Assembly: GCF_058153355.1 (NCBI RefSeq)
Contig: NZ_CM177019.1
Strand: one strand, 5' to 3'
Length of the DNA stretch: 64,000 nucleotides
In this document: piece by piece, positions 1 through 64,000 of the stretch
Layout of the letters: each line of letters opens with the position of its first letter
Position numbering within the stretch: the stretch's first letter is position 1
The notes under the pieces: generated by a model
What the model was told of the DNA's origin: nothing
Seen by the model: the letters and a program-made list of their open reading frames with translations, nothing else
Database searches by the model: none
Made by a program: the position numbers and the translations under genes

Positions 1-299
1 GCGTGATCCGCGCGAAGAAACAAGATTTGACCAGCGAAGAAATCACCAACCACATTGAAGCAGGAAAAGTGGTGACTAAACTGGCGCTCGACTGGCAGCA
101 GCGCATTCAGTTTGTGATGTGCGACGATGGTTCACTCAAGCGTCTGAAGTTCTGCGACGAGCTGCGCGATCAAAACGAAGATATCGACCGTGAAGATTTT
201 GCCCAACGTTTTGATGCCGATTTCATCCTGATGACCGGTGAACTGGCAGCATTAATCCAAAACCTGATCGAAGGATTAGGTGGCGAAGCACAACGTTAA
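1..299 (+). CDS. rdgC: Recombination-associated protein RdgC, C-terminal part (gene starts upstream of window)
   Basis: ORF 3..299 translation ends ...[15 protein letters not shown], recognised as RdgC C-terminus; position next to ppnP/aroM matches the E. coli map. Confidence 0.75.
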
Positions 300-317
300 T
301 TGCTGATTTGCCTTTAA

Positions 318-356
318 TGCCGGATGCGACGCCTGCGGCGTCTTATCCGGCGTACG
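318..356. repeat. REP (repetitive extragenic palindrome) between convergent rdgC and the 151-aa ORF
   Basis: gccggatgcgacgcctgcggcgtcttatccggcgtac: typical GCCGGATG...CTTATCCGGC REP palindrome. Confidence 0.6.
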
Positions 357-376
357 AATCCACACCAGGCATATAA

Positions 377-832
377 TCATTCGCTACGGCGGGCAATAAT
401 TTTTAGCGCAGCAATATTATGCGTTTTACGCCGTAACTGATCCAACCGTCTCATCCCTATTCGCCTGTCAGCGGCACGCAGAATATTCACTAACCCCCAT
501 TTATCGCTGGTAAATTGTTTCGTTAACAGCTCCGCTTTTGGGGTATCAATATATTCACGCAATAAATCAGAAATTGAACAAATATCCGTCAGATAAGGAT
601 ACCAGCAAGTTTCACCATGAAAATTACGCACTCCACCATTGCCTGCCATAAAGTCTTTTGGGTAATCCCAGATTACGTCTTTATCCAACGTGATCCAATA
701 ACGTGGTAAATCGGTGCTTCCACCATTTTGGCTGCGCATGGGATAACGGGTACAGTGAATTTGCAGGTTGATCGTTGGCGTCAGTAAGTCATAAATCTCC
801 CTCTGTAACTTGCTCCAGGGGCGTTGTGTCAT
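377..832 (-). CDS. Hypothetical 151-aa protein, second gene of accessory operon (possibly the intact form of the K-12 ykiA remnant)
   Basis: ORF 377..832; start overlaps stop of upstream 762-aa ORF (ATGA at 829..832), suggesting translational coupling; no recognisable motif. Confidence 0.55.
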
Positions 833-3117
833 TGTTTTTCCTCAAGCCGGTTACGCGCTTCACTGCGAATTTGCCGCGTTGCCCCGGTTTTCACTAAATC
901 ACGTAACTGCGAAAGATCGGGCTGATCGACAAATAAGATTAATGATGGATCCTCTTTTAACCACGCCGTTTTCACATCGGCAGCCAACTGTGGATTATTA
1001 ATAGCCAGCGCCCGATCCTGTGACTCAGTCAATGTCGTTAACAAAGAGGCTGGGGTATGTACATTGCGCAACGCCGTCTGCCGCAAATGATCATTGTGAC
1101 TTTTCAGCAATCCGCACCACCATTCATCATCTGATTTATCTTTTATCGTATCCAGCTCCGCAAAAATATCGCTTTCCTCATGATTCCAGCGGAGTAATCC
1201 TCTTTCACTTTGTCTACGGGTGCTATTTTTCATACTGACAACAGACAACGCCCAGTCGGAGTTAAAACGATACTGTTGATCGAGTTTGTTGATAATTCCG
1301 GAGGGTAAATCTTCATTATCAAATAGCTGGTTTCGCATCCGATAGCGGTATTCAGCAGGTAAATAAACCAGTAAATCGATGGCATTATTAAACATCTCTT
1401 CGTCAATAATACCATTATCAATCAGCGCCAGCTGTACTTCGTAGGCTTGCTCTTGATCTTCTTGCCGTTTACTCATCATTAATTTTAAGGTGTGTTGCCA
1501 TAATTGTTTCTTATACTCCAGAGGTAATAATTTATCGCGTGCCAGCTCATACCAGATGCTGGGAATGTCATGCTGATTCAGTAGATAACTAATCACTTCC
1601 TTCGAGGTCAGATAACGCATGCCGTCACGTAAGTTGTGCACATCTTCTTTTGCCAAAGTCAGTTGACGCGACTCCGGCAAAGCGACCAATAACGCCTTCA
1701 CGATATTTTTATTTTCTTTATTATCCAGATACATTTGTTCTGCGATACGTTCAACATCCTCTGTACTCAGGGTCGCTGACAGTTGGGTGATTTTTAGTTC
1801 AGTAAGCGTCCGGGCTAATGCTTGACGAACTTTCAGCGATTTATCTTTACTCAACAACACCGCTTGTTGTGCGGTTAAATCGGCTCCGGTAATTCTTTCG
1901 CGTAACTCCGGATCTTCGCTATTTATCAATTCATCAACCACTGCAGTTGGAACCAGCCAGGCGTAATCGTAATGGCTGATTAATGTCTTGCGCACACTGA
2001 GAAAAGGGCTTTGACTTAACGACACAACAATATCAGGAGAAAGATTATCCTGTCTGGCCTGCTCCAGCTGTATGCTCTCGACGGGTACAGACATTAATTT
2101 TTTATTCACTTCGGCGGATATATTGCTGTTTTTAACCAGTCCTCTGGCAACAGCTTCATCTTTAATTAATTCATCGGTAAGCAAATGCATGTGTTGAGCA
2201 GGCCAGGACTGCGCCATTGATTCACGCGTCTGGTCATCAGGGTGCTGTAACAATTGCAGCATAACAGCGGGTGACAAACGCTCTATATGTGTCAGAAAAC
2301 GTGCCATCAGTGGATCTTCATGCTTTATTTTATCCGCAGGGAAATTGTCGAGTTTACCCGCTTCAATCCACTGTAATTTCTCATTAATTTTAGAATCAGC
2401 TTTATCTCGAAAAACAGGTAACCCCTGAATTATATTATCTGCGACGCTATCATAGTCAGGATACGCATTAAAAATATTATCAGTTTCGATTTCAGTATGA
2501 TCGTAAAAGTCGGGATTCACCAGTGAATAGGCTTTCTTAATATTCTCATCCCAGCTATATCCTTCACCACTTGCATCTTCATTGATATAAAATTCAGCTT
2601 TGATGGACTCAAATTGCGTTGCTTTATCGGAAACAATAATTCCTCGTGCGCTAATTCCCTTCATCACTTCAAAATTATGATCATTATAATCAGCATAAAC
2701 TAAACCTTTTGCTGTCATCTGCCCTTTGACATACGCGAAATCATGATTAATAAAGTTATCGACAATAACATTACCTAGTACAATCAGATGACCATTACCT
2801 GACAGATAATCATCATAATCGCCGGAAATCGTTAAATTACCGTTCACCACCAGTTTATGCTGATTGCTGAAGTTAGTGGGTAATGATAGGTCACCATTAT
2901 GATAATACCAGCGGATATTATCTTTTAGCATATAAGCAGCTTCCATACTATCGTTGGTTGCCGCTTTAACCACGTTGCGCTCATCTGCCGTCATAAGATG
3001 AAAGTCAGAGGTGATAAGGTCCTCGCTACTGATCCACTCTGTGGCACATGCATTGCCAGTCATAAAAAATACGACCATACAGATGACCAATATATTAATT
3101 CTATTCATAATCTTCAC
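829..3117 (-). CDS. Hypothetical exported 762-aa protein: N-terminal signal peptide, beta-solenoid-like N-domain, long alpha-helical repeat region
   Basis: ORF 829..3117; N-terminus [25 protein letters not shown] has n/h/c signal-peptide regions; residues ~85-165 show repeated GN..V.G pattern; remainder is Leu/Glu/Lys/Gln-rich and HEAT-like; region looks AT-richer than flanking genes by eye. Confidence 0.65.
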
Positions 3118-3290
3118 TGATATTTATATCAACCTTGATGAATTATGAATATATCGGAAATCGAAAAAATCGCAGCAAAGGAAATATTATTATGGGTTAA
3201 AGAGAGGATATTTCAGAAAAATGCCCTCCCGTTCATGGGGAAGGCGAGGAATTACAGATAGCGGCACAGATAAGAGGTGGGTTCGGCAAC

Positions 3291-3536
3291 TTACAGATGA
3301 AACTCGCTGTGACCGGGAACATTAAACACCGAACCGGCTTCATACACTTGCCAGTCGGTCGCGTCAGGCAGTAACACATTCAGCGCACCACTGATTACCG
3401 TCATCTCTTCAGGCTCAGCGGTGCTGAAGGTGTATTCGCCTTCAACCATAACACCCACGCTGGCGCGGCCAGTGCTACTGCTGGAAAAGCCGATCGATTT
3501 CACTTTGCCGGAAAAGTACTCATTACTTTGAAGCAT
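3291..3536 (-). CDS. ppnP: Pyrimidine/purine nucleoside phosphorylase PpnP (YaiE), 81-aa form ending at in-frame TAA; 12 further in-frame codons (VAEPTSYLCRYL) follow before a second stop at 3252..3254
   Basis: Translation [17 protein letters not shown]...GHSEFHL matches PpnP; the K-12 protein as I recall is 94 aa ending HLQVAEPTSYLCRYL. Confidence 0.8.
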
Positions 3537-3607
3537 AAACTGGCCCTGTCTGGTAGTTGAACATCTACTTCACTATAGGGGCCAGAGGCGCTGGCTGTCA
3601 CGCAAAA

Positions 3608-4285
3608 TTACACCAGCAATTCCGCAGCTAGCCGTGCAATCAATACGTTAGAGAGCAAGACAGGAACATCGAGCTGTTTTTGCAGTAAATCGCGATGACG
3701 CTGGTTAAATCCCAAACAATCCAGCATGATGACATCTGCGCCTTTTGCCAGTAATTCTTTCCCGGCATCAATGATTTTTTGTTCCGAATCATGAATGGGG
3801 TTACCCAATGAAAATACTGGCGGTTTCTGCAAAATTTGCCATTTTTGCGCCTGAACGGTCAGTAGCTCTTCAACCGGTACGATAACCCCCACCTGATGAT
3901 CTTCAATAATAGAGGAAACCAGCGGTGGCAATATTCGCAACGGCTCAAGAAAGATCGTATTACGCTCAGTCATACTCCTAATGTTTGCTGTACTCATTAA
4001 TATAATGACGTCGTAGCCCTGATTATCGAGCACTTCAACCACACCTTGCAGGTCTCGCTCCACTTTGCGACGCGAAACATGGGCCAGTTGGTTGTCATTT
4101 AATAATGTGAGAATTGTGTCTTCGCCTGCTTCTGGCGCGTACTCTGCCATCACTTCTTCACGGCTTAACTTTCCCAGCAGGCTATGATGGGAAATATTAT
4201 CTTCGTCAATGTATTCTGTCAGGAGCGGCAAAACTTCCTGCATAGGTACAATGCCGATGGTCAGAATCGCCAACGACGCACTCAT
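3608..4285 (-). CDS. aroM: AroM protein
   Basis: 225-aa [19 protein letters not shown]..., recognised AroM; position downstream of aroL-yaiA. Confidence 0.9.
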
Positions 4286-4542
4286 TGTTCTTCCACCTTA
4301 CTTTTATTTCGTCGTTAATTACCGGGCAAGTGTTAAGCACCACTGCTGACACTTACTTGTGCTACAAATGACAAAAAGCGTAGCAGCAGACCTGCTCGGC
4401 ATAATGTAAAGATTCCAAATGATTCCAGTAATGGATTGTTATTGTTTAATATTCTAATTATTTGAAAAACATGAATTGTGAAAAATGTGACGCAGATCCC
4501 TTGTGGTGGCACTCAGAATCCCTTCCGAGCAGTCTGATGCGG

Positions 4543-4743
<201 letters not shown>

Positions 4744-4783
4744 TTATTTCACGGGATGAACGTTAAGTATAGGCGCTCGAAAA

Positions 4784-5308
4784 TCAACAATTGATCGTCT
4801 GTGCCAGGGCGCTGCGAATTTCAGAAATCACCTGGCTGGGTTCGTTTGTTGCGTCGATGATAATATGCGCAACTTCGCGATATAGCGCATCGCGTTCTTC
4901 CAGCACTTCCTGAACTTCTTCGCTCAGCGGTTTCCCCGTTAAGGTTGGCCGTAAATCTTCTTCCGGTGCAGCTTGCAGTCGGTTAACCAGGACTGATACT
5001 GGCGCACACAAATAAACCACGATCCCGTTATTTTGCATAAAGTGACGATTAAATTCCGTCAGGATAATGCCGCCGCCCGTGGCGATAACGGTGGATGGCG
5101 CAGTTACCGCTTCCAACGCCGCCGTTTCTCTGGCGCGGAATCCCGCCCACTCTTCCCTTTCGACGATCTCCGCGACCGTCATATTGAGCTGTGATTGCAA
5201 CCACTGGTCGGTATCGACAAACCGACGGTTAAGTGAATCGGCAAGGGCCATTCCGACCGTTGTTTTACCACAGCCCCGAGGCCCGATCAGAAAAAGAGGT
5301 TGTGTCAT
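4784..5308 (-). CDS. aroL: Shikimate kinase II
   Basis: 174-aa ORF with P-loop GPRGCGKTT, recognised AroL. Confidence 0.95.
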
Positions 5309-5371
5309 CGTGGGTTTTCCCCAATAGGTCGCAATGCGGCGAAAGCCGGTGTCATGAGAATAGCGATCATA

Positions 5372-5489
5372 CCATCAAACTAGTACAATTTCGATTGTAA
5401 AGAAAAAATTCCACTTAAAGTGAAAATTTTAATACATCCCTTACTATACCAATAAATTTTCAAGAATGAAGTGTAAATAATAAATTACA
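5372..5489 (-). promoter_or_regulatory. aroL promoter/operator region with TyrR box(es) and a TrpR-like half-site
   Basis: tgtaaataataaattaca at 5472..5489 fits TGTAAA-N6-TTTACA; weaker tgtaaagaaaaaattcca at 5396..5413; ACTAGTAC at 5379..5386 resembles a trp operator half-site; aroL is known to be TyrR/TrpR regulated. Confidence 0.5.
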
Positions 5490-5490
5490 T

Positions 5491-5949
5491 TCAGCCACGA
5501 CTACGTTGCACTTCCAGCCACCACTTCTCCAGCTCCGCGGCAAAGGCCTGGCGGTCACGTTGTGAAAGGCTATCTGGTCCCCCGGTCTGGATCCCACTGG
5601 CGCGTAAGGTATCCATAAAATCGCGCATCGTCAGGCGCTCACGAATGGTCGCTGGTGTGTAACGTTCGCCGCGTGGATTAAGCGCCGCAGCGCCTTTCTC
5701 GATGGCTTCAGCAGCCAAAGGAATATCTGCGGTGATCACCAAATCGCCCGCTTCACACTGCCGGACAATTTCGTTATCGGCAACGTCGAAACCTGCCGCG
5801 ACGCGCAGCGTTCGAATAAATCGCGAAGGTGGTACGCGTAAACTCTGGTTTGCTACCAGTACCAGCGGCATCTGCATACGTTCAGCCGCGCGATACAAAA
5901 TCTCTTTAATTACATTGGGACACGCGTCGGCATCCACCCAAATTGTCAT
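5491..5949 (-). CDS. yaiI: UPF0178 protein YaiI
   Basis: ORF 5491..6069; 152-aa product from internal Met [16 protein letters not shown]... matches YaiI. Confidence 0.85.
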
Positions 5950-6068
5950 AAAGTCATCCTTTGTTGGGTAATTCTCTATTGTGTCGCGCTTTTGCCTTCC
6001 GGCATAGTTCTGTTTATGCTTCTGCCAGCGATTATCAAAACAATGAATTTCACGGCAGGAGTGAGGCA

Positions 6069-6878
6069 ATGGAAAAGAAAATCGGTTTTATTGGCTGCGG
6101 CAATATGGGAAAAGCCATTCTCGGCGGTCTGATTGCCAGCGGTCAGGTGCTTCCAGGGCAAATCTGGGTATATACCCCCTCCCCGGATAAAGTCGCCGCC
6201 CTGCATGACCAGTTCGGCATCAACGCCGCAGAATCGGCGCAGGAAGTGGCGCAAATCGCCGACATCATTTTCGCCGCCGTTAAACCGGGCATCATGATTA
6301 AAGTGCTTAGCGAAATCACCTCCAGCCTGAATAAAGACTCTCTGGTCGTTTCTATTGCTGCGGGTGTCACGCTCGACCAGCTTGCCCGCGCGCTGGGCCA
6401 TGACCGGAAAATTATCCGCGCCATGCCGAACACTCCCGCACTGGTTAATGCCGGGATGACCTCCGTAACGCCAAACGCGCTGGTAACCCCAGAAGATACC
6501 GCTGATGTGCTGAATATTTTCCGCGGCTTTGGCGAAGCGGAAGTAATTGCCGAGCCGATGATCCACCCGGTGGTCGGTGTGAGCGGTTCTTCGCCAGCCT
6601 ACGTCTTTATGTTTATCGAAGCGATGGCCGACGCCGCCGTGCTGGGCGGGATGCCACGCGCCCAGGCGTATAAATTTGCCGCTCAGGCGGTAATGGGTTC
6701 CGCAAAAATGGTGCTGGAAACGGGAGAACATCCGGGGGCACTGAAAGATATGGTCTGCTCACCGGGAGGCACCACCATTGAGGCGGTACGCGTACTGGAA
6801 GAGAAAGGCTTCCGTGCCGCAGTGATCGAAGCGATGACGAAGTGTATGGAAAAATCAGAAAAACTCAGCAAATCCTGA
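6069..6878 (+). CDS. proC: Pyrroline-5-carboxylate reductase
   Basis: ORF 5961..6878; 269-aa product from Met [20 protein letters not shown] with Rossmann motif; recognised ProC. Confidence 0.95.
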
Positions 6879-6894
6879 TGACTTTCGCCGGACG

Positions 6895-8010
6895 TCAGGC
6901 CGCCACTTCGGTGCGGTTACGTCCGGCTTTCTTTGCTTTGTAGAGCGCCAAATCTGCCGATTTCAACCACTCCCGATAGTGACTCATTTGTGGATTCAGC
7001 GGCGCGACACCCACACTAATCCGTAACATCACCTGCGGTGTATTCGGCAAACGTAACGTATTTAGCCCTTCATGTACCCGTAACATGGCGGTAATGGCGC
7101 TCTCAGCTGGCGTACCGGACATGATCACCGCAAACTCATCGCCACCAAACCGACCAATCACATCGCTACCGCGCAGGGTAATTTGTAATTGTCGGGTAAG
7201 CGCCACAATCGCTTCATCGCCCACATCATGGCCCCAGGTATCGTTGATGCTCTTGAAATGGTCGATATCGATAATCAGTAACGTCGCATCGCGGTTATGC
7301 CGCCGACAGTTATCAAATTCATTGCGTAACATAGTTTCCCAATGACGTCGGTTATACACGCCCGTCATACCGTCGCGGGTACTCATGACCTGCAACCTGC
7401 GTTTATGTTCCGCCAGTTTAGTCGCCGTCTGGTAGCTGACCCAGCCAAACAGCATAGGATAAATGACGATAATGGGAAGGGAGAGCCACCATTCCAGCGG
7501 CGCACTATTGAACGACACGGTGATACCCGTCAGTTCGAGGGTGACAAGGCAGGAAACCACCATCAACACCAGACCCGCGACAAACAGACGGGGGCCGCCT
7601 GCCCCCATCAAATTCAGACACATAATCATCAACATCGCGGTGGAAGGCAGCACGTTTACGCCCATTACGCCTACCCACATTCCCGCTAATACTGCATCGG
7701 TTTTTAAGTTATAAATTTCCCGGCTAAGCGGATCGACAGCCCTACTCGCAATCTGCCAGGCTAAATGCGGCCAGACGAACGCCCAGCCGACCAACACCAG
7801 CCACCACCAGCCCGGCGGCGGGTGCGAAACCAGCGTTGAAGCAATCGGTAAGAACATGCCAGCCAGGCCAACCGCGCGGGGTAGTCTGACGCGACGGGCG
7901 AAGCGCAGCCCGGACCGCTGATGTTCGTTTTGAGGAGTTAAAGGAGGTTCCTCCCCATGCGCCGCCGCTTTTTTGAAAAAGTTTTCATCATTCATTATTT
8001 TTGGGAACAT
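6895..8010 (-). CDS. dgcC: Diguanylate cyclase DgcC (AdrA/YaiC), membrane MASE2 + GGDEF
   Basis: 371-aa ORF with hydrophobic N-terminal half and RFGGDEFAV GGDEF motif. Confidence 0.9.
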   Translation of the reverse strand: MFPKIMNDENFFKKAAAHGEEPPLTPQNEHQRSGLRFARRVRLPRAVGLAGMFLPIASTLVSHPPPGWWWLVLVGWAFVWPHLAWQIASRAVDPLSREIYNLKTDAVLAGMWVGVMGVNVLPSTAMLMIMCLNLMGAGGPRLFVAGLVLMVVSCLVTLELTGITVSFNSAPLEWWLSLPIIVIYPMLFGWVSYQTATKLAEHKRRLQVMSTRDGMTGVYNRRHWETMLRNEFDNCRRHNRDATLLIIDIDHFKSINDTWGHDVGDEAIVALTRQLQITLRGSDVIGRFGGDEFAVIMSGTPAESAITAMLRVHEGLNTLRLPNTPQVMLRISVGVAPLNPQMSHYREWLKSADLALYKAKKAGRNRTEVAA

Positions 8011-8111
8011 TCAGAAACAATTTTCCCAAATTATAGAGACGGGGCTAAAGGCAGAAGTATGAAATTTCGGGTGAGCCATTTTCGTAGCTCACCCGTTAGC
8101 ACTATCAGGTA

Positions 8112-8432
8112 TCAGGCGGCTTTCTTGAGGCAGGCGCTCATAAACTTATTACGATCATCACCTTTCAGAGATTGTTGCGTTGCTTGATTATTACATTCGC
8201 GCATCTTTTGCTGCTGTGGCGTCAAACTTTTTTCATCAGGCGCAGACTTGCTGTTCTTCAGGCAATCACTCATGTAGGTCTTACGAGCATCCCCTTTCAA
8301 CGCCTGCGCCGTCGCCTGCTGATTACAGGAGGTCATACGCTGTTGTTGCGGGGTTAAGGTTCTCTCGGCAGCGCCGACGGTGGTTAAAAAAACCAGTCCG
8401 AAAAGCAAGGTAACCAGTAATGTTATTTTCAT
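8112..8432 (-). CDS. psiF: Phosphate starvation-inducible protein PsiF
   Basis: ORF 8112..8450; 106-aa product from MKITLLVTLLFGL... with duplicated TPQQQ.M..CN motif; immediately downstream of phoA. Confidence 0.85.
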   Translation of the reverse strand: MKITLLVTLLFGLVFLTTVGAAERTLTPQQQRMTSCNQQATAQALKGDARKTYMSDCLKNSKSAPDEKSLTPQQQKMRECNNQATQQSLKGDDRNKFMSACLKKAA

Positions 8433-8550
8433 AGCACCATCCCTCTTCATGTTTTAACCATGAGCGTTTGCGCCCGTGATTTGCCATTAAGTCTGGTTGC
8501 TAACCGCAAAAAAACCACCCGACAGCGAGAATTCACCGCCGGGCGCGGTT

Positions 8551-9966
8551 TTATTTCAGCCCCAGGGCGGCTTTCATGGTGTAGAAGAGATCGGTCTGGT
8601 CGGTCAGTCCAACGACATTGGCGGCATGTGGGCCATACGCCGCAATACGCAGCTGACTACCGGTATGTTCTTGTGAATCCTCTTCGGAGTTCCCGTAACT
8701 CATCACCATCACTGCGCCATCTTTGGTATTTAGCGCCTGGGTGAGGCCCGGCGCTTTGGTGTCCGGCGCGACAATCTGGCTGGCGTGGGCGTGATCAGCG
8801 GTGACTATGACCAGCGTGTTGCCATCCGTTTTAGCGAATTCCAGCGCCCGTTGTACGGCTTCGTCGAGATCGACCGTCTCGCCAATTTGCCCACAAGGAT
8901 TCGCAGCGTGATCCTGTTTATCGATTGATGCACCTTCAACTTGCAGGAAAAAGCCTTTCTCATTTTTACTCAACAATTCAATGGCTTTATCAGTCATCTG
9001 CGCCAGGGTCGGTACGCTGTCATTACGTTGCGGATTAGGCGTACAGGTAACGGCGGGCTTGTCGATATTGCCGTGGTACGTTGCTTTCGGTCCTTGCCAG
9101 CGCACTGGCATATTGCCGTCAGCAAACAGGCCAAGCAGGGGTTTTTGCTGGTTCGCTTCCGTCACCGCGTTCAGCGAGGCAGCATCGTTCACTAACTGAT
9201 AACCACGCACCTGCGCCTGTTCACGCAGCGTTTTTCCCTGCCATTCACCAGCGGTTGCCGTTTCCGCAAAGGTTTTTGCGCCGCCGCCAAGCGTAACATC
9301 GGCACGGGCGTTAAGCAGCTGTTCGGTAATCGATCCTTTTCCGCCTTTTTCCAGCGCGTTACCCGGACATTTTTCACTGGTCGCGCTCGGACCGTAGCAT
9401 TTGCGCGAAGTCACATGCGCCACCAACGCGGCGGGAGTGGCATCCTGCAACTCTGCGGTAGAAATGTTACCGGTCGCCAGCCCTGCGGCTTTTGCCATTT
9501 CCAGAATCGTTGGGTGATCTTTTTCATGAATATCGACACCTAATGCGCCATTATAGGTTTTGACACCGGTTGACCAGGCAGTTGCTGATGCAGCCGAGTC
9601 GGTAACGTAGTCCGGTTTGCCGGTTTTTTTATTCAGCGCATAGTGAGTGTATTGCCCGGTAAGCGGTAAGGCATCAATACCTTTAAAAAAGCCGCCCGCA
9701 CCTTCGGCATAATTACGTGCGGCAGTAATTTCCGAATCCCCCATCCCATCGCCAATCAGCAAAATAATATTTTTTGCAGGCTTATCGCTAAGAGAATCAC
9801 GCAGAGCGGCGCTCTGATCACCCGTTAAGCGGCGAGCACCGCCGGGTGCAGTAATATCGCCCTGAGCAGCCCGGTTTTCCAGAATAGGCATTTCTGGTGT
9901 CCGGGCTTTTGTCACAGGGGTAAACAGTAACGGTAAGAGTGCCAGTGCAATAGTGCTTTGTTTCAC
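8551..9966 (-). CDS. phoA: Alkaline phosphatase (GTG start)
   Basis: ORF 8551..10008; [21 protein letters not shown] signal peptide and DSAASATAW active-site region; a few residue differences from the K-12 sequence as I recall it. Confidence 0.95.
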
Positions 9967-10028
9967 TTTATTTTCTCCATGTACAAATACATTAAAAAAT
10001 AAAAACAAAGCGACTATAAGTCTCAGCC

Positions 10029-10046
10029 GTGACAGCTTTATGACAG
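10029..10046 (-). promoter_or_regulatory. Pho box (PhoB binding site) of the phoA promoter
   Basis: Minus-strand CTGTCATAAAGCTGTCAC, two direct CTGTCA(T/C) repeats about 25 bp upstream of the -10 region and ~60 bp upstream of the phoA GTG. Confidence 0.7.
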
Positions 10047-10066
10047 CTGTTGAAAAGATTACCTTT

Positions 10067-10327
10067 TTACTGACGAGGATGCTTCAATAACTTCTTTACA
10101 TAATCGCGCAGCAGCTCCGTATCGTCGTCAGGAATGCTGGCATCGGGCTTTACCTCGTAAAGTGCCCCCTCTACCTGATCAATCAACCGCTGTTGGTCAT
10201 TTTGCGCCATATTACGAAGCATTGCAGTGACGATAATCTCCAGTGCTTCTACCTGCGCGCACAGTTCTTTCGACTCTTCTTCTTTTTGGGCAAGCTTAAA
10301 TAACAACTCAGCAATGAGATTTTTCAT
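10067..10327 (-). CDS. iraP: Anti-adaptor protein IraP
   Basis: 86-aa [25 protein letters not shown]..., recognised IraP (YaiB). Confidence 0.9.
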
Positions 10328-10789
10328 GTCTGTATTTCCTTATCCAAAGTATGGAGAAGTTAACATTATGCTTCACAACTTCATAGTGTCTGGAGGTAGT
10401 ATTTTTATGACGAATGAAATACTTTGCGCAAATATTTTTTCCATATTTATCAGCGAAACGTTTCTCTTATTTAAATAAGTAACCATACAAAGTATAGGTT
10501 TTTAATTATCAACCTTTATTATAAGTAAAAGTTATGAAATATATTCTCTTTGCTAACTTATAATTAAGAGAAAAAAACTCACTGCATGGCCATTTAAACC
10601 AGGAATAAATTAGCTTCCCGTTCATCATTTTTGTGATCTTGCGCACATCTTTGAGATAACGCACTTTCTTCACCAGTACGTTGCACACTTTGTCAGTAGA
10701 AGATTGCAACATTCTGTCAGAAGGCCGCGAATCCCCCGTTTTGTCGTGGTAATGTATGCACTTTGTGTTAGACGGGATAGGTTTTCAAG

Positions 10790-11884
10790 ATGGAAAAACT
10801 GCGGGTAGGAATCGTTTTTGGTGGTAAATCAGCGGAACATGAAGTGTCTTTGCAATCGGCAAAAAACATTGTCGATGCCATTGATAAAAGTCGCTTCGAC
10901 GTTGTGCTGCTGGGCATTGATAAACAAGGGCAATGGCACGTCAGCGATGCCAACAATTATCTGCTAAATGCAGACGATCCTGCCCATATTGCGTTGCGCC
11001 CTTCGGCGACCAGTCTTGCGCAGGTGCCTGGTAAACATGAGCATCAGCTTATCGACGCGCAAAACGGTCAGCCATTGCCGACGGTGGATGTCATTTTCCC
11101 GATTGTTCACGGTACGCTAGGCGAAGATGGTTCCTTGCAGGGAATGCTGCGGGTCGCCAATTTACCGTTTGTGGGTTCTGATGTTCTGGCGTCAGCAGCC
11201 TGTATGGATAAAGATGTCACCAAACGTCTGCTACGCGATGCCGGGCTGAACATTGCGCCATTTATTACCCTGACACGCACCAATCGTCAAAACATCAGTT
11301 TTGCCGAAGTGAAGTCAAAACTGGGGTTACCGCTGTTTGTAAAACCCGCTAACCAAGGCTCTTCTGTTGGTGTCAGCAAAGTAACCAGTGAAGAAGAGTA
11401 CGCAATTGCCGTCGATCTGGCGTTCGAGTTCGATCATAAAGTGATCGTTGAGCAAGGGATCAAAGGTCGTGAGATCGAATGCGCGGTTCTGGGCAACGAC
11501 AATCCGCAAGCCAGCACCTGTGGCGAGATCGTACTAACCAGCGATTTTTATGCCTACGACACCAAGTACATTGACGAAGATGGCGCGAAAGTGGTAGTTC
11601 CGGCAGCCATTGCGCCAGAAATCAACGATAAGATCCGGGCGATTGCCGTTCAGGCTTATCAGACGTTGGGATGCGCAGGCATGGCGCGTGTAGACGTGTT
11701 TTTAACCCCAGAGAACGAAGTGGTGATCAACGAGATCAACACACTGCCAGGCTTCACCAACATCAGTATGTATCCGAAGCTGTGGCAAGCCAGCGGTTTG
11801 GGTTACACCGACCTGATCACACGTCTGATCGAGTTGGCGCTGGAGCGTCACGCTGCGGATAACGCATTGAAAACCACAATGTAA
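10790..11884 (+). CDS. ddlA: D-alanine--D-alanine ligase A
   Basis: 364-aa [27 protein letters not shown]..., ATP-grasp Ddl signature. Confidence 0.95.
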
Positions 11885-11934
11885 TTTTTAAATGCCCAAT
11901 AACTGTAATTGGGCATTTAAGACTGTAAGATTGC

Positions 11935-12035
11935 CTGATGCGCTTTGCTTATCAGGCCTACAAGATAATTGCAATATACTGATTTTGTAGGCAGGATAAG
12001 GCGTTCGCGCCGCGTCCGGCAAAAACAACGAGCAC
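11935..12035. repeat. REP pair (BIME-like) downstream of ddlA
   Basis: gcctgatgcgctttgcttatcaggcctac ... gtaggcaggataaggcgttcgcgccgcgtccggc. Confidence 0.6.
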
Positions 12036-12050
12036 TTTGTCAGCCCCCAG

Positions 12051-12090
12051 AACGCCCAATCCTCTGTTATTGGGCGTTTTCAGTTTCTTC
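12051..12090 (+). terminator. Candidate intrinsic terminator (hairpin + T-rich tail) for ddlA, overlapping the yaiZ 3' end
   Basis: aacgcccaat-cctctgtt-attgggcgtt stem-loop followed by ttcagtttcttc. Confidence 0.35.
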
Positions 12091-12279
12091 ATCGCGACGA
12101 CGAATAATCAGCCCCGCGAGCCAGAAACTAATCACCCACGTCACCAGACCAACGGCATAGGTCTGCCAACCTTTTGCTTCAAATCCCAGTAACCCCACCA
12201 CGCCATTAAGAATGAATATCAGGCCAATGGCGAACGCATAGTAGTGCCAGTCACGGCGAATTTTTACAGGCAGACTCAT
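12067..12279 (-). CDS. yaiZ: Small inner-membrane protein YaiZ
   Basis: ORF 12067..12306; 70-aa product from MSLPVKIRRDWHYYAFAIGLIFILNG..., two hydrophobic helices. Confidence 0.75.
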   Translation of the reverse strand: MSLPVKIRRDWHYYAFAIGLIFILNGVVGLLGFEAKGWQTYAVGLVTWVISFWLAGLIIRRRDEETENAQ

Positions 12280-12537
12280 GGCAGCTCCGTTAACGAAAAA
12301 TAACATCTTCGCATAATCGATAACTTACGTCTGTGGGGTAGACAGCATTTCCCGTATCGTTAAAAAGTTTAACTTAAAGTTACCGTTTTGTGACTCGTGA
12401 CAAATATTCCCGCTTCGGGAATATTCCCAACATCAATTTACCATGATTCTGATATTGACAATCTAAATGACCTGTCAGACTTGCCATAAGCCGCTGGTAT
12501 CACACCAGAAGAGAAGCAGATGACTTCCGGAGGTTTT

Positions 12538-12846
12538 ATGGCTGATTTCACCCTGTCAAAATCGCTGTTTAGCGGAAAATATCGCAATGCCTCTTCTACG
12601 CCTGGCAACATTGCCTATGCGTTGTTTGTGCTGTTTTGCTTTTGGGCTGGGGCGCAATTGCTGAACCTGTTAGTGCATGCGCCCGGCGTCTATGAGCGTT
12701 TAATGCAGGCTCAGGAAACAGGCCGCCCACGGGTGGAAATTGGTTTAGGTGTCGGTACCATTTTCGGACTGATCCCATTTTTAATTGGCTGCTTCATTTT
12801 TGCAGTGGTGGCGCTATGGCTGCACTGGCGACATCGCCGCCAGTAA
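12538..12846 (+). CDS. yaiY: Inner-membrane protein YaiY
   Basis: ORF 12520..12846; 102-aa product from [20 protein letters not shown]... Confidence 0.75.
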
Positions 12847-12903
12847 GAGTAGGTTGCCAGATGCGGCCTAAAATGCCTTATCTGGCCTGGCGTTGCCTTT
12901 TGC

Positions 12904-13998
12904 TTACTGTTTCATACAACGCGCCCGCCGTTCGTCTACGCGCTTCGCAAACCAGGCCGTAGTCAGATTGCGGGTAATTTTCGGGCTTTCCAGTTGGATG
13001 CCGGGCAACATTTCGCGGGGTAGTGATCTACCCGTTTTCGCTTCGGCAAGTTGATAAACTTTCTTGTACAGCGCCGTCTCCTCAAAAGAGAAGCTGTCCC
13101 CTTTCTCTAACTGACGGCGAATTTCGCTGTCGCTCATCCCCAGTTTGCCTGCCAGTTTGCGCGTTGCCAGCTCTGTTTTCCCAGGTTCTTTACTGTCGTA
13201 ACGAATTAAATCACCGTCCAGCGCCAGCTTCATGCCAGTGGCCTTACTGACCGCGTTCTGAAAAGCGGCATTACGGCTGGCGTACCAGCCAGCGTTAAAA
13301 TCGGCAAAACGGTATATCGGCGCGCTATAACTGGCGGGATAATTCAGTAAATGGTAAGTACCGAACCACAATCCGCCGCGGCGACTGAAGACTTCCTGAC
13401 GGACTGTACCGTCCATTTTCCACGGATACCCTTTAGTATGCTGTTCGGCAAACGCAATGCTGACCTGCATCGGTCCACCGGTACGTACCGGATTAAGCGA
13501 ACCAAACAGCGTCTGCCCCATTGGCACCATGCTGATCAAATCGTCAAAAATCGCGCTTAATTGCTTTTCTGTACGCACAGAATCTAACCGCTCACTATAA
13601 CTTTTGCCGTTTGGCGATTTGATTTTTAGCGCGGTATGAACCAGAAAAGCAGGGATGTGCATCCGTTCGGCACGACGGTCAATCTCTTGCCATGCTATCT
13701 TGCTTAAGCCCGGAACGGGCGGATCTGCCTGATAATTTGACTCCTGCTGCGCCACCGCCAGCACCGAGCAGACATTTTCCAGCGTCGGTGCCAGCCCCTG
13801 ACTTTCAAACGTGGTGGCAAGATCTTTCGCCCAGGCATCGCGGTCTTTCACACTCGCGGGCATCTTCTGCCGCACGACGCTCGCCACATCTATCGCTTTT
13901 TCGCCCTTTTTCAACGGTTGCGGAGCCTGACTACTACACCCTGCTAAAACCAGAACCGCCAATAACGAAAGCGAAGATAGATGATTGACGCGCGACAT
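12904..13998 (-). CDS. yaiW: Lipoprotein YaiW
   Basis: 364-aa ORF with lipoprotein signal LLAVLVLAGCSS; downstream of sbmA in the same orientation. Confidence 0.85.
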   Translation of the reverse strand: MSRVNHLSSLSLLAVLVLAGCSSQAPQPLKKGEKAIDVASVVRQKMPASVKDRDAWAKDLATTFESQGLAPTLENVCSVLAVAQQESNYQADPPVPGLSKIAWQEIDRRAERMHIPAFLVHTALKIKSPNGKSYSERLDSVRTEKQLSAIFDDLISMVPMGQTLFGSLNPVRTGGPMQVSIAFAEQHTKGYPWKMDGTVRQEVFSRRGGLWFGTYHLLNYPASYSAPIYRFADFNAGWYASRNAAFQNAVSKATGMKLALDGDLIRYDSKEPGKTELATRKLAGKLGMSDSEIRRQLEKGDSFSFEETALYKKVYQLAEAKTGRSLPREMLPGIQLESPKITRNLTTAWFAKRVDERRARCMKQ

Positions 13999-14010
13999 TA
14001 CTTCTCCTTT

Positions 14011-15231
14011 TTAACTCAAGGTATGGGTTACTTCCTGAATTTTGTCACCATCCAGCTCATGTTCAAAGCTGCGCAGACGTTTGTAGATAGACATCAACTC
14101 AACCAGCGTGGTCCATGAGTTAATCAGGTACTGAAAAGCACCGCGAACCTGACCAAAAACGTTGGTAATCTGCGTCATCAGGCCGAGCGTAATCGTACCG
14201 GCAACAATCGACGGAAACAGCAAGAACAAACCGAAAACGTTATCGACCTGCAAATAGAGAATGCGGGCGATGTTGAAATACATATAGTGAAAATAGAGGC
14301 GGAAATAGTTTTTCCGCACGGCGCTAAACAGCTCGCGTACCGTAGGCGGCGTCGCGCGCGATGCATCGTCTTCACCATAAACCAACTCTTTACGGTAGGC
14401 AGCTTCTACACGCTGATTTTTAAACTCCAGTCCCGGCAGTTTGATCCCAACCACTGCCAGTAATCCGGTCCCCATCAACGACCATACGATAGCAGCAATC
14501 ACCAGACCATACGGAATATGCCCGACAATCGGCAGCTCTGGCACATGCGCAGAGAGCGTTACCAGTACCGGCAGGAAGGCGATCAACGTCATAATAGCGT
14601 TGATAAAACTGACGCCCATATTCTCAAGCGTTGAAGCAAAACGCATGGTGTCTTCCTGCACACGCTGGGCGGCACCTTCGATATGACGCAGTTGTTGCCA
14701 GTTCGCCATGTAATATTCGTTCATCGCCGTACGCCAGCGGAACACGTAGTGACTGACAAAGAAGTTGTTCAGCACACTGATCACCACCGCGATCAGCGCA
14801 ATCCCCAGAAAGACGCCCACTTCGCGGTAAAATTGTTCGATAGTGACTTTATGCGGCGAACTTAGCGCAGTTTGAATCAGATCATAAAACGGCGCATACC
14901 AGGCGTTGACGGCAACTCCAACTTCCACCAAAAACCAGGTGACGAAGATAATCAACGCAGTACCGAGTATTGACCAGTATTGCCAACGATGCGGGCTATA
15001 AATAAACCAGAACAGTGCAAAAAGCCCTACGCAAACAATGTAGTAAGCGTAAAAAATCAGGAAATCTAACGACCAGAAACGCGCGGCGCTAATTGGGATC
15101 TGCCCGGAAGCTCCGGTGATGCGCGCCACCCAATCCCCCCCACCGGCTTGCCAGAAGATAACGGCAATCAATGCCCAAACAAAGGCCGAGAGAAAAAACG
15201 TTCCCGGCTTTGGGAAAAAAGACTTAAACAT
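14011..15231 (-). CDS. sbmA: Peptide antibiotic/microcin transporter SbmA
   Basis: ORF 14011..15237; 406-aa polytopic membrane protein from [24 protein letters not shown]... Confidence 0.9.
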
Positions 15232-15582
15232 ATGCACTCCTGCTAACTTCTTATCGTTTTAACAACTGCTGTGTATTAACCGCATGACCGCTACAAAGAA
15301 TCAGCCAAATGAAACCGCCCATTGTGACCCATAGCAAGGCGCATAGTTCGCCAGCCTGACCATAAGAATTGTTTCGACGGATTTCACAAACCAAAGATTA
15401 TTTACATTAGCGGATTAACACGCGCAGGATCACAAATGCAGGCATTGGTGAGCAGGAAAAAGATCGTGTTTACGCGCCGTTACGTTTTTAACACTATTAT
15501 TGCACTAATTCGCCCTTTGCAATCCATCAATGAGTAGTATAAATACGCTCAGTTACCTTCATTCAATCTATGGACACCACCG

Positions 15583-16740
15583 TTGAAACGTAGTCTGCTT
15601 TTTTCTGCCGTGCTTTGTGCGGCGTTATTGACCCCCGTCCATGCGGCGCAGCCGATCACTGAACCGGAGTTCGCCTCTGATATTGTCGATCGTTATGCCG
15701 ATCATATTTTTTATGGCAGTGGTGCCACGGGGATGGCGCTGGTTGTTATCGACGGTAACCAGCGCGTCTTTCGCAGTTATGGCGAAACGCGCCCGGGTAA
15801 TAACGTTCGCCCGCAGCTGGATTCGGTCGTGCGTATTGCTTCGCTCACCAAGCTAATGACCAGTGAGTTGCTGGTGAAATTGCTCGACCAGGGGACCGTG
15901 AAGTTAAACGATCCGCTAAGTAAATATGCTCCACCAGGCGCACGCGTGCCGACTTACAATGGCACGCCTATTACCCTGGTGAATCTGGCAACCCATACCA
16001 GTGCCTTGCCACGTGAACAGCCGGGAGGCGCGGCACATCGTCCAGTGTTTGTCTGGCCAACGCGCGAGCAACGCTGGAAATACCTTTCTACGGCGAAGCT
16101 GAAAGCCGCGCCAGGCAGTCAGGCGGCATATTCTAACCTTGCGTTCGACCTGCTGGCAGATGCACTGGCGAATGCTTCCGGCAAGCCTTATACCCAGTTG
16201 TTTGAAGAGCAGATTACCCGTCCATTGGGGATGAAAGACACCACCTACACCCCCTCGCCGGACCAGTGCCGCCGTTTAATGGTTGCAGAGCGCGGTGCCA
16301 GTCCATGCAATAACACGCTGGCGGCAATTGGCAGCGGCGGAGTCTATTCCACGCCTGGCGATATGATGCGCTGGATGCAGCAGTATTTGTCATCTGATTT
16401 TTATCAGCGCAGTAATCAGGCGGATCGCATGCAGACGTTGATTTATCAGCGCGCGCAGTTTACGAAAGTGATTGGCATGGATGTCCCCGGCAAAGCGGAT
16501 GCGCTTGGTTTAGGCTGGGTATATATGGCCCCGAAAGAGGGTCGTCCGGGGATTATTCAGAAGACAGGTGGTGGTGGCGGTTTCATTACCTATATGGCGA
16601 TGATCCCGCAGAAGAATATTGGCGCGTTTGTGGTGGTTACTCGTTCGCCATTGACGCGCTTTAAAAATATGAGCGATGGCATCAATGACCTGGTGACCGA
16701 ACTGAGCGGGAATAAACCGTTGGTCATCCCCGCGTCCTGA
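15583..16740 (+). CDS. ampH: Penicillin-binding protein AmpH (class C beta-lactamase fold)
   Basis: 385-aa ORF with signal peptide and SLTK serine-active-site motif. Confidence 0.9.
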   Translation: MKRSLLFSAVLCAALLTPVHAAQPITEPEFASDIVDRYADHIFYGSGATGMALVVIDGNQRVFRSYGETRPGNNVRPQLDSVVRIASLTKLMTSELLVKLLDQGTVKLNDPLSKYAPPGARVPTYNGTPITLVNLATHTSALPREQPGGAAHRPVFVWPTREQRWKYLSTAKLKAAPGSQAAYSNLAFDLLADALANASGKPYTQLFEEQITRPLGMKDTTYTPSPDQCRRLMVAERGASPCNNTLAAIGSGGVYSTPGDMMRWMQQYLSSDFYQRSNQADRMQTLIYQRAQFTKVIGMDVPGKADALGLGWVYMAPKEGRPGIIQKTGGGGGFITYMAMIPQKNIGAFVVVTRSPLTRFKNMSDGINDLVTELSGNKPLVIPAS

Positions 16741-17427
<687 letters not shown>

Positions 17428-17449
17428 TATTTCTTCGGAGTGAAGAATA

Positions 17450-20338
<2,889 letters not shown>

Positions 20339-20863
20339 TTGTCATCCCTCCTCAGGGACGTAATAAGTTGATCCATCAATTATCAATGCATAGAAAACAT
20401 ATTATGTTTCGCGTTTACGATTATGCGGCGTTATAGAGGAATGGTTCAATTATTCTTTCCCCTAAGTCCGATTGCGGACATATATAAAGCACGTGAACAC
20501 ACATAAAGAAATAAATAACAAAAACACATTATTTCAATAGGTTAATGAAAGCGCCAATTTTAAAACATAGACCATAAAAATATAAAAACACCAAACCAGA
20601 CAAATAATGTATCAATAAGCAATGAACTTTACGTTATTCACTTTTTGAAAACGTCACCAAATCCCCAAAAACAATAATCTATAGCTATAAATAAAAATTA
20701 AAAATATTTTCAATGAATATAAATTTATTGCTATTTCTATTACAAAGATGTCCTGACCTCTCATTCATTCTCTTCTTATCAACATCACGACAACTTTCGT
20801 AAAACATCCCCACCCTGCTTCAGGTATACTATGCCCCTCGATTCCACAAACATCAGGCAGACC

Positions 20864-21838
20864 ATGACAGACCTAATCCAACGCCCTCGTCGCCTGCGCA
20901 AATCTCCTGCGCTGCGCGCTATGTTTGAAGAGACAACACTTAGCCTTAACGACCTGGTGTTGCCGATCTTTGTTGAAGAAGAAATTGACGACTACAAAGC
21001 CGTTGAAGCCATGCCAGGCGTGATGCGCATTCCAGAAAAACATCTGGCACGCGAAATTGAACGTATCGCCAACGCCGGTATTCGTTCCGTGATGACTTTC
21101 GGCATCTCTCACCATACCGATGAAACCGGCAGCGATGCCTGGCGGGAAGATGGTCTGGTGGCGCGTATGTCGCGCATCTGCAAGCAGACCGTGCCAGAAA
21201 TGATCGTCATGTCAGACACCTGTTTCTGTGAATACACTTCTCACGGTCACTGCGGTGTGCTGTGTGAGCATGGCGTGGACAACGACGCGACCCTGGAAAA
21301 TTTAGGCAAGCAGGCCGTGGTTGCAGCTGCTGCAGGTGCAGACTTCATCGCCCCTTCCGCCGCAATGGATGGCCAGGTACAAGCGATTCGCCAGGCGCTG
21401 GACGCTGCGGGCTTTAAAGATACGGCGATCATGTCGTATTCGACCAAGTTCGCCTCTTCCTTTTATGGTCCGTTCCGTGAAGCTGCCGGAAGCGCATTAA
21501 AAGGCGACCGCAAAAGCTATCAGATGAACCCAATGAACCGTCGTGAGGCGATTCGTGAGTCACTGCTGGATGAAGCCCAGGGCGCGGACTGTCTGATGGT
21601 TAAACCAGCTGGAGCGTACCTCGACATCGTGCGTGAGCTGCGTGAGCGTACTGAATTGCCGATTGGTGCGTATCAGGTGAGCGGTGAGTACGCGATGATT
21701 AAGTTCGCTGCGCTGGCGGGTGCTATAGATGAAGAGAAAGTGGTGCTCGAAAGTTTAGGTTCGATTAAGCGTGCGGGTGCGGATCTGATTTTCAGCTACT
21801 TTGCGCTGGATTTGGCTGAGAAGAAGATTCTGCGTTAA
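20864..21838 (+). CDS. hemB: Porphobilinogen synthase (delta-aminolevulinate dehydratase)
   Basis: ORF 20831..21838; 324-aa product from [24 protein letters not shown]... Confidence 0.95.
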
Positions 21839-21877
21839 TGATCATTATGCCGGGTTATCCAACCCGGCATTTCCCCC

Positions 21878-22729
21878 TTACCCCGCCCGATAAAACGGTT
21901 TATCCCCAAGGATCGTCGCCCGATGCATAATCCGCCGCTGTGGCAGGTAATCCGCATTGGCATAGTGCTGAGTCACGCGGTTATCCCAAATCGCGATATC
22001 ATTTGGCTGCCAGCGCCAACGTACCTGAAACTCCGGTTTGGTGATATGGGCAAACAAAAAACCTAACAAGGCTTCGCTCTCTTTCTCGCTGACATCAACA
22101 ATTCGCGTAGTAAAGCCTTCATTCACAAACAGCGCCTGTTTACCGCTCACCGGATGCGTTCGCACCACCGGATGTAGCAACGGCGGATTTTTCGCGACCG
22201 CCTCGCGCCAGCGTTGATGCTCCTCCTCCGTTTTGCGGTATTTGTATTCCGGGAACGATTTACGGAAATCATGCTCCGCACGCAGCCCGCTCAACAGCTG
22301 GCGGAAGGGAACAGAGAGCGCCTCATAGGCCGCAATGCCGCTGGTCCAGAGCGTATCGCCGCCAGTCGAGGGTAACTCTTTCGCCGCCAGAATCGCCCCT
22401 GCGGGTGGCGTTTCAATAAATGTCACATCGGTGTGCCAGTTATCGTTATCCGGCGGATTATCGTTATGAGTATCCAGTACGATGATCTCCTCAACCCCTT
22501 CGGCATGAGGGTAAACAGGATGAATATGCAGTTCGCCAAAACGCTGGGCCAGCGCGCGTTGCTGCTGCGGTGTAATGGCTTGTTCACGCACAAATACCAC
22601 CTGATGGCGCAGTACCGCATGGTAAAGCTGTTCAAACTGATTATCGCTTAACGGACGCGTCAGGTCGGCACCCGAAATTTGTGCACCGATATACGGCCCC
22701 AGCGGGGTAATGCTCAGACGTTCACTCAT
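21878..22729 (-). CDS. tauD: Taurine dioxygenase (alpha-ketoglutarate dependent)
   Basis: 283-aa [23 protein letters not shown]... Confidence 0.95.
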
Positions 22730-23553
22730 TGTACTTCTCCATGCCAGGGCGTCAGGCGGCGCTGTAACGCGCGCAGACCCAGTTCTAAAAGAAAGGCGAT
22801 AATCGCAATCACCGCGATCCCCGCCAGCACCACGTCAGTCGCGAGAAATTCACCCGCTGACTGGACCATAAAACCCAAACCGCGCGTCGCGGCAATCAAC
22901 TCCGCCGCCACCAGGGTAGACCAGCCCACACCCAGACCAATGCGTAATCCGGTGAGGATTTCCGGCAGCGCACCGGGCAAAATAACAAACCACAGTACCT
23001 GTGTGCGGCTGGCCCCCAGCGACTGAGCGGCACGAATGCGAACCTGCTGCGCGCTTTTCACCCCCGCCAGCGCCGACATCGCCACCGGCGCAAAAATCGC
23101 TAAATAGATCAGTAAGATCTTCGAGGTTTCGCCAATACCAAACCAGATCACCATCAGCGGCAAATAAGCCAGCGGCGGCACCGGACGATAAAGCTCGATT
23201 ATCGGATCCAGAATGCCGCGCACCGTCGGGCTTAGCCCCATGGCGATCCCGACCGGAATACCGATCAACACCGCCGCGAGTAGCGCCAGCACAATGCGCG
23301 TCAGGCTGGCTGCCAGATGTTGCCACAGGGTGGCGTCCATAAATCCTTGAGGTCCGGCAATAGTGAGCAGTTTTGCCATTACCTGTTGCGGCGGCGGCAG
23401 AAACAGCGGGCTAATCAGTTGCAGCGCCGCCACCGCCCACCATACCGTGAGTAAAACCGCTAACGTGCCAATGCTTAAGGTCACCTGACGCGAGAGCGGC
23501 CAGCGCCATTTCAGCCGATGCGAATGCAGTTTTTCATTAATGAGCACACTCAT
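22726..23553 (-). CDS. tauC: Taurine ABC transporter permease
   Basis: 275-aa membrane ORF; 4-bp overlap with tauD start. Confidence 0.9.
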
Positions 23554-24317
23554 GAGAACGCCTCCCGTTGCTCAAATACGCGGCTTAAAACATATTCGCG
23601 CATGGCGATGAATTGTGGATCGGACTTGATGCTGCGGCTCGGTTCCCCGGCAACAAAGCGGCGGGCGAAGTTGAGCGGCAGGCGTTCCAGCACGCGGCCT
23701 GGGCCGGGTGAAAGCAGAACCAGTTCAGTCGCCATAAACACCGCTTCTTCTATATCGTGGGTAATCAACAGCACCTGCTTGCCCGTCTCCTGCCAGAGTT
23801 TCAGCAGCAGGGTTTGCATCTGGTCGCGGGTGAAGGCGTCCAGCGCGCCAAACGGTTCGTCGAGTAATAACAGCTGGGGATTTGCCGCCAGCGCGCGGGC
23901 AATCCCTACCCGCTGACGTTGACCGCCGGAAAGCTGCCAGATATAGCGTTTTTCTGCGCCTTCTAGCCCCACTTTTTTCAGCATCTGGTGCGCGATTTCC
24001 AGGCGCTGTACTTTCTCTACACCTGCCAGTTGCAGGCCGAATGCCACGTTGTCTACCACATTACGCCACGGCAACAGCCCTTCATTCTGAAAAACCACGC
24101 CCCGCTCTGCGCCCGGTCCCTCAATGCACTTACCCGCCAGTTGAATGCTGCCATGCTGATAAGGCACAAAACCGGCAATCAGATTCAGCAAGGTGGTTTT
24201 GCCGCAGCCAGACGGTCCCAGAACCACCAGAAGCTCGCCGCTTTCCAGCGTCAGGTTGATATCTTCCAACGCCGGTTTGCCGCCATAATCGGCGTAAAGA
24301 TGAGAGATTTGCAGCAT
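23550..24317 (-). CDS. tauB: Taurine ABC transporter ATP-binding protein
   Basis: 255-aa ORF with Walker [10 protein letters not shown] and LSGGQRQR signature; 4-bp overlap with tauC. Confidence 0.9.
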
Positions 24318-24329
24318 CTGCGCCTCCTT

Positions 24330-25292
24330 TTATTGCACGAAGCGCGAGGTCACGTACTGGCTGTAATCATTCGCCACGGCAGGGACTTTGCCCTGATCTT
24401 TCAAAAACTGCGCGGTATCGATGATCGCTTTGTTCACCGGTCCGGTCAGTTCTGCCGTTTGCTGCTGCGGTGTCAGATAGGTATTCCCCTTCACAAGCCC
24501 CGGAACGTCACCTTCCGGCACACCGCTTAAACGCGCCAGTTTGCTGATGTTTTCCGGCTGTTTCAGCCACGCGTCTGGGTTAGCAATGTACGGTTGCTGA
24601 GCATCGATGGCGCTTTTAGCGAACGCTTTCACGACTTCAGGATGTTTCTCGGCAAAATCTTTCCGCACGACCCAGACGTCCAGTGTCGGCGCGCCCCACT
24701 GCCCGACCTGTTCAGAATCGGTCAGCACCTTGCCATCTTTTTCCAGGGCGTTAACCGCCGGTGCCCAGACATAAGCACCATCAATGTCTCCCCGCTGCCA
24801 GGCGGCGATAATCGCAGGCGGCTGCAGGTTCACAATCTCCACTTGCCCGGGTTTAATGCCCCAGTGTTTCAGCGCCGCCAGCAAGCTGTAATGCGTGGTG
24901 GAGATAAACGGTACGGCAATGCGTTTGCCAATCAGATCTTCGGGTTTGCTGATGGTTTTCTTCACCACCAGCGCTTCGGAGTTACCCAGTTTTGACGCCA
25001 GCAAGAAGACTTCAATCGGCACCTGTTGGCTGGCTGCAACCGCTAATGGGCTGGAACCGAGGTTGCCGATTTGCACGTCGCCAGAAGCCAGTGCCCGCAC
25101 GATGCTGGCCCCGCTGTCAAACTTACGCCAGTCCACGGTCGCCCCGCTCTCTTTAGCAAAGGTGTTATCGGCCTGAGCCACTTTCGCCGGTTCAGCGGAG
25201 GTTTGATAGGCCACGGTGACGTTCACCGCCTGTGCCTGAAAAGCGATGAATGCCAGTGCGGCAAGAAGTGTGTTACGCGATGAAATTGCCAT
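24330..25292 (-). CDS. tauA: Taurine-binding periplasmic protein
   Basis: 320-aa ORF with signal peptide; first gene of the tau operon. Confidence 0.9.
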   Translation of the reverse strand: MAISSRNTLLAALAFIAFQAQAVNVTVAYQTSAEPAKVAQADNTFAKESGATVDWRKFDSGASIVRALASGDVQIGNLGSSPLAVAASQQVPIEVFLLASKLGNSEALVVKKTISKPEDLIGKRIAVPFISTTHYSLLAALKHWGIKPGQVEIVNLQPPAIIAAWQRGDIDGAYVWAPAVNALEKDGKVLTDSEQVGQWGAPTLDVWVVRKDFAEKHPEVVKAFAKSAIDAQQPYIANPDAWLKQPENISKLARLSGVPEGDVPGLVKGNTYLTPQQQTAELTGPVNKAIIDTAQFLKDQGKVPAVANDYSQYVTSRFVQ

Positions 25293-25520
25293 GATTGTCT
25301 GCTCCCCTGTCTTGTTATAGGAGCAGTATTTCGTTGCTGGTCAGTTTGATAAAGGAATTAAAACGTCTTGTTAAGAACAAAGCGTTTTTAGAAAAAAACT
25401 GGCAATGGTTAGCGAATATGCGCATTTTGCTATTTTTAACAAACATCGCCTGGTGCAGCGCTCACGCCTCTTATCATGCATACAAATACTGGGGCCGGAT
25501 AAATTTTATGCTCCAATGCT

Positions 25521-25572
25521 ATATACTATAGGGGGGTATGCATTGACATATAGCATACCCCCCTATAGTATA
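25521..25572. promoter_or_regulatory. FrmR operator: perfect 21-bp inverted repeat with G6/C6 tracts in the frmRAB promoter
   Basis: atatactataggggggtatgc - 11 bp spacer containing ttgacat - gcatacccccctatagtatat, 26 bp upstream of the frmR ATG; T/A-flanked G-tract sites are typical of RcnR/CsoR-family (FrmR) operators. Confidence 0.75.
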
Positions 25573-25597
25573 TTGCGTGCAGATGATGAGGTGCGAA

Positions 25598-25873
25598 ATG
25601 CCCAGTACTCCGGAAGAGAAGAAAAAGGTCCTTACTCGAGTTCGTCGTATTCGGGGGCAAATTGATGCTCTGGAACGGTCGCTGGAGGGTGATGCCGAAT
25701 GCCGTGCCATACTGCAACAGATCGCTGCCGTTCGGGGCGCGGCTAACGGGCTGATGGCAGAAGTGCTTGAAAGCCATATCCGGGAAACGTTTGACCGAAA
25801 TGACTGCTACAGCCGCGAAGTCAGCCAATCCGTTGACGACACTATTGAACTGGTTCGTGCCTATCTTAAATAG
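25598..25873 (+). CDS. frmR: Formaldehyde-responsive transcriptional repressor FrmR
   Basis: ORF 25577..25873; 91-aa product from [60 protein letters not shown] (CsoR/RcnR fold). Confidence 0.9.
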
Positions 25874-25877
25874 CTGA

Positions 25878-27017
<1,140 letters not shown>

Positions 27018-27110
27018 TTTCCCGCTGATTTTGCCTCGTCCAGTTCAGACGAGGTTCGTAATACCGTCCCCGGGCAGCCGTCCGGGGAATTAACCATGAG
27101 ATAATGGCTG

Positions 27111-27944
27111 ATGGAACTCATTGAAAAACATGCTAGCTTTGGCGGCTGGCAGAATGTATATCGGCATTATTCCCAATCACTTAATTGTGAAATGAATGTC
27201 GGGGTCTATCTCCCACCTAAAGCCGCAAGTGAAAAATTGCCAGTGCTGTACTGGCTTTCGGGCCTGACCTGTAACGAGCAGAATTTCATTACTAAATCGG
27301 GGATGCAACGTTACGCGGCTGAGCACAACATTATTGTTGTTGCGCCAGACACCAGTCCGCGAGGCAGTCATGTCGCAGATGCCGACCGTTACGATCTCGG
27401 GCAAGGTGCCGGGTTTTACCTGAACGCGACGCAAGCGCCGTGGAATGAACATTACAAAATGTATGACTATATCCGCAGCGAGCTGCCGGATTTAGTGATG
27501 CAACATTTTCCGGCAACGACCAGAAAGTCTATCTCAGGTCATTCTATGGGCGGGCTGGGCGCGCTGGTGCTGGCGTTACGTAACCCAGATGAATATGTCA
27601 GCGTCTCGGCGTTTTCGCCCATTGTCTCCCCATCGCAAGTACCGTGGGGACAGCAAGCCTTTGCCGCATATCTTGGTGAAAATAAAGATGCCTGGTTGGA
27701 TTACGATCCGGTGAGCCTTATTTCACAAGGTCAACGCGTTGCGGAAATCATGGTTGATCAGGGATTGAGTGATGATTTTTACGCAGAACAGCTGCGGACT
27801 CAAAATCTTGAAAAGATCTGCCAGGAGATGAATATCAAAACGTTAATCCGTTATCACGAGGGTTATGATCACAGCTATTATTTTGTCTCCAGTTTTATTG
27901 GCGAGCATATTGCCTACCACGCCAATAAACTGAATATGCGTTGA
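27111..27944 (+). CDS. frmB: S-formylglutathione hydrolase
   Basis: 277-aa esterase ORF with GHSMGG serine motif. Confidence 0.9.
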   Translation: MELIEKHASFGGWQNVYRHYSQSLNCEMNVGVYLPPKAASEKLPVLYWLSGLTCNEQNFITKSGMQRYAAEHNIIVVAPDTSPRGSHVADADRYDLGQGAGFYLNATQAPWNEHYKMYDYIRSELPDLVMQHFPATTRKSISGHSMGGLGALVLALRNPDEYVSVSAFSPIVSPSQVPWGQQAFAAYLGENKDAWLDYDPVSLISQGQRVAEIMVDQGLSDDFYAEQLRTQNLEKICQEMNIKTLIRYHEGYDHSYYFVSSFIGEHIAYHANKLNMR

Positions 27945-27947
27945 GCA

Positions 27948-28160
27948 TCCGCGCACGCCAGCCGGATGCGGCGTGAACGCCTTATCCGCCTACATTTCGC
28001 CCATAAACCGTAGGCATGATAAGACGCGCATAGCGTCGCATCAGGCATCTGCGCACAACTGCCGGATGCGGCGTGAACGCCTTATCCGGCCTACATTTCG
28101 CCCATGAGCCGTAGGCATGATAAGACGCGCAAAGCATCGCATCAGGCATCTGCGCACGAC
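27948..28160. repeat. BIME: two tandem ~105-bp units each containing a REP pair (frmB-yaiL intergenic)
   Basis: gccggatgcggcgtgaacgccttatccg...gtaggcatgataagacgcgc...cgcatcaggcatctgcgcac repeated twice. Confidence 0.8.
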
Positions 28161-28170
28161 TTATCTATGT

Positions 28171-28710
28171 TTACCACATCAAATCATCAGGCACTTTAAA
28201 GTCGGCATACGGATCGTCTTCATCCTGCTCTTCGGCGCTGAGCGCGCTGTGCAACACAATACTGCTGGCGTCACGCTGAGCAATTTTATCGGCAACGCTG
28301 GCGGGAATAATGGCGTATTCACCTTCGCTATTGTTATCGATCTGCAAACGTGCAATCGCCAGACGACCATTAATCAACTGCGTTTGTGTGAGCTTATCGA
28401 CAAAAATCTTCTTAATCAGATTGCCATCGGTAAAGTTAAAACCGATATCGCCATTGGCAATGGTGATCCGGTTCATTTCAATGAGCTGCTTCACCTGGGC
28501 TTTATATTCTTTCGCCAACGCCGCTTGTTTTTGCTGCTCGCTAAGCTGTTTATCACGCTCAAGCTGTGCCTTTTTATTTTCTTCTACCGCCGCCCGAGCT
28601 TCACGCGCCTGAACGCGCGATTTTTTCGCCGTTCTCTCGACCTTCGCCGCTTTTTTGCTGGTGACTAATCCTGCTTTGAGCAACTGCTCTTGTAAGGTAA
28701 GTTTTGCCAT
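28171..28710 (-). CDS. yaiL: DUF2058 protein YaiL
   Basis: ORF 28171..28722; ~179-aa product from MAKLTLQEQLLKAGLVTSKKAAK... Confidence 0.8.
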   Translation of the reverse strand: MAKLTLQEQLLKAGLVTSKKAAKVERTAKKSRVQAREARAAVEENKKAQLERDKQLSEQQKQAALAKEYKAQVKQLIEMNRITIANGDIGFNFTDGNLIKKIFVDKLTQTQLINGRLAIARLQIDNNSEGEYAIIPASVADKIAQRDASSIVLHSALSAEEQDEDDPYADFKVPDDLMW

Positions 28711-28811
28711 CTTTGTTTCCAAACCCGCTGAATAATTTTTAGCGAGTATACCTGTAAACGCCGTAGGTGTATTGGGGGCAAGTCCCTTTCGCCCCTACCT
28801 AATAAGGCGCG

Positions 28812-30023
28812 TCAGGCATCGGCGCACGGCTGCATTCGTGATCTCCGGCTCATCAAAATAAACACTGCCAGGCCAGCAACAAAAATACCCGGCGCTGAAG
28901 CGGCCATTACGCCAACCGTGCCAGTACCTAATGCCAGCATTTTCCCGGCCAGTAACGGACCGCTCATAGCCCCCAGACGCCCTACCGCCACGGCGGTTCC
29001 CACGCCGGTTGCGCGGATCTGCGAACTGTAAAACAACGGAGCCAATGCATACAAAACGCTTTGCCCACCTGTTGCAAACAACCCTGCGACGAATCCCGCC
29101 AGCAACATACCGTTAAATGATGACACCGTTCCCAGCGCTAACAGCGAAGCTAACATACCGCTATAAATCAGTAGCGACATGATCATTGGACGCAGTTTAT
29201 CCATCAAGGCGCCCAATATTAACGTCCCGCTTGCCGCCCCCATTTGTAGTGCAAACATCACCCCTGCCGCCTGCGATGGCTGGAATCCTTGTTCCACTAA
29301 AAGCAGCGGTAGCCAGTTGATCAACATGTAGACCACCAGCAAAGTGAAGAAATAACACAACCACAGCAGCAGCGTTGCGGTTGCCGTGTTGGGCGCAAAT
29401 AACGCACGCAGCGGCGGCGCAGCCTGTTTTTCGCCAGCGAACACCGCCGACTCCGGCAGCCAGCGCATTAACAGTGGCACCAGAATCAACGGCACCACAC
29501 CACCTACCCAAAACACCGTTTGCCAGGCTAAGTTTGCCCCTGCAAAACCCAGTGTCGCCGCCAGCGCCGCGCCAATGGGAACCCCGCAATACATCAGGCT
29601 CACCGCCGTTCCACGAAAACGTGGCCCCGCCGCTTCAGACGTCAGGGCGATAAGATTCGGCAACGCCGCCCCCAGCCCGACACCGGTCATCAGCCGCGCA
29701 AAGACCAGTGAGGGGAAATCCCAGGCAATAGCCGTTGCCAGCGAGAACAAACCAAACAGCGCAACTGAACCAATCAAAATGCGTTTACGACCATAACGGT
29801 CCGCCAGCATTCCGCCAACCAGCGCGCCGGGTAGCAAACCGAGTATTCCGGCACTGAATATCCAGCCCATTTGCATTTTATCGAGTGCAAAAGCCTGGGC
29901 GATGCCACCCGCCGCAATGCCAGCCGCCTGAAGATCCAGTCCTTCCATCAGAGCGACCAAAAAACAAAGCCCGACGGTCAGCATCAGGCGGGATGAAGAT
30001 GATGAAGGGGTACGAGTCGACAT
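28812..30023 (-). CDS. mhpT: 3-(3-hydroxyphenyl)propionate transporter (MFS)
   Basis: ORF 28812..30092; 403-aa product from MSTRTPSSSSSRLMLTVGLCFLV...; 12-TM MFS pattern. Confidence 0.9.
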   Translation of the reverse strand: MSTRTPSSSSSRLMLTVGLCFLVALMEGLDLQAAGIAAGGIAQAFALDKMQMGWIFSAGILGLLPGALVGGMLADRYGRKRILIGSVALFGLFSLATAIAWDFPSLVFARLMTGVGLGAALPNLIALTSEAAGPRFRGTAVSLMYCGVPIGAALAATLGFAGANLAWQTVFWVGGVVPLILVPLLMRWLPESAVFAGEKQAAPPLRALFAPNTATATLLLWLCYFFTLLVVYMLINWLPLLLVEQGFQPSQAAGVMFALQMGAASGTLILGALMDKLRPMIMSLLIYSGMLASLLALGTVSSFNGMLLAGFVAGLFATGGQSVLYALAPLFYSSQIRATGVGTAVAVGRLGAMSGPLLAGKMLALGTGTVGVMAASAPGIFVAGLAVFILMSRRSRMQPCADA

Positions 30024-30100
30024 AAGATGAACCTCGTTGCGAATGCAGGTGAATCGCGGCTGATACATTGCCAGCCGCGTAATCAAAACCATTTAATGAC

Positions 30101-30400
<300 letters not shown>

Positions 30401-30432
30401 GGATGGGTATACAAAATGCACGTTGTCAGCAG

Positions 30433-31448
30433 TCAACATGATTTGTTGTTGCACAGATCCAGCGCCACGTCGACGATCATATCCTCCTGGCCGCCGACCA
30501 TCCGGCGTTTACCCAGCTCAACGAGAATATCCACCGCGCTTAAACCATAACGCGCCGCCGCCGTTTCACAGTGACGCAAAAAGCTTGAGTAAACACCAGC
30601 GTATCCCAGCGCCAGCGTTTCGCGGTCGACACGTACCGGACGATCCTGCAACGGACGCACCAGGTCGTCAGCGGCATCCATTAACGCATAGAGATCGGTC
30701 CCATGCTGCCAGCCCAGTTTATCCGCGGCGGCAATAAACACTTCCAGCGGTGCGTTACCTGCACCCGCGCCCATCCCCGCGAGGCTAGCGTCGATGCGGT
30801 CACAGCCCTCTTCCACCGCCGCGATAGAGTTCGCCACACCAAGACTCAGGTTATGGTGAGCATGCATGCCAGTTTGCGTTTCCGGTTTGAGCACCGCTTT
30901 CAGGGCGCGGAAACGGTCACGGATATCGCTCATGTTCATCGCACCGCCAGAATCCACCACATAAATACAGGTCGCACCGTAGCCTTCCATCAGCTTTGCC
31001 TGTTTTGCGAGATTCTCTGGCGTGGTCATGTGGCTCATCATCAGAAAGCCAACGGTATCCATTCCGAGTTCGCGGGCATACTGAATATGCTGAGCGGAAA
31101 CATCAGCTTCGGTGCAGTGCGTAGCCACACGAACCACCCGCGCGCCAGCCTGCCAGGCATTTTTCAAATCGTGAATAGTGCCAATTCCTGGCAGCAATAA
31201 CGTCGCGATTTTGGCGTGCTTTACCACATCCGCCGCTGCTTCAATCCATTCAAGGTCGCTATGCGCACCGAAACCATAGTTAAAGCTGGAACCCTGCAAA
31301 CCATCGCCATGGGCCACTTCAATCGAATCCACGCGGGCATCATCCAGTGCTTTGGCAATCTGGCGGACATTTTCAAGTGAATACTGATGACGAATGGCGT
31401 GCATACCGTCACGCAACGTGACGTCCGAGATATAAAGTTTTTTACCGT

Positions 31449-31452
<4 letters not shown>
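30433..31452 (-). CDS. mhpE: 4-hydroxy-2-oxovalerate aldolase
   Basis: 339-aa [28 protein letters not shown]... Confidence 0.95.
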
Positions 31453-33214
<1,762 letters not shown>

Positions 33215-34081
33215 TTAAGCACGTGCGAGGAAATTCAGCACCAGTTGATTGAAAGCGTCGGCATGTTCCCACTGCGCCCAGTGACCACAGTCGCGAAAGA
33301 TATGCAGTTCAGAACCGGCGATGCCAGAAAGCAGACGCAGCCCTGCGTCCATCGGCACAAAACGGTCGTTACGCCCCCAGACAATCAGAGTTTGCGCTTT
33401 GATTTCCGCCAGACGTGGACCAAAATCCGGGAACTGTTTCGGATTGGCTTCCAGGCTCTTAACGAAGTTTTCCAGGTGATCGCGGCGCGACAGCATATTA
33501 TTCAGGCGCGCTTCAAACAGGACGTCGGTCAAATCGCTGGTATCGAAAACGAAGATATCCATCATCAGCTTCAGATTTTCGATAGTCGGCTGGCGATAAA
33601 GCTGATTCAGTCGCTTAATGCCTTCAGTTGGCATCGGCGTAAACAAACTCATGCCACCTGTACCGCCGCCCATCAGCACCAGTTTGCCGACGCGCTCCGG
33701 CCAGTTAAGGGTGAACGCCACAGAACTGTGGCCGCCCATCGAGTTGCCCAGCAGGTGGATTTTGGCGATATCCAGTTGATCCACCACACTTTTCAGGATG
33801 CGCGCATTGAGATCCGATCGCGAACCACTGTTAACAATCGAATCGCTCTTACCCCAACCAGGACAATCCAGCAGGATCACCCGATAACCAGCTTCTACCA
33901 GCGGATCGATATTGCGGCTGAAGTTCGCCCAGCCCGTAGCCCCCGGGCCGGAGCCGTGCAGCAGGACAACGGTTTCGTCGCCTTGACCGCAGTCATTAAA
34001 ATGGATGCGCAGCGTTTTACCCGCTTCTTCTACATTCAGAAAACGGCTGGTGGCGGCTTCGGTTTGTGGCTGATAACTCAT
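33215..34081 (-). CDS. mhpC: 2-hydroxy-6-oxononadienedioate hydrolase (alpha/beta hydrolase)
   Basis: ORF 33215..34144; 288-aa product from [22 protein letters not shown]... with GNSMGG nucleophile elbow. Confidence 0.9.
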
Positions 34082-34098
34082 CATCTTCTCCTGCATAT

Positions 34099-35043
34099 TC
34101 AGTTCTCTGTTCTGGCGCTTAACGAGCCAAATCCGGCAATCCACTCCGGGATCGGGCGGTAATAACGCCCTTCGCTACGCCAGTTGCCAAACGCAGAAAT
34201 AGCGGCAAAAGCAGCGACCCAGGTTTTGATTTCATGTGTCGACTTTCCTGCAATGGCGGAAAGCTCTTCGTTACTGACGGCATCCAGTTCCTGTATGCGT
34301 CCCTGCTCCAGCAAAGACATGAACTGGTTATCCCAAATCGGGTTGAGCGGATGCAGAGTTCTCTGATCCTCAACAAACCTCTCAGCGGCGCTAATCACCC
34401 GTTGCTGGCGCATTTCGCGCTCATTGGCGGGCAAATCTTTCCCGCTACCCAACAGACGATCGCGCATATGGGCATCCGCTTTCGCCAGTTCTGGCACCGG
34501 CGGCTGATGGGAAAGCCCACCGGAACCCAGGAACAGCACGCGCTTATTCAGCGTACTGGTGAAACGTCCAATGGCTTCACCCAACATGCGGGTACGCTGA
34601 AAACCAGGTAGCGGCGTGGCGACACCGTTGATGAATACAGGCAGGACCGGCACCTTATCCAGCCCGCCGAGCAGGAACTCCAGCGGCTGGGCAAAACCGT
34701 GATCCACCTGCATACAGTAAGAAACGGCAAGATCTATCCCACTCTTCATGACGGCATGCGCACAAGCCTCCGCCAACTCCACAGGCACAGGAAGCTCTCC
34801 TGCCGCACTGCCGAAATCGCCAATTGCCGTCGCCCCAACGCCTAAACAGAAGGGTGGCATCACGTCATAGAAAAAACCGTTGTAATGATCTGGCGCAAAC
34901 AGCACCACCAGTTCAGGGGAGAAGGCCGCAATACGCTCGCGGGCACTGGCAATCACGCCATTGACCTCATCGAGTATCTCTTGCGCCGGGTCGACATACC
35001 CTACCAGCGGCGAGTGGGAAAGACAGTGAAGATAAGCGTGCAT
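34099..35043 (-). CDS. mhpB: 3-(2,3-dihydroxyphenyl)propionate 1,2-dioxygenase (extradiol)
   Basis: 314-aa [25 protein letters not shown]... Confidence 0.95.
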
Positions 35044-35044
35044 A

Positions 35045-36709
35045 TCAGGCTACCTTTTCGACAGAAACGTCGACATCAGGGCGGTTGAGTGTCATCACGG
35101 ACGCCAGTTTATTCAGCGTATTACCCAGAGTTTGCGGAATGGCGATGGCGGCAACAAAGCGATCCGGGCGCATCACCACCAGCGAAGCATTATGTTGTGC
35201 GAACCAGCTACGCAGGCGACCTTGCGTATCACCCACGCGCAGCACGCCGTCGTAGTTATCCTGCACGGTATGAATTTGCACATCCGGCACCACCTGAATG
35301 AAGCGAGTACCCAGCGCGCGCCATTGCTGGATTTGCTCATCGCTCATCCCCCACAGTGGATTGCATCCCCAGCCAATTACCGCGAAGTTCGCGCCGATCG
35401 CGTTATCGAGCAACGTCACGTCGCAGTTTTCCAGCGTAACTTTCGGCTGAATAAACATCTTGCCGACCGGAGAGTGTTTCGCTTCGCCTTCACGCACCAG
35501 CGCACCGGCGTAATATTGCGGCATCGGCTTGAAGCGCATTTCGAGGAAGTAGCGTTTTACTGGCGGCAGATAATTCAGCAGCCAGGAAACACCGTCACGT
35601 AACGTACCCTGCCAGCGTTTCGGCGGAGCCAGTACGTTGCCCGCCGTCACCGACAGATTAATCATCGCTTTGGCGTGATCGCGACGTTCTTGTTGATAGG
35701 TATCGAGCAGCGCATCGCGAGCTTTCCCCTGGATAACCAACGCCAGTTTCCAGGCGAGGTTAAAGGCGTCGCGCATACCACTGTTATAGCCCTGCCCCTG
35801 CCACACCGGCATAATATGCGCGGCATCGCCCGCCAGCAGTACGCGGTCAATACGAAAACGTTGTGCCAGTCGCGCGTTGTGGGTGTAAACACGCTGACGA
35901 ATCAATTCGACGTTGTCCGGATTAGGCAGCACTTTGCTTAACAGCTTGCGCATATTTTGCGGCTCGCGGAGCTGTTCTTCGGTTTCGCCCGGCATCACCA
36001 TAAATTCAAAGCGACGTACCGCATGAGGCAGAGCCGCAGAAACATACGGGCGCACCGGATCGCAACACAAATAGATATGCGGCGTACTTAACGGATCGTT
36101 GGCGATATCCACCACAATCCACTGATTTGGTGCGGTTTTACCTTCAAACGGCACATTCAGGGTGCGCCGGACAAAACTTGCTCCACCGTCACAGGCTACC
36201 AGCCACTGGGCTTTGACCGTTTCCCGCTGCCCTTCTGCCGTTTTCAGATACAAGGTCACTTCGTCATCTTGCTGGCTGAAGGCCTCCAGCTCGCGGGAAA
36301 ACAGGCAGCGCACATTCGGAAACCGCGACAACCCTTCCAGCATCACCGCATCGACCTGCGGCTGAATAAAGGCGTTACGACGCGGCCAGCCAAATTCATC
36401 GGTCATTGGCTGAATATCAGCAAAACAGCGGCCTTTTGGGGTAAGAAAACGCATCGCATGCCACGGCGTAGTGTGCGGCAGAACATTATCGACAAGGTCA
36501 ACCGACTGCATGGTGCGCAGCGCCTCGTCATCAATTCCAATCGCGCGTGGATAGTCGATCAACTTATCGAGTTTCTCCACCACCAGCACGTCAATGCCCA
36601 TCTGGCCGAGATAGTTCGCCATCATCAGCCCGACCGGACCGGCACCAGCGATCGCCACCTGAACGCAATGGTTAACAGCAGGCTGGATGTCAGGGTGTTG
36701 TATTGCCAT
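35045..36709 (-). CDS. mhpA: 3-(3-hydroxyphenyl)propionate hydroxylase (FAD monooxygenase)
   Basis: 554-aa ORF with FAD-binding [17 protein letters not shown] motif. Confidence 0.95.
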
Positions 36710-36850
36710 TTCAGTACCTCACGACTCGGACAAAATGCCGTTGCGCGCACAGTTCAACGCAACTTATTTTGTTAAAAACATGTAAATGATTTTTTATTGT
36801 GCGCTCAGTATAGGAAGGGTGTTTTCGGCTACAATCAAAACATGCCTGAG

Positions 36851-36867
36851 TGTGCACCAGGTGCACA
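36851..36867. promoter_or_regulatory. MhpR operator palindrome in the mhpR-mhpA divergent promoter region
   Basis: tgtgcaccaggtgcaca (TGCACC-N-GGTGCA inverted repeat) between mhpA and mhpR starts. Confidence 0.6.
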
Positions 36868-36899
36868 ACGTTGTTTTAACTATAGAAATGTCAATTAAT

Positions 36900-37733
36900 A
36901 TGCAGAAAGATGAGCAGGCGGAATACAAAACCGTGCGCGGCTTAACCCGCGGTATAATGTTACTAAATATGTTAAATAAACTCGATGGCGGTGCCAGCGT
37001 CGGGCTGCTGGCGGAGCTCAGCGGCCTGCATCGAACTACTGTGCGGCGACTGCTGGAAACGCTGCAGGAAGAGGGATATGTCCGGCGCAGTACCTCCGAT
37101 GACAGTTTTCGTCTGACCATCAAAGTGCGGCAATTAAGCGAAGGATTTCGTGACGAACAATGGATTTCTGCACTGGCAGCCCCGCTGCTGGGCGATCTGT
37201 TGCGCGAAGTGGTATGGCCGACAGATGTGTCCACGCTGGATGTTGATGCAATGGTGGTACGCGAAACCACCCACCGTTTCAGCCGTTTATCTTTTCACCG
37301 GGCAATGGTCGGACGGCGTTTACCGCTCCTGAAAACCGCCTCGGGCCTGACCTGGCTGGCCTTTTGCCCGGAACAAGAACGCAAGGAGTTAATCGAAATG
37401 TTAGCCGCCCGTCCCGGTGATGACTATCAGCTGGCACGGGAGCCGTTAAAGCTGGAAGCCATTCTGGCGCGCGCACGCAAAGAGGGTTACGGACAGAACT
37501 ACCGTGGCTGGGATCAGGAAGAGAAGATCGCCTCCATTGCCGTGCCCCTACGCAGTGAACAACGGGTGATTGGCTGTCTGAATCTGGTGTATATGGCAAG
37601 CGCAATGACCATCGAACAGGCAGCGGAAAAGCATCTTCCGGCGCTACAACGGGTAGCAAAACAGATCGAAGAAGGGGTTGAATCGCAGGCTATTCTGGTG
37701 GCCGGACGGCGAAGCGGCGTGCATTTACGCTAG
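36900..37733 (+). CDS. mhpR: IclR-family activator of the mhp operon
   Basis: ORF 36786..37733; 277-aa product from MQKDEQAEYKTVRGLTRGIMLLNMLNKLDGG... Confidence 0.9.
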   Translation: MQKDEQAEYKTVRGLTRGIMLLNMLNKLDGGASVGLLAELSGLHRTTVRRLLETLQEEGYVRRSTSDDSFRLTIKVRQLSEGFRDEQWISALAAPLLGDLLREVVWPTDVSTLDVDAMVVRETTHRFSRLSFHRAMVGRRLPLLKTASGLTWLAFCPEQERKELIEMLAARPGDDYQLAREPLKLEAILARARKEGYGQNYRGWDQEEKIASIAVPLRSEQRVIGCLNLVYMASAMTIEQAAEKHLPALQRVAKQIEEGVESQAILVAGRRSGVHLR

Positions 37734-37835
37734 TTGCGCCAATGTGTAATTTGGCCCATTCTCATCGTTATTCGCCCATTTGCCCACATGCACAGTACGG
37801 GCTGCACGCTACGCTAATGCCATCAATACTGTGAT

Positions 37836-38624
37836 GTGGAGCAAATCATGAAAATTACTCAAATTCGTAATGCCACCCAAATTATCCAATACGCTGGCAA
37901 AACATTTCTTATTGACCCGTTACTCGCGCCTAAAGGAAGTTATCCGGGTTTTGCCGGAACGGCACGCGCAGAAATCCGCAATCCAACGGTAGAATTACCG
38001 TGCGATTTAACAACGTTACTCAACGTTGACGCCCTAATAGTGACCCATTTGCATGAAGATCACTGGGACGAAACAGCCTCCCGCGTCGTCCCCAAAGATA
38101 AACAGATTTATGTGCAAAATGAGCAAGATGCTGAATCACTGCATAAACAAGGATTTACGCATCTTACCGTACTTGCCGACGAGACTAAATTTGGCGATAT
38201 TACTCTGCATAAAACGACAGGGCAGCACGGCTCCGATCGCACCTATGCAGACCCGGCTATGGCGAAGCGTTTAGGCGCAGCCTGCGGCGTTGTTTTCCAG
38301 CACCCGACAGAGAAAACGCTCTATCTGGCTGGCGATACCCTCTGGCGTGATGACGTCGAGGCTACAATGCTAACTTTCCAACCAGAAGTGGTGGTGTTGA
38401 ATGCCGGATTTGCGCATGTTCTGGGGCATGGCGCGATAATTATGGGAGCTGAAGATATTCTCAAAACACATTTCACCCTGCCAGAAGCGCAAATTGTCGC
38501 GACACATATGGAGGCCGTAAACCACTGTTTGCTGACGCGTGATGCTCTCAAGGAATACGCCAGAGATAATCAAATTATCGAATTTGTGAACGTACCAGAA
38601 GATGGTGAAACGTTGACATTCTAA
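37836..38624 (+). CDS. Metallo-beta-lactamase-fold hydrolase (accessory, function unknown)
   Basis: 262-aa ORF with THLHEDHWD (HxHxDH) zinc-binding motif; lies between mhpR and lacI. Confidence 0.7.
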   Translation: MEQIMKITQIRNATQIIQYAGKTFLIDPLLAPKGSYPGFAGTARAEIRNPTVELPCDLTTLLNVDALIVTHLHEDHWDETASRVVPKDKQIYVQNEQDAESLHKQGFTHLTVLADETKFGDITLHKTTGQHGSDRTYADPAMAKRLGAACGVVFQHPTEKTLYLAGDTLWRDDVEATMLTFQPEVVVLNAGFAHVLGHGAIIMGAEDILKTHFTLPEAQIVATHMEAVNHCLLTRDALKEYARDNQIIEFVNVPEDGETLTF

Positions 38625-38643
38625 TTCGGAGATAAAGAGTGTT

Positions 38644-39597
38644 ATGCGCCCGCTAACTGTTGCCATTATCGCCGTTGCCGGTTTTAGTCCTTTTCACCTT
38701 TCCGTACCGTTTATCGTGTTTAGCGAAAAAATGGCGGAGAAAAAACGCTTTCATGTAATTATCTGCGCTGAAAAGCCGGGAAATGTGGACTCTGCCGATG
38801 GGTTTTCCGTAACCGCCACCCATGACTATACGGCAGTCATCCAGGCGGATATTGTGATAATTCCTTACTGGGGAACAATTACACAAAAACCGCCACAAAA
38901 ACTGCTGGAAGCCTTAACGACCGCACGAGATAACGGGGCACAGATTGTCGGGCTTTGCCTGGGCACGTTTGTGCTCGGCTATGCAGGTTTACTGAACAAT
39001 AAGCGTGCTGCCACGCACTGGGAGTTCGAGCGTGAATTTCAGGCACGTTTTCCACAAACACATCTGGATATTAACGCGTTGTATGTAGACGATGATGGCA
39101 TTATTACCTCTGCCGGTACTGCCGCGGCGCTGGATTGCTGTTTGTATATTGTTCGGCAACATTTTGGCAGCGACTATGCTAACCATATTGCCCGACGGAT
39201 GGTCGTACCGCCATATCGCACCGGCGGTCAGGCGCAGTTTATAGAGCAACCGGTGCCGAAAAATACCCATGATGAACGCATTAACCTCCTGCTGGATTAC
39301 CTGCGGCAAAACATTACGCAACAGCATGATCTCGACTCGCTGGCTCAGCAAGTAATGATGAGTCGCCGCACACTAACCCGTCATTTTATGAAAGCGACCG
39401 GTTCGAGTATCGCCGAATGGCTCATCACTGAACGCTTACGCCGTAGCCAGGAACTGTTGGGATCCAGTCAGTTGCCCGTTGAGCGGATAGCGGCTGAGGT
39501 GGGTTTTCTCTCACCTGTGACCTGGCGTCAGCATTTTAAATCTCACTTCGGCGTCAGCCCCGCAGAATGGCGCAAAACCTTTCGTGGTATGGCATGA
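38644..39597 (+). CDS. GlxA-family transcriptional regulator (DJ-1/PfpI-like N-domain + AraC-type HTH)
   Basis: 317-aa ORF; N-terminal GLCLGTFVLG nucleophile-elbow-like region, C-terminal AraC HTH (RRTLTRHFMKATGSSIAEWLITERLRRSQELL...); 19 bp after the MBL gene. Confidence 0.7.
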   Translation: MRPLTVAIIAVAGFSPFHLSVPFIVFSEKMAEKKRFHVIICAEKPGNVDSADGFSVTATHDYTAVIQADIVIIPYWGTITQKPPQKLLEALTTARDNGAQIVGLCLGTFVLGYAGLLNNKRAATHWEFEREFQARFPQTHLDINALYVDDDGIITSAGTAAALDCCLYIVRQHFGSDYANHIARRMVVPPYRTGGQAQFIEQPVPKNTHDERINLLLDYLRQNITQQHDLDSLAQQVMMSRRTLTRHFMKATGSSIAEWLITERLRRSQELLGSSQLPVERIAAEVGFLSPVTWRQHFKSHFGVSPAEWRKTFRGMA

Positions 39598-39633
39598 TAG
39601 CGCCCGGAAGAAAGTCAATTCAGGGTGGTGAAT

Positions 39634-40708
39634 GTGAAACCAGTAACGCTATACGATGTCGCGGAGTATGCCGGTGTCTCTTATCAGACCGTTTCCCGCG
39701 TGGTGAATCAGGCCAGCCACGTTTCAGCGAAAACGCGGGAAAAAGTGGAAGCGGCGATGGCGGAGCTAAATTACATTCCCAACCGCGTAGCACAACAGTT
39801 AGCGGGCAAACAGTCGTTGCTGATTGGCGTTGCCACCTCCAGTCTGGCCCTGCACGCACCGTCGCAAATTGTCGCGGCGATTAAATCTCGCGCCGATCAA
39901 CTGGGTGCCAGCGTGGTGGTGTCTATGGTAGAAAGAAGCGGTGTCGAAGCCTGTAAAGCGGCAGTACACAATCTTCTCGCGCAACGCGTAAGTGGTCTGA
40001 TCATCAACTATCCGCTGGATGACCAGGATGCCATTGCTGTGGAGGCAGCCTGCGCTAATGTTCCGGCGCTATTTCTTGATGTCTCTGACCAGACTCCCAT
40101 CAACAGTATTATTTTTTCCCATGAAGACGGTACGCGGCTGGGCGTAGAGCATTTGGTCGCATTGGGTCACCAGCAAATCGCGCTGTTAGCGGGCCCATTT
40201 AGTTCTGTCTCGGCGCGTCTGCGTCTGGCGGGCTGGCATAAATATCTTAAACACAATCAAATTCAACCGATAGCGGAACGGGAAGGCGACTGGAGCGCCA
40301 TGTCCGGTTTTCATCAAACCATGCAGATGCTGAATGAGGGCATCATTCCTACCGCGATGCTGGTTGCCAACGATCAGATGGCGCTGGGTGCAATGCGCGC
40401 CATTACCGAGTTCGGGCTGCGCGTCGGCGCGGATATCTCGGTAGTGGGATACGACGATACCGAAGACAGCTCGTGTTATATCCCGCCATTAACGACCATC
40501 AAACAGGATTTTCGCCTGCTTGGGCAAACCAGCGTGGACCGCTTGCTGCAACTCTCTCAGGGCCAGGCAGTGAAGGGTAATCAGCTGTTGCCCGTCTCAC
40601 TGGTGAAACGAAAAACCACCCTGCCACCCAATACGCAAACCGCTTCTCCCCAGGCGTTGGCTGATTCCTTAATGCAGCTGGCGCGACAAATTTCCCGACT
40701 GGAAAGCG

Positions 40709-40716
<8 letters not shown>
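39634..40716 (+). CDS. lacI: Lactose operon repressor (GTG start)
   Basis: ORF 39625..40716; 360-aa product from (V)KPVTLYDVAEYAGVSYQTVSRVVNQ...; ~3% residue differences from K-12 LacI as I recall it. Confidence 0.95.
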
Positions 40717-43911
<3,195 letters not shown>

Positions 43912-43917
43912 TAATAA

Positions 43918-45216
<1,299 letters not shown>

Positions 45217-45225
45217 GCAATCAAT

Positions 45226-45255
45226 GTCGGATGCGGCGCGAGCGCCTTATCCGAC
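45226..45255. repeat. REP element between lacY and lacA
   Basis: gtcggatgcggcgcgagcgccttatccgac. Confidence 0.7.
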
Positions 45256-45281
45256 CAACATATCAGGACGGAATGATCAAA

Positions 45282-45893
45282 ATGAACATGTCGATGACAG
45301 AAAGAATAAAAGCAGGAAAGCTATTTACCGATATGTGCGAAGGCTTACCTGAAAAAAGACTTCGTGGGAAAACATTAATGTATGAGTTTAATCACTCGCA
45401 TCCAGCGGAAGTTGAAAAAAGAGAAAGCCTGATAAAAAAAATGTTTGCCACGGTAGGGGAAAACGCCTGGGTTGAACCACCTGTCTATTTCTCTTACGGC
45501 TCCAACATCCATATAGGCCGCAATTTTTATGCAAATTTCAATTTAACCATTGTCGATGATTACACGGTAACGATCGGTGATAACGTACTGGTTGCCCCCA
45601 ACGTTACCATTTCCGTTACGGGACACCCTGTACACCATGAGTTAAGAAAAAACGGAGAGATGTACTCTTTTGCGATAACGATTGGTAATAACGTCTGGAT
45701 CGGCAGCCATGTGGTCATTAATCCAGGCGTCACCATCGGGGATAATTCTGTTATTGGCGCGGGAAGTGTCGTCACAAAAGACATTCCACCAAACGTCGTA
45801 GCTGCTGGCATTCCTTGTCGGGTTATTCGCGAAATAAACGACCGGGATAAGCAATATTATTTCAAAGATTTTAAAGTTGAATCGTCAGTTTAA
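45282..45893 (+). CDS. lacA: Galactoside O-acetyltransferase
   Basis: ORF 45231..45893; 203-aa product from MNMSMTERIKAGKLFTDMCEGLPEKRL... with hexapeptide repeats. Confidence 0.9.
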   Translation: MNMSMTERIKAGKLFTDMCEGLPEKRLRGKTLMYEFNHSHPAEVEKRESLIKKMFATVGENAWVEPPVYFSYGSNIHIGRNFYANFNLTIVDDYTVTIGDNVLVAPNVTISVTGHPVHHELRKNGEMYSFAITIGNNVWIGSHVVINPGVTIGDNSVIGAGSVVTKDIPPNVVAAGIPCRVIREINDRDKQYYFKDFKVESSV

Positions 45894-45904
45894 ATAAGCA
45901 AAAT

Positions 45905-45967
45905 TGCCTGATGCGCTCCGCTTATCAGGCCTATAAGTTCAGTGATCTACGCAGGCCGCATCCGGCG
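45905..45967. repeat. REP pair between convergent lacA and cynX
   Basis: gcctgatgcgctccgcttatcaggcctat ... gccgcatccggcg. Confidence 0.6.
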
Positions 45968-45995
45968 TAAACAAAGCGCAGGAACGAGCGTCGCA

Positions 45996-47150
45996 TCATG
46001 CCTCTTTGACCCACAGCTGCGGAAAACGTGCTGGTGCAAAACGCAGGGTTATGATCATCAGCCCAACGACGCACAGCGCATGAAACGCCCAGTCCATCAG
46101 GTAATTGCCACTGATACTACGCAGCACACCAGAAAACCACGGAGCAAGCCCGGCAATGATAAAACCGATCCCCTGCATAAACGCCACCAGTTTGCCAGCA
46201 ATAGCGGGTTGCGCAGAGTGATCGAGCGCCAGCAGCAAACAGAGCGGAAATGCGCCACCCAGACCTAACCCACACACCATTGCCCACAATACCGGCAATT
46301 GCAGCGGCAGCCAGATAAAGCCGCAGAAACCCACCAGTTGTAACGCCAGTGCCAGCATTAATAGTTTGCGCCGATCCTGATGGCGAGCCATAGCAGGCAT
46401 CAGCAATGCCCCTGCGGCTTGACCAAGCGTCATCAACGCCAGCAAGGAACCGCTGTACTGCGTGCTGGCACCGATCTCAATATAGAAGGCGGGTAACCAG
46501 GCAATCAGACTGGCGTAACCGCCGTTAATCAGACCGAAGTAAATACCCAGCGTCCAGGCGCGGGGAGTGAAGACTACGCGAACCGGAGTGGTTGTTGTCT
46601 TGTGGGAAGAGACGACCTCGCGGGAGCTTTGCCACCACCAGGCAAAGAGCGCAATAATGGCAGGCAGCGCCCACCAGGCGAGAGTCTGGAACCAAATCTC
46701 GCTGTGTTGAACTAACCTGGGCGTCAGGGCGGCACCAAGTCCACCGCCGCCCATCAGAGCCGCAGACCACAGCCCCATCACCAGTGGCGTGCGCTGCTGA
46801 AACCGCCGTTTAATCACCGAAGGCATCACCGCCTGAATGATGCCGATCCCCACTCCACCGAGCAGTGCGCTGCTAAGTAGCAGCACACTTTGAGGGTAAA
46901 GCTCTCGCATCAATGCGCCGACGGCTATCAGCAACAAACTGATGGCGACGCTGCGACGTTCGCTGACATGCTGATGAAGCCAGCTTCCGACCAGCGCCAG
47001 CCCGCCCATGGTGACCACCGGCAGAGCCGTCAACAGGGCAGCCACGCTAAAGCTCATTCCGCTCGCCTGGCGCAATTGCGGTAGCAGTGGCCCGACGGAG
47101 GTGAGCAGTGGTCGCATATTAAGACCAATCAGCACCAGAACCAGCAGCAT
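45996..47150 (-). CDS. cynX: Cyanate transporter (MFS)
   Basis: ORF 45996..47177; 384-aa product from MLLVLVLIGLNMRPLLTSVGPLLPQLRQ... Confidence 0.85.
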   Translation of the reverse strand: MLLVLVLIGLNMRPLLTSVGPLLPQLRQASGMSFSVAALLTALPVVTMGGLALVGSWLHQHVSERRSVAISLLLIAVGALMRELYPQSVLLLSSALLGGVGIGIIQAVMPSVIKRRFQQRTPLVMGLWSAALMGGGGLGAALTPRLVQHSEIWFQTLAWWALPAIIALFAWWWQSSREVVSSHKTTTTPVRVVFTPRAWTLGIYFGLINGGYASLIAWLPAFYIEIGASTQYSGSLLALMTLGQAAGALLMPAMARHQDRRKLLMLALALQLVGFCGFIWLPLQLPVLWAMVCGLGLGGAFPLCLLLALDHSAQPAIAGKLVAFMQGIGFIIAGLAPWFSGVLRSISGNYLMDWAFHALCVVGLMIITLRFAPARFPQLWVKEA

Positions 47151-47182
47151 CGTGAACGTCTTTTGATGGTCGCGCATGGCTG

Positions 47183-47671
<489 letters not shown>

Positions 47672-47683
47672 TTAAAAATAAGG

Positions 47684-48343
47684 TTACGCTGCGGTCGGCT
47701 GGCGTAGCGGTATGGCACAAACGCAAGGATTAGCTGCCAGTGGAACAAACTGGCGGGTTGCGCCGTCAAAGGCTGCGATACTGCCGCTTTCAATGTCGTA
47801 GACCCAGCCGTGCAGGGCGATCCGCCCCTCTTCGAGCGCCAGGCGCACCGATGGATGAGTTTGCAAATTAGCCAACTGAGCAATGACGTTTTCACGTACC
47901 ATCGCCGCAGCTTTTGACGCTAAATCGGAATGCGGGCGCGCCTCATTAACGACGCGAGCTGAATCGGCATAACGCAGCCAGTGGGAAACAGCAGGCATAT
48001 GGTCCATGCACTGACAGCTGGCAATGGCAGTCATCGCGCCACAGTTGGAATGACCGCAAATCACAATGTCAGATACCCGAAGCGCAGCGACGGCATACTC
48101 CACCGAAGCAGAAACGCCACCAGGTTCCGGTCCGTAGGAAGGGACGATATTGCCCGCGTTGCGAATCACGAACAAATCGCCAGGTTCGCGTTGCGTCACC
48201 AGCTCAGGGACCAGACGGCTGTCGGAGCAGGAGATAAAAAGTGTGCGCGGGCTTTGCTGTGTCGCCAGCTGTTTAAACAAGGCTTCCCGCTCAGGAAATG
48301 CCTCGCGCTGGAATTTAAGGAATCCATCAATAATCTCTTTCAC
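47684..48343 (-). CDS. cynT: Carbonic anhydrase (beta class)
   Basis: 219-aa [20 protein letters not shown]... with CSDSR and HSNCGA zinc-ligand motifs. Confidence 0.95.
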
Positions 48344-48452
48344 CGTTAACCTCTGTCTGTCTCTGGAATGAGAGGCAGACTACTCGCCGATTGCTATAAG
48401 GTAAAAGACTCATTTATGATGAGTTCTATTGGATTTACTTATAGGTTGGCGA

Positions 48453-49352
48453 ATGCTCTCTCGACATATCAATTACTTTCTTGCCGTGGCTGAACATGGC
48501 AGCTTCACCCGTGCCGCCAGTGCGTTGCATATCTCCCAGCCTGCGCTTTCCCAGCAGATTCGCCAGTTAGAAGAGAGTTTGGGCGTACCGCTGTTTGACC
48601 GTAGCGGGCGAACGATTCGTCTCACCGATGCGGGAGAAGTCTGGCGACAGTACGCCAGCCGTGCGTTACAGGAACTGGGGGCGGGTAAACGGGCGATTCA
48701 TGATGTTGCCGATTTGACGCGAGGATCGCTGCGCATCGCCGTCACCCCCACCTTCACGAGCTACTTTATCGGCCCTTTAATGGCGGATTTCTATGCGCGT
48801 TATCCCGGCATCACGCTCCAGCTACAGGAAATGTCACAGGAGAAAATCGAAGATCTGCTTTGCCGCGACGAGCTGGATGTTGGGATTGCCTTCGCGCCGG
48901 TGCATTCGCCGGAACTGGAGGCAATACCTTTACTGACAGAAAGTTTAGCGTTAGTCGTGGCGCAACATCATCCACTGGTAGCCCATGAACAGGTGGCGTT
49001 GAGTCGCTTGCATGATGAAAAACTGGTACTGCTCAGCGCGGAATTTGCCACCAGAGAGCAAATTGACCACTACTGCGAGAAAGCGGGGCTACATCCACAG
49101 GTGGTGATAGAGGCGAACTCAATTAGCGCAGTTCTGGCGCTGATTCGCCGCACTTCCCTTTCCACATTGTTGCCAGCAGCGATTGCCACACAACATGACG
49201 GGCTTAAAGCTATATCCCTTGCCCCACCGTTACTGGAGAGAACGGCGGTTTTGTTGCGGCGGAAAAATAGCTGGCAGACAGCCGCCGCAAAGGCATTTTT
49301 GCAAATGGCGTTGGATGAATGTGCGGTTGTTGGCGGGAATGAATCACGGTAG
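48453..49352 (+). CDS. cynR: LysR-family activator of the cyn operon
   Basis: ORF 48429..49352; 299-aa product from [41 protein letters not shown]... Confidence 0.9.
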
Positions 49353-49374
49353 CCGCTGACACAGGTCAGCGGCT
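49351..49374 (+). terminator. Perfect 10-bp stem / 4-nt loop hairpin straddling the cynR stop (terminator-like, but no U-tract)
   Basis: agccgctgac-acag-gtcagcggct. Confidence 0.3.
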
Positions 49375-49380
49375 GGAATT

Positions 49381-49445
49381 GCCTGATGCGCGACGCTTAT
49401 CAGGCCTACGAGTTCAGTGCAAGGCGTTCACGCCGCATCCGGCAT
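49381..49445. repeat. REP pair between cynR and codA
   Basis: gcctgatgcgcgacgcttatcaggcctac ... gcgttcacgccgcatccggc. Confidence 0.65.
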
Positions 49446-49472
49446 AAACTACGCTCGCTGCAACCCAGCCGA

Positions 49473-50756
49473 TTACCGTTTGTAATCGATGGCTTCCGGC
49501 TGCTCCAGATACACGGTGGTTTGTGCCGGTTGCGTGGTGGCAATCACCTTACCACCACGTACCGAATAGCGTACCGGAACCTGACGGCGCAGCGCATCAA
49601 ACCCATTTTCAGCCGGCAGGATAATCAGGTTAGCGCTGTTTCCGGCGACTATGCCGTAATCCTGCAAATTCAACGTCCTGGCGCTATGGTGGGTGATTAA
49701 ATTTAGGCCGTCGTTAATCTGCCCGTAGCCCATCAACTGACAAACATGCAGCCCCATATGCAGCACTTGCAGCATATTCGCCGTTCCCAGTGGATACCAC
49801 GGATCGAAGACATCATCGTGACCAAAGCAGACGTTAATGCCGGACTCCAGCATCTCTTTAACGCGCGTAATACCGCGACGTTTTGGATACGTATCGAAAC
49901 GCCCTTGTAGATGAATATTGACCAGCGGGTTGGCGACAAAGTTAATACCGGACATTTTCAGCAAACGGAACAGGCGCGAGGTATACGCCCCGTTATAGGA
50001 GTGCATTGCCGTGGTGTGGCTGGCGGTGACTCGCGCGCCCATGCCTTCACGGTAAGCCAGGGCGGCAACGGTTTCGACAAAGCGCGACTGTTCGTCATCG
50101 ATCTCATCACAGTGAACATCGATGAGACGGTCGTATTTTTGCGCCAAGGCGAAGGTTTTATGCAGCGACTCCACGCCATATTCACGGGTAAATTCAAAAT
50201 GCGGAATCGCCCCCACTACGTCAGCCCCTAAGCGTAACGCCTCTTCCAGTAACGCTTCACCGTTGGGATACGACAAAATCCCTTCCTGCGGGAAGGCGAC
50301 GATTTGCAGATCAATCCACGGCGCGACTTCCTGCTTCACTTCCAGCATCGCTTTTAGCGCAGTCAGGGTTGCATCCGAAACATCGACATGGGTACGCACA
50401 TGCTGAATACCGTTGGCAATCTGCCATTTCAGCGTTTGCCAGGCGCGTTGTTTCACATCGCCATGGGTTAATAATGCTTTGCGCTCGGCCCAGCGTTCAA
50501 TGCCTTCAAACAGCGTGCCGGACTGATTCCAGTTCGGTTGCCCGGCGGTTTGCGTGGTATCCAGGTGAATATGCGGCTCCACAAACGGCGGTAAAACTAA
50601 ACCTTGCTCGGCATCCAGGCTGTTTTCTGTTACGGGCATCACGCCGGATTGCGCATCAATGGCGCTGATTTTTCCGTCCTGCAGATGAATCTGCCATAGC
50701 CCCTCTTTGCCGGGTAACCGGGCGTTAATAATTGTCTGTAAAGCGTTATTCGACAC
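49473..50756 (-). CDS. codA: Cytosine deaminase (GTG start)
   Basis: ORF 49473..50771; 427-aa product from (V)[35 protein letters not shown]... with [10 protein letters not shown] metal site. Confidence 0.95.
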
Positions 50757-52005
50757 TGTTAGCCTCCACATGCGTCATTGCAGCTGTCGTTTTGCGATTC
50801 AAAATCGGGTTAAGGATCAGATAGCTCAGCGCACCACCTAATACCGCGTTGACCGGTACAATGCCCGGTAACCAGTGGCCTGCGGCAATCCCCAGCGCGA
50901 CCGCCAGAATCGCCACCCAATTGACACTCATCATACGCGTGGTCGCAAAGTGCTCATAGCGGCGACGGTTCATCAAATAGTCGGCGATGATCACGCCCCC
51001 CACCGGAGGAATAGCAGCCGAAAGGAAGGTTAGCCAGCCGACAAAATTGTTATACAGCCATAGTGCGCAGACCGTGCCGATAATACCGTTGATTACTGAA
51101 AGAGTTTTGCTCGACATACCGGTAATATTGGCGAAACCTAAACCCGACGCATAGAGCGCGTTATCGTTGGTGGTCCAGATATTCAACCCCAGCACCACAA
51201 TCGCGGGCAGCAGCAAGCCCTGAGCAATCATCACATCAGAGATATCCGCCATCCCCAGTGCCGCAGCGCCTGCCGCACCGAAAATAAACATCAACGAGTT
51301 GCCGAGGAAAAAGGCCACCATCGCCACCAGCACCGCCAGTTTGGCATTGCGACCAAAGCGGACAAAGTCAGCGGTGAGCGTACCCGCACTGATAAATGAC
51401 CCCACAACCAGCGCCAGCGCGACATTGAAATCTAGCGGTTGTGCGGGAACGACCGCTTTTAATGCCTCCAGGCCGCCCATGCCGTTAACGGCCAGCCATA
51501 CGGAATAACCGCCAAGGCAGGCAATCGCCGGAACCGCAATCACCGAAAGTACCGTCAGCGCCGAAATGCCAAAGAAGACGGTGACGGTCATCAGTAAACC
51601 GGAAACGGCAATCAGCAAATTAATATCCAGCCCGGTTGCCTTGCCCACCGGAATAGCAAACATCGCCACGCCAACACCAAACCAGCCGACCTGAGTGCCG
51701 CCCAGCAGCAGTGAAGGCAGCCATGAGCCTTTAACACCAAACGAGAAGCGAGCAAGAAGATGGGTGGTCAGGCCGGTTTTTGCGCCAATGTAACCAAGAA
51801 ATGAAGTGTAAATACCGAGGAGAAGATTACCGATGAGGACTGCGAGGAAGAAATCATGATAGCTAAGACCGGTTCCGAGAGTGCCGCCGGTCCACATACT
51901 GGCGGAAAAGAAGGTTAATCCCAGCATGACGAACGTCAATGCCAATACCCCTTTCCGCGCCGACTGCGGGACAGGCCCCTGGCTAAAGTTGTTATCTTGC
52001 GACAC
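50746..52005 (-). CDS. codB: Cytosine permease
   Basis: 419-aa polytopic membrane ORF; overlaps the codA start by 11 nt. Confidence 0.9.
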
Positions 52006-52157
52006 GAAATTCCCCCTTTTTGCTGTTTGAAACCCAAAAAATCCGCCGCATTCTATTCATCTGAAGATAAAAAGCAATCGTTTTCGTGGAGGGGATATAT
52101 TTTTTATATGGATGAATGCGGAAAAGTGGATAAAAACTTATTTGAGAAAAAATGGGT

Positions 52158-52515
52158 ACGCATGATAAGACACGCCTGCGTTGCATCAGGCATTGGTGCA
52201 CGGTGTCGGATGCGGCGCGTGCGCCTTATCCGACCTACGGTTCAGGCCTGTAGGCATGATAAGACGCGTCAGCGTCGCATCAGGCATCTGCGCACGGTGT
52301 CGGATGCGCCGCGTGCGCCTTATCCGACCTACGGTTCAGGCCTGTAGGCATGATAAGACGCGCCTGCGTTGCATCAGGCATCTACGCATAGCTGTCGGAT
52401 GCGGCGCGGGCGCCTTATCCGACCTGCGGTTCAGGCCTGTAGGCATGATAAGACGCGTCAGCGTCGCATCAGGCATTGGTGCACGGTGTCGGATGCGCCA
52501 CAAGACACATCCGAC
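52158..52515. repeat. BIME: about four tandem ~90-bp REP-containing units between codB and prpE
   Basis: Repeated ...gcatgataagacgcg(t/c)c(a/t)gcg(t/c)(c/t)gcatcaggcat...tgtcggatgcg(g/c)cgcgtgcgccttatccgacctacggttcaggcctgtag... Confidence 0.85.
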
Positions 52516-52521
52516 AACACC

Positions 52522-54408
52522 TTACTCTTCCATCGCCTGGCGGATCTGATCCAACGACGCAGGATCATCAATGGTCGTCAGATCCCCCGGATCGCGTCCT
52601 TCACAAATCGCCTGGATCGTGCGGCGCAGCATTTTTCCGGATCGCGTTTTCGGTAATTGCGAGACAAACCAGACGTGCGCCGGGCGACCAAAGTTGCCAA
52701 TCTGGCTGTCCACCAGCGCCATAATCGCCTTCTCTTGCGAATGCGCCACATCACGATCTTCCAGACTGTCGCTCTCTTTCGGAATGACAAACGCCACTGC
52801 CACCTGCCCTTTCAGCGCATCTTTCACCCCAACCACCGCCACTTCGGCAACGCCCGGATGACTGGAGATACTCTCTTCAATCTCGCGCGTCCCCAGCCGA
52901 TGCCCGGCAACGTTAATTACATCGTCAGTGCGCCCGAGAATAAAGTGATAACCGTCAGCATCGCGGATGCCCCAGTCAAAGGTGGCGTACACCGGACGGG
53001 AAAATAACGACCAATACGTCTTCACAAAGCGGTCGTCATCGCCCCAGATGGTTTGAATACACCCCGGCGGCAGCGGCCCTTCCACCACTACCATCCCTTT
53101 CTCGTTGACACCGCACGGTTCGCCGGTGACTTCATTGAGCAACTGCACGTTATAGCCATACATCGGCACGCCGGGGCTTCCCAGACGTGTCGGCCTGTCG
53201 TCCAGACCGCGAGCAATCGCCATAATCGGCCAGCCGGATTCGGTCTGCCAGTAGTTGTCGATGACCGGCACATCCAGCGTATTGCTCACCAAACTGGCAG
53301 TCGGCTCATCCAGCGGTTCTCCCGCCAGATAGAGCACTTCCAGCGACGAGAGATCGTGTTTGCGAATTTCAGCGGTAGGGAATTTTTTCAGCACGCGGAT
53401 GGCGGTCGGCGCTGAGAACATCCGGCTAACCTGATATTTCTCGACGATTTTCCACCACACACCGCAGTCAGGCCAGGTCGGCAATCCTTCGTAAACAATG
53501 GTCGCCATCCCCGCCAGCAGCGGCGCGTAGACGATATACGAATGCCCAACTACCCAGCCGATATCCGACGCACAGAAGAACACCCCGCCCGCTTTACCGC
53601 CAAAAATGGTGTCCATCGAGGTCGCCAGCGCCACCGCATAACCGCCGACGTCACGCTGCACACCTTTTGGTTTGCCGGTCGTGCCGGAGGTGTAGAGAAT
53701 GCAGGAGGTTTCGTTGGATTCCAGCCACGCCACCGGCACCCGCGCGCCGATGTGTTGATGGCGCAACGACGCGAAATCGACATCCCGCCCGCTGACGCGC
53801 GCCATTTTCGCCAGCCCGCGATCCACCAGCAAAACGTGGCGCGGCTGATGCTGAGCCTGACTTATCGCATCGTCGAGCAATTTTTTATACGGAATAATTT
53901 TGCCACCGCGCGCTCCGGCATCTGCCGAGACAATCAGCACCGGTTTAGCGTCATCAATCCGCGCAGCCACGCTGTGCGAGGCAAATCCACCAAACACTAC
54001 CGAGTGAATAGCGCCAATGCGCGCGCAGGCCAGCAGGGTAATATGCGCTTCGGCAATCATCGGCATATACACCAGCACCCGATCGCCACGCTGCACGCCC
54101 AGTGAGCGCAGCATTGACGCCACCGCGTTCACTTCGTCATGCAACTGGCGAAAGGTAAAGGTGCGCTCTTCTTCTGTTTCCGAAGAGACGGCAATCAGCG
54201 CCAGCGCCTCTGGCTGTTTCTCCAGCCAGCGGTCGATAGCGTTGTGACACAAGTTGGTTCGGCCTTCACAAAACCAACGGGCAAACGGCGGATTGCTGTG
54301 ATCGAGCGTTTGCGTAAAGGGCGTCTGCCAGTCAATACGCCGGGCCTGCTCGGCCCAGAATTGCTCCGGTTCGTTAATCGAACGCTGATAAAATTCGCTA
54401 AAAGACAT
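52522..54408 (-). CDS. prpE: Propionate--CoA ligase
   Basis: 628-aa acyl-CoA synthetase ORF with YTSGTTGKPKG AMP-binding motif. Confidence 0.95.
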   Translation of the reverse strand: MSFSEFYQRSINEPEQFWAEQARRIDWQTPFTQTLDHSNPPFARWFCEGRTNLCHNAIDRWLEKQPEALALIAVSSETEEERTFTFRQLHDEVNAVASMLRSLGVQRGDRVLVYMPMIAEAHITLLACARIGAIHSVVFGGFASHSVAARIDDAKPVLIVSADAGARGGKIIPYKKLLDDAISQAQHQPRHVLLVDRGLAKMARVSGRDVDFASLRHQHIGARVPVAWLESNETSCILYTSGTTGKPKGVQRDVGGYAVALATSMDTIFGGKAGGVFFCASDIGWVVGHSYIVYAPLLAGMATIVYEGLPTWPDCGVWWKIVEKYQVSRMFSAPTAIRVLKKFPTAEIRKHDLSSLEVLYLAGEPLDEPTASLVSNTLDVPVIDNYWQTESGWPIMAIARGLDDRPTRLGSPGVPMYGYNVQLLNEVTGEPCGVNEKGMVVVEGPLPPGCIQTIWGDDDRFVKTYWSLFSRPVYATFDWGIRDADGYHFILGRTDDVINVAGHRLGTREIEESISSHPGVAEVAVVGVKDALKGQVAVAFVIPKESDSLEDRDVAHSQEKAIMALVDSQIGNFGRPAHVWFVSQLPKTRSGKMLRRTIQAICEGRDPGDLTTIDDPASLDQIRQAMEE

Positions 54409-54447
54409 AATGCTCTCCTGTTGAACTTACGCCTTACCGCCGTTTAC

Positions 54448-55899
54448 TTAAATGACGTACAGGTCGAGATACTCATTGACCGGCATCTGTTCCAGGCGAG
54501 TTCTGTCGAGAGAAACCTCCAGAATGCGCTGCTGTTGGCGAGTCGGGAACTGGCGCGCGAGATTGATTTTGAATTTATCCACCAGCTTCGGAATGCCATC
54601 CTGACGGCGGCGAGCATGACCAATGGGGTACTCCACCACCACTTCTTCAAATCGCGTACCGTCGGTAAACTCAAGGGTTATGGCATTAGCGATGGCGCGT
54701 TTTTCCGGGTCGTGGTAGTCAGCGGTAAACGCCGGATCTTCAAAGCAATTGATCTTCTCGCGCAGGGCGTCGATGCGTTTATCTTGCGCGACGTTATCTT
54801 CGTAATCTGCTGCCGTTAAGCGCCCGAACAGCAGTGGGATCGCCACCATATACTGAATGCAGTGGTCGCGGTCAGCCGGGTTATTGAGCGGCCCTTTTTT
54901 GTCGATGATGCGAATACAGGCTTCGTGGGTGCGAATGGTCACTTTTTCGATATCTGCCGCCGTTTTGCCTGCTGCCTGCATCTGTTCATAGAGCGTCATC
55001 GCCGCTTCAACTGCCGTCTGGGAGTGGAACTCCGCCGGGAAGGAGATTTTGAACAGCACATTTTCCATGACGTAGGAACCGTACGGACGCTGGAAGCGGA
55101 ATGACTCACCTTTAAAGGAGACGTCGTAGAAACCCCACACCGGCGCGGTCAGGGCTGACGGGTAACCCATTTCGCCCGTTTTCGCCATCAGCGCCAGACG
55201 TACCGCGCGGGAAGTGGCATCGCCCGCCGCCCAGGATTTACGCGTGCCGGTGTTCGGCGCATGGCGATAGGTGCGCAGCGACTGACCGTCCACCCACGCC
55301 AGCGAAACGGCGTTGAGAATTTCCTCGCGGGTCAGGCCGAGCATTTCGGCGACCACGGCGGTGGAAGCCACTTTCACTAACAGAACGTGGTCGAGGCCAA
55401 CGCGGTTAAAGGAGTTTTCCAGCGCGATGCAGCCCTGAATTTCATGGGCTTTGATCATTCCGGTCAGCACCTGTTTCATGGTCAACGGCGCTTTGCCGCT
55501 GGCGACCGCGTTGCGTGAAAGCCAGTCTGCCGTTGCCAGAATGCCGCCGAGGTTGTCGGAAGGATGGCCCCACTCCGCCGCCAGCCAGGTATCGTTGAAA
55601 TCGAGCCAGCGGATCATCGCGCCAATGTTAAATGCCGCCTGGACGGGGTCGAGCTGGAACTGAGTTCCGGGAACGCGCACGCCGTTAGGTACGACGGTGC
55701 CAGGAACAATTGGCCCCAGCAGTTTTTTACAGGCCGGGTATTCGAGAGCTTCCAGACCGCAGCCGAGGGTGTCGAGCAGGCAGTAATGGGCGGTGTCGTA
55801 GGCCACTCTGGAGCTGATTTCGTAGTTCATGACGTAATCGACGATATCAACGATTTCACGATCAAATTCCGGACGGATGTTGTTAATTTGAGCTGACAT
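54448..55899 (-). CDS. prpD: 2-methylcitrate dehydratase
   Basis: 483-aa [26 protein letters not shown]... Confidence 0.95.
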
Positions 55900-55932
55900 T
55901 GGGTACGTTTCCTTCTTGTTATTCGTAGAGGT

Positions 55933-57102
55933 TTACTGGCGCTTATCCAGCGCGACAAACGGTCGCTCTTCCGGTCCAACGTAATTGGCGGAAGGACGGA
56001 TAATTTTGTTGTCCTGACGTTGTTCGATAATGTGCGCCGCCCAGCCGGTGACGCGGGCGATAACAAACAGTGGCGTGAACATCTCGGTGGGAACGCCCAT
56101 CATGTTGTAGGAAACAGCGGAGAACCAGTCGAGATTGGGGAACATCTTTTTGCTCTCCCACATCACCGCTTCCAGACGATCGGCGATGTTGTACATCTTC
56201 AGCGAGCCGCCTTCCTGCGAGAGCTGCTTCGCCACACGTTTGATCACCTGATGACGCGGGTCGGCGATGGTATAAACCGGATGCCCAAAACCAATGACCA
56301 CTTCTTTGTTTTCAACCCGCTTGCGGATATCAGCTTCGGCTTCGTCCGGCGTTTCATAGCGTTGCTGGATCTCCAGCGACACTTCATTCGCCCCGCCGTG
56401 TTTCGGCCCGCGCAGTGCGCCAATCGCGCCGATAATGGCTGAATACATGTCAGAGCCGGTGCCCGCAATCACCCGGCTGGTAAAGGTGGAGGCGTTAAAC
56501 TCGTGTTCGGCGTACAGCACCAGCGAAATATGCATCGCCTTTTCCCAGCTTTGCGACGGCTTTTCGCCGTGCAGCAAATGCAGGAAGTGACCGCCGATGG
56601 AATCGTCATCGGTTTCCGGCTGGATGCGTTCGCCGTTGTGGCTGTAGTGATACCAGTAGAGAAGAATCGAGCTCAGCGACGCTAATAATTTGTCGGCAAT
56701 ATCCCGCGCGCCAGAGACGGTATGCCCCTCTTTTTCTGGCAGCGTGCAGCCGAGCGCGGAAACGCCGGTGCGCATAACATCCATCGGGTGTGACGCCGCC
56801 GGTAAGGCTTCCAGCACGGTACGCACGTTAGCCGGTAAACCGCGCAGGGCTTTCAGTTTTGTTTTGTAGGCGGCGAGTTCGTCACGGGTCGGCAGTTTGC
56901 CGTGGATCAGCAGATGCGCCACTTCTTCAAATTCGCAATGTTCCGCCAGGTCAAGAATATCGTAGCCGCGGTAATGCAGGTCATTGCCACTTTTACCCAC
57001 GGTGCAGAGCGCCGTATTGCCCGCCGGAACGCCAGAAAGTGCCACAGATTTTTTCGGTTTAATGACATGGGTACTGTTTTGCAGGATCGTTGTGTCGCTC
57101 AT
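55933..57102 (-). CDS. prpC: 2-methylcitrate synthase
   Basis: 389-aa citrate-synthase-family ORF. Confidence 0.95.
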
Positions 57103-57139
57103 GTTGTCCTCGTCATTGTTATCATTTGTAGGGTCGAGA

Positions 57140-57340
57140 TTGTTGTCGGATGCGACGCTATGCGTCTTATCCGACCTACAGTTCAGTTCATCCCGTAGGC
57201 CTGATAAGCCGCGTCAGCGACGCATCAGGCATCGGTTGTCGGATGCGACGTCATGCGTTTTATCCGACCTACAGTTCAGTGCACCCCGTAGGCCTGATAA
57301 GTCGCGTCAGCGGCGCATCAGGCATCGGTTGTCGAATACA
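57140..57340. repeat. BIME: two tandem ~100-bp REP-containing units between prpB and prpC
   Basis: gtcggatgcgacg...cttatccgacctacagttcagt..cccgtaggcctgataag.cgcgtcagcg.cgcatcaggcatcggttgtcg repeated. Confidence 0.85.
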
Positions 57341-57355
57341 ACCAAAGGGCGTTTT

Positions 57356-58246
57356 TTATTTCGCCTGGTTACGGGCAAACAGGTCGTCGAGCTTCTCTTC
57401 GTACTGGTAGTAGTTGATGCTTTCATACAGCTCGTTGCGGGTCTGCATGGTGTCGATGACGCTTTTCTGCGTGCCTTCCTGGCGCAGGACGTTGTAGACA
57501 TGTTCAGCGGCGCGGTTCATTGCGCGGAAAGCAGAAAGGGGATACAGCGCCATTGCGACATGGGCGCTGCGTAATTCGTCGGTGGTAAACAGCGGCGTGG
57601 CACCAAATTCAGTAATGTTGGCGAGGATTGGCACCTGCACCGCATCGGCAAACTGGCGGTACATGGCGAGTTCGGTAATCGCCTCCGGGAACAGCATTTC
57701 GGCACCCGCTTCAACATAGGCCTGCGCACGCTCGATCGCCGCATCCAGCCCTTCAACCGCCAGCGCATCGGTGCGCGCCATGATCACAAAATCAGGATCG
57801 GTTTTCGCATCCACCGCCGCGCGGATCCGATCCACCATCTCTTCTTTCGAGACGATCGCTTTGTTCGGGCGATGACCGCAGCGTTTTGCTCCAACCTGAT
57901 CTTCAATATGTAAGCCCGCCGCACCGGCTTTAATCATCGATTTCACAGTGCGGGCAACGTTAAAAGCCGAAGAGCCAAAGCCGATATCCGCATCCACCAG
58001 CAGCGGCAGCGAGCAGACGTCGGTGATACGGCGAATATCAGTCAGCACATCATCAAGAGTAGAAATACCGAGATCCGGCAACCCCAGCGAACCTGCCGCC
58101 ACACCACCGCCGGAGAGATAAATCGCCTGATATCCGGCACGCTGGGCCAGCAGCGCATGGTTGGCGTTAATGGTGCCGACAATCTGCAATGGATTTTCTT
58201 TAGACAGTGCAGCGCGAAAAGCTTTACCTGGAGAGTGTAGAGACAT
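57356..58246 (-). CDS. prpB: 2-methylisocitrate lyase
   Basis: 296-aa [54 protein letters not shown]... Confidence 0.95.
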
Positions 58247-58292
58247 AGCCCATCCTTTGTTATCAACTTGTTATTTGCGTTGATAAAGACAA

Positions 58293-58308
58293 GGCAAGGG
58301 GTATGCCA
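58293..58308 (-). promoter_or_regulatory. Sigma-54 (-24/-12) promoter of prpBCDE
   Basis: Minus-strand TGGCATACCCCTTGCC (GG-N10-GC spacing) ~45 bp upstream of the prpB ATG; the divergent neighbour prpR is a sigma-54 activator. Confidence 0.65.
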
Positions 58309-58484
58309 CAATTGCCTGAATAAAATTAAATGTTTAATTTCAATTTGTTAGAGATAAAATCATGAAGTGATCCGCAAATATGCGTTTCAGTTAACGTTTC
58401 AGGCAATGTTTCACTGCGTTTCATTGCAACAATTATGAAACAAGACTAAACCCAATATTCGGTTTCTTAACTTTGCGGTGCGCT

Positions 58485-60071
58485 ATGGCACATCCACCAC
58501 GGCTGAATGACGACAAACCGGTTATCTGGACGGTATCTGTAACGCGGCTGTTCGAGCTATTTCGCGATATCAGCCTCGAGTTTGATCACCTGGCAAACAT
58601 TACCCCTATCCAGCTTGGCTTTGAAAAAGCAGTGACCTACATCCGCAAAAAACTGGCCAGCGAACGCTGCGACGCCATCATTGCCGCTGGCTCTAACGGT
58701 GCGTACCTGAAAAGCCGCCTGTCGGTACCGGTGATTCTGATAAAACCGAGTGGCTACGATGTGTTACACGCACTGGCAAAAGCCGGAAAACTCACCTCTT
58801 CTATCGGCGTTGTCACCTATCAGGAAACCATCCCGGCACTGGTAGCGTTTCAAAAAACCTTTAATTTGCGCCTCGACCAACGTAGCTACATTACCGAAGA
58901 AGACGCACGTGGGCAGATTAACGAGCTAAAAGCCAACGGCACCGAAGCGGTGGTCGGCGCGGGGCTGATTACCGATCTGGCGGAAAAAGCCGGAATGACC
59001 GGAATTTTTATCTATTCTGCCGCCACCGTGCGTCAGGCATTTAGCGATGCGCTGGATATGACGCGCATGTCGTTACGCCATAATACTCACGATGCCACCC
59101 GCAACGCCCTGCGTACTCGTTACGTGCTGGGCGATATGCTCGGTCAATCACCACAGATGGAACAGGTACGGCAGACTATTTTGCTGTATGCCCGCTCCAG
59201 TGCGGCGGTGTTGATTGAAGGGGAAACGGGGACGGGCAAAGAGCTGGCGGCCCAGGCGATTCATCGGGAATATTTTGCCCGCCACGATGCGCGACAGGGC
59301 AAAAAGTCACATCCGTTTGTTGCCGTCAACTGCGGGGCGATTGCTGAATCTCTGCTGGAAGCGGAGCTGTTTGGCTATGAGGAAGGAGCGTTTACCGGCT
59401 CGCGACGCGGAGGCCGCGCCGGGCTGTTCGAAATCGCCCACGGTGGCACGCTGTTTCTTGACGAGATAGGCGAAATGCCGCTGCCGTTGCAGACCCGGCT
59501 GCTGCGGGTGCTGGAAGAAAAAGAGGTCACCCGTGTCGGCGGGCATCAGCCTGTTCCGGTGGATGTGCGGGTTATTAGCGCCACTCACTGCAATCTCGAA
59601 GAGGATATGCAGCAAGGGCGTTTTCGCCGTGATCTGTTTTATCGACTGAGTATTTTGCGTCTGCAATTGCCGCCGCTACGCGAGCGGGTGGCGGATATTC
59701 TGCCGCTGGCGGAAAGCTTTTTGAAAGTGTCACTGGCGGCACTTACTGCGCCGTTTTCTTCCGCGTTACGTCAGGGATTACAGGCAAGTGAAACTGTGCT
59801 GTTGCGCTACGACTGGCCGGGAAATATTCGTGAACTGCGCAATATGATGGAACGACTGGCGCTATTTTTAAGTGTGGAACCAACGCCGGATTTAACGCCG
59901 CAATTTTTGCAGTTGCTACTGCCGGAACTGGCGCGCGAGTCGGCGGAAACTCCCGGTCCATGCTTACTGACGCCACAACAGGCACTGGAGAAATTTAATG
60001 GCGATAAAACAGCCGCGGCGAATTATTTAGGTATCAGCCGAACGACATTCTGGCGGCGGCTGAAAAACTGA
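58485..60071 (+). CDS. prpR: Sigma-54-dependent propionate catabolism activator
   Basis: ORF 58473..60071; 528-aa product from [17 protein letters not shown]... with AAA+ GETGTGKE Walker A and GAFTGS motif. Confidence 0.95.
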
Positions 60072-60074
60072 AAT

Positions 60075-60104
60075 GCCGAATCCAGCGCGAACGCCTTATC
60101 CGGC
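60075..60104. repeat. REP-like element downstream of prpR
   Basis: gccgaatccagcgcgaacgccttatccggc. Confidence 0.5.
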
Positions 60105-60168
60105 ATAAATTTCAATAGATGATCACCGATAAACTTACGCATCGGGCATGTTTACATGGGGTGCAGAA

Positions 60169-60444
60169 TTATTTCTTCTTATAAATATTTGCCGTGCCGT
60201 GGATCTTATTGTCAGTTTGACCAGAGGTCAGCACCAACACATCTGCCCCTTTTTCATCCGCTTTTTTGATCAGATCTTCTTTCGCATCTGCAGTCGACAT
60301 TTCATTACTGGTTGAAATATCACCTATTTTTTCATATTGCGATGCAACTTTTTCAAATTCCGCTTTGGTCATTAATTCTGCGGCATAAACGTTGGTAACG
60401 GCAAACGCTAACGCACCGATTAACATTTTAGAGATTATTTTCAT
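60169..60444 (-). CDS. yahO: Periplasmic DUF1471 protein YahO
   Basis: 91-aa [36 protein letters not shown]... with signal peptide. Confidence 0.85.
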
Positions 60445-60628
60445 ATTACGGCTCCAGAGTTGTTATCAAACTATCACCCACCCATATTATTGGGTTGATT
60501 AATAATTAGTTCAGTCAGGGCATAAACGCCAGTAACCGGAAATAAGACACTTTGTGATCTCTCTCGCATCCGATTACTTTTTGTAGAAATATGATGAAGT
60601 TACTTCACTTATTTATGGATGAAATCAC

Positions 60629-61261
60629 ATGGATCCCTTGCACGCCGTTTACCTGACCGTAGGACTGTTCGTGATGACTTTTTTTAATCCGGGAGCCAAT
60701 CTTTTTGTGGTGGTACAAACCAGCCTGGCTTCCGGTCGACGCGCAGGAGTGCTGACCGGGTTGGGCGTGGCACTGGGCGATGCGTTTTATTCCGGGTTGG
60801 GTTTGTATGGTCTTGCGACACTCATTACGCAGTGTGAGGAGATTTTTTCGCTTATTAGAATCGTCGGCGGCGCTTATCTCTTATGGTTTTCGTGGTGCAG
60901 CATGCGCCGCCAGTCAACACCGCAAATAAGCACACTACAACAACCGATTAGCGCCCCCTGGTATGTCTTTTTTCGCCGTGGATTAATTACCGATCTCTCT
61001 AATCCACAGACCGTTTTATTTTTTATCAGTATTTTCTCAGTAACGTTAAATGCTGAAACACCAACTTGGGCACGTTTAATGGCCTGGGCGGGAATTGTGT
61101 TCGCATCAATTATCTGGCGAGTCTTTCTTAGTCAGGCGTTTTCTTTGCCAGCTGTGCGTCGTGCTTATGGGCGTATGCAACGCGTTGCCAGTCGGGTTAT
61201 TGGTGCAATTATTGGTGTATTCGCGCTACGCCTGATTTACGAAGGAGTGACGCAGCGGTGA
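60629..61261 (+). CDS. yahN: LysE-family amino-acid exporter YahN
   Basis: 210-aa membrane ORF MDPLHAVYLTVGLFVMTFFNPGANLFVVVQTSLASGRRAG...; the true start may differ. Confidence 0.8.
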   Translation: MDPLHAVYLTVGLFVMTFFNPGANLFVVVQTSLASGRRAGVLTGLGVALGDAFYSGLGLYGLATLITQCEEIFSLIRIVGGAYLLWFSWCSMRRQSTPQISTLQQPISAPWYVFFRRGLITDLSNPQTVLFFISIFSVTLNAETPTWARLMAWAGIVFASIIWRVFLSQAFSLPAVRRAYGRMQRVASRVIGAIIGVFALRLIYEGVTQR

Positions 61262-61487
61262 GCAGATAATTTACTCTCTACGTAATCAACCTGATTTGCC
61301 GAATCCCGCTCATCGGCGATGATATCCCCCGTAATGCGTGGTCCTTATTTCCGATAAGTTTACTTGAGTCTTTAGCTTCCCATTTCAGCCCACTCTCCCC
61401 TGTGTGGGCTTTTTTCATTTGTCTGCTTCAGTGAGTAGCTGGCAATGCTCCATCCACTCTGCAAGGATGATAATAAGAGGATCTGAT

Positions 61488-61670
61488 TCAGAAGAGTTTT
61501 GAAAAATTGGACCGCCATCGAGGCCTCGAACCCCGTACCATACAACAATCCTGGTTGTCGTCTGCTCTTCCTGATGAGCTAATGGCGGTTTGTGATATGA
61601 GCCTTACAGCATATTGTCTGTCAGGCTTGAGTGCGATGCGTAAGATACAGAAAAGACCCCACACAAACAT
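61488..61670 (-). CDS. Small ORF at the position expected for yahM, 60 aa, ending at an in-frame TGA with 19 further open in-frame codons
   Basis: Positional inference only (between yahN and yahL, same strand as yahL); I do not recognise the sequence. Confidence 0.3.
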   Translation of the reverse strand: MFVWGLFCILRIALKPDRQYAVRLISQTAISSSGRADDNQDCCMVRGSRPRWRSNFSKLF

Positions 61671-61890
61671 GATGGAATTATGATTTTTTTCATATGAATG
61701 TCAACCAACACATTCATAAAACACTCGCACAAGTTCACTTTTTAAGCAACATGACGCCGATCACAACAAAATATCGGCGAAAAAGGCGGTGGAATGCCAT
61801 TTGGCATACGGATATACAGATGAAATGATTACCTGCTTTGCGATTCACTCTCTGGTGGAATAACAACTCGCAGGTGGAACCCTTTCTGAA

Positions 61891-62706
61891 CTAAAGAGTG
61901 TAGCGGATTTTAACGTGCTTATTTACAGGATAATATCTGTCACCTAATTCCTGCACTCTATTAGATACCCATTGATTTAATCGTGCATCATCTCTGTATG
62001 TTTTCACGTTCAGAACGGAGAGCAATAACATCACTAGCGATTTAGGAAAAACAGGGTAAATATTTTTTAAGTGCAATAATAATTCATACGCAAGCGCCTG
62101 CTTAATAGGTGCGTCTGCGTCCGGAATGCGCGACATTTCGCGAAGCCATTTTTCTACATGCTCACATTCTTTCCCTTCACGGAAAAGTCTCAACAAAGGC
62201 ATATGGTGCTCAAGAAGAATGCATTTGCAATCTGTTCGTACTGAATCGATAAACTGCACTAATTTCTTAAGTCCGGTGAAGCGTCCGGCATGGATATTCT
62301 CTTTAATATCAAGAAACACGTCATCCTGATCATATACCCAAACGGTCCCTTTTTGATTTTCAAGTATCCGAAAAACAAACTTAATCGGGTAATCAGGGTA
62401 ATCCACCCAGTCATAAACTCCAGGGAAATCATTAAACTGCACATTTATGGTAAGCGCATTGTCGGCTGCCCACTCGCAATCTCGTACGGCAGCCATGAGA
62501 TAAATGAGTTTATCATCATCGACTAAATCATCACGACAATCATAAGGATAATCATAGTATTGTTTAATCAAAACCTTGAATATATCGACACAAGAAACCA
62601 GTGTACTTCTGATATCTTCAGGTAACTGATTGTTTTTAACCGTATTGTGTACGCTTTGTTTCGTATATAGCAACAAGTTATTGTGCGGAGCTTTTAATGA
62701 TATCAT
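61891..62706 (-). CDS. yahL: Uncharacterised protein YahL
   Basis: 271-aa ORF MISLKAPHNNLLLYTKQSVHNTV...; AT-rich. Confidence 0.8.
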   Translation of the reverse strand: MISLKAPHNNLLLYTKQSVHNTVKNNQLPEDIRSTLVSCVDIFKVLIKQYYDYPYDCRDDLVDDDKLIYLMAAVRDCEWAADNALTINVQFNDFPGVYDWVDYPDYPIKFVFRILENQKGTVWVYDQDDVFLDIKENIHAGRFTGLKKLVQFIDSVRTDCKCILLEHHMPLLRLFREGKECEHVEKWLREMSRIPDADAPIKQALAYELLLHLKNIYPVFPKSLVMLLLSVLNVKTYRDDARLNQWVSNRVQELGDRYYPVNKHVKIRYTL

Positions 62707-62948
62707 CGCGATCTCTCTTAAATAAAAATAAACGTCGCAGATAATAAAGCCCTGATTAAACCAGGCACTATCAGAAATCGCTCATAACTAACGAGTGAAG
62801 TATTGTGTACTGGAGGGAGTTATTTTAACAATTTGAATTTACGTTATAGGCTTTACCGCTACTTTGATATTATTTCGCTCTCCTTAACTAAAAAGTTAAG
62901 TGGAGAGCGAAGTTAATATGTTAAACCACAGGGTATTTATTAATTGTT

Positions 62949-63998
62949 TCAGTCTGTTAGTGTGCGATTATCGATAACAAAACGATATTTCACATCTCCT
63001 CGCAGCATTCGCTCATAGGCTTCATTAATTTGATCGGCCCGAATCATCTCTATATCAGCCACGATGCCATGTTCGGCGCAAAAATCGAGCATCTCCTGTG
63101 TTTCTGGAATGCCGCCAATCATAGAACCGGCTATCGCACGGCGTTTCATGATCAGGTTGAAAACTTCCGGCGATTTATGCGGTGTCGCAGGCGCACCAAC
63201 CAGGGTCATGGTGCCATCGCGCTTCAGCAAGGTGGTAAAATCATCGAGATTATGTGGCGCAGCTACGGTATTCAAAATGAAATCGAAACTCTTCACATGA
63301 GCCGCCATCTCATCGGCATTGCGCGAGTTAACAACTTCATCGGCCCCAAGGGCTTTTGCCGCTTCGCGTTTTGACTCAGACGTGGTAAACGCCACTACAT
63401 GCGCCCCCATCGCGTGGGCCAGCTTTATCCCCATATGCCCCAGACCGCCAATGCCGACCACTCCCACTTTTTTACCCGGCCCGGCCTGCCAGTGACGTAG
63501 CGGCGAGTATGTGGTGATCCCTGCACACAACAAAGGAGCCACCGCCGCCAGCTGCTCTTGCGGGTGACGAATACGCAGAACATATCGCTCATGAACGACG
63601 ATCTGTTGTGAGTAGCCGCCCAGAGTATGGCCCGGTTCGTCCGGCGTCGGCGAGTTATAGGTGCCGGTCATGTGATCACAGTAGTTTTCCAGCCCGTCTT
63701 CACACTCTTCGCAATGTTTACAGCTGTCGACAATGCAGCCGACACCGACCAAATCGCCCGGTGCATGTTTTTTTACCTGATCACCAACGGCTACCACGCG
63801 CCCCACAATTTCATGGCCCGGCACGCAGGGATAAACCGTCCCCGCCCACTCGGAACGCACCTGGTGAATATCGGAATGGCACACGCCACAGTAAGCGATT
63901 TCGATTTTGACATCATGCGGTCCCGGTTCACGCCGGGTGATATCCATCGGTTCAAGTGGTTGTTTAGCGGAATATGCACCAACAGCTTTGATCTTCAT
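62949..63998 (-). CDS. yahK: NADPH-dependent aldehyde reductase (zinc ADH family)
   Basis: 349-aa ORF MKIKAVGAYSAKQPLEPMDITRREPGP... with GVCHSD and GHEIVG zinc-ADH motifs. Confidence 0.9.
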   Translation of the reverse strand: MKIKAVGAYSAKQPLEPMDITRREPGPHDVKIEIAYCGVCHSDIHQVRSEWAGTVYPCVPGHEIVGRVVAVGDQVKKHAPGDLVGVGCIVDSCKHCEECEDGLENYCDHMTGTYNSPTPDEPGHTLGGYSQQIVVHERYVLRIRHPQEQLAAVAPLLCAGITTYSPLRHWQAGPGKKVGVVGIGGLGHMGIKLAHAMGAHVVAFTTSESKREAAKALGADEVVNSRNADEMAAHVKSFDFILNTVAAPHNLDDFTTLLKRDGTMTLVGAPATPHKSPEVFNLIMKRRAIAGSMIGGIPETQEMLDFCAEHGIVADIEMIRADQINEAYERMLRGDVKYRFVIDNRTLTD

Positions 63999-64000
63999 TG

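Follow-up and report, generated by a model that had tools for sequence, protein, structure and literature searches.

The ppnP (yaiE) gene in the stretch of Escherichia coli DNA analysed here (64,000 nucleotides of contig NZ_CM177019.1, RefSeq assembly GCF_058153355.1; hereafter the window) is cut short at codon 82 by a premature TAA that differs by a single base from the ancestral glutamine codon CAA. With considerable confidence we regard this allele, Q82*, as an ordinary and recent lineage-specific nonsense allele. The single-base mutation is seen directly in alignments with relatives; loss of function and near-neutrality would probably go with it.

Direct reading of positions 3100..3750 places the ATG start codon of ppnP at 3536 on the minus strand. 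From there 81 codons lead through GGT CAC AGC GAG TTT CAT CTG to the premature ochre codon at 3293..3291, in agreement with the list of open reading frames, in which the truncated frame (M1 to L81 plus the premature stop; 3291..3536, minus strand) appears as 81 amino acids ending in GHSEFHL. Behind the stop, the frame continues with 12 orphaned codons (GTT GCC GAA CCC ACC TCT TAT CTG TGC CGC TAT CTG, encoding VAEPTSYLCRYL; 3255..3290, minus strand) up to the native stop TAA at 3254..3252, which was likewise read directly and confirmed in the alignment to K-12. A tblastn search with K-12 PpnP against the window gave an alignment of 94 of 94 residues (3536..3255) that contains one stop and has 98.9% identity; this agreement (93 of the 94 residues identical) is homology, beyond a chance pattern in the letters. 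Over the 285 nt of the gene, the window and K-12 differ at eight positions, seven of them synonymous and the eighth being Q82*, with no missense change, and the 39 nt 3′ of the premature stop are identical to K-12. Such unchanged DNA behind the stop would be expected if the mutation is recent and the gene had previously been under purifying selection. Most of the original prediction, which had been made from the letters without database searches, is borne out by these data: the coordinates and length of the 81-residue frame, the 12 in-frame codons followed by a second stop at 3252..3254, the tail of the 94-residue K-12 protein and the exchange of a glutamine codon for TAA with the native tail still in frame behind it.

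K-12 PpnP (YaiE, b0391; PF06865 Ppnp/UPF0345; crystal structures 7EYJ/7EYK) occupies the same locus in the same order of genes (aroM–ppnP–...–rdgC). In the window, too, ppnP adjoins aroM, and the window as a whole is syntenic with K-12 from yahK to rdgC, in reversed orientation. The two genes belong to the same Pfam family and share the cupin fold; unlike K-12, the window has TAA instead of CAA at codon 82 and thus encodes an 81-residue product that is missing QVAEPTSYLCRYL.

With respect to the nature of the mutation, the original prediction had assumed a two-base substitution of CAG by TAA. This does not hold, since codon 82 reads CAA in K-12 MG1655 and the nearest complete genomes, and CAA was also found in L001, L002 and strain A31; a single base change leads from this codon to the stop. 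Over 331 nt, Z0117EC0005 and AST85, the closest complete genomes (99.4% identity), show only two differences from the window, one at codon 82 (CAA there, TAA in the window) and one 12 nt ahead of the ATG, at which the window carries the K-12 base. Alignment to reference ppnP, which had been proposed as a check, returns homology over 94 residues with glutamine codon 82 (CAA) turned into TAA. Starting from CAA as the reference codon, a single C>T transition suffices and no double change is needed, and the alignments identify Q82* as this single transition, CAA>TAA, at position 3293 (T on the coding strand; G>A on the plus strand, which carries A).

The allele recurs in every sampled member of the lineage. 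Over 13,536 bp, a contig of GCA_015332025.1 and a Logan assembly contig of SRR28786219 reach 99.978% and 99.993% identity with the window, respectively; both of these sister assemblies have a ppnP identical to that of the window, TAA included. The exact AroM allele of the window, encoded by the neighbouring gene, is found on just five contigs of a collection of 15 billion proteins, and all five encode the 81-residue PpnP; members of the lineage differ from each other by one to three SNPs per 13.5 kb. In the same collection, the exact 81-residue PpnP sequence is recorded on 67 contigs (e.g. EFN3206653.1). As judged from these independent read sets, which support the window's own assembly indirectly through its sisters, Q82* is not an assembly error but is fixed in a rare lineage. 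A comparison across strains of this kind had been suggested together with the original prediction, as had the observation that would speak against it, close relatives whose PpnP also ends in EFHL; such relatives exist solely among members of the same clone, which have the derived allele in common, and not among the complete genomes.

Outside the lineage, the distribution of the allele was assessed with short queries spanning codon 82. A TAA-bearing 43-mer, which is the same in the K-12 and window haplotypes except at the stop and hence tells TAA from CAA, has an exact match in none of the 5,411 matching complete RefSeq E. coli genomes. All of its matches fall into the 95–99% band, the best ones with one mismatch (97.7%), as expected for CAA, and the best matches do read CAA where checked. 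The TAA-bearing 61-mer of the window also has no exact match among complete RefSeq E. coli genomes; for this query, the K-12 haplotype with TAA and the window haplotype with CAA are both one mismatch away and hence indistinguishable. A TAA-bearing 34-mer has no exact match in the GTDB species-representative genomes.

The same CAA>TAA change at codon 82 is, however, present on two other haplotypes in public assemblies, L003 and L006, so that Q82* is recurrent, with independent origins indicated by the different haplotypes. L003 (GCA_965257995.1) has flanks that are 99.978% identical to MG1655. Over 13.8 kb, three SNPs separate it from MG1655 (positions 1312, 5656 and 10244), all of them G:C>A:T and one of them ppnP Q82*, which would be in keeping with a K-12 derivative that is a mutator or has been mutagenised. 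For L006 (GCA_027559675.1 and 17 similar contigs), identity amounts to 99.0% with K-12 and to about 97% with the window. Further truncating ppnP alleles exist in public E. coli and Shigella assemblies: W62* (TGG>TAG) on three haplotypes, E78* (GAG>TAG), C91* (TGC>TGA) and a 12-bp terminal deletion that takes away the last four codons. Like Q82*, these shorten the same 94-codon gene in a single event each, on haplotypes that are otherwise intact and differ mostly by synonymous changes only, and some of them also recur on several backgrounds; several of the truncating alleles L010–L018 are on a ppnP haplotype identical to K-12. They differ in the number of residues removed (13 by Q82*, four by C91* and 33 by W62*), and only Q82* is the one fixed in the lineage of the window. 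Given how deeply the species has been sampled, the few codons that a single step separates from a stop are expected to be hit repeatedly even without selection.

PpnP is a broad-specificity nucleoside phosphorylase and consists of a single Pfam domain. The 81-residue product still matches PF06865 (Ppnp) with 96.1 bits against a cut-off of 25, covering profile positions 2–80 of 92, whereas the restored full-length protein covers positions 2–92; the truncated product thus does not contain a complete PF06865 domain with the C-terminal AEPxxYLCRYL segment. Across 30 Enterobacterales homologues, down to 73% identity, seven of the 13 residues in the lost tail are invariant (A84, E85, P86, L90, C91, Y93 and L94) and V83, Y89 and R92 are conserved in at least 90%, which places the tail among the best-conserved parts of the family by alignment; homologues are almost uniformly 94–96 residues long. 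An AlphaFold model of the restored 94-residue sequence has beta-strands at residues 77–83 and 89–93. Confidence in this model is moderate (mean pLDDT 67.5, below 50 at residues 92–94), yet it matches the crystal structure of E. coli PpnP (7EYJ) with a TM score of 0.80, followed by other cupins. The cupin fold is accordingly assigned to the full-length sequence and not to the truncated product. According to the model, Q82* would clip one strand of the cupin barrel at its end and delete the final strand entirely. Because the conserved tail and the last barrel strand are missing, the 81-residue PpnP is most likely unstable or inactive.

The surroundings of the gene suggest that the consequences would be confined to ppnP. 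A sigma-70-like promoter candidate (GTGACA and TATAGT, 18 nt apart; 3572..3601, minus strand) lies in the aroM–ppnP spacer upstream of ppnP and matches the consensus at 10 of 12 positions, by pattern only. Downstream, a terminator scan picked up, again as a pattern match, an intrinsic-terminator-like hairpin (GCCTTCCC...GGGAGGGC followed by ATTTTTC; 3223..3245, minus strand) with an eight-pair stem including six GC pairs, which begins 7 nt past the native ppnP stop and separates the mutation from the next gene. From these two elements, ppnP appears to be its own transcription unit, and a stop placed 39 nt early should therefore be without polar effect. Direct reading found no start codon in the orphaned tail, and a new promoter made by the mutation was dismissed because the promoter scan lists no site there. 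An Rfam scan of the window returned no RNA element at the ppnP locus; its only matches are naRNA4/REP-type repeats away from ppnP. These seven naRNA4 matches lie in intergenic spacers (28013–28091, 30119–30398, 52253–52424 and 57198–57269), none of them near ppnP, and their positions correspond to K-12 repeat clusters.

Block by block, the window is 92–97% identical to K-12, and over 20 kb its identity to the best complete RefSeq E. coli genome does not exceed 95.9%; because of these values, we assign it to a rare divergent lineage that is without a complete genome in the set. A second disrupted gene is lacZ (40839–43911, plus strand), in which a 2-bp deletion near 41017, at about codon 60 and outside a homopolymer, causes a frameshift that leaves frames of 79 and 968 residues in different reading frames, with no disruption of lacI, lacY or lacA. 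The deletion was found in no complete E. coli genome, the best matches spanning 123 nt for the 121-nt query, and the exact 968-residue product recurs in three independent SRA assemblies; among them is SRR28786219, the run in which ppnP Q82* was found as well. SRR8656992 and SRR31441161 are further assemblies assigned to the lineage for lacZ. Given that the frameshifted lacZ is common to the lineage, its members are probably lactose-negative. Like Q82*, the lacZ deletion is a recent single-event disruption that is present in sister assemblies and absent from complete genomes; it differs in affecting another gene and in being a deletion instead of a transition.

Other loci of the window depart from K-12 in gene content. 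A 1.9-kb segment (37836–39597, plus strand) takes the place of the short K-12 spacer between mhpR and lacI and encodes a 262-residue protein with metallo-beta-lactamase fold (Lactamase_B_2) and a 317-residue regulator combining DJ-1/PfpI with an AraC-type HTH. Between ppnP and rdgC (377–3117, minus strand), the window has an intact 762-residue DUF2773 protein and a 151-residue SF0329-family protein; K-12 retains only the ykiA pseudogene remnant in this interval, and in the closest complete genomes both genes are frameshifted. The autotransporter gene yaiT (17450–20338, minus strand) is one intact frame of 962 residues and is split by IS3 in K-12. At 25330–25495 there is no counterpart of K-12 yaiO, yaiP, yaiS and the IS2-split yaiX, and frmR abuts the upstream region of tauA. 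Finally, yahN (60593–61261, plus strand), which looked disrupted in tblastn, has a stop inside the N-terminal extension annotated in K-12 and an intact frame of 210 residues from an internal methionine; it was not counted as a pseudogene and probably represents a start-site difference and not a disruption.

Several other explanations of the ppnP allele have to be weighed against a genuine single-base nonsense mutation. If TAA were a miscalled base in a genome that in truth reads CAA, its absence from all 5,411 complete genomes would be easily understood; the same allele nevertheless turns up in an NCBI assembly of the same clone and, independently, in the Logan assembly of a separate SRA run, it is on five of five contigs with the AroM allele of the lineage and its 81-residue product is on 67 contigs, which makes a sequencing or assembly error highly improbable and led us to rule out an artefact of assembly. 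An unusual multinucleotide change from CAG to TAA within one codon is hardly credible. Beyond the codon assumed in the original prediction, nothing speaks for it except that the L006 lineage superficially shows two adjacent differences from K-12 (CTT TAA as opposed to CTG CAA). Strain A31, however, combines CTT with CAA in an intact ppnP; for this reason, L006 was not accepted as a case of tandem substitution (GC>TT), and because CTT and CAA coexist in A31, Q82* in L006 can be taken as a single change. As CAA stands at codon 82 in K-12 and all relatives examined, a single C>T transition accounts for every occurrence, and a case with at least two changed bases in or next to the codon, the mark of a tandem substitution, was not encountered. 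Programmed recoding, by which the internal stop would be read through or used to make full-length PpnP, could explain why the tail is perfectly in frame, but after a recent mutation the tail would be expected to be intact as well. The stop, a UAA with G as the next base, lacks conservation, being absent from the 5,411 complete genomes, and no Rfam element lies in the region, so that neither the conserved internal stop nor the recoding signal that define such cases is found here; we consider the probability of recoding to be close to nil. What is found is an in-frame stop in place of a sense codon from which it is one base away, reproducible in the two sister assemblies.

Two further readings accept the nonsense mutation and differ in what it does to the organism. 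The 81-residue protein might still be functional, in which case the allele would be a tolerated C-terminal shortening and not a pseudogene. It keeps 79 of the 92 profile positions with a score far above the cut-off, and the allele persisted while the lineage diversified, but the removed segment holds seven invariant and three nearly invariant residues, in the model, which agrees with the crystal structure, it contains the final strand of the beta-barrel, and the lengths of homologues lie almost uniformly at 94–96 residues. Residual function thus seems unlikely to us. It is also unlikely that ppnP inactivation is adaptive, with convergent selection in some niches behind the repeated occurrence of Q82*, W62* and other truncations. 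The occurrence of both Q82* and W62* on at least three haplotypes each, the existence of the other truncations and fixation in the lineage of the window would fit such selection, but very many E. coli assemblies have been sampled and repeated hits at the few codons that a single transition turns into a stop are expected anyway; moreover, the allele is in none of the 5,411 complete genomes, and several occurrences are on haplotypes identical to K-12 and may represent laboratory derivatives (e.g. L003). Beyond recurrence under very deep sampling, positive support for an adaptive loss was not found. The persistence of the allele during diversification of the lineage fits neutrality, and fits residual function or a selective benefit equally well.

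We therefore favour the ordinary nonsense allele. In this reading, the ancestor of the lineage, which is rare and divergent within E. coli, acquired one C>T transition that changed CAA to TAA; translation now ends 13 codons early and yields an 81-residue product without the AEPxxYLCRYL tail. This product is likely to be unstable or inactive, which would make ppnP a recent pseudogene. Its loss would be tolerated because ppnP is dispensable for growth in the laboratory and E. coli has other nucleoside phosphorylases, namely Udp, DeoD, DeoA and XapA.

The 81-residue product is already in public databases under the name “pyrimidine/purine nucleoside phosphorylase”, and ppnP of this lineage would be better flagged as truncated or as a probable pseudogene than annotated as an intact 81-residue enzyme. 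Together with the 2-bp deletion in lacZ, Q82* can serve as a marker of a rare divergent lineage that has no complete RefSeq genome. The catalogue of ppnP truncations may also be of interest for the engineering of nucleoside-producing strains. An excess of ppnP nonsense alleles, if formally shown, would raise the significance of the finding; as they stand, the recurrent truncations suggest that in nature, just as in the laboratory, ppnP can be dispensed with.

Follow-up and report, generated by a model that had tools for sequence, protein, structure and literature searches.

The aroL promoter-operator region in an Escherichia coli genome segment: TyrR boxes, a TrpR-like site and a candidate second promoter

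The aroL locus

The window analyzed here, a stretch of DNA of 64,000 nucleotides, carries on its minus strand the gene aroL, which encodes shikimate kinase II, and directly upstream of it the end of yaiI (Table 1). The source is E. coli: among 5,426 complete genomes of this species, 5,425 are matched, with identities of 95-99.7%, by a 1.4-kb query taken around the region between these genes, and the annotated genes beneath the matches are, in order, proC, yaiI, aroL and yaiA. The window is oriented as the reverse complement of K-12, and a position in it is converted to a K-12 coordinate as 406405 + (5308 - window position).

This is the same locus as the aroL promoter-operator of K-12, for which three TyrR boxes and one TrpR site were reportedly described by Heatwole and Somerville in 1992 and by Lawley and Pittard in 1994. 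When the aroL upstream region is aligned to that of MG1655, it differs by five substitutions, all outside the arms of the TyrR boxes: two fall within the N6 of the weak box, and the yaiI stop codon, the P1 spacer and position -2 have one each. Apart from these positions, the three TyrR boxes, both -10 elements, the TrpR-like site and the leader between 5413 and the ATG show the same bases throughout. Because that leader is identical and there are only five substitutions, data mapped in K-12 carry over directly to the window. The first-pass annotation had assigned this segment to the aroL upstream region, and the identity to K-12 and the gene order confirm it.

Table 1. Features of the yaiI-aroL intergenic region and its borders, with positions in the window and, where available, relative to the P1 transcription start (+1 = 5435).
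Feature	Window position	Strand	Relative to P1 start	Sequence and remarks
yaiI stop codon	5491..5493	minus		TGA (TAA in K-12); 1 base from the upstream TyrR box
aroL upstream region	5309..5490	minus		182 bp, 33.5% G+C
Strong TyrR box, upstream	5472..5489	minus	-54..-37, centre -45.5	TGTAAATAATAAATTACA, in aroL sense TGTAATTTATTATTTACA; 11/12; G-N14-C kept
P1 extended -10	5443..5451	minus	-16..-8	TGgTATAGT; canonical aroL promoter; -35 poor; start 8 nt downstream
P1 transcription start	5433..5435	minus		5435 from RNA 5'-end maps; 5433/5434 from CRISPRa guide-design position
Weak TyrR box	5419..5436	minus	-1..+17, centre +8.5	TGTATTAAAATTTTCACT in aroL sense; 8/12; G-N14-C kept
Strong TyrR box, leader	5396..5413	minus	+23..+40, centre +31.5	TGTAAAGAAAAAATTCCA, in aroL sense TGGAATTTTTTCTTTACA; 10/12; G-N14-C kept
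P2 -35-like hexamer (candidate)	5389..5394	minus		TCGAAA; TTGGCG, TTGGTG or TTAACG in Citrobacter
TrpR operator-like site	5369..5386	minus	+50..+67, centre +58.5	GTACTAGTTTGATGGTAT; left half 9/9, right half 4/9
P2 extended -10 (candidate)	5366..5374	minus		TGgTATGAT; overlaps the right half of the TrpR-like site
P2 transcription start	5358..5359	minus		Secondary; leader of about 50 nt; 7-8 nt past the -10
aroL coding sequence	4784..5308	minus		174 aa; start codon ATG 5306..5308

TyrR boxes

The TyrR box is an 18-bp palindrome, TGTAAA-N6-TTTACA, and sites that match at least 10 of its 12 defined positions are classed as strong, those with fewer matches as weak; a G and a C 14 bp apart are an invariant feature of functional boxes (PMC4374768). 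Upstream of aroL there are two strong boxes and one weak box, and each of them retains the G-N14-C pair. The positions given in the first-pass annotation for two TyrR boxes (5472..5489 and 5396..5413) and for a TrpR-like half-site (5379..5386) are all exact. The box upstream of P1 fits the consensus as proposed, with a single mismatch. The box in the leader had been called the weaker of the two; it is located where it was said to be and has two mismatches, but under the rule of at least 10 of 12 it is still a strong box. The weak box is absent from that annotation, and it overlaps the mapped start of P1. In Pittard's numbering, we take the upstream box to be box 3, the weak box to be box 2 and the leader box to be box 1.

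A symmetric matrix was constructed from the TyrR boxes of MG1655 aroF, tyrP, aroP, mtr, aroG and tyrR, with aroL excluded; the upstream regions examined for boxes were those of aroF, tyrP, aroP, tyrB, mtr, aroG and tyrR. Across the 63,983 positions of the window, this out-of-sample matrix ranks the two boxes named in the first-pass annotation first (the upstream box, 21.4 bits) and second (the leader box, 14.6-17.6 bits), and the weak box tenth (9.4 bits). Among the boxes used to build the matrix, strong ones score 15-23.5 bits and weak ones (aroF, tyrP and aroP) 9.9-11.2 bits. A possible fourth TyrR box lying over the TrpR-like site (5370..5387) was also considered and was rejected, since it scores only 0.2-1.4 bits.

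It might be argued that such motifs turn up by chance where intergenic DNA is AT-rich, and that they do nothing in regulation. The G+C content here is 33.5%, and in the window as a whole there is no enrichment of sites with at most two mismatches to the TyrR consensus (three found, 2.62 expected). Similarly, the TrpR-like 8-mer GTACTAGT taken alone is expected 0.52 times in the window and found once, which is not significant. However, two of the three TyrR matches are located 76 bp apart in front of aroL, and when the 182-bp region was shuffled 20,000 times with dinucleotides preserved, only 10 shuffles (0.05%) contained two non-overlapping sites with at most two mismatches; 55 contained one site with at most one mismatch. 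The spacing of the boxes is also shared with other TyrR-regulated genes: centre-to-centre distances at aroL are 53 and 23 bp, and the 23 bp between the leader box and the weak box is found between strong and weak boxes in aroF, tyrP and aroP as well. When the first and second ranks with the out-of-sample matrix, the conservation of the box arms across two genera while spacers drift, and the documented response of aroL to TyrR are added to this, a chance origin of the TyrR boxes is in effect refuted, and we regard it as vanishingly improbable.

The third-best match to the TyrR matrix in the window is TGTAAATGATTTTTTATT at 36781..36798, which agrees with the consensus at 10 of 12 positions; of its G-N14-C pair, the essential C is missing. 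This site (also 36889..36906) is at the start of a 315-aa open reading frame divergent from another of 554 aa; from their position and sizes, we guess that the two are an mhpR/mhpA-like pair. The TyrR-like site is probably a chance match in AT-rich sequence.

The main promoter

Four K-12 sources place the main aroL start, that of P1, at window positions 5433-5435. Kim 2012 gives NC_000913.2 position 405502 (136 reads, 5'UTR of 127 nt), which corresponds to 5435; the sequence listed there upstream of the start ends in ...TATAGTAAGGGGTG. Cappable-seq reports the same start, 405502, with an RRS of 4.74, and SMRT-Cappable-seq reports a start for b0388|b0389|b0390 at 406277 (0-based). Finally, a CRISPRa guide table lists guide TGGTGGCTGGAAGTGCAACG with its 3' end at -70 from aroLp, which leads to 5433/5434. 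Misplacement relative to the mapped start had been raised as a possible objection to the TyrR assignment; as mapped, the three boxes are centred at -45.5, +8.5 and +31.5, at or over the core promoter of an aromatic amino acid gene, and the objection does not hold. The -10 hexamer of P1 lies at -13..-8, the same position as at P2. Both fit the pattern of a sigma-70 extended -10 promoter, a TGnTATAAT-like element followed at 6-9 nt by a 5'-triphosphate start. The layout at P1 agrees with the 1994 work of Lawley and Pittard, who reportedly found boxes 1 and 2 downstream of the start, with the TrpR site beside box 1, and box 3 upstream of the -35.

A consensus promoter scan overlooks P1 on account of its poor -35 and its dependence on the TGn element. 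The only promoter found by that scan is P2, discussed below; P2 was considered as the main aroL promoter and was rejected, since all four sources put the main start at 5433-5435. An IHF site has reportedly been proposed for the aroL region; the IHF core consensus WATCAANNNNTTR has no match with at most one mismatch in 5309..5490.

Conservation in Escherichia and Citrobacter

A protein-seeded scan of species-representative genomes detected 6 further Escherichia loci, 18 Citrobacter loci and 1 Winslowiella locus. The scored footprint comprises 26 rows, namely the window, K-12 and 24 Escherichia and Citrobacter loci, and thus spans two genera; loci from Salmonella, Klebsiella and Enterobacter are absent from the scan results. 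In these 26 rows, the upstream strong box has a mean column conservation of 0.96, and the left half of the TrpR-like site reaches 0.97. The P1 element TGnTATAGT is invariant in 8 of 9 columns, with variation only at the n, and exactly the same is true of TGnTATGAT at P2. The arms of the leader box are conserved in both Escherichia and Citrobacter. By comparison, the spacers score 0.65-0.75 and the weak box 0.65, the latter being poorly conserved outside Escherichia. In the work of Lawley and Pittard from 1994, boxes 1 and 3 were reportedly essential and box 2 dispensable. Two conserved strong boxes and a drifting weak one fit this mutational result.

The TrpR-like site

The 8-mer ACTAGTAC at 5379..5386, read on the minus strand as the GTACTAGT mentioned above, supplies the good half of a TrpR-like site 18 bp long. 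The full TrpR palindrome, GTACTAGTT.AACTAGTAC, is 18 bp in length and has two CTAG cores; the site upstream of aroL departs from it at 5 of 18 positions, and no match with at most three mismatches is present anywhere in the window. The half-site of the first-pass annotation belongs to the left half, which matches 9 of 9 positions; the right half matches only 4 of 9, and the site is only half-palindromic. A matrix was also constructed from the operators of trp, aroH, trpR and mtr. With it, the site is the top match in the window, at 14.5 bits (the next two score 13.9 and 13.0), but it falls well below the four training operators, which score 21.0-25.1 bits.

Judged from the sequence by itself, the site would be a weak TrpR operator at best, and it is conservation and the literature that support its assignment to TrpR. 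Regulation of aroL by both TyrR and TrpR is reported in Enterobacterales, with TrpR control of aroLM conserved only in a few close Enterobacterales (PMC5343134). A 2025 CRISPRi and reporter study, by contrast, finds that tyrR alone regulates aroL and detects no effect of TrpR on it.

Proposed regulation of aroL

We conclude, with a probability of about 0.93, that the region is the canonical promoter-operator of E. coli aroL (aroL-yaiA-aroM). Such a promoter-operator, with TyrR and TrpR sites, is already known and is not novel. The finding as it stands recovers a textbook control region, and since it re-identifies one, its value is that of a positive control for the scan. Beyond the first-pass annotation, the present analysis adds the weak TyrR box, the positions of the sites relative to mapped starts, a footprint across two genera, published read-through transcripts and a plausible secondary promoter. 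What is observed directly comprises the sequences of the sites, the support for them from statistics and from the out-of-sample matrix, where they lie with respect to published starts, and how well they are conserved in Escherichia and Citrobacter. Binding of TyrR and TrpR at aroL, looping by a TyrR hexamer and the numbering of the boxes are background from the literature and not from the sequence.

Combining the two, aroL would be transcribed mainly from P1, a promoter that is probably sigma-70 dependent and would rely on its extended -10, TGgTATAGT, for initiation at 5435. The two strong TyrR boxes would bracket this promoter, one abutting the yaiI stop codon just upstream of the -35 position and the other within the transcribed leader, with the weak box over the start site and 23 bp from the leader box. 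When tyrosine and ATP are available, dimers of TyrR would assemble into a hexamer. The hexamer could then occupy all three boxes, draw the promoter into a loop of roughly 76 bp, and shut off initiation. Tryptophan-bound TrpR, on the half-palindromic site beside the leader box, may contribute a small extra repression.

Several published observations bear on this model. Hexamer-mediated repression of aroLM is stated (PMC10170061), and knock-down of tyrR derepresses aroL in the 2025 CRISPRi study. In Yersinia pestis, aroL is likewise derepressed in a tyrR mutant.

A candidate second promoter

The sole find of a consensus promoter scan of 5200..5600 is TCGAAA-17-TATGAT, with a TG before the -10 (5394..5366). 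Starts matching this promoter, P2, are present in two published K-12 datasets. Cappable-seq of cells in M9 glucose reports a second start, on the plus strand of K-12, at U00096.2 position 405579 (RRS 7.35, enrichment 3.87), which corresponds to window position 5358, and SMRT-Cappable-seq reports a b0388|b0389 start at 406353 (0-based), which corresponds to 5359. Relative to this start, the TrpR-like site lies at -28..-11, and the leader TyrR box is centred at -46.5, mirroring the upstream box at P1 (-45.5).

The pattern of variation in this block is also informative. In five Citrobacter species, the n of TGnTATGAT is changed from G to A, which removes the G that the right half of a TrpR site needs. 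In C. sedlakii, the left half of the TrpR-like site is lost and the -10 is kept as TGGTATGAT. Because of these two cases, the constraint on the block looks like that of a promoter rather than that of a TrpR site. P2 is thus a plausible secondary promoter beneath the TrpR-like site, and may be what TrpR actually represses.

If so, a refinement could be added to the main explanation. P2 is downstream of all the TyrR boxes, and TrpR would repress it directly; the apparent dependence of TrpR on TyrR would then arise because P2 becomes visible only when P1 has been shut by TyrR. We hold both parts of this proposal tentatively, as possibilities clearly less likely than not. It is slightly more doubtful that the TrpR-like site is the operator of P2 and that the "synergy" of the tyrosine and tryptophan repressors is a two-promoter effect and not a protein-protein interaction. 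What speaks for the refinement is the combination of evidence described above: the only consensus-type promoter in 5200..5600, a 5'-triphosphate start that is seen in both Cappable-seq (where its RRS of 7.35 compares with 4.74 for P1) and SMRT-Cappable-seq, a -10 element invariant but for its n in 26 rows, substitutions in five Citrobacter species and in C. sedlakii that damage the TrpR site and spare the promoter, and a geometry that mirrors P1 in the placement of both the TyrR box and the -10. In addition, the abstract of the Lawley and Pittard study reportedly states that repression by tyrosine rose and the effect of tryptophan was abolished once 4 bp had been inserted between box 1 and the TrpR site, and this is the outcome that would follow from destroying the -35 or the spacing of P2.

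On the other hand, protection of the aroL site by TrpR is reported to be slightly enhanced by TyrR, which favours cooperation between the two proteins. Knock-down of trpR raised neither aroL transcripts nor the activity of a P_aroL reporter in the 2025 CRISPRi study. For aroL, Kim 2012 gives P1 alone, both of the datasets that support P2 come from one laboratory, and a second aroL promoter is not mentioned in the literature searched. Should P2 prove real, its importance would be modest: the superposition of tryptophan control on the control of shikimate kinase II by tyrosine would have a simpler explanation. The promoter would also concern those who engineer strains with deregulated aroL to produce aromatic compounds, since a promoter under TrpR control would not be affected by deleting only tyrR.

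Read-through from yaiI

As the first-pass annotation stated, the upstream TyrR box adjoins the yaiI stop codon, which is one base away. Of 24 scorable Escherichia and Citrobacter loci, 23 have a gap of 0-9 nt between the two; in the remaining one, from an Escherichia sp., the stop codon is inside the box. This abutment is not universal in Enterobacteriaceae, since in K. pneumoniae yaiI and aroL are separated by KPN_00331, a hypothetical gene that runs on the opposite strand (Kim 2012). The supplementary table of the same study places the K. pneumoniae aroL start at NC_009648 position 371238, with a 144-nt leader.

With a gap of 0-9 nt, there is no room for a terminator between yaiI and the box, and neither an intrinsic terminator nor a terminator-like structure was found in 5200..5600. 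SMRT-Cappable-seq reports yaiI-aroL-yaiA transcripts, and longer ones extending from yaiI to b0392, that begin at a yaiI start at 405741. The earlier remark on read-through from the upstream gene is thus partly supported, both by the lack of a terminator in 5200..5600 and by full-length transcripts.

The remark itself was that read-through and repressor binding may interact. It may be that the upstream box serves mainly as a roadblock, where bound TyrR would halt polymerase that arrives from the yaiI promoter and so insulate aroL. The close abutment of stop codon and box, the missing terminator and the transcripts from 405741 would all suit such a role. However, the same transcripts indicate that any roadblock is incomplete, and the location of the box, centred at -45.5 and abutting the -35 position of P1, together with the 53 and 23 bp spacing, is already explained by repression of P1. 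We therefore regard a roadblock as improbable, and prefer to view the upstream box as part of the operator of P1.

Comparison with other TyrR- and TrpR-regulated promoters

The closest parallel outside aroL itself is the aroF-tyrA operator. It also has three TyrR boxes, with spacings of 52 and 23 bp in place of 53 and 23 bp; the outer boxes are strong in both, and the weak box is 23 bp from a strong one. Repression of aroF-tyrA is likewise mediated by tyrosine and the TyrR hexamer (PMC10170061). Unlike aroL, aroF-tyrA has no TrpR site, and its boxes are positioned differently relative to the promoter.

Besides aroL, mtr is the other promoter that has both TyrR boxes and a TrpR operator (PMC5343134). 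The roles of the regulators differ: mtr is activated by TyrR and has TrpR as its dominant repressor, whereas at aroL TyrR represses and dominates. The mtr operator is also the better palindrome, scoring 21.0 bits against 14.5 for the aroL site. In the trp and aroH operators, TrpR sites lie over the core promoter. If P2 is functional, the aroL site would be located similarly, at -28..-11, the classical position. It differs from those operators in having one good half only and in being far downstream of P1 (+50..+67).

A final comparison is with the P1 and P3 promoters of aroP, where TyrR boxes downstream of the start recruit polymerase to a promoter on the opposite strand (PMC4374768). In aroL, too, there are TyrR boxes downstream of the main start, and a weak start on the opposite strand (4 reads) is found beside the leader box. 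This antisense start is given by Kim 2012 at NC_000913.2 position 405540 on the K-12 minus strand, equivalent to approximately 5397 on the plus strand of the window. On the plus strand within 5383..5397, it is preceded by a TACAAT hexamer (5383..5388), the TrpR half-site in reverse complement. The arrangement resembles aroP P3, and the start is at most a candidate for a TyrR-dependent promoter.

The aroL leader

A small open reading frame of 20-21 codons (5306..5370, minus strand) begins at the ATG within TATGAT and ends at an ATGA or TGATG that overlaps the aroL start codon. The frame stays open in 25 of 25 Escherichia and Citrobacter loci, and its distance to aroL is -65 in 24 loci and -64 in the remaining one. 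No codon-position periodicity was detected in it (entropy 0.66, 0.67 and 0.77 for the three positions), and for this reason it was treated as non-coding; it probably does not encode a peptide.

The leader also has two small conserved hairpins on the minus strand, with a consensus energy of -8.05 kcal/mol and weak covariation. In the one nearer to the aroL start codon (5311..5323), the GGGG of the Shine-Dalgarno sequence pairs with a downstream CCCA or YYCU. The other (5329..5342) has the form YCGC-N6-GCGR, and includes one compensatory pair at the level of the clade, C-G in Citrobacter and U-A in Escherichia.

Follow-up and report, generated by a model that had tools for sequence, protein, structure and literature searches.

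In Escherichia coli K-12, phoA-psiF is listed among the PhoB-activated operons, and phoA RNA decreases from 310,112 in the wild type to 1,548 in a phoB deletion, i.e., an approximately 200-fold PhoB dependence (PMC10294691). The phoA promoter contains a single Pho box (PMC8601176), the centre of which (401675.5) coincides with the centre of a ChIP-seq PhoB peak (401676; PMC10294691) and which a ChIP-chip study has called at -71.5 from the start codon (PMC3465305). A 44-bp fragment reduced to the box, the -10 and the bases as far as CGCTTTG is still regulated by Pi (PMC8601176). When assessed by EMSA, PhoB~P binds the K-12 phoA box with a Kd of 0.59 µM, which is weak compared to the phoB promoter site (PMC4447250). 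According to Gao and Stock, this low affinity may stem partly from a 4-bp extension composed of G/C pairs only (GGCC) and from one G/C pair in the spacer, the extension being contacted through the minor groove, where A/T pairs are slightly preferred (PMC4447250). Engineered variants brought closer to the consensus have a Kd decreased by up to 5-fold and an earlier onset of expression, with an unchanged plateau at wild-type PhoB levels (PMC4447250).

The mechanism at K-12 pstS is the same as at phoA, PhoB~P replacing the -35 contact. The pstS promoter, reported to contain several Pho boxes, has a box, CTGTCATAAAACTGTCAT (TGTCATAAAACTGTCATA in the ChIP-seq register), both repeats of which open with CTGTCA, like the phoA allele analysed here. 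With 23.7 bits, it ranks first among the sites of the ChIP-seq matrix, our phoA box reaching 20.9 bits with the same matrix version. Compared to the pstS box, ours has G for A at position 11, C for T at position 18 and a G/C-rich 3' extension (GGCT).

The locus studied here lies in a 64,000-nucleotide stretch of contig NZ_CM177019.1 (assembly GCF_058153355.1), the whole of which is called the window. A sequence-only reading had proposed a Pho box upstream of phoA-psiF at 10029-10046, and the minus strand bears this out exactly, 10046..10029 reading CTGTCATAAAGCTGTCAC, with two CTGTCA repeats 11 bp apart. Downstream, phoA (8551..9966, minus strand, GTG start, 471 aa plus stop) is intact, with 9 amino acid differences from K-12, and all matching genomes have it annotated as phoA. 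It is followed by psiF, the second gene of the operon (8112..8432, minus strand), whose product differs from K-12 PsiF at one residue. The upstream neighbour iraP (10067..10327, minus strand) lies outside the element, its stop codon being 20 bp upstream of the Pho box, and encodes a protein identical to K-12 IraP. The gene order ddlA-iraP-phoA-psiF-adrA (adrA/dgcC) is the usual one for E. coli, and both phoB and phoR are located outside the 64-kb window.

On the evidence of its sequence, of a matrix scan and of orthology with K-12, the element (10029..10046, minus strand) is a classical 18-bp Pho box, composed of two 7-bp direct repeats, CTGTCAT and CTGTCAC, separated by the 4-bp spacer AAAG. 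The longer, 22-bp PhoB-dimer site (10025..10046, minus strand), which PMC4447250 defines from the PhoB-DNA structure, consists of two 11-bp tandem repeats, CTGTCATAAAG (10046..10036) and CTGTCACGGCT (10035..10025), in both of which the TGTCA major-groove tract is perfect. Over this region, the minus strand reads ...CAACAG CTGTCATAAAG CTGTCAC GGCTGAGACT TATAGT CGCTTTG....

The same reading had placed two direct repeats of the CTGTCA type in the position of the -35 region, and the promoter geometry agrees with this. The box ends at 10029 and the -10 hexamer TATAGT (10013..10018, minus strand, assigned by sequence) begins at 10018, leaving a 10-bp gap, with the box occupying the place where a -35 hexamer would sit. 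Such a gap between box and -10 has been described as the rule at PhoB promoters (PMC1906773). A promoter scan identified no sigma-70 -35/-10 pair for phoA and, by direct reading, the candidate -35 hexamers with 16-18 bp spacers from TATAGT match TTGACA at just 2/6 positions, as would be expected of an activator-dependent Pho promoter.

As no explicit coordinate for a mapped phoA start site was found in the literature searched, the transcription start was deduced from the -10 and is probably the G at 10006 (minus strand), 7 nt past it; the minimal Pi-regulated PphoA fragment ends at the G equivalent to 10006 (PMC8601176). With this putative +1, the 18-bp box would extend from -40 to -23 and the 22-bp site from -40 to -19, so that the box would lie within the -40/-20 interval named in the sequence-only reading. 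The centre of the box is 71.5 bp upstream of the phoA GTG start at 9966, a distance equal to that of the K-12 box, and the start codon is preceded by a Shine-Dalgarno GGAG (9975..9978, minus strand), invariant across the aligned Escherichia species.

When compared with the K-12 phoA Pho box, CTGTCATAAAGTTGTCAC, the box of the window is at the orthologous position and identical at 17/18 bases; the two promoters also share the 10-bp gap to TATAGT, the centre-to-GTG distance and the flanking genes. The iraP-phoA spacer is 100 bp long and has three differences from K-12 MG1655 in the alignment. The first one, at 10035 (minus strand; C in the window, T in K-12), is position 12 of the box and opens the second repeat (AGCTGTCAC versus AGTTGTCAC). 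This is the one-base difference in the second half-site that the sequence-only reading had suspected; it turns out to be a common allele rather than an anomaly. The two others had escaped that reading. At 10025 (minus strand), the window has T and K-12 has C (GGCT versus GGCC), this being position 22, the last base of the 22-bp PhoB footprint, within the four bases beyond the 18-bp box. The change at 10062 (window G, K-12 T) is outside the PhoB site.

Divergence from K-12 is 3.0% in the spacer, 4.1% in phoA itself and 2.0-5.6% in the local segments, and three differences in 100 bp thus correspond to the background. Selection acting on the operator was considered and set aside, as the SNP density of the spacer does not exceed that of the segments next to it. 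The presence of two of the three differences inside the 22-bp site is no evidence of selection either, its probability being about 0.12 under uniform placement (binomial arithmetic).

The change at 10025 also bears on another function for these repeats, namely that they would mainly be part of an RNA hairpin or terminator ending iraP transcription. A scan for terminator-like structures picked out a stem at 10029..10011 with a T-run after it, the C-to-T change turns a C-A mismatch of this stem into a T-A pair, and the predicted fold is of -12.4 kcal/mol for the window versus -9.2 for K-12. Compared to shuffled sequence, however, the folds show no advantage (z = -0.66 and +0.11), two of the pairs in the stem are G-T, orthologues show little conservation between the box and the -10, and compensatory covariation of the stem was not seen among species. 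Against Rfam, the region 9700..10800 yielded chance-level matches alone and no family. A hairpin overlapping the -10 was consequently rejected on its folding, and we hold a terminator role of the repeats to be very improbable.

A Pho box is supported by motif scoring. An 18-bp log-odds matrix was built from 58 ChIP-seq PhoB sites (Table 1 of Fitzgerald et al., 2023; PMC10294691), with phoA excluded. The box, with 20.8 bits, is the top match on both strands of the window, the runner-up having 15.6 bits; among 30 shuffles, the mean maximum is 14.6 bits and the highest score 18.6. It would place 3rd among 59 ChIP-seq PhoB sites. The string CTGTCATAAAGCTGTCAC itself is the sole match in the window even with three mismatches allowed, for a mean of 0.07 matches in shuffles. 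Moreover, the box agrees with the published consensus CTGTCAT-A(AT)A(TA)-CTGT(CA)A(CT) at 17/18 positions, position 18 accepting C or T, and the K-12 box at 16/18 (PMC3465305).

Conservation was assessed with one genome per species, in 80 phoA loci (71 distinct sequences) from Escherichia, Citrobacter, Enterobacter, Klebsiella, Kosakonia, Kluyvera and other genera. In all 80 loci, the sequence upstream of phoA that best matches the matrix is a box built in the same way. The 71 distinct sequences hardly vary in the TGTCA tracts (columns 2-7 and 13-17) and in the -10, and a -10 of the TAnnnT type is found exactly 10 bp past the box in 70 of them (TATAGT in 43, CATAAT in one). In the same set of promoters, the start of the leader, TCGCTTTGTTTTTATTTTTT (about 10012..9995, minus strand; box-relative columns 35-52), is conserved about as well as the TGTCA tracts, unlike the spacer between box and -10. 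This conserved leader start could reflect the initial transcribed region or a leader function.

Could the box nevertheless be a chance occurrence of the motif, devoid of any regulatory role? Short A/T-rich direct repeats do arise by chance, and most ChIP-seq PhoB sites of K-12 are transcriptionally inert (PMC10294691). Yet the box is the best match in 64 kb and exceeds all shuffles, its K-12 orthologue is a site of proven function, and both the core and the distance to the -10 have been retained in 80 species-level genomes. Score, orthology and conservation together effectively refute a chance motif, whose probability we consider negligible.

Our results thus point to the element being a functional PhoB operator, the Pho box of the phoA-psiF promoter, with near-neutral polymorphisms at 10035 and 10025, a reading based on sequence comparison to which we give a probability of about 0.93. 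By analogy with K-12, PhoB~P would be expected to bind the window allele, as judged from the 17/18 identity and the change toward consensus, and the approximately 200-fold PhoB-dependent induction of phoA-psiF would be transferred from the K-12 orthologue by homology. Under phosphate limitation, phosphorylated PhoB would bind the two 11-bp repeats (10046..10025) as a head-to-tail dimer and stand in for the missing -35 element, thereby recruiting sigma-70 RNA polymerase to the TATAGT -10, 10 bp downstream, and switching on alkaline phosphatase and PsiF. The T-to-C change at 10035 and the C-to-T change at 10025 would be natural polymorphisms of weakly constrained positions, both toward consensus.

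The phoA Pho box is already known, and C at 10035 is a common natural allele at a loosely constrained position. Allele counts were obtained in 5,426 complete E. coli genomes by megablast with 36-base probes seeding on one allele alone. C is found in 616/5,426 genomes and T, the K-12 allele, in 4,769/5,426. Position 12 is C in 29 of the 59 ChIP-seq PhoB sites (T 13, A 13, G 4), where it adds 1.2 bits over the T of K-12, and in 34 of the 71 orthologues (G 14, T 14, A 9), where the column has an information content of 0.19 bits; C is therefore the commonest base at this position in both sets. Position 22 was judged from the text of PMC4447250 and from the orthologue columns.

Within Escherichia, E. 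albertii, E. whittamii and two more lineages labelled E. coli have C12, and K-12 and Escherichia sp. E1V33 have T12. Position 1 also toggles between C and T, L002, L003 and L006 being T1/C12 and K-12 and L005 being C1/T12. The phoA box of E. albertii, CTGTCATAAAGCTGTCAT, has, like the window, C at both repeat-initial positions and an identical -10 and leader; it differs from the window by T at position 18 and by the extension GCCG. Judging from these alignments, the T12 of K-12, and with it the usually quoted second repeat TTGTCAC, is one state of a recurrent C/T polymorphism. Parsimony would make C12 at least as likely as T12 to be ancestral. Closer to the consensus than T, the C allele is present in about 11% of the complete E. 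coli genomes, as well as in other Escherichia species. The exact C-allele string, CTGTCATAAAGCTGTCAC, was found in no searchable paper.

The combination of C at 10035 and T at 10025 is much rarer. A 51-base probe carrying both has an exact match in just 16 of the 616 C-allele genomes, and these 16 appear to be the same 16 genomes that are 100% identical to the window over a 301-bp promoter segment. Over 12 kb (window 4000..16000), the best match among the 5,426 complete genomes is just 99.3% identical, and 18 records reach 99%. As the best match is so distant, the window may come from a rare lineage, and these comparisons suggest either such a lineage or a mosaic at the phoA locus.

Another reading is that the Pho box is the same but that the double allele is a real regulatory variant. 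Both changes go toward consensus, with a gain of 1.2 bits at position 12 and an A/T instead of a G/C pair in the minor-groove extension, the G/C-only composition of which may be one cause of the low affinity at K-12 phoA (PMC4447250). With substitutions in this direction, Kd was as much as 5-fold lower and expression began earlier (PMC4447250), and the double allele is found in only 16/5,426 genomes. On the other hand, positions 12 and 22 are among the least constrained ones, with 0.19 bits each in the 71 orthologues, and the orthologues have no A/T preference at position 22 (A 28, C 17, G 21, T 5). In addition, several A/T substitutions were needed in the Hi variant, and maximal expression is insensitive to affinity at wild-type PhoB levels (PMC4447250). 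Finally, the SNP density is that of the local background. We therefore regard a regulatory variant as rather unlikely. The more specific proposal that the rare double allele is a naturally tuned operator, which would have a measurably higher affinity for PhoB~P than the K-12 one and produce alkaline phosphatase earlier in the Pho response, is somewhat less likely still.

If log-odds scale with binding energy, 1.2 bits would correspond to an approximately 2.3-fold affinity difference. Under the preferred reading of near-neutral polymorphisms in a functional operator, the two alleles together would be expected to have no effect, or to raise PhoB affinity slightly (about two-fold or less), with consequences for the onset of induction rather than for its maximum. 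On the model of Gao and Stock, a small affinity change would indeed shift the onset time and not the maximal expression. Were the tuned double allele real, it would represent a natural case of cis-regulatory micro-evolution along the affinity-timing axis that these authors have defined with engineered variants. Since the phoA promoter is in standard use for reporters and expression, a natural allele of possibly higher PhoB affinity could also be a mild practical curiosity. Otherwise, the lineage of the window keeps a canonical PhoB-controlled phoA-psiF promoter, which is of little import beyond annotation, and no open question hinges on the allele of the phoA box.

Several minor observations were made elsewhere in the window. 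The ddlA-iraP intergenic region is the segment most diverged from K-12 (5.6%); between these two genes, a 67-aa ORF (10509..10712, minus strand) carries a hypothetical-protein annotation in strain 2013C-4282 and none in K-12. The minus strand also contains a 762-aa ORF at 829..3117 and a further stretch at about 377..832. In strain 2013C-4282, the stretch collinear with window 1..11918 (98.6% identical) encodes a DUF2773-domain protein and then an SF0329-family gene, between ppnP and rdgC, a pair that is presumably absent from that position in K-12.

The second and third matches to the PhoB matrix are at 12378..12395 (minus strand, 15.6 bits) and at 40870..40887 (minus strand, 15.2 bits), the latter at the 5' end of lacZ. 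Neither was retained as a PhoB site, their scores being within the range of shuffled sequence and the matches probably due to chance. The lacZ gene itself (40839..43911, plus strand) appears frameshifted, with a break near 41010-41020: the frame starting at ATG 40839 follows LacZ to ...LNGEWQ and then meets a stop, and LacZ-like sequence resumes as an ORF at 41005..43911. At this break, the closest complete genomes have 303 bases to the window's 301 and an intact annotated lacZ, which indicates either a private 2-bp deletion or an assembly error in the window. Most E. coli genomes are just 90-95% identical at the break, which points to a divergent lac allele in the window.

Follow-up and report, generated by a model that had tools for sequence, protein, structure and literature searches.

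A probable shared control region of hemB and a putatively H-NS-silenced autotransporter adhesin gene, with a conserved predicted promoter and leader at its adhesin end

Overview

The 525-bp gap between hemB and a divergently transcribed autotransporter gene probably acts as a back-to-back control region shared by the 2 genes, in which the hemB promoter and an H-NS-silenced adhesin promoter are arranged in 3 parts. We identified these parts in a 64-kb stretch of DNA (64,000 nucleotides, hereafter the window) by aligning the gap across 19 genomes from 5 genera, namely Escherichia, Citrobacter, Salmonella, Pseudocitrobacter, and Superficieibacter. The right part (20786-20863) holds a housekeeping sigma-70 promoter for hemB, with the -10 hexamer TATACT, a weak -35, a start site at 20837, and a 27-nt leader. 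The left part (20339-20480) holds the autotransporter module, comprising a predicted TTGAAC-N18-CATAAT promoter, an upstream palindrome, and a leader of approximately 75 nt with the ribosome-binding site partly enclosed in a stable hairpin. H-NS would most likely occupy the middle (approximately 305 bp, 75% AT) together with the AT-rich 5' start of the autotransporter gene, where it would shut down the adhesin promoter in laboratory growth and leave the hemB promoter, with its normal GC, active.

Locus organization and composition of the gap

17450-20338, minus strand: intact autotransporter adhesin gene, 962 aa (from the ORF list, Pfam/NCBIfam domains, and synteny)
20339-20863, no strand: the whole AT-rich divergent intergenic region, 525 bp, 32.8% GC, with no feature annotated in relatives
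20864-21838, plus strand: hemB, porphobilinogen synthase, 324 aa (ALAD domain, E = 1.7e-136; NCBIfam porphobilinogen synthase)

An earlier note on this DNA had described 20339-20863 as a divergent interval between the autotransporter gene and hemB that is very AT-rich and free of ORFs of 60 aa or more, and our analysis agrees on each point, the edges of the 525-bp gap being the start codons of the 2 genes. The ORF at 17450-20338 encodes a Pfam Autotransporter beta-domain (E = 1.6e-46), an NCBIfam autotransporter barrel, and an autochaperone domain, and judged by its sequence and place it is the positional orthologue of EhaB/UpaC/YaiT/SeaB. Its counterpart in K-12 is yaiT, a pseudogene split by IS3, the O157 annotation calls it ehaB, and the Salmonella counterpart beside hemB is yaiU/seaB; EhaB and UpaC are 2 names for one autotransporter (PMC8281228). 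The order tauABCD-hemB-autotransporter-iprA-ampH is common to K-12, CFT073, Salmonella, Pseudocitrobacter, Superficieibacter, and E. albertii, and in every genus compared the gene 3' of the autotransporter is iprA (16744-17409 in the window), the product of which is a putative CRP/FNR-like DNA-binding protein.

The autotransporter gene is a mosaic, with barrel DNA 98-99% identical to K-12 and CFT073 and a passenger at 66-75%. The best protein cluster was 96% identical and the second (86%) came from a Citrobacter, and by these protein matches the passenger is a rare allele. In a search of the 7-kb segment against 5,426 complete E. coli genomes, the top match reached 94.3%, and the window seems, from sequence identity, to belong either to a divergent Escherichia lineage or to an unusual recombinant. 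Within 17450-24500 of the window, hemB, tauD, and tauC were likewise 94-97% identical to K-12 and CFT073, and no higher.

With 32.8% GC against 51.4% for the window, the gap is the lowest-GC 525-bp stretch, and the 525-bp segments with GC that low (0.3%) every one overlap the hemB-autotransporter locus. AT content is 67% in the gap overall and 75% in its middle, the GC of the left, middle, and right segments being 39%, 25%, and 50%, respectively; 13 A/T runs of at least 4 nt were counted, and TpA steps occur at twice the density of the window. The other 2 lowest-GC stretches of the window were located at approximately 10200-10800 and 62480-63000, at about 34% GC.

The largest ORFs in the gap span 46, 42, and 36 aa, and none of these had a Pfam match or conservation among the orthologues. 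Small coding ORFs were rejected as an account of the gap, as a 1-nt indel between Escherichia and Citrobacter/Salmonella shifts the frame of both the 46-aa plus-strand ORF and the leader uORF. A repeat or mobile element was rejected as well, the matches in the gap being low-complexity AT only. No feature is annotated in the gap in K-12 (where it measures 523 bp, at 389728-390250 of U00096.3), Sakai, or the best-matching RefSeq E. coli genomes.

Conservation across 5 genera

The left block of 142 bp (20339-20480) was nearly invariant across the 19-genome alignment, and the right block of 78 bp (20786-20863), which includes the hemB promoter and leader, was conserved. Between them lies a segment of opposite character:

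20481-20785, no strand: hypervariable AT-rich spacer, 305 bp, 25% GC, in which identity to the window is 28-45% for other genera and 72-93% for alleles within E. coli

This middle segment was unalignable between genera, and even the K-12, CFT073, and Sakai alleles were 20-28% divergent. Compared with S. enterica, the window was 98% identical over the 54-nt core of the autotransporter leader, 54.5% identical at hemB third codon positions, and 35% identical over the gap middle. The invariance of the left block reflects selection and not recent transfer, because divergence is of the usual degree in the barrel domain and in the adjoining signal-peptide codons. Constraint on the non-coding leader is far above that on synonymous sites nearby, a sign of regulation in addition to H-NS.

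Several bulk properties of the middle were retained in the orthologues. The length of the gap was 487-572 bp in all of them except one Citrobacter, and the GC of the middle was 21-29%, or 31% in the Citrobacter with an insertion. All 19 orthologues share an excess of A over T and of C over G on the hemB-sense strand despite saturating sequence change; in the window, the GC skew of this strand of the spacer was -0.40, the most extreme in the 64 kb, and the AT skew was +0.22. An RNA read from the spacer in the hemB sense would be richer in C than in G and unstructured, resembling a Rho-loading site. The one exception in length was Citrobacter sp. Res13-Sevr-PEB04-36 (L011:255-940), with a gap of 626 bp owing to an insertion of approximately 125 bp. 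The inserted sequence, GTGACTGGGGTGAGCG ... CTTGAAGTATGACGGGTAT, resembles an ERIC/IRU repeat.

The hemB promoter

20790-20806, plus strand: conserved block ACAACTTTCGTAAAACA, -47 to -31 of the hemB promoter (orthologue alignment)
20825-20830, plus strand: hemB -10 hexamer TATACT, 5/6 of the consensus (conservation and mapped start site)
20837-20863, plus strand: hemB start site at 20837 and 27-nt leader with ribosome-binding site (Kim et al. 2012; leader conserved)

The earlier note had placed the hemB promoter at the right edge of the gap, naming TATACT as a -10-like hexamer, and both conservation and the mapped K-12 start site support it. TATACT was invariant in Escherichia, Citrobacter, and Salmonella, with variable flanks. 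In K-12, the hemB start site was mapped at 388978 on the minus strand with 39 reads, a 27-nt leader, and an upstream sequence ending in ...GGTATACTATGCCCC (Kim et al. 2012, PLoS Genet, supplementary TSS table). The equivalent position in the window is 20837, 7 nt past TATACT, and the -10 assignment is therefore right: a hexamer close to TATAAT is found at the 6-8 nt before the start that a sigma-70 promoter would have. The same cannot be said of the -35, for which the best candidate was AAAACA (18-bp spacing, 3/6 matches) and the consensus scan gave no call.

Across the right block, the order of elements was ACAACTTTCGTAAAACA, approximately 14 variable nt, GGTATACT, approximately 9 variable nt, and the invariant TCGATTCCACAAACATCAGGCAGACCATG. 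Because the -35 (AAAACA) is weak, the block ACAACTTTCGTAAAACA may be an activator site that substitutes for a good -35. Matched by hand, the upstream block at 20786-20806 agreed with the marbox consensus at 11 of 14 specified positions, and a SoxS ChIP-seq peak without an identified motif has been reported in the Salmonella gap between hemB and yaiU (PMC10268841); we regard the likeness of the block to a SoxS/marbox site as a weak lead.

An ATG at 20831, directly after TATACT, opens a 335-aa ORF in the frame of hemB, the real start being 33 nt further on at 20864. Its position ahead of the mapped start site, together with its replacement by ACG or GTG in relatives, makes this ATG a possible trap for gene-calling programs. 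An imperfect inverted repeat, ATTACAAAGATGTC (20739-20752) and GACAACTTTCGTAA (20789-20802), also brackets the region upstream of hemB; its right arm (20789-20802) falls within the block conserved in all genera, and its left arm is kept in Escherichia only. The fold signal of the minus strand at 20740-20839 (z = -2.7 to -3.6) is explained by this imperfect repeat flanking the upstream block, kept in Escherichia only.

The predicted autotransporter promoter and mRNA leader

20466-20479, no strand: palindrome GTCCG-N4-CGGAC, with arms kept and centre variable in all genera
20444-20449, minus strand: predicted -35 TTGAAC, within the invariant block AAAGAATAATTGAACC (consensus scan; conservation)
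20420-20425, minus strand: predicted -10 CATAAT (consensus scan; conservation)
20339-20413, minus strand: predicted 5' leader of the autotransporter mRNA, approximately 75 nt, with a nearly invariant core of 54 nt at 20339-20392 (conservation)
20394-20410, minus strand: A/U-rich inverted repeat GAAACAU-AAU-AUGUUUU near the predicted 5' end (predicted; weak, about -3.4 kcal/mol)
20368-20379, minus strand: short hairpin UUGA-UGGA-UCAA with GGA in the loop (minimum-energy fold; nearly invariant)
20343-20360, minus strand: hairpin CGUCCCU-GAGG-AGGGAUG over the 3' half of the ribosome-binding site (predicted fold)

The putative promoter TTGAAC-N18-CATAAT matches 9 of 12 consensus positions, and both of its hexamers were invariant in the 19 sequences from 5 genera, separated by an 18-nt spacer that is fixed in length and free in sequence. 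It thereby has the conserved hexamers 16-18 bp apart and the variable spacer by which a sigma-70 promoter can be recognized, and such a fixed-length, free-sequence spacer between invariant hexamers is, as an alignment pattern, the classic promoter footprint. The transcript is predicted to start near 20413. Among plus-strand entries of the K-12 Cappable-seq data, no yaiT-sense start site was listed between 388394 and 389570, which fits a silenced promoter. Weak sense-strand Cappable-seq sites were present inside the AT-rich 5' part of yaiT, at 389570, 389852, and 390159 of U00096.2, and are typical of spurious initiation in AT-rich genes.

Upstream of the promoter, the palindrome is centred approximately 59.5 bp from the predicted start, at a fixed distance from the -35 and in one copy per locus, and its conservation pattern marks it as a likely binding site for some factor. 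Its 5+4+5 geometry is that of FNR-type sites. Autoregulation of IprA through the palindrome was rejected, as no second copy was found upstream of iprA, elsewhere in the window, or in any locus.

Counted from the predicted start, the leader is 70-79 nt long across all taxa, and a 1-nt indel between genera shifts every frame in it, so the leader is non-coding. The hairpin that covers the 3' half of the ribosome-binding site did not vary among the 19 orthologues and has a predicted energy of -9.8 kcal/mol at 37 C, -11.0 at 30 C, and -8.9 at 42 C. An RNA thermometer melting at approximately 30-42 C was rejected, since the hairpin is predicted to remain closed at 45 C with AGGG 99% paired. The second hairpin, UUGA-UGGA-UCAA, includes the sole GATC of the gap. 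Because the leader sequence is invariant, its folds come without covariation, and the rare substitutions, followed by hand, break and do not compensate a predicted long-range pairing with the AUG. The A/U-rich inverted repeat lies 3-4 nt from the predicted 5' end and recurs, with another spacer or sequence, in Salmonella and Pseudocitrobacter; as an element of the leader it is weak and only suggestive.

CsrA-controlled leaders carry 2 or more GGA motifs 10-63 nt apart, of which one sits in the loop of a hairpin and another covers the ribosome-binding site. The autotransporter leader, as predicted, has this arrangement, with the UGGA loop at 20372-20375 and AGGGAUG at 20343-20349 separated by approximately 23 nt, and by this sequence criterion it resembles a CsrA target. 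That the leader might be common to paralogues was rejected, as 2 paralogous autotransporters (approximately 36% identity) located away from hemB had none of the leader motifs.

H-NS and the AT-rich middle

The earlier note had also proposed that the gap is a curved, H-NS-bound silencer of the autotransporter promoter. The H-NS half of this proposal gains support by analogy from experiments on 2 orthologues, UpaC and Salmonella yaiU, and the curvature half is not supported, the predicted curvature being at chance level (see below). The hemB-adjacent gene of CFT073 is, from locus order, presumably UpaC (c0478). Transcription of upaC in CFT073, the subject of Allsopp et al. 2012 (Infect Immun 80:321), is reported to be repressed by H-NS, and UpaC appears in a list of uropathogenic E. 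coli autotransporters under H-NS repression (PMC5012682, which cites Allsopp 2012). The yaiU promoter of S. Typhimurium was bound by H-NS in EMSA and ITC (Kd 0.29-0.46 uM), with occupancy by ChIP-qPCR, and the same study calls yaiU a previously reported H-NS-repressed gene and describes relief of the H-NS repression by c-di-GMP (PMC10657408).

In AT content, which exceeds the genome average by a wide margin for several hundred bp, and in TpA density, the gap fits an H-NS substrate. The high-affinity H-NS nucleation motif TCGATAAATT was not clearly present: it was found with 2 mismatches 3 times in the 525 bp against approximately 0.8 expected at the window's mean density, an excess explained by AT-richness, and no match with 0 or 1 mismatch was present. 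By analogy with the orthologues, the middle (20481-20785) is the probable H-NS binding platform, and we infer that the gap of the window would be occupied as well.

Alternative explanations

Two readings of the middle compete with a compositional H-NS platform. Silencing by intrinsically curved DNA from phased A-tracts, in line with the curved silencer of the earlier note, could appeal to the 13 A/T runs of at least 4 nt and to one predicted curvature peak near 20580 that is just over the 99th percentile of the window. We calculated curvature with our own implementation and parameter set of the wedge model, and the profile and the AA/TT phasing were no higher than in shuffled sequences: mean predicted curvature was 7.9 deg per turn vs 6.9 for the window, 12% of 525-bp segments were equally curved, the observed mean or maximum was reached by 58-63% of composition-matched shuffles, and AA/TT power at the 10-11.5 bp period was below that of 98.8% of shuffles. 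Phased curvature is hence an improbable basis for the silencing. Somewhat less improbable, though still unlikely, is that the middle is functionless, a neutral spacer or remnant carried along with a horizontally exchanged autotransporter allele, and that regulation resides wholly in the conserved ends. The absence of sequence conservation in 20481-20785 favours this reading, and the deep haplotypes of the gap in E. coli parallel the mosaic passenger (66-75% nucleotide identity vs 98-99% for the barrel). Neutral DNA in such genomes is, however, expected to shrink and to drift toward 50% GC, and instead 19 orthologues of 5 genera kept the length, a GC as low as 21-31%, and the bias toward A over T and C over G; moreover, H-NS binding has been measured on the orthologous Salmonella promoter fragment (PMC10657408).

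An independent, unannotated small RNA gene, for which the earlier note considered the gap a candidate location, found no support in Rfam, terminator, fold, conservation, or K-12 start-site data, and we consider its presence highly improbable. What speaks for such a gene is that 525 bp is long for an E. coli intergenic region, that 4 of the 5 promoter-like matches in a scan of 20100-21100 fell within the gap, and that the hemB-sense RNA had fold z-scores of -2.8 (20440-20539) and -2.7 (20500-20599). Those promoter-like sites are nevertheless at chance frequency (5 vs 3.7 +/- 2.1 in shuffles), no Rfam family matched the gap even at E <= 10, no terminator-like site was found in it, and the RefSeq annotation of the gap is empty. 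The middle, in turn, lacks conservation between genera and diverges by 20-28% among the K-12, CFT073, and Sakai alleles; its hemB-sense RNA folds weakly, at -5 to -9 kcal/mol per 100 nt, with minus-strand segments at -7 to -16. Among K-12 start sites, that of hemB is the only minus-strand entry from 384474 to 392203 in the Kim et al. 2012 table, and the plus-strand entries of Cappable-seq include none from 388394 to 389570.

A possible cis-regulatory module

The shared control region that we favor accounts for the hemB promoter and for silencing of the adhesin, and the left block may contain more. It is possible, but on balance doubtful, that 20339-20480 is a cis-regulatory module not described before, confined to the EhaB/UpaC/SeaB orthologues next to hemB and almost invariant in at least 5 enterobacterial genera. 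In such a module, the 54-nt leader core, with its half-buried ribosome-binding site and GGA motifs, would add control of translation or mRNA stability atop H-NS via some factor, candidates being a small RNA and an RNA-binding protein such as CsrA. The palindrome at about -59.5 would serve as the site of a dedicated transcription factor, for which our guess is IprA. The kept length of the spacer and its A/C-rich hemB-sense strand could insulate the essential hemB promoter, for example by Rho-dependent termination.

For the EhaB/UpaC/SeaB adhesins, considered as a vaccine antigen, the finer map offers a precise and testable promoter and leader. The lead most worth following is the conserved promoter-leader module of the adhesin, plus the unexplained constraint on the length and strand composition of the spacer.

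Comparison with known systems

The gap is of an already known kind, a housekeeping promoter together with a silenced adhesin promoter, both of which have been studied in close relatives. Its leader, as predicted, shares with structured or CsrA-bound leaders of the pgaA type a hairpin over part of the ribosome-binding site, a GGA loop, and an AGGGAUG overlapping the ribosome-binding site, and with the 5'-terminal stabilising hairpin of the ompA type a small inverted repeat close to the putative 5' end. The leader is invariant and so shows no covariation, and the likeness is to the consensus of those features only.

The closest relative is the upaC region of CFT073, which has the same arrangement of hemB, divergent autotransporter, and iprA, with a gap 95% identical and a 142-bp left block 100% identical to those of the window, whereas its passenger is 995 aa vs 962 aa here and approximately 67% identical at the nucleotide level. 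Salmonella yaiU (seaB) also stands beside hemB, behind a gap of 512 bp and 35% GC with the same conserved left and right blocks; its gap middle, in contrast, is unalignable with that of the window (35% identity), and relief by c-di-GMP is a Salmonella observation. UpaH, UpaG/EhaG, and the F9 fimbriae also have an AT-rich upstream region and are adhesins whose silence in laboratory culture is lifted by hns mutation (PMC5012682), as is probably the case for the autotransporter described here. Those adhesins mostly belong to accessory or island DNA, whereas the autotransporter next to hemB occupies a core syntenic site in five genera, abutting an essential housekeeping promoter.

Follow-up and report, generated by a model that had tools for sequence, protein, structure and literature searches.

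A compact tauA–frmR junction in Escherichia: a putative FrmR operator at a variable spot

Layout of the tauA–frmR junction

In the 64,000-bp stretch of DNA analysed here (the window), the divergently transcribed genes tauA and frmR are separated by a short interval that holds a long palindrome, while in E. coli K-12 a block of additional genes lies between them. This raises the questions of whether the window lost these genes or never had them, and of what the palindrome represents. We consider it very likely that the interval is an island-free, probably ancestral, divergent control region for tauABCD and frmRAB, and that its palindrome is the known FrmR operator.

The flanking genes were identified first from the open reading frames. 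tauA (24330–25292, minus strand) encodes a 320-aa taurine ABC transporter substrate-binding protein, as judged from the ORF list, its Pfam OpuAC/NMT1 match and colinear annotated genomes, and is the first gene of tauABCD (21878–25292, minus strand). On the other side, frmR (25598–25873, plus strand) encodes a 91-aa formaldehyde-responsive repressor and is followed on the same strand by two Pfrm-controlled detoxification genes, frmA (25908–27017) and the esterase gene frmB/fghA (27111–27944), both assigned from the ORF list, Pfam and an annotated relative. The products of tauA, frmR, frmA and frmB/fghA all matched the expected Pfam families, with that of frmR scoring 82 bits against PF02583 (cutoff 22.8). 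In addition, protein comparison found FrmR identical to K-12 FrmR, and the two neighbours are named tauA and frmR in the nearest annotated genome, all of which bears out the gene names given in a preliminary description of this DNA. The FrmR translation contains Pro2, Cys35 and His60, which, together with the frmA and esterase genes downstream, places it in the formaldehyde-sensing subgroup of DUF156. Since the tauA start codon occupies 25290–25292 (as its reverse complement) and the frmR ATG begins at 25598, the intergenic region spans 25293–25597, or 305 bp, in agreement with the earlier estimate of about 300 bp.

Read from tauA towards frmR, this region would comprise the tauA leader, a tauA regulatory region, a degenerate REP-like element and the frmRAB promoter. 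The leader and ribosome-binding region (25293–25333, minus strand) was delimited by aligning nine tauA upstream regions, in which near-identity across all nine, K-12 included, is confined to the 41 bp adjoining the start codon. The adjoining regulatory region (25334–25443, minus strand) represents an allele that we call type 1, common to ST131, O157, E. albertii and Escherichia sp. E1V33, and is followed by a single degenerate REP-like element (25444–25487, plus strand) between the two divergent promoters. Comparison with the K-12-type and O157-type loci placed the upstream edge of a conserved Pfrm block at 25495–25520 (plus strand), next to the palindrome. The frmR Shine-Dalgarno sequence GAGG (25588–25591, plus strand) was read from the sequence 6 nt before the ATG, and the GTGAGGT at this ribosome-binding region is kept in other genera.

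Alternative states of the tauA–frmR interval

Alignment with K-12 MG1655 gave a frmR–tauA interval of 5,350 bp, rather than the same ~300-bp junction, containing yaiO, yaiX::IS2, yaiP, ykiC and yaiS, with yaiX being a transferase/acetyltransferase gene split by IS2. The content given for K-12 in the preliminary description (yaiO, an IS-disrupted yaiX, yaiP and yaiS) was thus recovered. Homology between the window and K-12 stops at 25330 on the tauA side and is back at 25495 on the frmR side. At the same position O157:H7 EC4115 has a different, 8,254-bp block, with genes for a response regulator, a MASE1 histidine kinase and a UhpC-like sensor/transporter as well as three for an ABC transporter (EC4115 locus L004, 9796–17588). 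The window matches the O157-type locus from ~25506 by megablast, with weaker likeness back to ~25495, leaving an unmatched stretch at 25437–25505.

Among 5,426 complete E. coli genomes, the compact junction was present in one piece in 595, a set that takes in O25b:H4-ST131 genomes, and the O157-type block in 520, while 4,291–4,364 (~79%) had the K-12-type tauA upstream allele; the three counts total about 5,426. This allele was used to count the K-12-type state in place of yaiO, which is found in 4,927 of these genomes and overcounts the state, as some strains have the cassette at a second chromosomal site. In E. coli Ecol_743 (L085), a cassette of yaiO, an acetyltransferase gene, yaiP and a PIG-L deacetylase gene occupies such a second site (6999–10205, ~95% identity) and adjoins IS66 and ISL3 remnants, suggesting that the cassette has moved as a unit.

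Site-specific genomic islands are marked by an integrase gene, a tRNA or att target and flanking direct repeats. The annotation of the K-12 and O157 intervals lists no integrase, and neither a tRNA gene nor a direct-repeat scar was seen there. The only mobile gene is the IS2 inside K-12 yaiX, which is absent from the corresponding E. whittamii block, and the block boundaries are zones of fading similarity rather than sharp repeats, which sets the blocks apart from islands inserted by a site-specific integrase. Unlike an insertion of that type, the K-12-type block with its diverged tauA upstream region looks more like a replacement by homologous recombination in the flanks. The locus does resemble the variable spots of the E. 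coli pangenome, where one position likewise bears alternative unrelated blocks, or none, between conserved flanks. Three states are common at this ordinary variable spot, the compact junction among them, and presence or absence of a gene block is routine in the E. coli pangenome. A keyword search of the literature on yaiO, yaiP and yaiS returned incidental mentions only and no description of the tauA–frmR spot. In the scheme that we propose, the REP-containing middle of the spacer would have been replaced in most E. coli by one of two unrelated islands, neither of which would have touched the operator.

The aligned tauA upstream regions fell into two alleles. Type 1 was found in the window, its nearest relative R32_14_1F, ST131, O157, E. 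albertii and E1V33, and type 2 in K-12, strain DE17 and E. whittamii, all three of which have a yaiO-type block; type 2 was seen only alongside such a block. A 164-bp mid-junction megablast gives a lower bound for the type 1 allele, as O157-type genomes share no 28-nt exact word with it. The two types have a weak likeness in the short blocks CTAATTC-TTT, TTTTTT-CTAA-AA and AA-TGC (window 25334–25443 versus K-12 L001 7504–7692), which may be promoter and activator (Cbl/CysB) sites. A full-text literature search for Cbl/CysB sites at tauA yielded no usable map.

REP elements are imperfect palindromes of ~35–40 nt that occur in dispersed copies with a conserved ...CTTATC-GCCTAC tail. The REP-like element of the junction is identical at 36 of 44 positions to the REP copy at 30160–30203 (within the array at 30116–30399), and also matches REP copies near 52160–52540. 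Its 5' half is degenerate and its stem weak in the window; the E. albertii version (41/46 identity) folds better (−13.6 versus −7.1 kcal/mol). The element is present at the empty site in all compact alleles. This stretch has no counterpart in K-12, and in the O157-type locus no megablast match was obtained, with a weak similarity somewhat further to the tauA side. REPs usually come after genes, and a position between divergent promoters is unusual; the element could be the scar of something lost. Elsewhere in the window, REP/BIME-type arrays with a 101-bp period were found after frmB (27945–28161, 2.2 copies) and between mhpT and mhpE (30116–30399, 2.8 copies), with further copies near 52.2–52.5 kb.

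To place the compact form in time, we turned to related species. The E. albertii type strain has a colinear 305-bp junction with 89% identity (tauA 88%), and Escherichia sp. E1V33 one with 94.8% identity (tauA 94%); in the ST131 genome S103EC and R32_14_1F its length is likewise 305 bp. Escherichia sp. MOD1-EC7003 was left out of this typing, its contig ending 422 bp upstream of frmR. The colinear junctions of the two outgroup genomes suggest that the compact form is probably the ancestral empty site rather than a deletion, with the blocks as later arrivals. The K-12-type block is also found at the same site in E. whittamii, without IS2 and with 89–92% identity, indicating that this island is old too and that the polymorphism crosses species; loss, or allele exchange by recombination, is accordingly possible at this locus. 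The preliminary description had proposed that the strain either never acquired the K-12 block or has lost it. The block is indeed absent, and of the two routes the first is the better supported, as E. albertii and E1V33 share the 305-bp junction.

Under the second route, the compact junction would be derived, an ancestor having possessed the yaiO–yaiS block or another island that later disappeared through a deletion, or through recombination with an empty allele, and the REP would be what remained. The age of the K-12-type island, seen in E. whittamii and in ~79% of E. coli, speaks for such a loss, as does the atypical position of the REP, which may be where a lost gene once had its 3' end. 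Erosion also happens: the closest relative on the frmR side (99.3%) has a yaiO-type island in decay, its yaiO frameshifted and its yaiS truncated. However, no remnant of either island was found in the window, and the same 305 bp are colinear over their whole length in E. albertii, E1V33, ST131 and the window, with a divergence that follows that of tauA. Since independent deletions would not recreate one sequence, this shared junction counts against loss, and the tauA upstream allele of the compact genomes is moreover type 1, whereas type 2 goes with the yaiO island. We therefore regard a derived origin as improbable and retain the ancestral empty site as our reading of the compact junction.

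A broader proposal, which we put forward tentatively and hold to be doubtful, is that the tauA–frmR spacer is a REP-centred replacement hot spot across species, where at least two unrelated islands displaced the REP and the K-12-type block brought a weakly similar tauA upstream region with it. The islands in question would be the four-gene yaiO-yaiX-yaiP-yaiS envelope cassette and the 8-kb island with the two-component system, UhpC-like and ABC transporter genes. If this were true, the K-12 tauABCD promoter would not be that of ~20% of E. coli (ST131, O157 and the window strain). In compact strains, moreover, the 305 bp would hold tauA control, the REP and the FrmR operator together, and control by sulfur starvation and by formaldehyde could then disturb one another.

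The palindrome and the FrmR operator

The palindrome is a perfect inverted repeat with a left arm at 25521–25541 (ATATACTATAGGGGGGTATGC), a right arm at 25553–25573 (GCATACCCCCCTATAGTATAT) and an 11-nt spacer (ATTGACATATA); its arms reach 24 nt at 96% identity. The preliminary description had reported a perfect 21-bp repeat at 25521–25572; the 21-nt arms are indeed perfect, but the repeat ends one base further, at 25573. It had also noted G6 and C6 tracts and a ttgaca in the spacer, which we located at 25531–25536, 25558–25563 and 25543–25548, respectively. This is the sole close-range inverted repeat with arms of at least 20 nt in all 64 kb, where ~1e-6 such repeats would be expected by chance (64,000 x 80 x 4^-21).

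Each arm holds one candidate FrmR site, as such sites were defined by Denby et al. (2016, PMC5146963). Site 1 (25523–25539, ATAC-TATAGGGGG-GTAT) and its mirror image, site 2 (25555–25571, ATAC-CCCCCTATA-GTAT), both consist of ATAC, a 9-bp G/C-rich tract and GTAT, and their centres are 32 bp apart. Mirror sites flanked by ATAC and GTAT around G6/C6 tracts are the sequence hallmark of type I operators of the CsoR/RcnR family (DUF156). The large inverted repeat in E. coli Pfrm has been described as tandem type I FrmR sites (Denby et al. 2016, Sci Rep 6:38879, PMC5146963), and the correspondence with that operator supports the earlier proposal that the palindrome is an RcnR/CsoR-type site for FrmR autoregulation. 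The sequence evidence thus supports identifying the palindrome as the published type I FrmR operator.

The same promoter in K-12 agrees with the window in locus, in having two ATAC/GTAT-flanked G/C-rich sites around the −35 element and in its identical FrmR, and 52 of 53 bases are the same. The one difference, at 25554, is an A in K-12 and a C in the window, such that the arms are perfect over 19 nt in the former versus 21 nt in the latter. Upstream of 25495 the two are wholly different, with the yaiO–yaiS block lying there in K-12. The Salmonella Typhimurium promoter frmRAPro (Osman et al. 2015/2016, PMC5016687) likewise combines a G/C tract with a T/A-rich inverted repeat on either side of it; two FrmR tetramers bind there, and binding requires the repeat. 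It differs in having a single C6 tract as described, and frmB is absent from Salmonella (Osman et al., PMC5016687). The E. coli RcnR operator in the rcnR–rcnA intergenic region (Iwig & Chivers 2009, as cited by Denby et al. 2016) is described as having tandem type I sites, TACT-G6-N-AGTA, for a repressor of the same family. As at Pfrm, one tetramer is described per site; the effector is Ni/Co, the regulator is another one, and the repeat is TACT/AGTA versus ATAC/GTAT.

A promoter scan predicted a Pfrm −35 hexamer, TTGACA, in the spacer between the two FrmR sites (25543–25548, plus strand) and a −10 hexamer, TAGTAT, inside site 2 (25566–25571, plus strand), matching at 10 of 12 positions with a 17-nt spacer between them. 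The −35 and −10 elements and the transcription start are consensus predictions, as is the start site of Denby et al., and the frmR start is predicted near 25576–25578. In the published description the repeat centre is at −29 from the predicted start of E. coli Pfrm (Denby et al. 2016, PMC5146963); counting 29 from the centre at 25547 puts the start near 25576, consistent with that description. The end of the right arm is 24 bp from the frmR ATG, and the operator overlaps the predicted core promoter of this DUF156-repressor operon. With the −35 element between the sites and the −10 element inside site 2, occupied sites would, from their position, be expected to block RNA polymerase.

Binding by FrmR has been characterised for the homologous promoters. 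The FrmR–Pfrm complex has a Kd of ~220 nM and dissociates faster in formaldehyde (Denby et al. 2016, PMC5146963), while the Salmonella frmRA operator takes two FrmR tetramers and loses binding when one T/A-rich repeat is mutated (Osman et al. 2016, PMC5016687). Pro2 and Cys35 are the sensory residues of FrmR (Osman et al., PMC5016687; Denby et al., PMC5146963). By analogy, we infer that the window allele acts like the K-12 and Salmonella promoters on which binding and the formaldehyde response were measured. One FrmR tetramer on each site would block RNA polymerase; formaldehyde would cross-link Pro2 to Cys35 and take FrmR off the DNA; and this release would allow frmR, frmA and frmB to be transcribed. 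The operator, the repressor and the formaldehyde mechanism have already been published, and Pfrm/FrmR is already in use as a formaldehyde biosensor.

We next examined how widely the palindrome is conserved. Its exact 53-bp form is present in 3,554 of the 5,426 complete E. coli genomes, counted with the palindrome alone, as a 71-bp query conflated flank and operator differences. The perfect 21-nt repeat is therefore the norm and not special to the window strain, and neither the operator nor its perfect 21 bp is a feature peculiar to that strain. It is K-12 that has a minority, one-base variant of the species-typical perfect palindrome, a point of relevance to Pfrm engineering.

Beyond Escherichia, with the regions upstream of FrmR orthologues taken from one genome per species, the same two-site layout was found in most of the closest orthologues (Pantoea, Edwardsiella, Enterobacter, Providencia, Aeromonas, Serratia and Morganella). 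A comparable long repeat was not found upstream of the orthologues in Citrobacter, Klebsiella, Maribrevibacterium or Erwinia, and in Tatumella (ATACTATA-N6-TATAGTAT) and some Pasteurellaceae just one site is present, without a long hairpin. A MAFFT alignment of 14 sequences, from Escherichia, Pantoea, Edwardsiella, Providencia, Aeromonas, Serratia and Morganella plus a plasmid, showed 17-nt cores that are mirror-symmetric across eight or more genera. Here 90.5% of cells pair, versus 21–58% when the register is slid; these percentages are not probabilities, and several of the sequences are close kin, the plasmid-type ones among them. Ten core pairs and the TTGA of the −35 element are invariant among the 14 sequences, and two tract positions covary across the arms (T:A versus G:C and A:T versus G:C). 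The two innermost stem pairs, which extend the repeat from 19 to 21 nt, are unpaired in 5–7 of the 14, that is, paired in about half. On sequence grounds, this pattern accords with a symmetric protein that reads two equivalent sites, and not with selection for stem length.

Cassettes of the type frmR-frmA(-VOC)-fghA on plasmids and in other genera (an Edwardsiella plasmid, L012; Enterobacter, L014; Morganella, L022; and the E. coli plasmid p7CC-fosA3, L089) have, as in the window, two mirror 17-nt sites with TTGAC between them and TATAGT within the right-hand site, at an equal distance from operator to start codon. They differ from the window in that the tract is GTGGAG/CTCCAC rather than G6/C6, FrmR is ~90% identical, and the spacer is longer by 2 bp, which puts the site centres 34 versus 32 bp apart. 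On p7CC-fosA3 the frmR-frmA-VOC-fghA cassette (5080–7835) lies beside a recombinase and a Tn3 transposase gene; operators near-identical to its own occur in Enterobacter and Morganella, and the cassette of the Edwardsiella plasmid is comparable.

That the palindrome works mainly through DNA or RNA structure, as a cruciform, a hairpin terminator or insulator, or an attachment or recombination site for the islands, is highly improbable: when single-stranded, the DNA does fold into a very stable hairpin (−23.8 kcal/mol, z = −8.2 versus shuffles) and the island boundaries are only ~25 bp away, but no T-run follows either arm and a terminator scan was negative, the repeat lies almost wholly upstream of the predicted transcription start and hence outside the frm transcript, it does not differ between the three locus states and so is not part of the inserted DNA, it goes along with frmR on plasmids and in other genera irrespective of the adjacent genes, the single site of Tatumella and Pasteurellaceae comes without a long hairpin, and the conserved parts are the ATAC/GTAT and TATAG motifs rather than the stem itself, whose innermost pairs vary as noted above. 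The only two Rfam matches, to microRNA-precursor hairpins, obtained for 25000–26000 at a permissive threshold, scored 27 and 21 bits against gathering cutoffs of 90 and 100 and were set aside as generic hairpins.

Significance and other observations in the window

To the published operator and its mechanism, the present analysis adds the frequencies of the three locus states, the outgroup evidence for an ancestral empty site, the REP-like element and the linkage between the K-12-type block and a diverged tauA allele. The sequence upstream of tauA in K-12 is a diverged allele that goes together with the yaiO–yaiS block, and regulatory maps of tauABCD made in K-12 may therefore not transfer to ST131, O157 and similar strains.

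Among the 5,426 complete E. coli genomes, the best match to the window, tested on 20000–34000, was goat strain R32_14_1F at ~98%, with the next at ~96%. This suggests that the lineage of the window is poorly represented among complete E. coli genomes, and possibly belongs to a divergent or cryptic-clade-like Escherichia.

Two ORFs between mhpR and lacI (37836–38624 and 38644–39597) correspond to an MBL-fold hydrolase and a GlxA-family regulator in the colinear R32_14_1F annotation. Strain DE17 has a GlxA pseudogene fragment only at this position, and K-12 presumably has nothing between mhpR and lacI, such that the pair looks like another presence/absence difference. Within the ORF at 17450–20338 (minus strand), which encodes a 962-aa EhaB-like autotransporter, the central segment 18919–20244 went unmatched by megablast in the nearest genome, which is colinear elsewhere; this suggests that part of the passenger domain is divergent. 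Finally, a 16-nt inverted repeat at 11888–11920 (94%, 1-nt loop), which colinearity with R32_14_1F places just 3' of ddlA, probably forms a terminator-like hairpin.

Follow-up and report, generated by a model that had tools for sequence, protein, structure and literature searches.

We analysed a window of 64,000 nucleotides (contig NZ_CM177019.1 of assembly GCF_058153355.1), which carries two intact genes between mhpR and lacI on the same strand, as a sequence-only reading had described from the open reading frames 37836..38624 (+) and 38644..39597 (+). On the left, mhpR (36900..37733, plus strand, stop codon TAG at 37731-37733) is co-linear over 834 nt with the RefSeq mhpR of EDL933 and K-12, and on the right, lacI (39634..40716, plus strand), whose corrected start codon is GTG at 39634, is co-linear with RefSeq lacI. 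The first of the two genes between them is saxA-like and orthologous to z0443 (37848..38624, plus strand), and encodes a putative SaxA-family isothiocyanate hydrolase of 258 aa with a metallo-beta-lactamase (MBL) fold. The second, ovrA, is the orthologue of z0442 (38644..39597, plus strand) and encodes a GlxA-family regulator of 317 aa, composed of a DJ-1/PfpI sensor domain and an AraC-type double helix-turn-helix (HTH).

The statement that mhpR and lacI are direct neighbours in K-12 was correct, as lacI occupies 366428-367510 and mhpR 367587-368420 in MG1655, with a gap of 76 bp. Alignment with the K-12 junction confirms that both genes are missing from this reference, save for a remnant of 33 nt, and places the boundaries of the missing segment at 37734..39564 (plus strand, 1831 bp), where K-12 has a 7-bp filler, CACCATC. 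Since mhpR, the hydrolase gene, ovrA, and lacI all lie on the plus strand, no divergent promoter is possible in the 37734-37847 spacer, which excludes the one envisaged earlier within 37734..37835.

The segment 37734-39564 is O-island 19 (OI-19) of E. coli O157:H7, which consists of z0443 and z0442 (ovrA). OI-19 of EDL933 has the same neighbours, mhpR and lacI, and is 97.7% identical to the window segment at the nucleotide level (97.8% for z0443 and 97.3% for z0442), while counts of non-synonymous differences give an amino-acid identity of about 98-99% for the proteins. The RefSeq name "OI-19-encoded virulence regulator OvrA" is carried by loci 99.7% identical to the window, and the size given for OI-19 in PMC8565820 is 1834 bp. 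The locus has been known since the comparison of the O157:H7 and K-12 genomes and OvrA has already been characterised, and our finding is therefore not a discovery. In the literature searched, we found no prior report of the combination of SaxA-family membership, gene pairing, and an operator-like motif, of the ancestral status of the segment, or of purifying selection. Both genes are under such selection (dN/dS of 0.04-0.09), with values of 0.088 for the hydrolase gene and 0.037 for ovrA.

The first protein had been read as a 262-aa protein with an HxHxDH motif; the motif (THLHEDHWD) is present, whereas the length is 258 aa. We place the start at ATG 37848 instead of GTG 37836, because GGAG is found 6 nt upstream of this ATG, the orthologues all begin with MK/NIT, and RefSeq annotates a gene of 777 nt. 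Domain searches gave significant matches for both proteins, to Lactamase_B_2 for the hydrolase (E 2e-11, 44.3 bits for a cut-off of 27) and to DJ-1_PfpI and HTH_18/HTH_AraC for the regulator. An antibiotic-resistance metallo-beta-lactamase was considered and rejected, as PF00753 (Lactamase_B) scores 19.3 bits, below its cut-off of 22.7, and the nearest solved structures are SaxA and 3RPC and include no beta-lactamases. The match to the crystallised SaxA isothiocyanate hydrolase of Pectobacterium (PDB 6BRM, E 2.8e-87) runs end to end, covering 258/259 residues with 54% identity and one single-residue gap, and that to PDB 3RPC, a structure that carries no functional annotation, has an E-value of 1.8e-72. 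The metal ligands H67, H69, D71, H72, H127, D163, and H220 are invariant in 11 family members, including 6BRM. By homology, the window hydrolase is a full-length member of the SaxA family, and we infer that it hydrolyses isothiocyanates (ITCs), a reaction that yields an amine and carbonyl sulfide according to PMC7036374, which also describes SaxA as widely distributed in Enterobacterales.

At 54% identity, the substrate of the window protein could differ from that of SaxA, and the locus might instead be a regulated hydrolase module that acts on, for example, a lactone, a different electrophile, or some metabolite, with the likeness to SaxA reflecting family membership only. Several observations are compatible with such a reading: the window protein and the characterised enzymes are 53-54% identical, family members are labelled "UlaG-like" or "metal-dependent hydrolase" in some sources, 3RPC offers no function, E. 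coli and Citrobacter are gut organisms and not plant pathogens, and neither SaxB (isochorismatase) nor efflux genes are present at the window locus, where the pair is flanked by mhpR and lacI alone. Dietary crucifers do bring isothiocyanates into the gut. Nevertheless, the homology spans the whole protein with all metal ligands kept, and Pectobacterium SaxA and the hydrolases of two Pseudomonas loci (L081 and L089, of saxC-saxA-saxB type by gene order) share 51-53% identity with each other, which is about the distance of either to the window hydrolase (53-54%). In addition, PMC7036374 reports that all five clusters of the SaxA phylogeny keep the catalytic properties of the enzyme, also in members from organisms other than plant pathogens. 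We thus regard a substrate other than an isothiocyanate as unlikely, though it is the most serious competitor of ITC hydrolysis.

The gene that follows after 19 bp encodes the expected 317-aa protein, and both this spacing and its two domains were borne out, with DJ-1_PfpI at residues 6-171 (E 5.2e-12) and HTH_18/HTH_AraC at 2.7e-19 (HTH_18 at residues 233-311). The DNA-binding part also matches that of AdpA (E 1.4e-22). The best NCBIfam match of OvrA is FtrA (NF006902, 323.3 bits), followed by GbdR (127 bits); these scores are below the equivalog cut-offs of 425 and 480, and OvrA is therefore neither FtrA nor GbdR. The regulator encoded beside the crystallised SaxA (the 6BRM locus) is 57% identical to OvrA. 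Residues C105, H125, W126, and C165 do not vary among 78 homologues, and the best solved-structure match of the sensor domain is the isonitrile hydratase InhA (E 4e-13), in which the cysteine aligned with C105 is the catalytic nucleophile.

The conservation of the pair was surveyed by a scan of genome contigs, from which we retained species-representative loci, the best 80 of at least 600 matching stretches. Among these best 80, the hydrolase and the regulator occur together in 69, the regulator being directly downstream of the hydrolase in 57, one gene away in 1, and divergently upstream in 11, in the latter case with a SaxB-like isochorismatase (saxC-saxA-saxB order). SaxB is found in this set only at Pectobacterium-, Erwinia-, and Pseudomonas-type loci, and no Escherichia locus is among the best 80 of the at least 600 matches. 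The pair occurs in Citrobacter, Klebsiella, Enterobacter, Yersinia, Pectobacterium, Aeromonas, and Marinomonas, and in the locus of the crystallised SaxA itself a DJ-1/PfpI-AraC gene lies directly downstream of the SaxA gene. The earlier suggestion that the pair is a small detoxification module under regulation is thus upheld in its substance, a SaxA-family homologue with a SaxC/GlxA-type regulator, but not in its description as inserted.

A phylogenetic footprint across genera in the spacer upstream of the hydrolase gene defines a candidate operator, TTGGCCCATTCTCATCGTTATTCGCCCATTTGCCCACAT, at 37751..37789 (plus strand), a direct repeat of the form TTGRCC...21 bp...TTGnCC. An operator-like motif with at least 12/17 matching positions was found in 55/62 loci versus 8/291 control windows, and with at least 14/17 in 43/62 loci versus 0/291; the TTGGCCCATTCTCATCGTTATTCGCCCATTTGCCCACAT site is the sole zero-mismatch match within the window. 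These features suggest that OvrA may bind at 37751-37789. Further downstream, a candidate -10 element, TACGCT, preceded by C (37810..37815, plus strand), aligns with TACGAT, TATGAT, or TATAAT of Klebsiella, C. rodentium, and Yersinia. This element is placed by cross-genus alignment only, since a sigma-70 consensus scan of 37600-39750 gave no plus-strand promoter at or below shuffle expectation; by the same criterion, no terminator separates mhpR, the gene pair, and lacI in this region. The sequence GCTACGCTAAT at the candidate -10 resembles the sigma-S -10 consensus. Expression of Z0443 in EDL933 was reported to be RpoS-dependent by 10-fold (PMC2907692).

Activation of the LEE1/ler promoter by OvrA has been published (Liu et al., J Infect Dis 2020, as described in PMC8565820 and PMC10877973), and the published LEE1 footprint of OvrA, GACATTTAATGATAATG, is present once in the EDL933 LEE1 promoter, at the stated position. 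This footprint is AT-rich, overlaps the TTGACA -35 element, and is wholly unlike the GC-rich motif at 37751-37789, which in turn is absent from a 50-kb LEE stretch. Either OvrA therefore has two very different types of site, or one of the two assignments is wrong. In the window, the published site has two matches with 3 mismatches each, both at a great distance from the locus (at 18634 and 41214), which we rate as uninformative.

These data bear on the view of OI-19 as a horizontally acquired, EHEC-specific island, in which OvrA would be a dedicated LEE1/ler activator and z0443 an unimportant passenger. The unique footprint in the LEE1 promoter is in its favour, and so is the statement in PMC8565820 that all O157:H7 strains surveyed have kept OI-19. 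Nevertheless, the pair, its tight linkage, and the upstream motif are shared by the seven genera named above, the ovrA fragments left in K-12 and B2 strains speak against an acquisition by O157, and the locus has no mobility signatures, that is, no integrase or transposase ORF and no direct repeats at the segment ends. To our knowledge, most of these genera lack a LEE. We therefore see LEE activation rather as a secondary, lineage-specific output and consider a dedicated virulence island quite improbable, even if the virulence-regulation and detoxification views are not mutually exclusive.

The remnants of ovrA are tied to the promoter of lacI, which lies inside the last 30 nt of ovrA and overlaps its stop codon. 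In the window, this promoter (39570..39598, plus strand) is identical in sequence to the K-12 PlacI region, and comprises the -35 hexamer GCGCAA (39570-39575), a 17-nt spacer, and the -10 hexamer CATGAT (39593-39598), an assignment reportedly going back to Calos in 1978. The description of PvuI and NheI sites in PMC7049694 agrees with these hexamers. C. rodentium shows the same placement of the lacI promoter in the ovrA tail.

K-12-type genomes retain the last 10 codons and the stop codon of ovrA (EWRKTFRGMA*, 39565..39597, plus strand), and this junction with the 33-nt remnant was found in 4458 genomes. In B2-type E. coli, the alignment shows that a longer part of the ovrA 3' end is kept as a 99-nt pseudogene fragment (39499..39597, plus strand), in the arrangement yaiL-fragment-lacI without the mhp cluster, and in 487 genomes this end is the only part of the island with a match. 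PGAP annotates the fragment in ATCC 25922 and THO-006 as "GlxA family transcriptional regulator, incomplete". The C-terminus SPAEWRKTF of OvrA is invariant in orthologues, with EWRKTF extending across four genera, and the order hydrolase-regulator-lacI-lacZ-lacY is found in C. freundii, C. rodentium, and at least nine further Citrobacter species. Because of this gene order, the invariant SPAEWRKTF, and the two remnant lengths, the segment is most likely ancestral and the K-12 state a deletion, contrary to the sequence-only reading, which had taken the genes to be inserted between mhpR and lacI. Divergence from EDL933 is about half as high in the island (dS 0.08-0.11) as in the flanks (0.18-0.19), and the segment therefore moved between Escherichia lineages by recombination, so that simple vertical descent and loss are not the whole story.

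That mhpR-lacI adjacency is ancestral and the two genes were inserted there in some lineages is very improbable, since the presence of the pair in just 435/5426 complete E. coli genomes, the lower GC content of the island (0.45-0.51 versus 0.55-0.57 in the flanks), the lateral movement indicated by dS, and an inverted repeat at both ends, all of which would fit an insertion, are set against in-frame ovrA fragments of 33 and 99 nt in island-free genomes, none of which offers a trace-free empty site, retained codons for the family-invariant EWRKTF, the gene order and promoter placement common to C. rodentium and other Citrobacter, and the lack of an integrase, direct repeats, or a tRNA (a tRNA scan of 30000-47000 and an Rfam scan of the region were empty).

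The inverted repeat, imperfect and 13 nt long, lies exactly at the segment ends; we treat it as an observation only and not as a mechanistic clue, because EDL933 has it in a weaker form and 2.3 kb contain seven similar pairs, this one included. A microhomology route for the K-12 deletion, through the CGT common to the mhpR end and ovrA, was considered and found unconvincing.

We consider it probable that OI-19 is a saxA/saxC-type ITC detoxification operon, an old neighbour of lacI that was lost from most E. coli by deletion. The segment 37734-39564 would form a two-gene operon, in which the product of the first gene is most likely a Zn-dependent SaxA-family hydrolase converting isothiocyanates into amines and carbonyl sulfide, and ovrA would encode its cognate GlxA-family regulator. 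We infer both the control of the hydrolase gene by OvrA and the nature of the effector: OvrA would bind the direct-repeat operator at 37751-37789, which would abut the -35 region of the hydrolase promoter, and may use its DJ-1/PfpI domain, in which the nucleophile-elbow C105 is kept, to sense the electrophile or a compound derived from it. Against this reading, ITC did not induce saxC in Pseudomonas and induced saxA only weakly, and z0443 deletion caused no virulence phenotype (PMC8565820), nor is an ITC phenotype known to have been reported. In the Escherichia/Citrobacter lineage, the module would long have been the neighbour of lacI on its left, and most E. coli would have lost it in at least two independent deletions, with right ends that closely approach the lacI promoter without reaching it. 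According to published work (PMC8565820 and PMC10877973), OvrA also activates LEE1/ler in strains that carry the LEE.

More tentatively, we hypothesize that OvrA is a thiol-based sensor of dietary ITC that switches on the SaxA-type hydrolase and that, in LEE-positive strains, couples crucifer electrophiles to type III secretion genes, and that the lacI promoter is a fossil of the ovrA 3' end, acting as the constraint that set the ends of the K-12- and B2-type deletions; this extended proposal is possible but doubtful. As a reinterpretation of a known locus, our analysis gives z0443 a specific and cheaply testable candidate function, isothiocyanate hydrolase, and suggests a plausible native target and class of ligand for OvrA. 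If true, these readings would connect an antimicrobial from the diet with the control of EHEC virulence. They also suggest that an "O-island" can be ancestral DNA that K-12 has lost and not something the pathogen gained, which affects how O-islands are interpreted, and that the classical lacI promoter may owe its sequence context to the tail left over from a deleted gene.

Among known systems, the GlxA-family regulators FtrA and GbdR have the same two-domain architecture as OvrA (DJ-1/PfpI and AraC HTH), but ovrA is linked to a SaxA gene and not to choline or carnitine catabolism genes. InhA shares with OvrA the nucleophile-elbow cysteine and acts on an electrophilic carbon, whereas OvrA has a DNA-binding domain and acts as a transcription factor, and the resemblance implies no catalysis but only hints at a way in which an electrophile might be recognised. 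The sax genes (survival in Arabidopsis extracts) of P. syringae and the SaxA of Pectobacterium are closer counterparts, as the window hydrolase is 53-54% identical to the hydrolases of the Pectobacterium and Pseudomonas-type loci, with identical metal ligands, and OvrA is 57% identical to the regulator of the Pectobacterium locus and 44-45% to those of Pseudomonas-type loci. Nevertheless, the window locus is without the SaxB, MFS/LysE, or RND efflux partners of the sax cluster, and is chromosomal, beside lac in an enteric host, whereas the sax cluster is carried on a Tn3-type mobile element in a plant pathogen. The closest counterpart is OI-19 of EDL933, with the same site between mhpR and lacI, the same two genes, and the same size. 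It is described in the literature as an acquired island with a blank for the function of z0443, whereas we read the segment as probably ancestral and z0443 as a SaxA homologue, and the lineage of the window, in which the full arrangement is present, differs from E. coli sensu stricto by about 5%.

Between the IclR-type gene mhpR, which ends at 37733, and lacI, which starts with GTG at 39634, the ORF list contains two ORFs, 37836..38624 and 38644..39597; in K-12 MG1655, as the sequence-only reading stated, mhpR and lacI are neighbors, separated by 76 bp. The domains proposed in that reading were recovered with Pfam: the first ORF is placed in the MBL superfamily by Lactamase_B_2 (E 2e-11, exceeding the gathering score) and the second combines DJ-1_PfpI with HTH_18/HTH_AraC. 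The gene pair itself stands, whereas the start of the hydrolase gene moves from 37836 to the ATG at 37848 (258 aa), given the GGAG 6 nt upstream, the orthologues, which start with MK/NIT, and the concordant RefSeq start. The divergent promoter suggested for the spacer is not to be expected, because mhpR, the hydrolase gene, the regulator gene, and lacI are all on the + strand.

The locus is real, but it has already been described as O-island 19. In a megablast search against 5426 complete E. coli genomes, the pair was present in 435, every time between mhpR and lacI, and the EDL933 segment is 97.7% identical to that of the window. According to two reviews, O-island 19 comprises 1834 bp and carries z0442 (ovrA) and z0443; OvrA binds the LEE1 promoter at GACATTTAATGATAATG, activates ler, and promotes adherence and colonization, whereas z0443 is termed "unknown" and its deletion mutant has no virulence phenotype (PMC8565820, PMC10877973). 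RefSeq names the proteins "MBL fold metallo-hydrolase" and either "GlxA family transcriptional regulator" or "ovrA: OI-19-encoded virulence regulator OvrA". In the literature searched, we found no paper tying z0443 or OI-19 to SaxA.

A PDB sequence search matches the hydrolase over its full length with 6BRM, "metal-dependent isothiocyanate hydrolase SaxA" (E 2.8e-87), and with 3RPC (E 1.8e-72). The identity with SaxA, which converts R-N=C=S into R-NH2 and COS, is 54% across 258/259 residues, with a single one-residue gap, and H67, H69, D71, H72, H127, D163, and H220 are invariant in 11/11 members, including 6BRM.

The crystallized SaxA is also encoded beside a similar regulator, its locus reading MFS, isochorismatase (SaxB-like), LysE, SaxA, DJ-1/PfpI-AraC regulator, resolvase, and Tn3 transposase; this regulator and OvrA share 57% identity along the full length. 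The same hydrolase-then-regulator pair is found in Yersinia, Klebsiella, and Citrobacter. In a scan of species-representative genomes, from which the best 80 of 600 stretches were used as loci, an OvrA homologue (51-81% identity) lies directly downstream on the same strand in 57 of these 80, divergently upstream in 11 (Pseudomonas, Stutzerimonas, and relatives), and one gene apart in 1. Six of the 11 divergent loci contain a SaxB-like gene, which corresponds to the published saxC-saxA-saxB layout, and in the Pseudomonas literature the transcriptional regulator listed for the sax genes is saxC (PMC12903958). Residues C105, H125, W126, and C165 are invariant across 78 hydrolase-linked regulators. 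The best structural relative of the OvrA sensor domain is the isonitrile hydratase InhA, and C105 aligns with an InhA cysteine that we take to be its catalytic nucleophile. We infer that the regulator may sense an electrophile through C105.

An alignment of the hydrolase-gene upstream regions of E. coli, Citrobacter, Klebsiella, Yersinia, and Pectobacterium reveals a block conserved across genera, a candidate operator at 37751-37789 on the + strand (TTGGCCCATTCTCATCGTTATTCGCCCATTTGCCCACAT). The consensus across loci, TTGRCCCRATnnCATCG-n6-GnCC, is a direct repeat (TTGRCC/TTGnCC, 21 bp spacing), as expected for an AraC-type dimer. Matches of at least 12/17 occur within 200 nt upstream in 55/62 downstream-regulator loci versus 8/291 control windows, and matches of at least 14/17 in 43/62 versus 0/291; within the 64-kb window, 37751-37789 is the sole match without mismatch. 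About 20 nt 3' of the motif, the candidate -10 TACGCT (37810-37815, + strand) occupies the alignment position of TACGAT, TATGAT, and TATAAT from other genera. Its context, GCTACGCTAAT, resembles what we take to be the sigma-S -10 consensus. This context agrees with the RpoS dependence of Z0443, which is expressed in EDL933 and is 10-fold RpoS-dependent (PMC2907692). The published OvrA footprint GACATTTAATGATAATG has a single occurrence in the EDL933 LEE (L095 47966-47982), overlapping the -35 TTGACA of the LEE1 promoter. This AT-rich site shows no sequence resemblance to the GC-rich upstream motif, which is absent from the 50-kb EDL933 LEE stretch.

The sequence-only reading regarded the pair as inserted, a polarity that is probably wrong, given ovrA remnants in island-free E. 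coli and the synteny in Citrobacter. Homology between the window and K-12 ends at the mhpR stop codon and starts again at 39565, where the resumed sequence, GAATGGCGCAAAACCTTTCGTGGTATGGCATGA, encodes the final ten ovrA codons and the stop (EWRKTFRGMA*). Since EWRKTF is invariant among Citrobacter, Leclercia, Huaxiibacter, and Enterobacter orthologues, this tail is part of ovrA. In K-12, the same stretch is the lacI promoter (-35 GCGCAA, -10 CATGAT). This hexamer assignment agrees with PMC7049694. An island-only query matched 922 genomes, 435 with the full island and 487 with just the final 65-68 nt; the latter, all complete genomes (e.g. ATCC 25922 and THO-006), retain only the ovrA end fragment in the yaiL/lacI interval, called by PGAP in these two strains as a 99-nt "GlxA family transcriptional regulator, incomplete". 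In such B2-type E. coli, the entire mhp cluster is missing and yaiL abuts the 99-nt fragment just upstream of lacI (L011 4395-5136 in ATCC 25922; also in THO-006, L012). The K-12-type junction occurs in 4458 genomes. The two types of remnant indicate two different truncation points, and the lacI promoter is preserved at both.

An imperfect inverted repeat (13 nt, 85% complementary), TTGCGCCAATGTG at 37734-37746 and CAGAATGGCGCAA at 39563-39575, sits exactly at both ends of the K-12-missing segment, its right arm overlapping the lacI -35. Seven such pairs, this one included, occur in 2.3 kb, and in EDL933 the left arm is mismatched at one more position.

The order hydrolase-regulator-(0 or 1 gene)-lacI-lacZ-lacY recurs in C. 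freundii, C. rodentium, and nine other Citrobacter species, and the regulator 3' end of C. rodentium likewise contains the elements of the lacI promoter. The island has neither a tRNA nor an integrase, and no direct repeats flank it. The simplest reading of these comparisons is that the island is an ancestral block, which would have been lost at least twice. Between regulator and lacI, C. youngae has a ~130-bp insert (L019 5741-5890) ending in a second lacI-promoter-like copy, ATGCGCAAA...CATCAT, and several other Citrobacter have an opposite-strand methyltransferase gene (C. freundii, L003 6961-7569).

Relative to EDL933, dS is 0.076 and 0.111 in the island and 0.18-0.19 in the flanks (mhpA, mhpR, lacI), the transitions lying at most ~100 bp from the island ends; over 37650-39650, mismatches per 200 bp fall from ~10 outside to ~4 inside the island. 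Judged by these divergences, the common ancestor of the island is younger than that of the flanks, and the roughly halved dS indicates that homologous recombination has also exchanged the segment among Escherichia lineages. The dN/dS values, 0.088 for the hydrolase gene and 0.037 for ovrA, indicate strong purifying selection.

Over its first 20 kb, the window is about 94-96% identical to E. coli (94.3-95.7% for complete genomes, 97.6% for a single one); given this low identity, a cryptic Escherichia lineage is its probable source. For the mhp-lac segment, identity to a small E. coli set is 98.9%, and the mhp-lac-cyn-prp part matches a few E. coli strains at 98-99%; these strains may carry an introgressed segment. 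In lacZ (ATG 40839, + strand), a 2-bp deletion at 41018/41019 (GGCAA--TGCC), relative to EDL933 and the closest E. coli, splits the gene into ORFs of 79 and 968 aa. The deletion is probably real, because the only other public assembly with an identical OvrA protein likewise has a 968-aa lacZ call; the strain is thus probably Lac-negative.

Homology, synteny, the phylogenetic footprint, and conservation under selection support a proposed mechanism in which OvrA would control a putative SaxA-type isothiocyanate hydrolase through the candidate operator 37751-37789, and LEE activation by OvrA would be a secondary output. The locus is a known one for which the earlier idea of a regulated detoxification module is supported and sharpened to a SaxA-type hydrolase with OvrA, and the insertion polarity is probably reversed. 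At the Pectobacterium-type SaxA locus (L007/L008), the sax cassette (MFS, isochorismatase, LysE, SaxA, GlxA regulator) adjoins a resolvase and a Tn3-family transposase, and it is found on many contigs, indicating that this sax module is mobile and separate from the chromosomal one of E. coli and Citrobacter. Pectobacterium SaxA is 51-53% identical to Pseudomonas hydrolases that are encoded in the published saxC-saxA-saxB gene order and may not be orthologues of the tested P. syringae SaxA; the window hydrolase is as distant from either as these two are from each other.

Follow-up and report, generated by a model that had tools for sequence, protein, structure and literature searches.

The divergent prpR-prpBCDE control region in a 64,000-nucleotide stretch of Escherichia coli DNA: promoter, enhancer half-sites, linker and leader

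The prp locus and its divergent spacer

The stretch of DNA that was analysed, referred to here as the window, is 64,000 nucleotides long and carries the prpBCDE genes on the minus strand next to a divergent prpR gene. The genes of the locus are as follows.

52522-54408, minus strand: prpE (ORF list and NCBIfam equivalog)
54448-55899, minus strand: prpD (ORF list and NCBIfam equivalog)
55933-57102, minus strand: prpC (ORF list and NCBIfam equivalog)
57356-58246, minus strand: prpB, methylisocitrate lyase, the first gene of prpBCDE (ORF list and NCBIfam equivalog)
58485-60071, plus strand: prpR, sigma-54 enhancer-binding protein with a PrpR_N sensor domain, an AAA+ domain and HTH_8 (NCBIfam equivalog)

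The gene identities are secured by NCBIfam equivalog profiles, for which PrpB scored 561 bits against a cut-off of 353 and PrpR scored 1004 bits against a cut-off of 703, with PrpC, PrpD and PrpE likewise above their curated cut-offs. All of the prp genes are intact. The PrpR protein is 528 amino acids long and contains a Walker A motif (GETGTGKE at 246), a Walker B motif (FLDEIGEM) and, at residues 301-306, the GAFTGS loop that contacts sigma-54; the Pfam domains were taken from close homologs. A spacer of 238 bp separates the start codons of prpB and prpR, and this is almost certainly the divergent prpR-prpBCDE control region that has already been characterised in E. coli and Salmonella. The elements, their positions, their conservation and the gene identities come from the present analysis, while sigma-54 binding, the dependence on rpoN, prpR and ihf, the co-activation by 2-methylcitrate and the dependence on CRP are taken from published work on orthologs.

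Gene order around prp matches that of E. coli K-12, and the same synteny holds in 5,212 of the 5,426 complete E. coli genomes. The mhp-lac-cyn block of the window is 95-99% identical to most E. coli genomes and the prpR-prpB block 90-95% identical to 5,208 records, while the closest strains (2020CK-00188, R32_14_1F and EC42405) are 98-99% identical over larger blocks within window positions 30000-60100. By these identities the window comes from a divergent E. coli lineage, and its prp locus looks like a divergent allele class. Within the locus, the spacer is the same length as that of K-12 and differs from it at 7 of 238 positions, giving 97.1% identity compared with approximately 85% for the third codon positions in prpR and prpB. 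The higher identity of the spacer indicates purifying selection along its whole length.

To place the region in a wider context the spacer was compared with those of E. albertii, E. marmotae, Citrobacter werkmanii, C. koseri, C. amalonaticus, Kluyvera ascorbata, two Photorhabdus species, several Oxalobacteraceae/Burkholderiaceae, one Xanthomonas and four Salmonella-like metagenome contigs that contain the exact LT2 site. A scan of genome contigs with PrpR identified 13 of 80 loci as true PrpR, the rest being generic AAA+ matches. Scanning metagenomes with the LT2 18-mer gave mostly unrelated contigs, and the four Salmonella-like prp loci were recovered by tblastn.

At every examined PrpR locus with an adjoining prpB gene the motif TGGCA[CT]-N5-TTGC lies upstream of prpB, and GTTTCA/TGAAAC half-sites lie further upstream at all of the prpB-prpR loci, those of beta-proteobacteria included, except at the Xanthomonas locus (L014), where no exact GTTTCA/TGAAAC hexamer was found. 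The order of half-sites, linker, TGGCAY-N5-TTGC and prpB is shared by E. albertii, E. marmotae, the three Citrobacter species, Kluyvera, the Salmonella-like contigs and Photorhabdus, and by two Oxalobacteraceae/Burkholderiaceae loci; a third locus of this group (L013) has a TGAAAC copy in the prpB leader as well. At two Massilia PrpR loci (L005:1208 and L006:2501) there is no prpB in the scanned DNA upstream of prpR, and GTTTCA/TGAAAC half-sites are found just upstream of prpR itself.

The sigma-54 promoter of prpBCDE

Three elements of the spacer concern the initiation of prpBCDE transcription and translation.

58308..58293, minus strand: sigma-54 promoter PprpB, TGGCAT-N5-TTGCC (sequence and orthology)
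58282, minus strand: predicted prpBCDE start (+1), with the C of the -12 GC at 58294 and a leader of 36 nt (inference)
58253-58256, minus strand: Shine-Dalgarno sequence AGGA of prpB, 6 nt before the ATG (sequence)

The minus strand from 58308 to 58293 reads TGGCATACCCCTTGCC, corresponding to ggcaaggggtatgcca on the plus strand at 58293-58308. The GG at 58307-58306 (-25/-24) and the GC at 58295-58294 (-13/-12) are 10 nt apart, and at its 3' end the element comes to within 47 nt of the prpB ATG (58246). The original prediction had placed a GG-N10-GC element on the minus strand about 45 bp from prpB, and both its letters and, to within two nucleotides, its distance hold. The element departs from TGGCAC-N5-TTGCW only at -21, where it has T, and at -11, where it has C.

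Taken alone, the motif is weak evidence for a promoter and does not rise beyond chance. The pattern TGGCA-N6-TTGC occurs 3 times in the window against an expectation of 1.29, and at least as many are found in 13 of 100 shuffles. Both remaining matches fall inside genes, one at 3042-3056 on the plus strand inside the ORF at 829-3117 (minus strand) and one at 24916-24930 on the minus strand inside the ORF at 24330-25292 (minus strand), reading TGGCACATGCATTGC and TGGCAAACGCATTGC respectively; intragenic sigma-54 sites are known in E. coli. A weight matrix was built from 15 published E. coli sigma-54 sites with prpB left out and used to score 127,968 window positions. PprpB ranked 65th when all 17 columns were used and 3rd when only the conserved columns were used, the low rank with the full matrix being due to an atypical, C-rich spacer. 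The K-12 prpB site also has a published matrix score of 9.47, which is low for a strongly bound site (PMC4591121).

The case for PprpB comes instead from its location, from orthology and from conservation across gamma- and beta-proteobacteria. It is lifted above chance because it alone among the three matches is intergenic and aimed at a gene start, because it adjoins the gene of a sigma-54 activator and because it is orthologous to sites known to be bound. In K-12 the orthologous site, GTGGCACACCCCTTGCT, lies under a sigma-54 ChIP-seq peak (OS01) with a fold above threshold (FAT) of 17 (PMC4591121) and under a gSELEX peak obtained with reconstituted RpoN holoenzyme (PMC8743547), and sigma-54 overexpression raises prpB 2.2-fold while deletion of rpoN lowers it 2.8-fold. 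The site of Salmonella LT2, TGGCATAGCCTTTGCTTT, gave a ChIP-chip ratio of 11, and the ratio of prpBCDE expression between wild type and rpoN deletion was 45-fold when a promiscuous activator was supplied (PMC3844500). Reviews add that PrpR, sigma-54 and IHF are required for prpBCDE expression, the ihf requirement coming from Salmonella, that 2-methylcitrate is the co-activator, and that induction by propionate by way of 2-methylcitrate has been published for both Salmonella and E. coli. The Salmonella promoter studies themselves (Palacios and Escalante-Semerena 2000, 2004) are represented here through the papers that cite them. The proposal that prpB has a sigma-54 promoter activated by the adjoining PrpR thus agrees with published work on the K-12 and LT2 orthologs.

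The LT2 18-mer TGGCATAGCCTTTGCTTT is also found in unrelated metagenome contigs together with other sigma-54 activator (AAA+) proteins (L100, L105, L120, L130, L155, L170 and L171), which is expected because it is a near-consensus sigma-54 promoter.

These observations also bear on whether the -24/-12 match is accidental, with prpBCDE transcribed in this strain from another, sigma-70-type promoter. The 3 strict matches against 1.3 expected and the full-matrix rank of just 65th among 127,968 positions are what such a coincidence would look like. Set against this, the orthologous sites of K-12 and LT2 are bound by sigma-54 and expression is rpoN-dependent, the element is kept from gamma- to beta-proteobacteria beside the PrpR gene and downstream of PrpR half-sites, and a scan of the region for sigma-70-type promoters, whether for prpR or as an alternative for prpB, detected none. 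We regard a chance match as scarcely credible.

By eye, the best candidate for a prpR promoter is TTGCAA-17-TAAACC, with 7 of 12 matches and no further support. The first codons of prpR (aTGGCACatcc) include a -24-like TGGCAC at 58486-58491 with no -12 TTGC 5 nt further on, which is probably meaningless.

The transcription start was placed using the rule of Bonocora et al., in which the start lies 19 bp downstream of the motif centre; for K-12 prpB this gives 36 bp (PMC4591121), and the 2015 paper gives the EcoCyc status of the K-12 prpB start as 'predicted' (PMC4591121). We infer by the same rule that the exact start of prpBCDE in the window would be at 58282. The AGGA/GGA of the Shine-Dalgarno sequence is unchanged in eight enteric orthologs. 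The surrounding ribosome-binding region, AAGGAUGG at 58250-58258, presumably resembles the GGA-centred binding motif of CsrA; Citrobacter has GAGGACGG in its place.

Two of the seven substitutions that separate the window from K-12 fall in the promoter, a T for C at -21 (58303) and a C for T at -11 (58293). The T at -21 is also found in E. albertii, Citrobacter, Kluyvera and Salmonella, and the C at -11 is found in other E. coli such as strain MCJCHV-1. The combination of T(-21) and C(-11) is absent from the 5,426 complete E. coli genomes, in which the best matches are identical at 60 of 61 positions. We considered and rejected the idea that this is an unusual promoter allele, as it is a recombination of two common E. 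coli polymorphisms that each occur separately.

A related concern is that the C at -11, giving TTGCC and not TTGCT/A, weakens or silences the PprpB ortholog of this strain, as the sigma-54 consensus has W at this position and the T(-21)/C(-11) pair is unseen among the complete genomes. This is very unlikely, given that MCJCHV-1 and other E. coli carry the same C, that T at -21 is the normal base in E. albertii, Citrobacter, Kluyvera and Salmonella, that a published bound K-12 site (OA05, FAT 61) ends in TTGCC and that the prp genes are all intact. The variant promoter of this strain would be expected to behave like the reference.

Enhancer half-sites, linker and leader repeat

Upstream of the promoter, the spacer contains the following elements.

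58310-58372, no strand: A/T-rich linker between enhancer and promoter, approximately 22% G+C, presumed to be bent by IHF (composition)
58338-58350, plus strand: IHF-like core with one mismatch, TTTCAATTTGTTA, at -68..-56 (consensus scan)
58384-58389, 58396-58401 and 58408-58413, plus strand: predicted proximal PrpR half-sites GTTTCA, reading TGAAAC in the prpB sense, at -102..-131 (sequence)
58418-58441, plus strand: predicted distal PrpR site, inverted repeat GTTTCAT-N10-ATGAAAC, centred at -147.5 (sequence)

Five GTTTCA/TGAAAC half-sites are packed into 58 bp (58384-58441), corresponding to -102 to -159 from the predicted start. Three of these make up the proximal group, while the distal site consists of GTTTCA at 58418 on the plus strand and a second half at 58436-58441 on the minus strand. 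The hexamer GTTTCA occurs 41 times on both strands of the 64 kb, a density of roughly one per 1.5 kb, and elsewhere two copies never share a 60-bp stretch. The cluster is far beyond chance and is the strongest sequence signal of the region. A motif scan for PrpR enhancer sites upstream of the promoter had been proposed as a check of the original prediction; the five half-sites had escaped the first reading of the sequence.

The published consensus for the PrpR enhancer, as given in a review, is CGTTTCATGAAACG. Citrobacter and Salmonella have a perfect CGTTTCATGAAACG, which aligns with the middle proximal copy of the window (58396-58401). In Escherichia this contiguous 14-bp palindrome is only half-preserved, the left half being degenerate to give CATTGCCTGAAACG, and the site is flanked by extra copies of TGAAAC. 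The distal site, its spacer included, is nearly invariant in Escherichia, Citrobacter, Kluyvera and the Salmonella-like contigs, and the distance between the distal and proximal centres is constant at 28 bp in Escherichia, Citrobacter and Salmonella.

Further features were observed around the distal site. Its 10-bp spacer, AATTGTTGCA at 58425-58434, matches the half-sites in conservation across Escherichia, Citrobacter, Kluyvera and the Salmonella-like contigs, and contains TTGCAA, a possible -35 element of prpR. The sequence GTTTCATAATTGTTGCA is the fourth best match to the sigma-54 matrix in the window, though it lacks the GG. A near-perfect 18-bp palindrome, AAACCCAATATTCGGTTT, lies at 58448-58465, which is 20-37 bp upstream of the prpR ATG; it is partly kept in Citrobacter and Kluyvera, and may belong to the promoter or the leader of prpR or be an operator.

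The linker was described in the original prediction as A/T-rich sequence suitable for IHF bending. The composition bears this out, with a G+C content of 21.7% over 58310-58369, and is compatible with the ihf requirement published for Salmonella. Between genera the sequence and length of the linker are poorly conserved and its A/T-richness is kept, the linker being longer by approximately 11 bp in two Citrobacter species and by approximately 25 bp in C. koseri and Salmonella. The IHF-like core at -68..-56 is in the classical position and is present in the four Escherichia sequences only, and two more cores with one mismatch overlap at -57..-42. When the Salmonella spacer was scanned for IHF cores at one mismatch or fewer, none was found anywhere. 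Because Salmonella requires ihf and yet has no match to the core, placing IHF by consensus is unreliable.

The reviews state that CRP is needed at both promoters and that its site overlaps the PrpR operator. A scan of the spacer for TGTGA-N6-TCACA with up to 3 mismatches gave no match; the best candidate had 4 of 10 mismatches, which is background level. This result bears on the position of the CRP site and not on whether the spacer belongs to the prpR-prpBCDE control regions.

Between the promoter and prpB, the predicted leader contains three further features.

58279-58286, minus strand: upstream arm of an inverted repeat, TTATCAAC in the prpB sense, at -4..+4 (sequence)
58260-58267, minus strand: downstream arm, GTTGATAA in the prpB sense, at +16..+23 (sequence)
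58261-58273, plus strand, opposite to prpB: candidate IHF site, TATCAACTTGTTA, matching the core consensus (WATCAANNNNTTR) without a mismatch, at +10..+22 (consensus scan)

On the plus strand the inverted repeat reads TTATCAAC at 58260-58267 and GTTGATAA at 58279-58286, with 8 of 8 bases complementary and an 11-nt spacer. An inverted repeat had been reported between the promoter and the prpB start; the repeat exists, though it is not wholly between the two since its upstream arm straddles the predicted transcription start. When the spacer region was shuffled by dinucleotides, 232 of 2000 sequences (11.6%) held a perfect 8-nt repeat with arms 3-20 nt apart, so that the repeat is not significant alone. 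In eight enteric orthologs the ATCAAC/GTTGAT cores are invariant and the loop varies in sequence and in length (10-12 nt). The downstream arm falls within a block, ACAAGTTGATAACA, that is invariant in Escherichia, Citrobacter and Kluyvera. Perfect matches to the IHF core number 6 on both strands of the 64 kb against 2.5 expected, and the one in the leader is perfect in 7 of the 8 enteric orthologs, with one mismatch in C. amalonaticus. Neither the inverted repeat nor the leader IHF core is present in the Salmonella-like contigs or in Photorhabdus. We conclude that the inverted repeat is a real, lineage-restricted conserved element, probably of modest function.

One possible function is that of a 5' hairpin, TTATCAAC-N11-GTTGATAA, in the prpB mRNA that modulates stability or translation. 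The full 8-bp stem has a folding energy of -6.8 kcal/mol (z = -4.9 relative to shuffles, for the isolated 36-mer), and the invariant 6-bp arm cores with a variable loop suit a hairpin better than a rigid dimeric operator. However, the upstream arm spans the predicted start (-4 to +4), and the full hairpin would therefore not be in the mRNA: an RNA beginning at 58282 retains just 4 bp of the stem and its fold does not surpass those of shuffles (z = +0.38), and a start at least 4 nt further upstream is needed for the whole stem. Nor is there covariation, as the outer 2 bp are changed in the upstream arm of Citrobacter and Kluyvera without compensation and the arm cores never vary. The frequency of such repeats in shuffled sequence also counts against a hairpin, as does a search of 57900-58800 against Rfam at a permissive threshold, which gave no match. 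The leaders of Salmonella and Photorhabdus have no comparable repeat, and the Salmonella prp promoter is described as functional in published work. A hairpin is accordingly quite improbable.

Alternatively the block at the downstream arm could be a site for a protein, IHF being the obvious candidate, that tunes or dampens PprpB in Escherichia, Citrobacter and Kluyvera. Perfect matches to WATCAANNNNTTR are few, the block is invariant across three genera while the neighbouring spacer diverges, and the upstream arm provides another WATCAA core, weaker and facing the other way. The Salmonella system, which is without the element, is reported to have approximately 3-fold the output of the E. coli one, with basal expression also higher, but this gap could be explained by many other sequence differences. 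The position at +10..+22 is unusual for a looping IHF site at a sigma-54 promoter, the strand of the core lacks an A/T-rich tract on its 5' side, and the consensus is a poor predictor, as the ihf requirement of Salmonella illustrates. The conservation could instead come from constraints on the leader or the ribosome-binding site, and a literature search for IHF binding at prpB found no data. We consider such a protein site rather unlikely; if neither it nor a hairpin is at work, the conservation would come from constraints on the region of the start and leader. That the leader element as a whole, comprising ATCAAC/GTTGAT and the IHF core, is a lineage-specific regulatory site dampening basal or induced PprpB activity, whether through IHF, another protein or a 5' hairpin, is a doubtful proposition drawn from the sequence comparison; its hairpin variant would require a transcription start a few bases upstream of the one predicted. 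If true, it would help to account for the greater strength and leakiness of the Salmonella system relative to that of E. coli.

Mechanism and comparison with known systems

Combining the element map with the ortholog literature gives the following picture of how the region would operate. Sigma-54 RNA polymerase would form a closed complex at TGGCAT-N5-TTGCC (minus strand, 58308..58293), and PrpR would bind the GTTTCA/TGAAAC half-sites at 58384-58441, 100-160 bp upstream. PrpE and PrpC would turn propionate into 2-methylcitrate, the co-activator that would lift the inhibition exerted by the N-terminal domain of PrpR. The AAA+ ring could then reach sigma-54 through its GAFTGS loop over the IHF-bent linker (58310-58372), with ATP being used to open the promoter, and transcription of prpBCDE would proceed from near 58282 with a 36-nt leader. 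A requirement for cAMP-CRP would, in addition, lead to catabolite repression.

The PprpB/PrpR pair is already known and well characterised, a textbook sigma-54 system that is in use as a propionate-inducible expression tool and as a biosensor; what is added here is a fuller map of elements and two small comparative observations. The gain is a precise annotation of the promoter, the predicted start, the enhancer half-sites and the linker. The tuning of pPro-type vectors could draw on the degenerate, repeated half-sites that replace in Escherichia the perfect palindrome of Salmonella and Citrobacter, and on the leader element with its IHF core and inverted repeat, which is present in some genera but not in Salmonella.

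The closest known system is PprpB of E. coli K-12, the basis of the pPro vectors, which has the same locus, gene order and spacer length as the window. The two do not differ in their half-sites, linker core, inverted repeat, leader or Shine-Dalgarno sequence, and the seven substitutions between them include the two in the promoter (-21 and -11), both of which are natural E. coli polymorphisms. Salmonella LT2 resembles the window in its TGGCAT-type -24 element, its A/T-rich linker and its divergent prpR, and has a distal enhancer, GTTTCATAAATGTTGCAATGAAAC, at the same 28-bp distance from the proximal one. It differs in having a perfect CGTTTCATGAAACG where the window has CATTGCCTGAAACG and extra TGAAAC copies, in a linker that is approximately 25 bp longer, and in a leader without the inverted repeat and the IHF-core match.

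Generic promoters that combine sigma-54, an enhancer-binding protein and IHF, such as glnAp2 with NtrC and atoD with AtoC, share with the window the GG at -24 and the GC at -12 at a fixed spacing, activator sequence more than 100 bp upstream, a bendable A/T-rich segment and a GAFTGA-type loop in the AAA+ activator. At atoD (TGGCACTCCCCTTGCTAT) the spacer of the site is C-rich, much like that of PprpB. PrpR differs from the generic activators in being controlled by a 2-methylcitrate ligand through the PrpR_N domain and not by phosphorylation, and in its half-site, GTTTCA.
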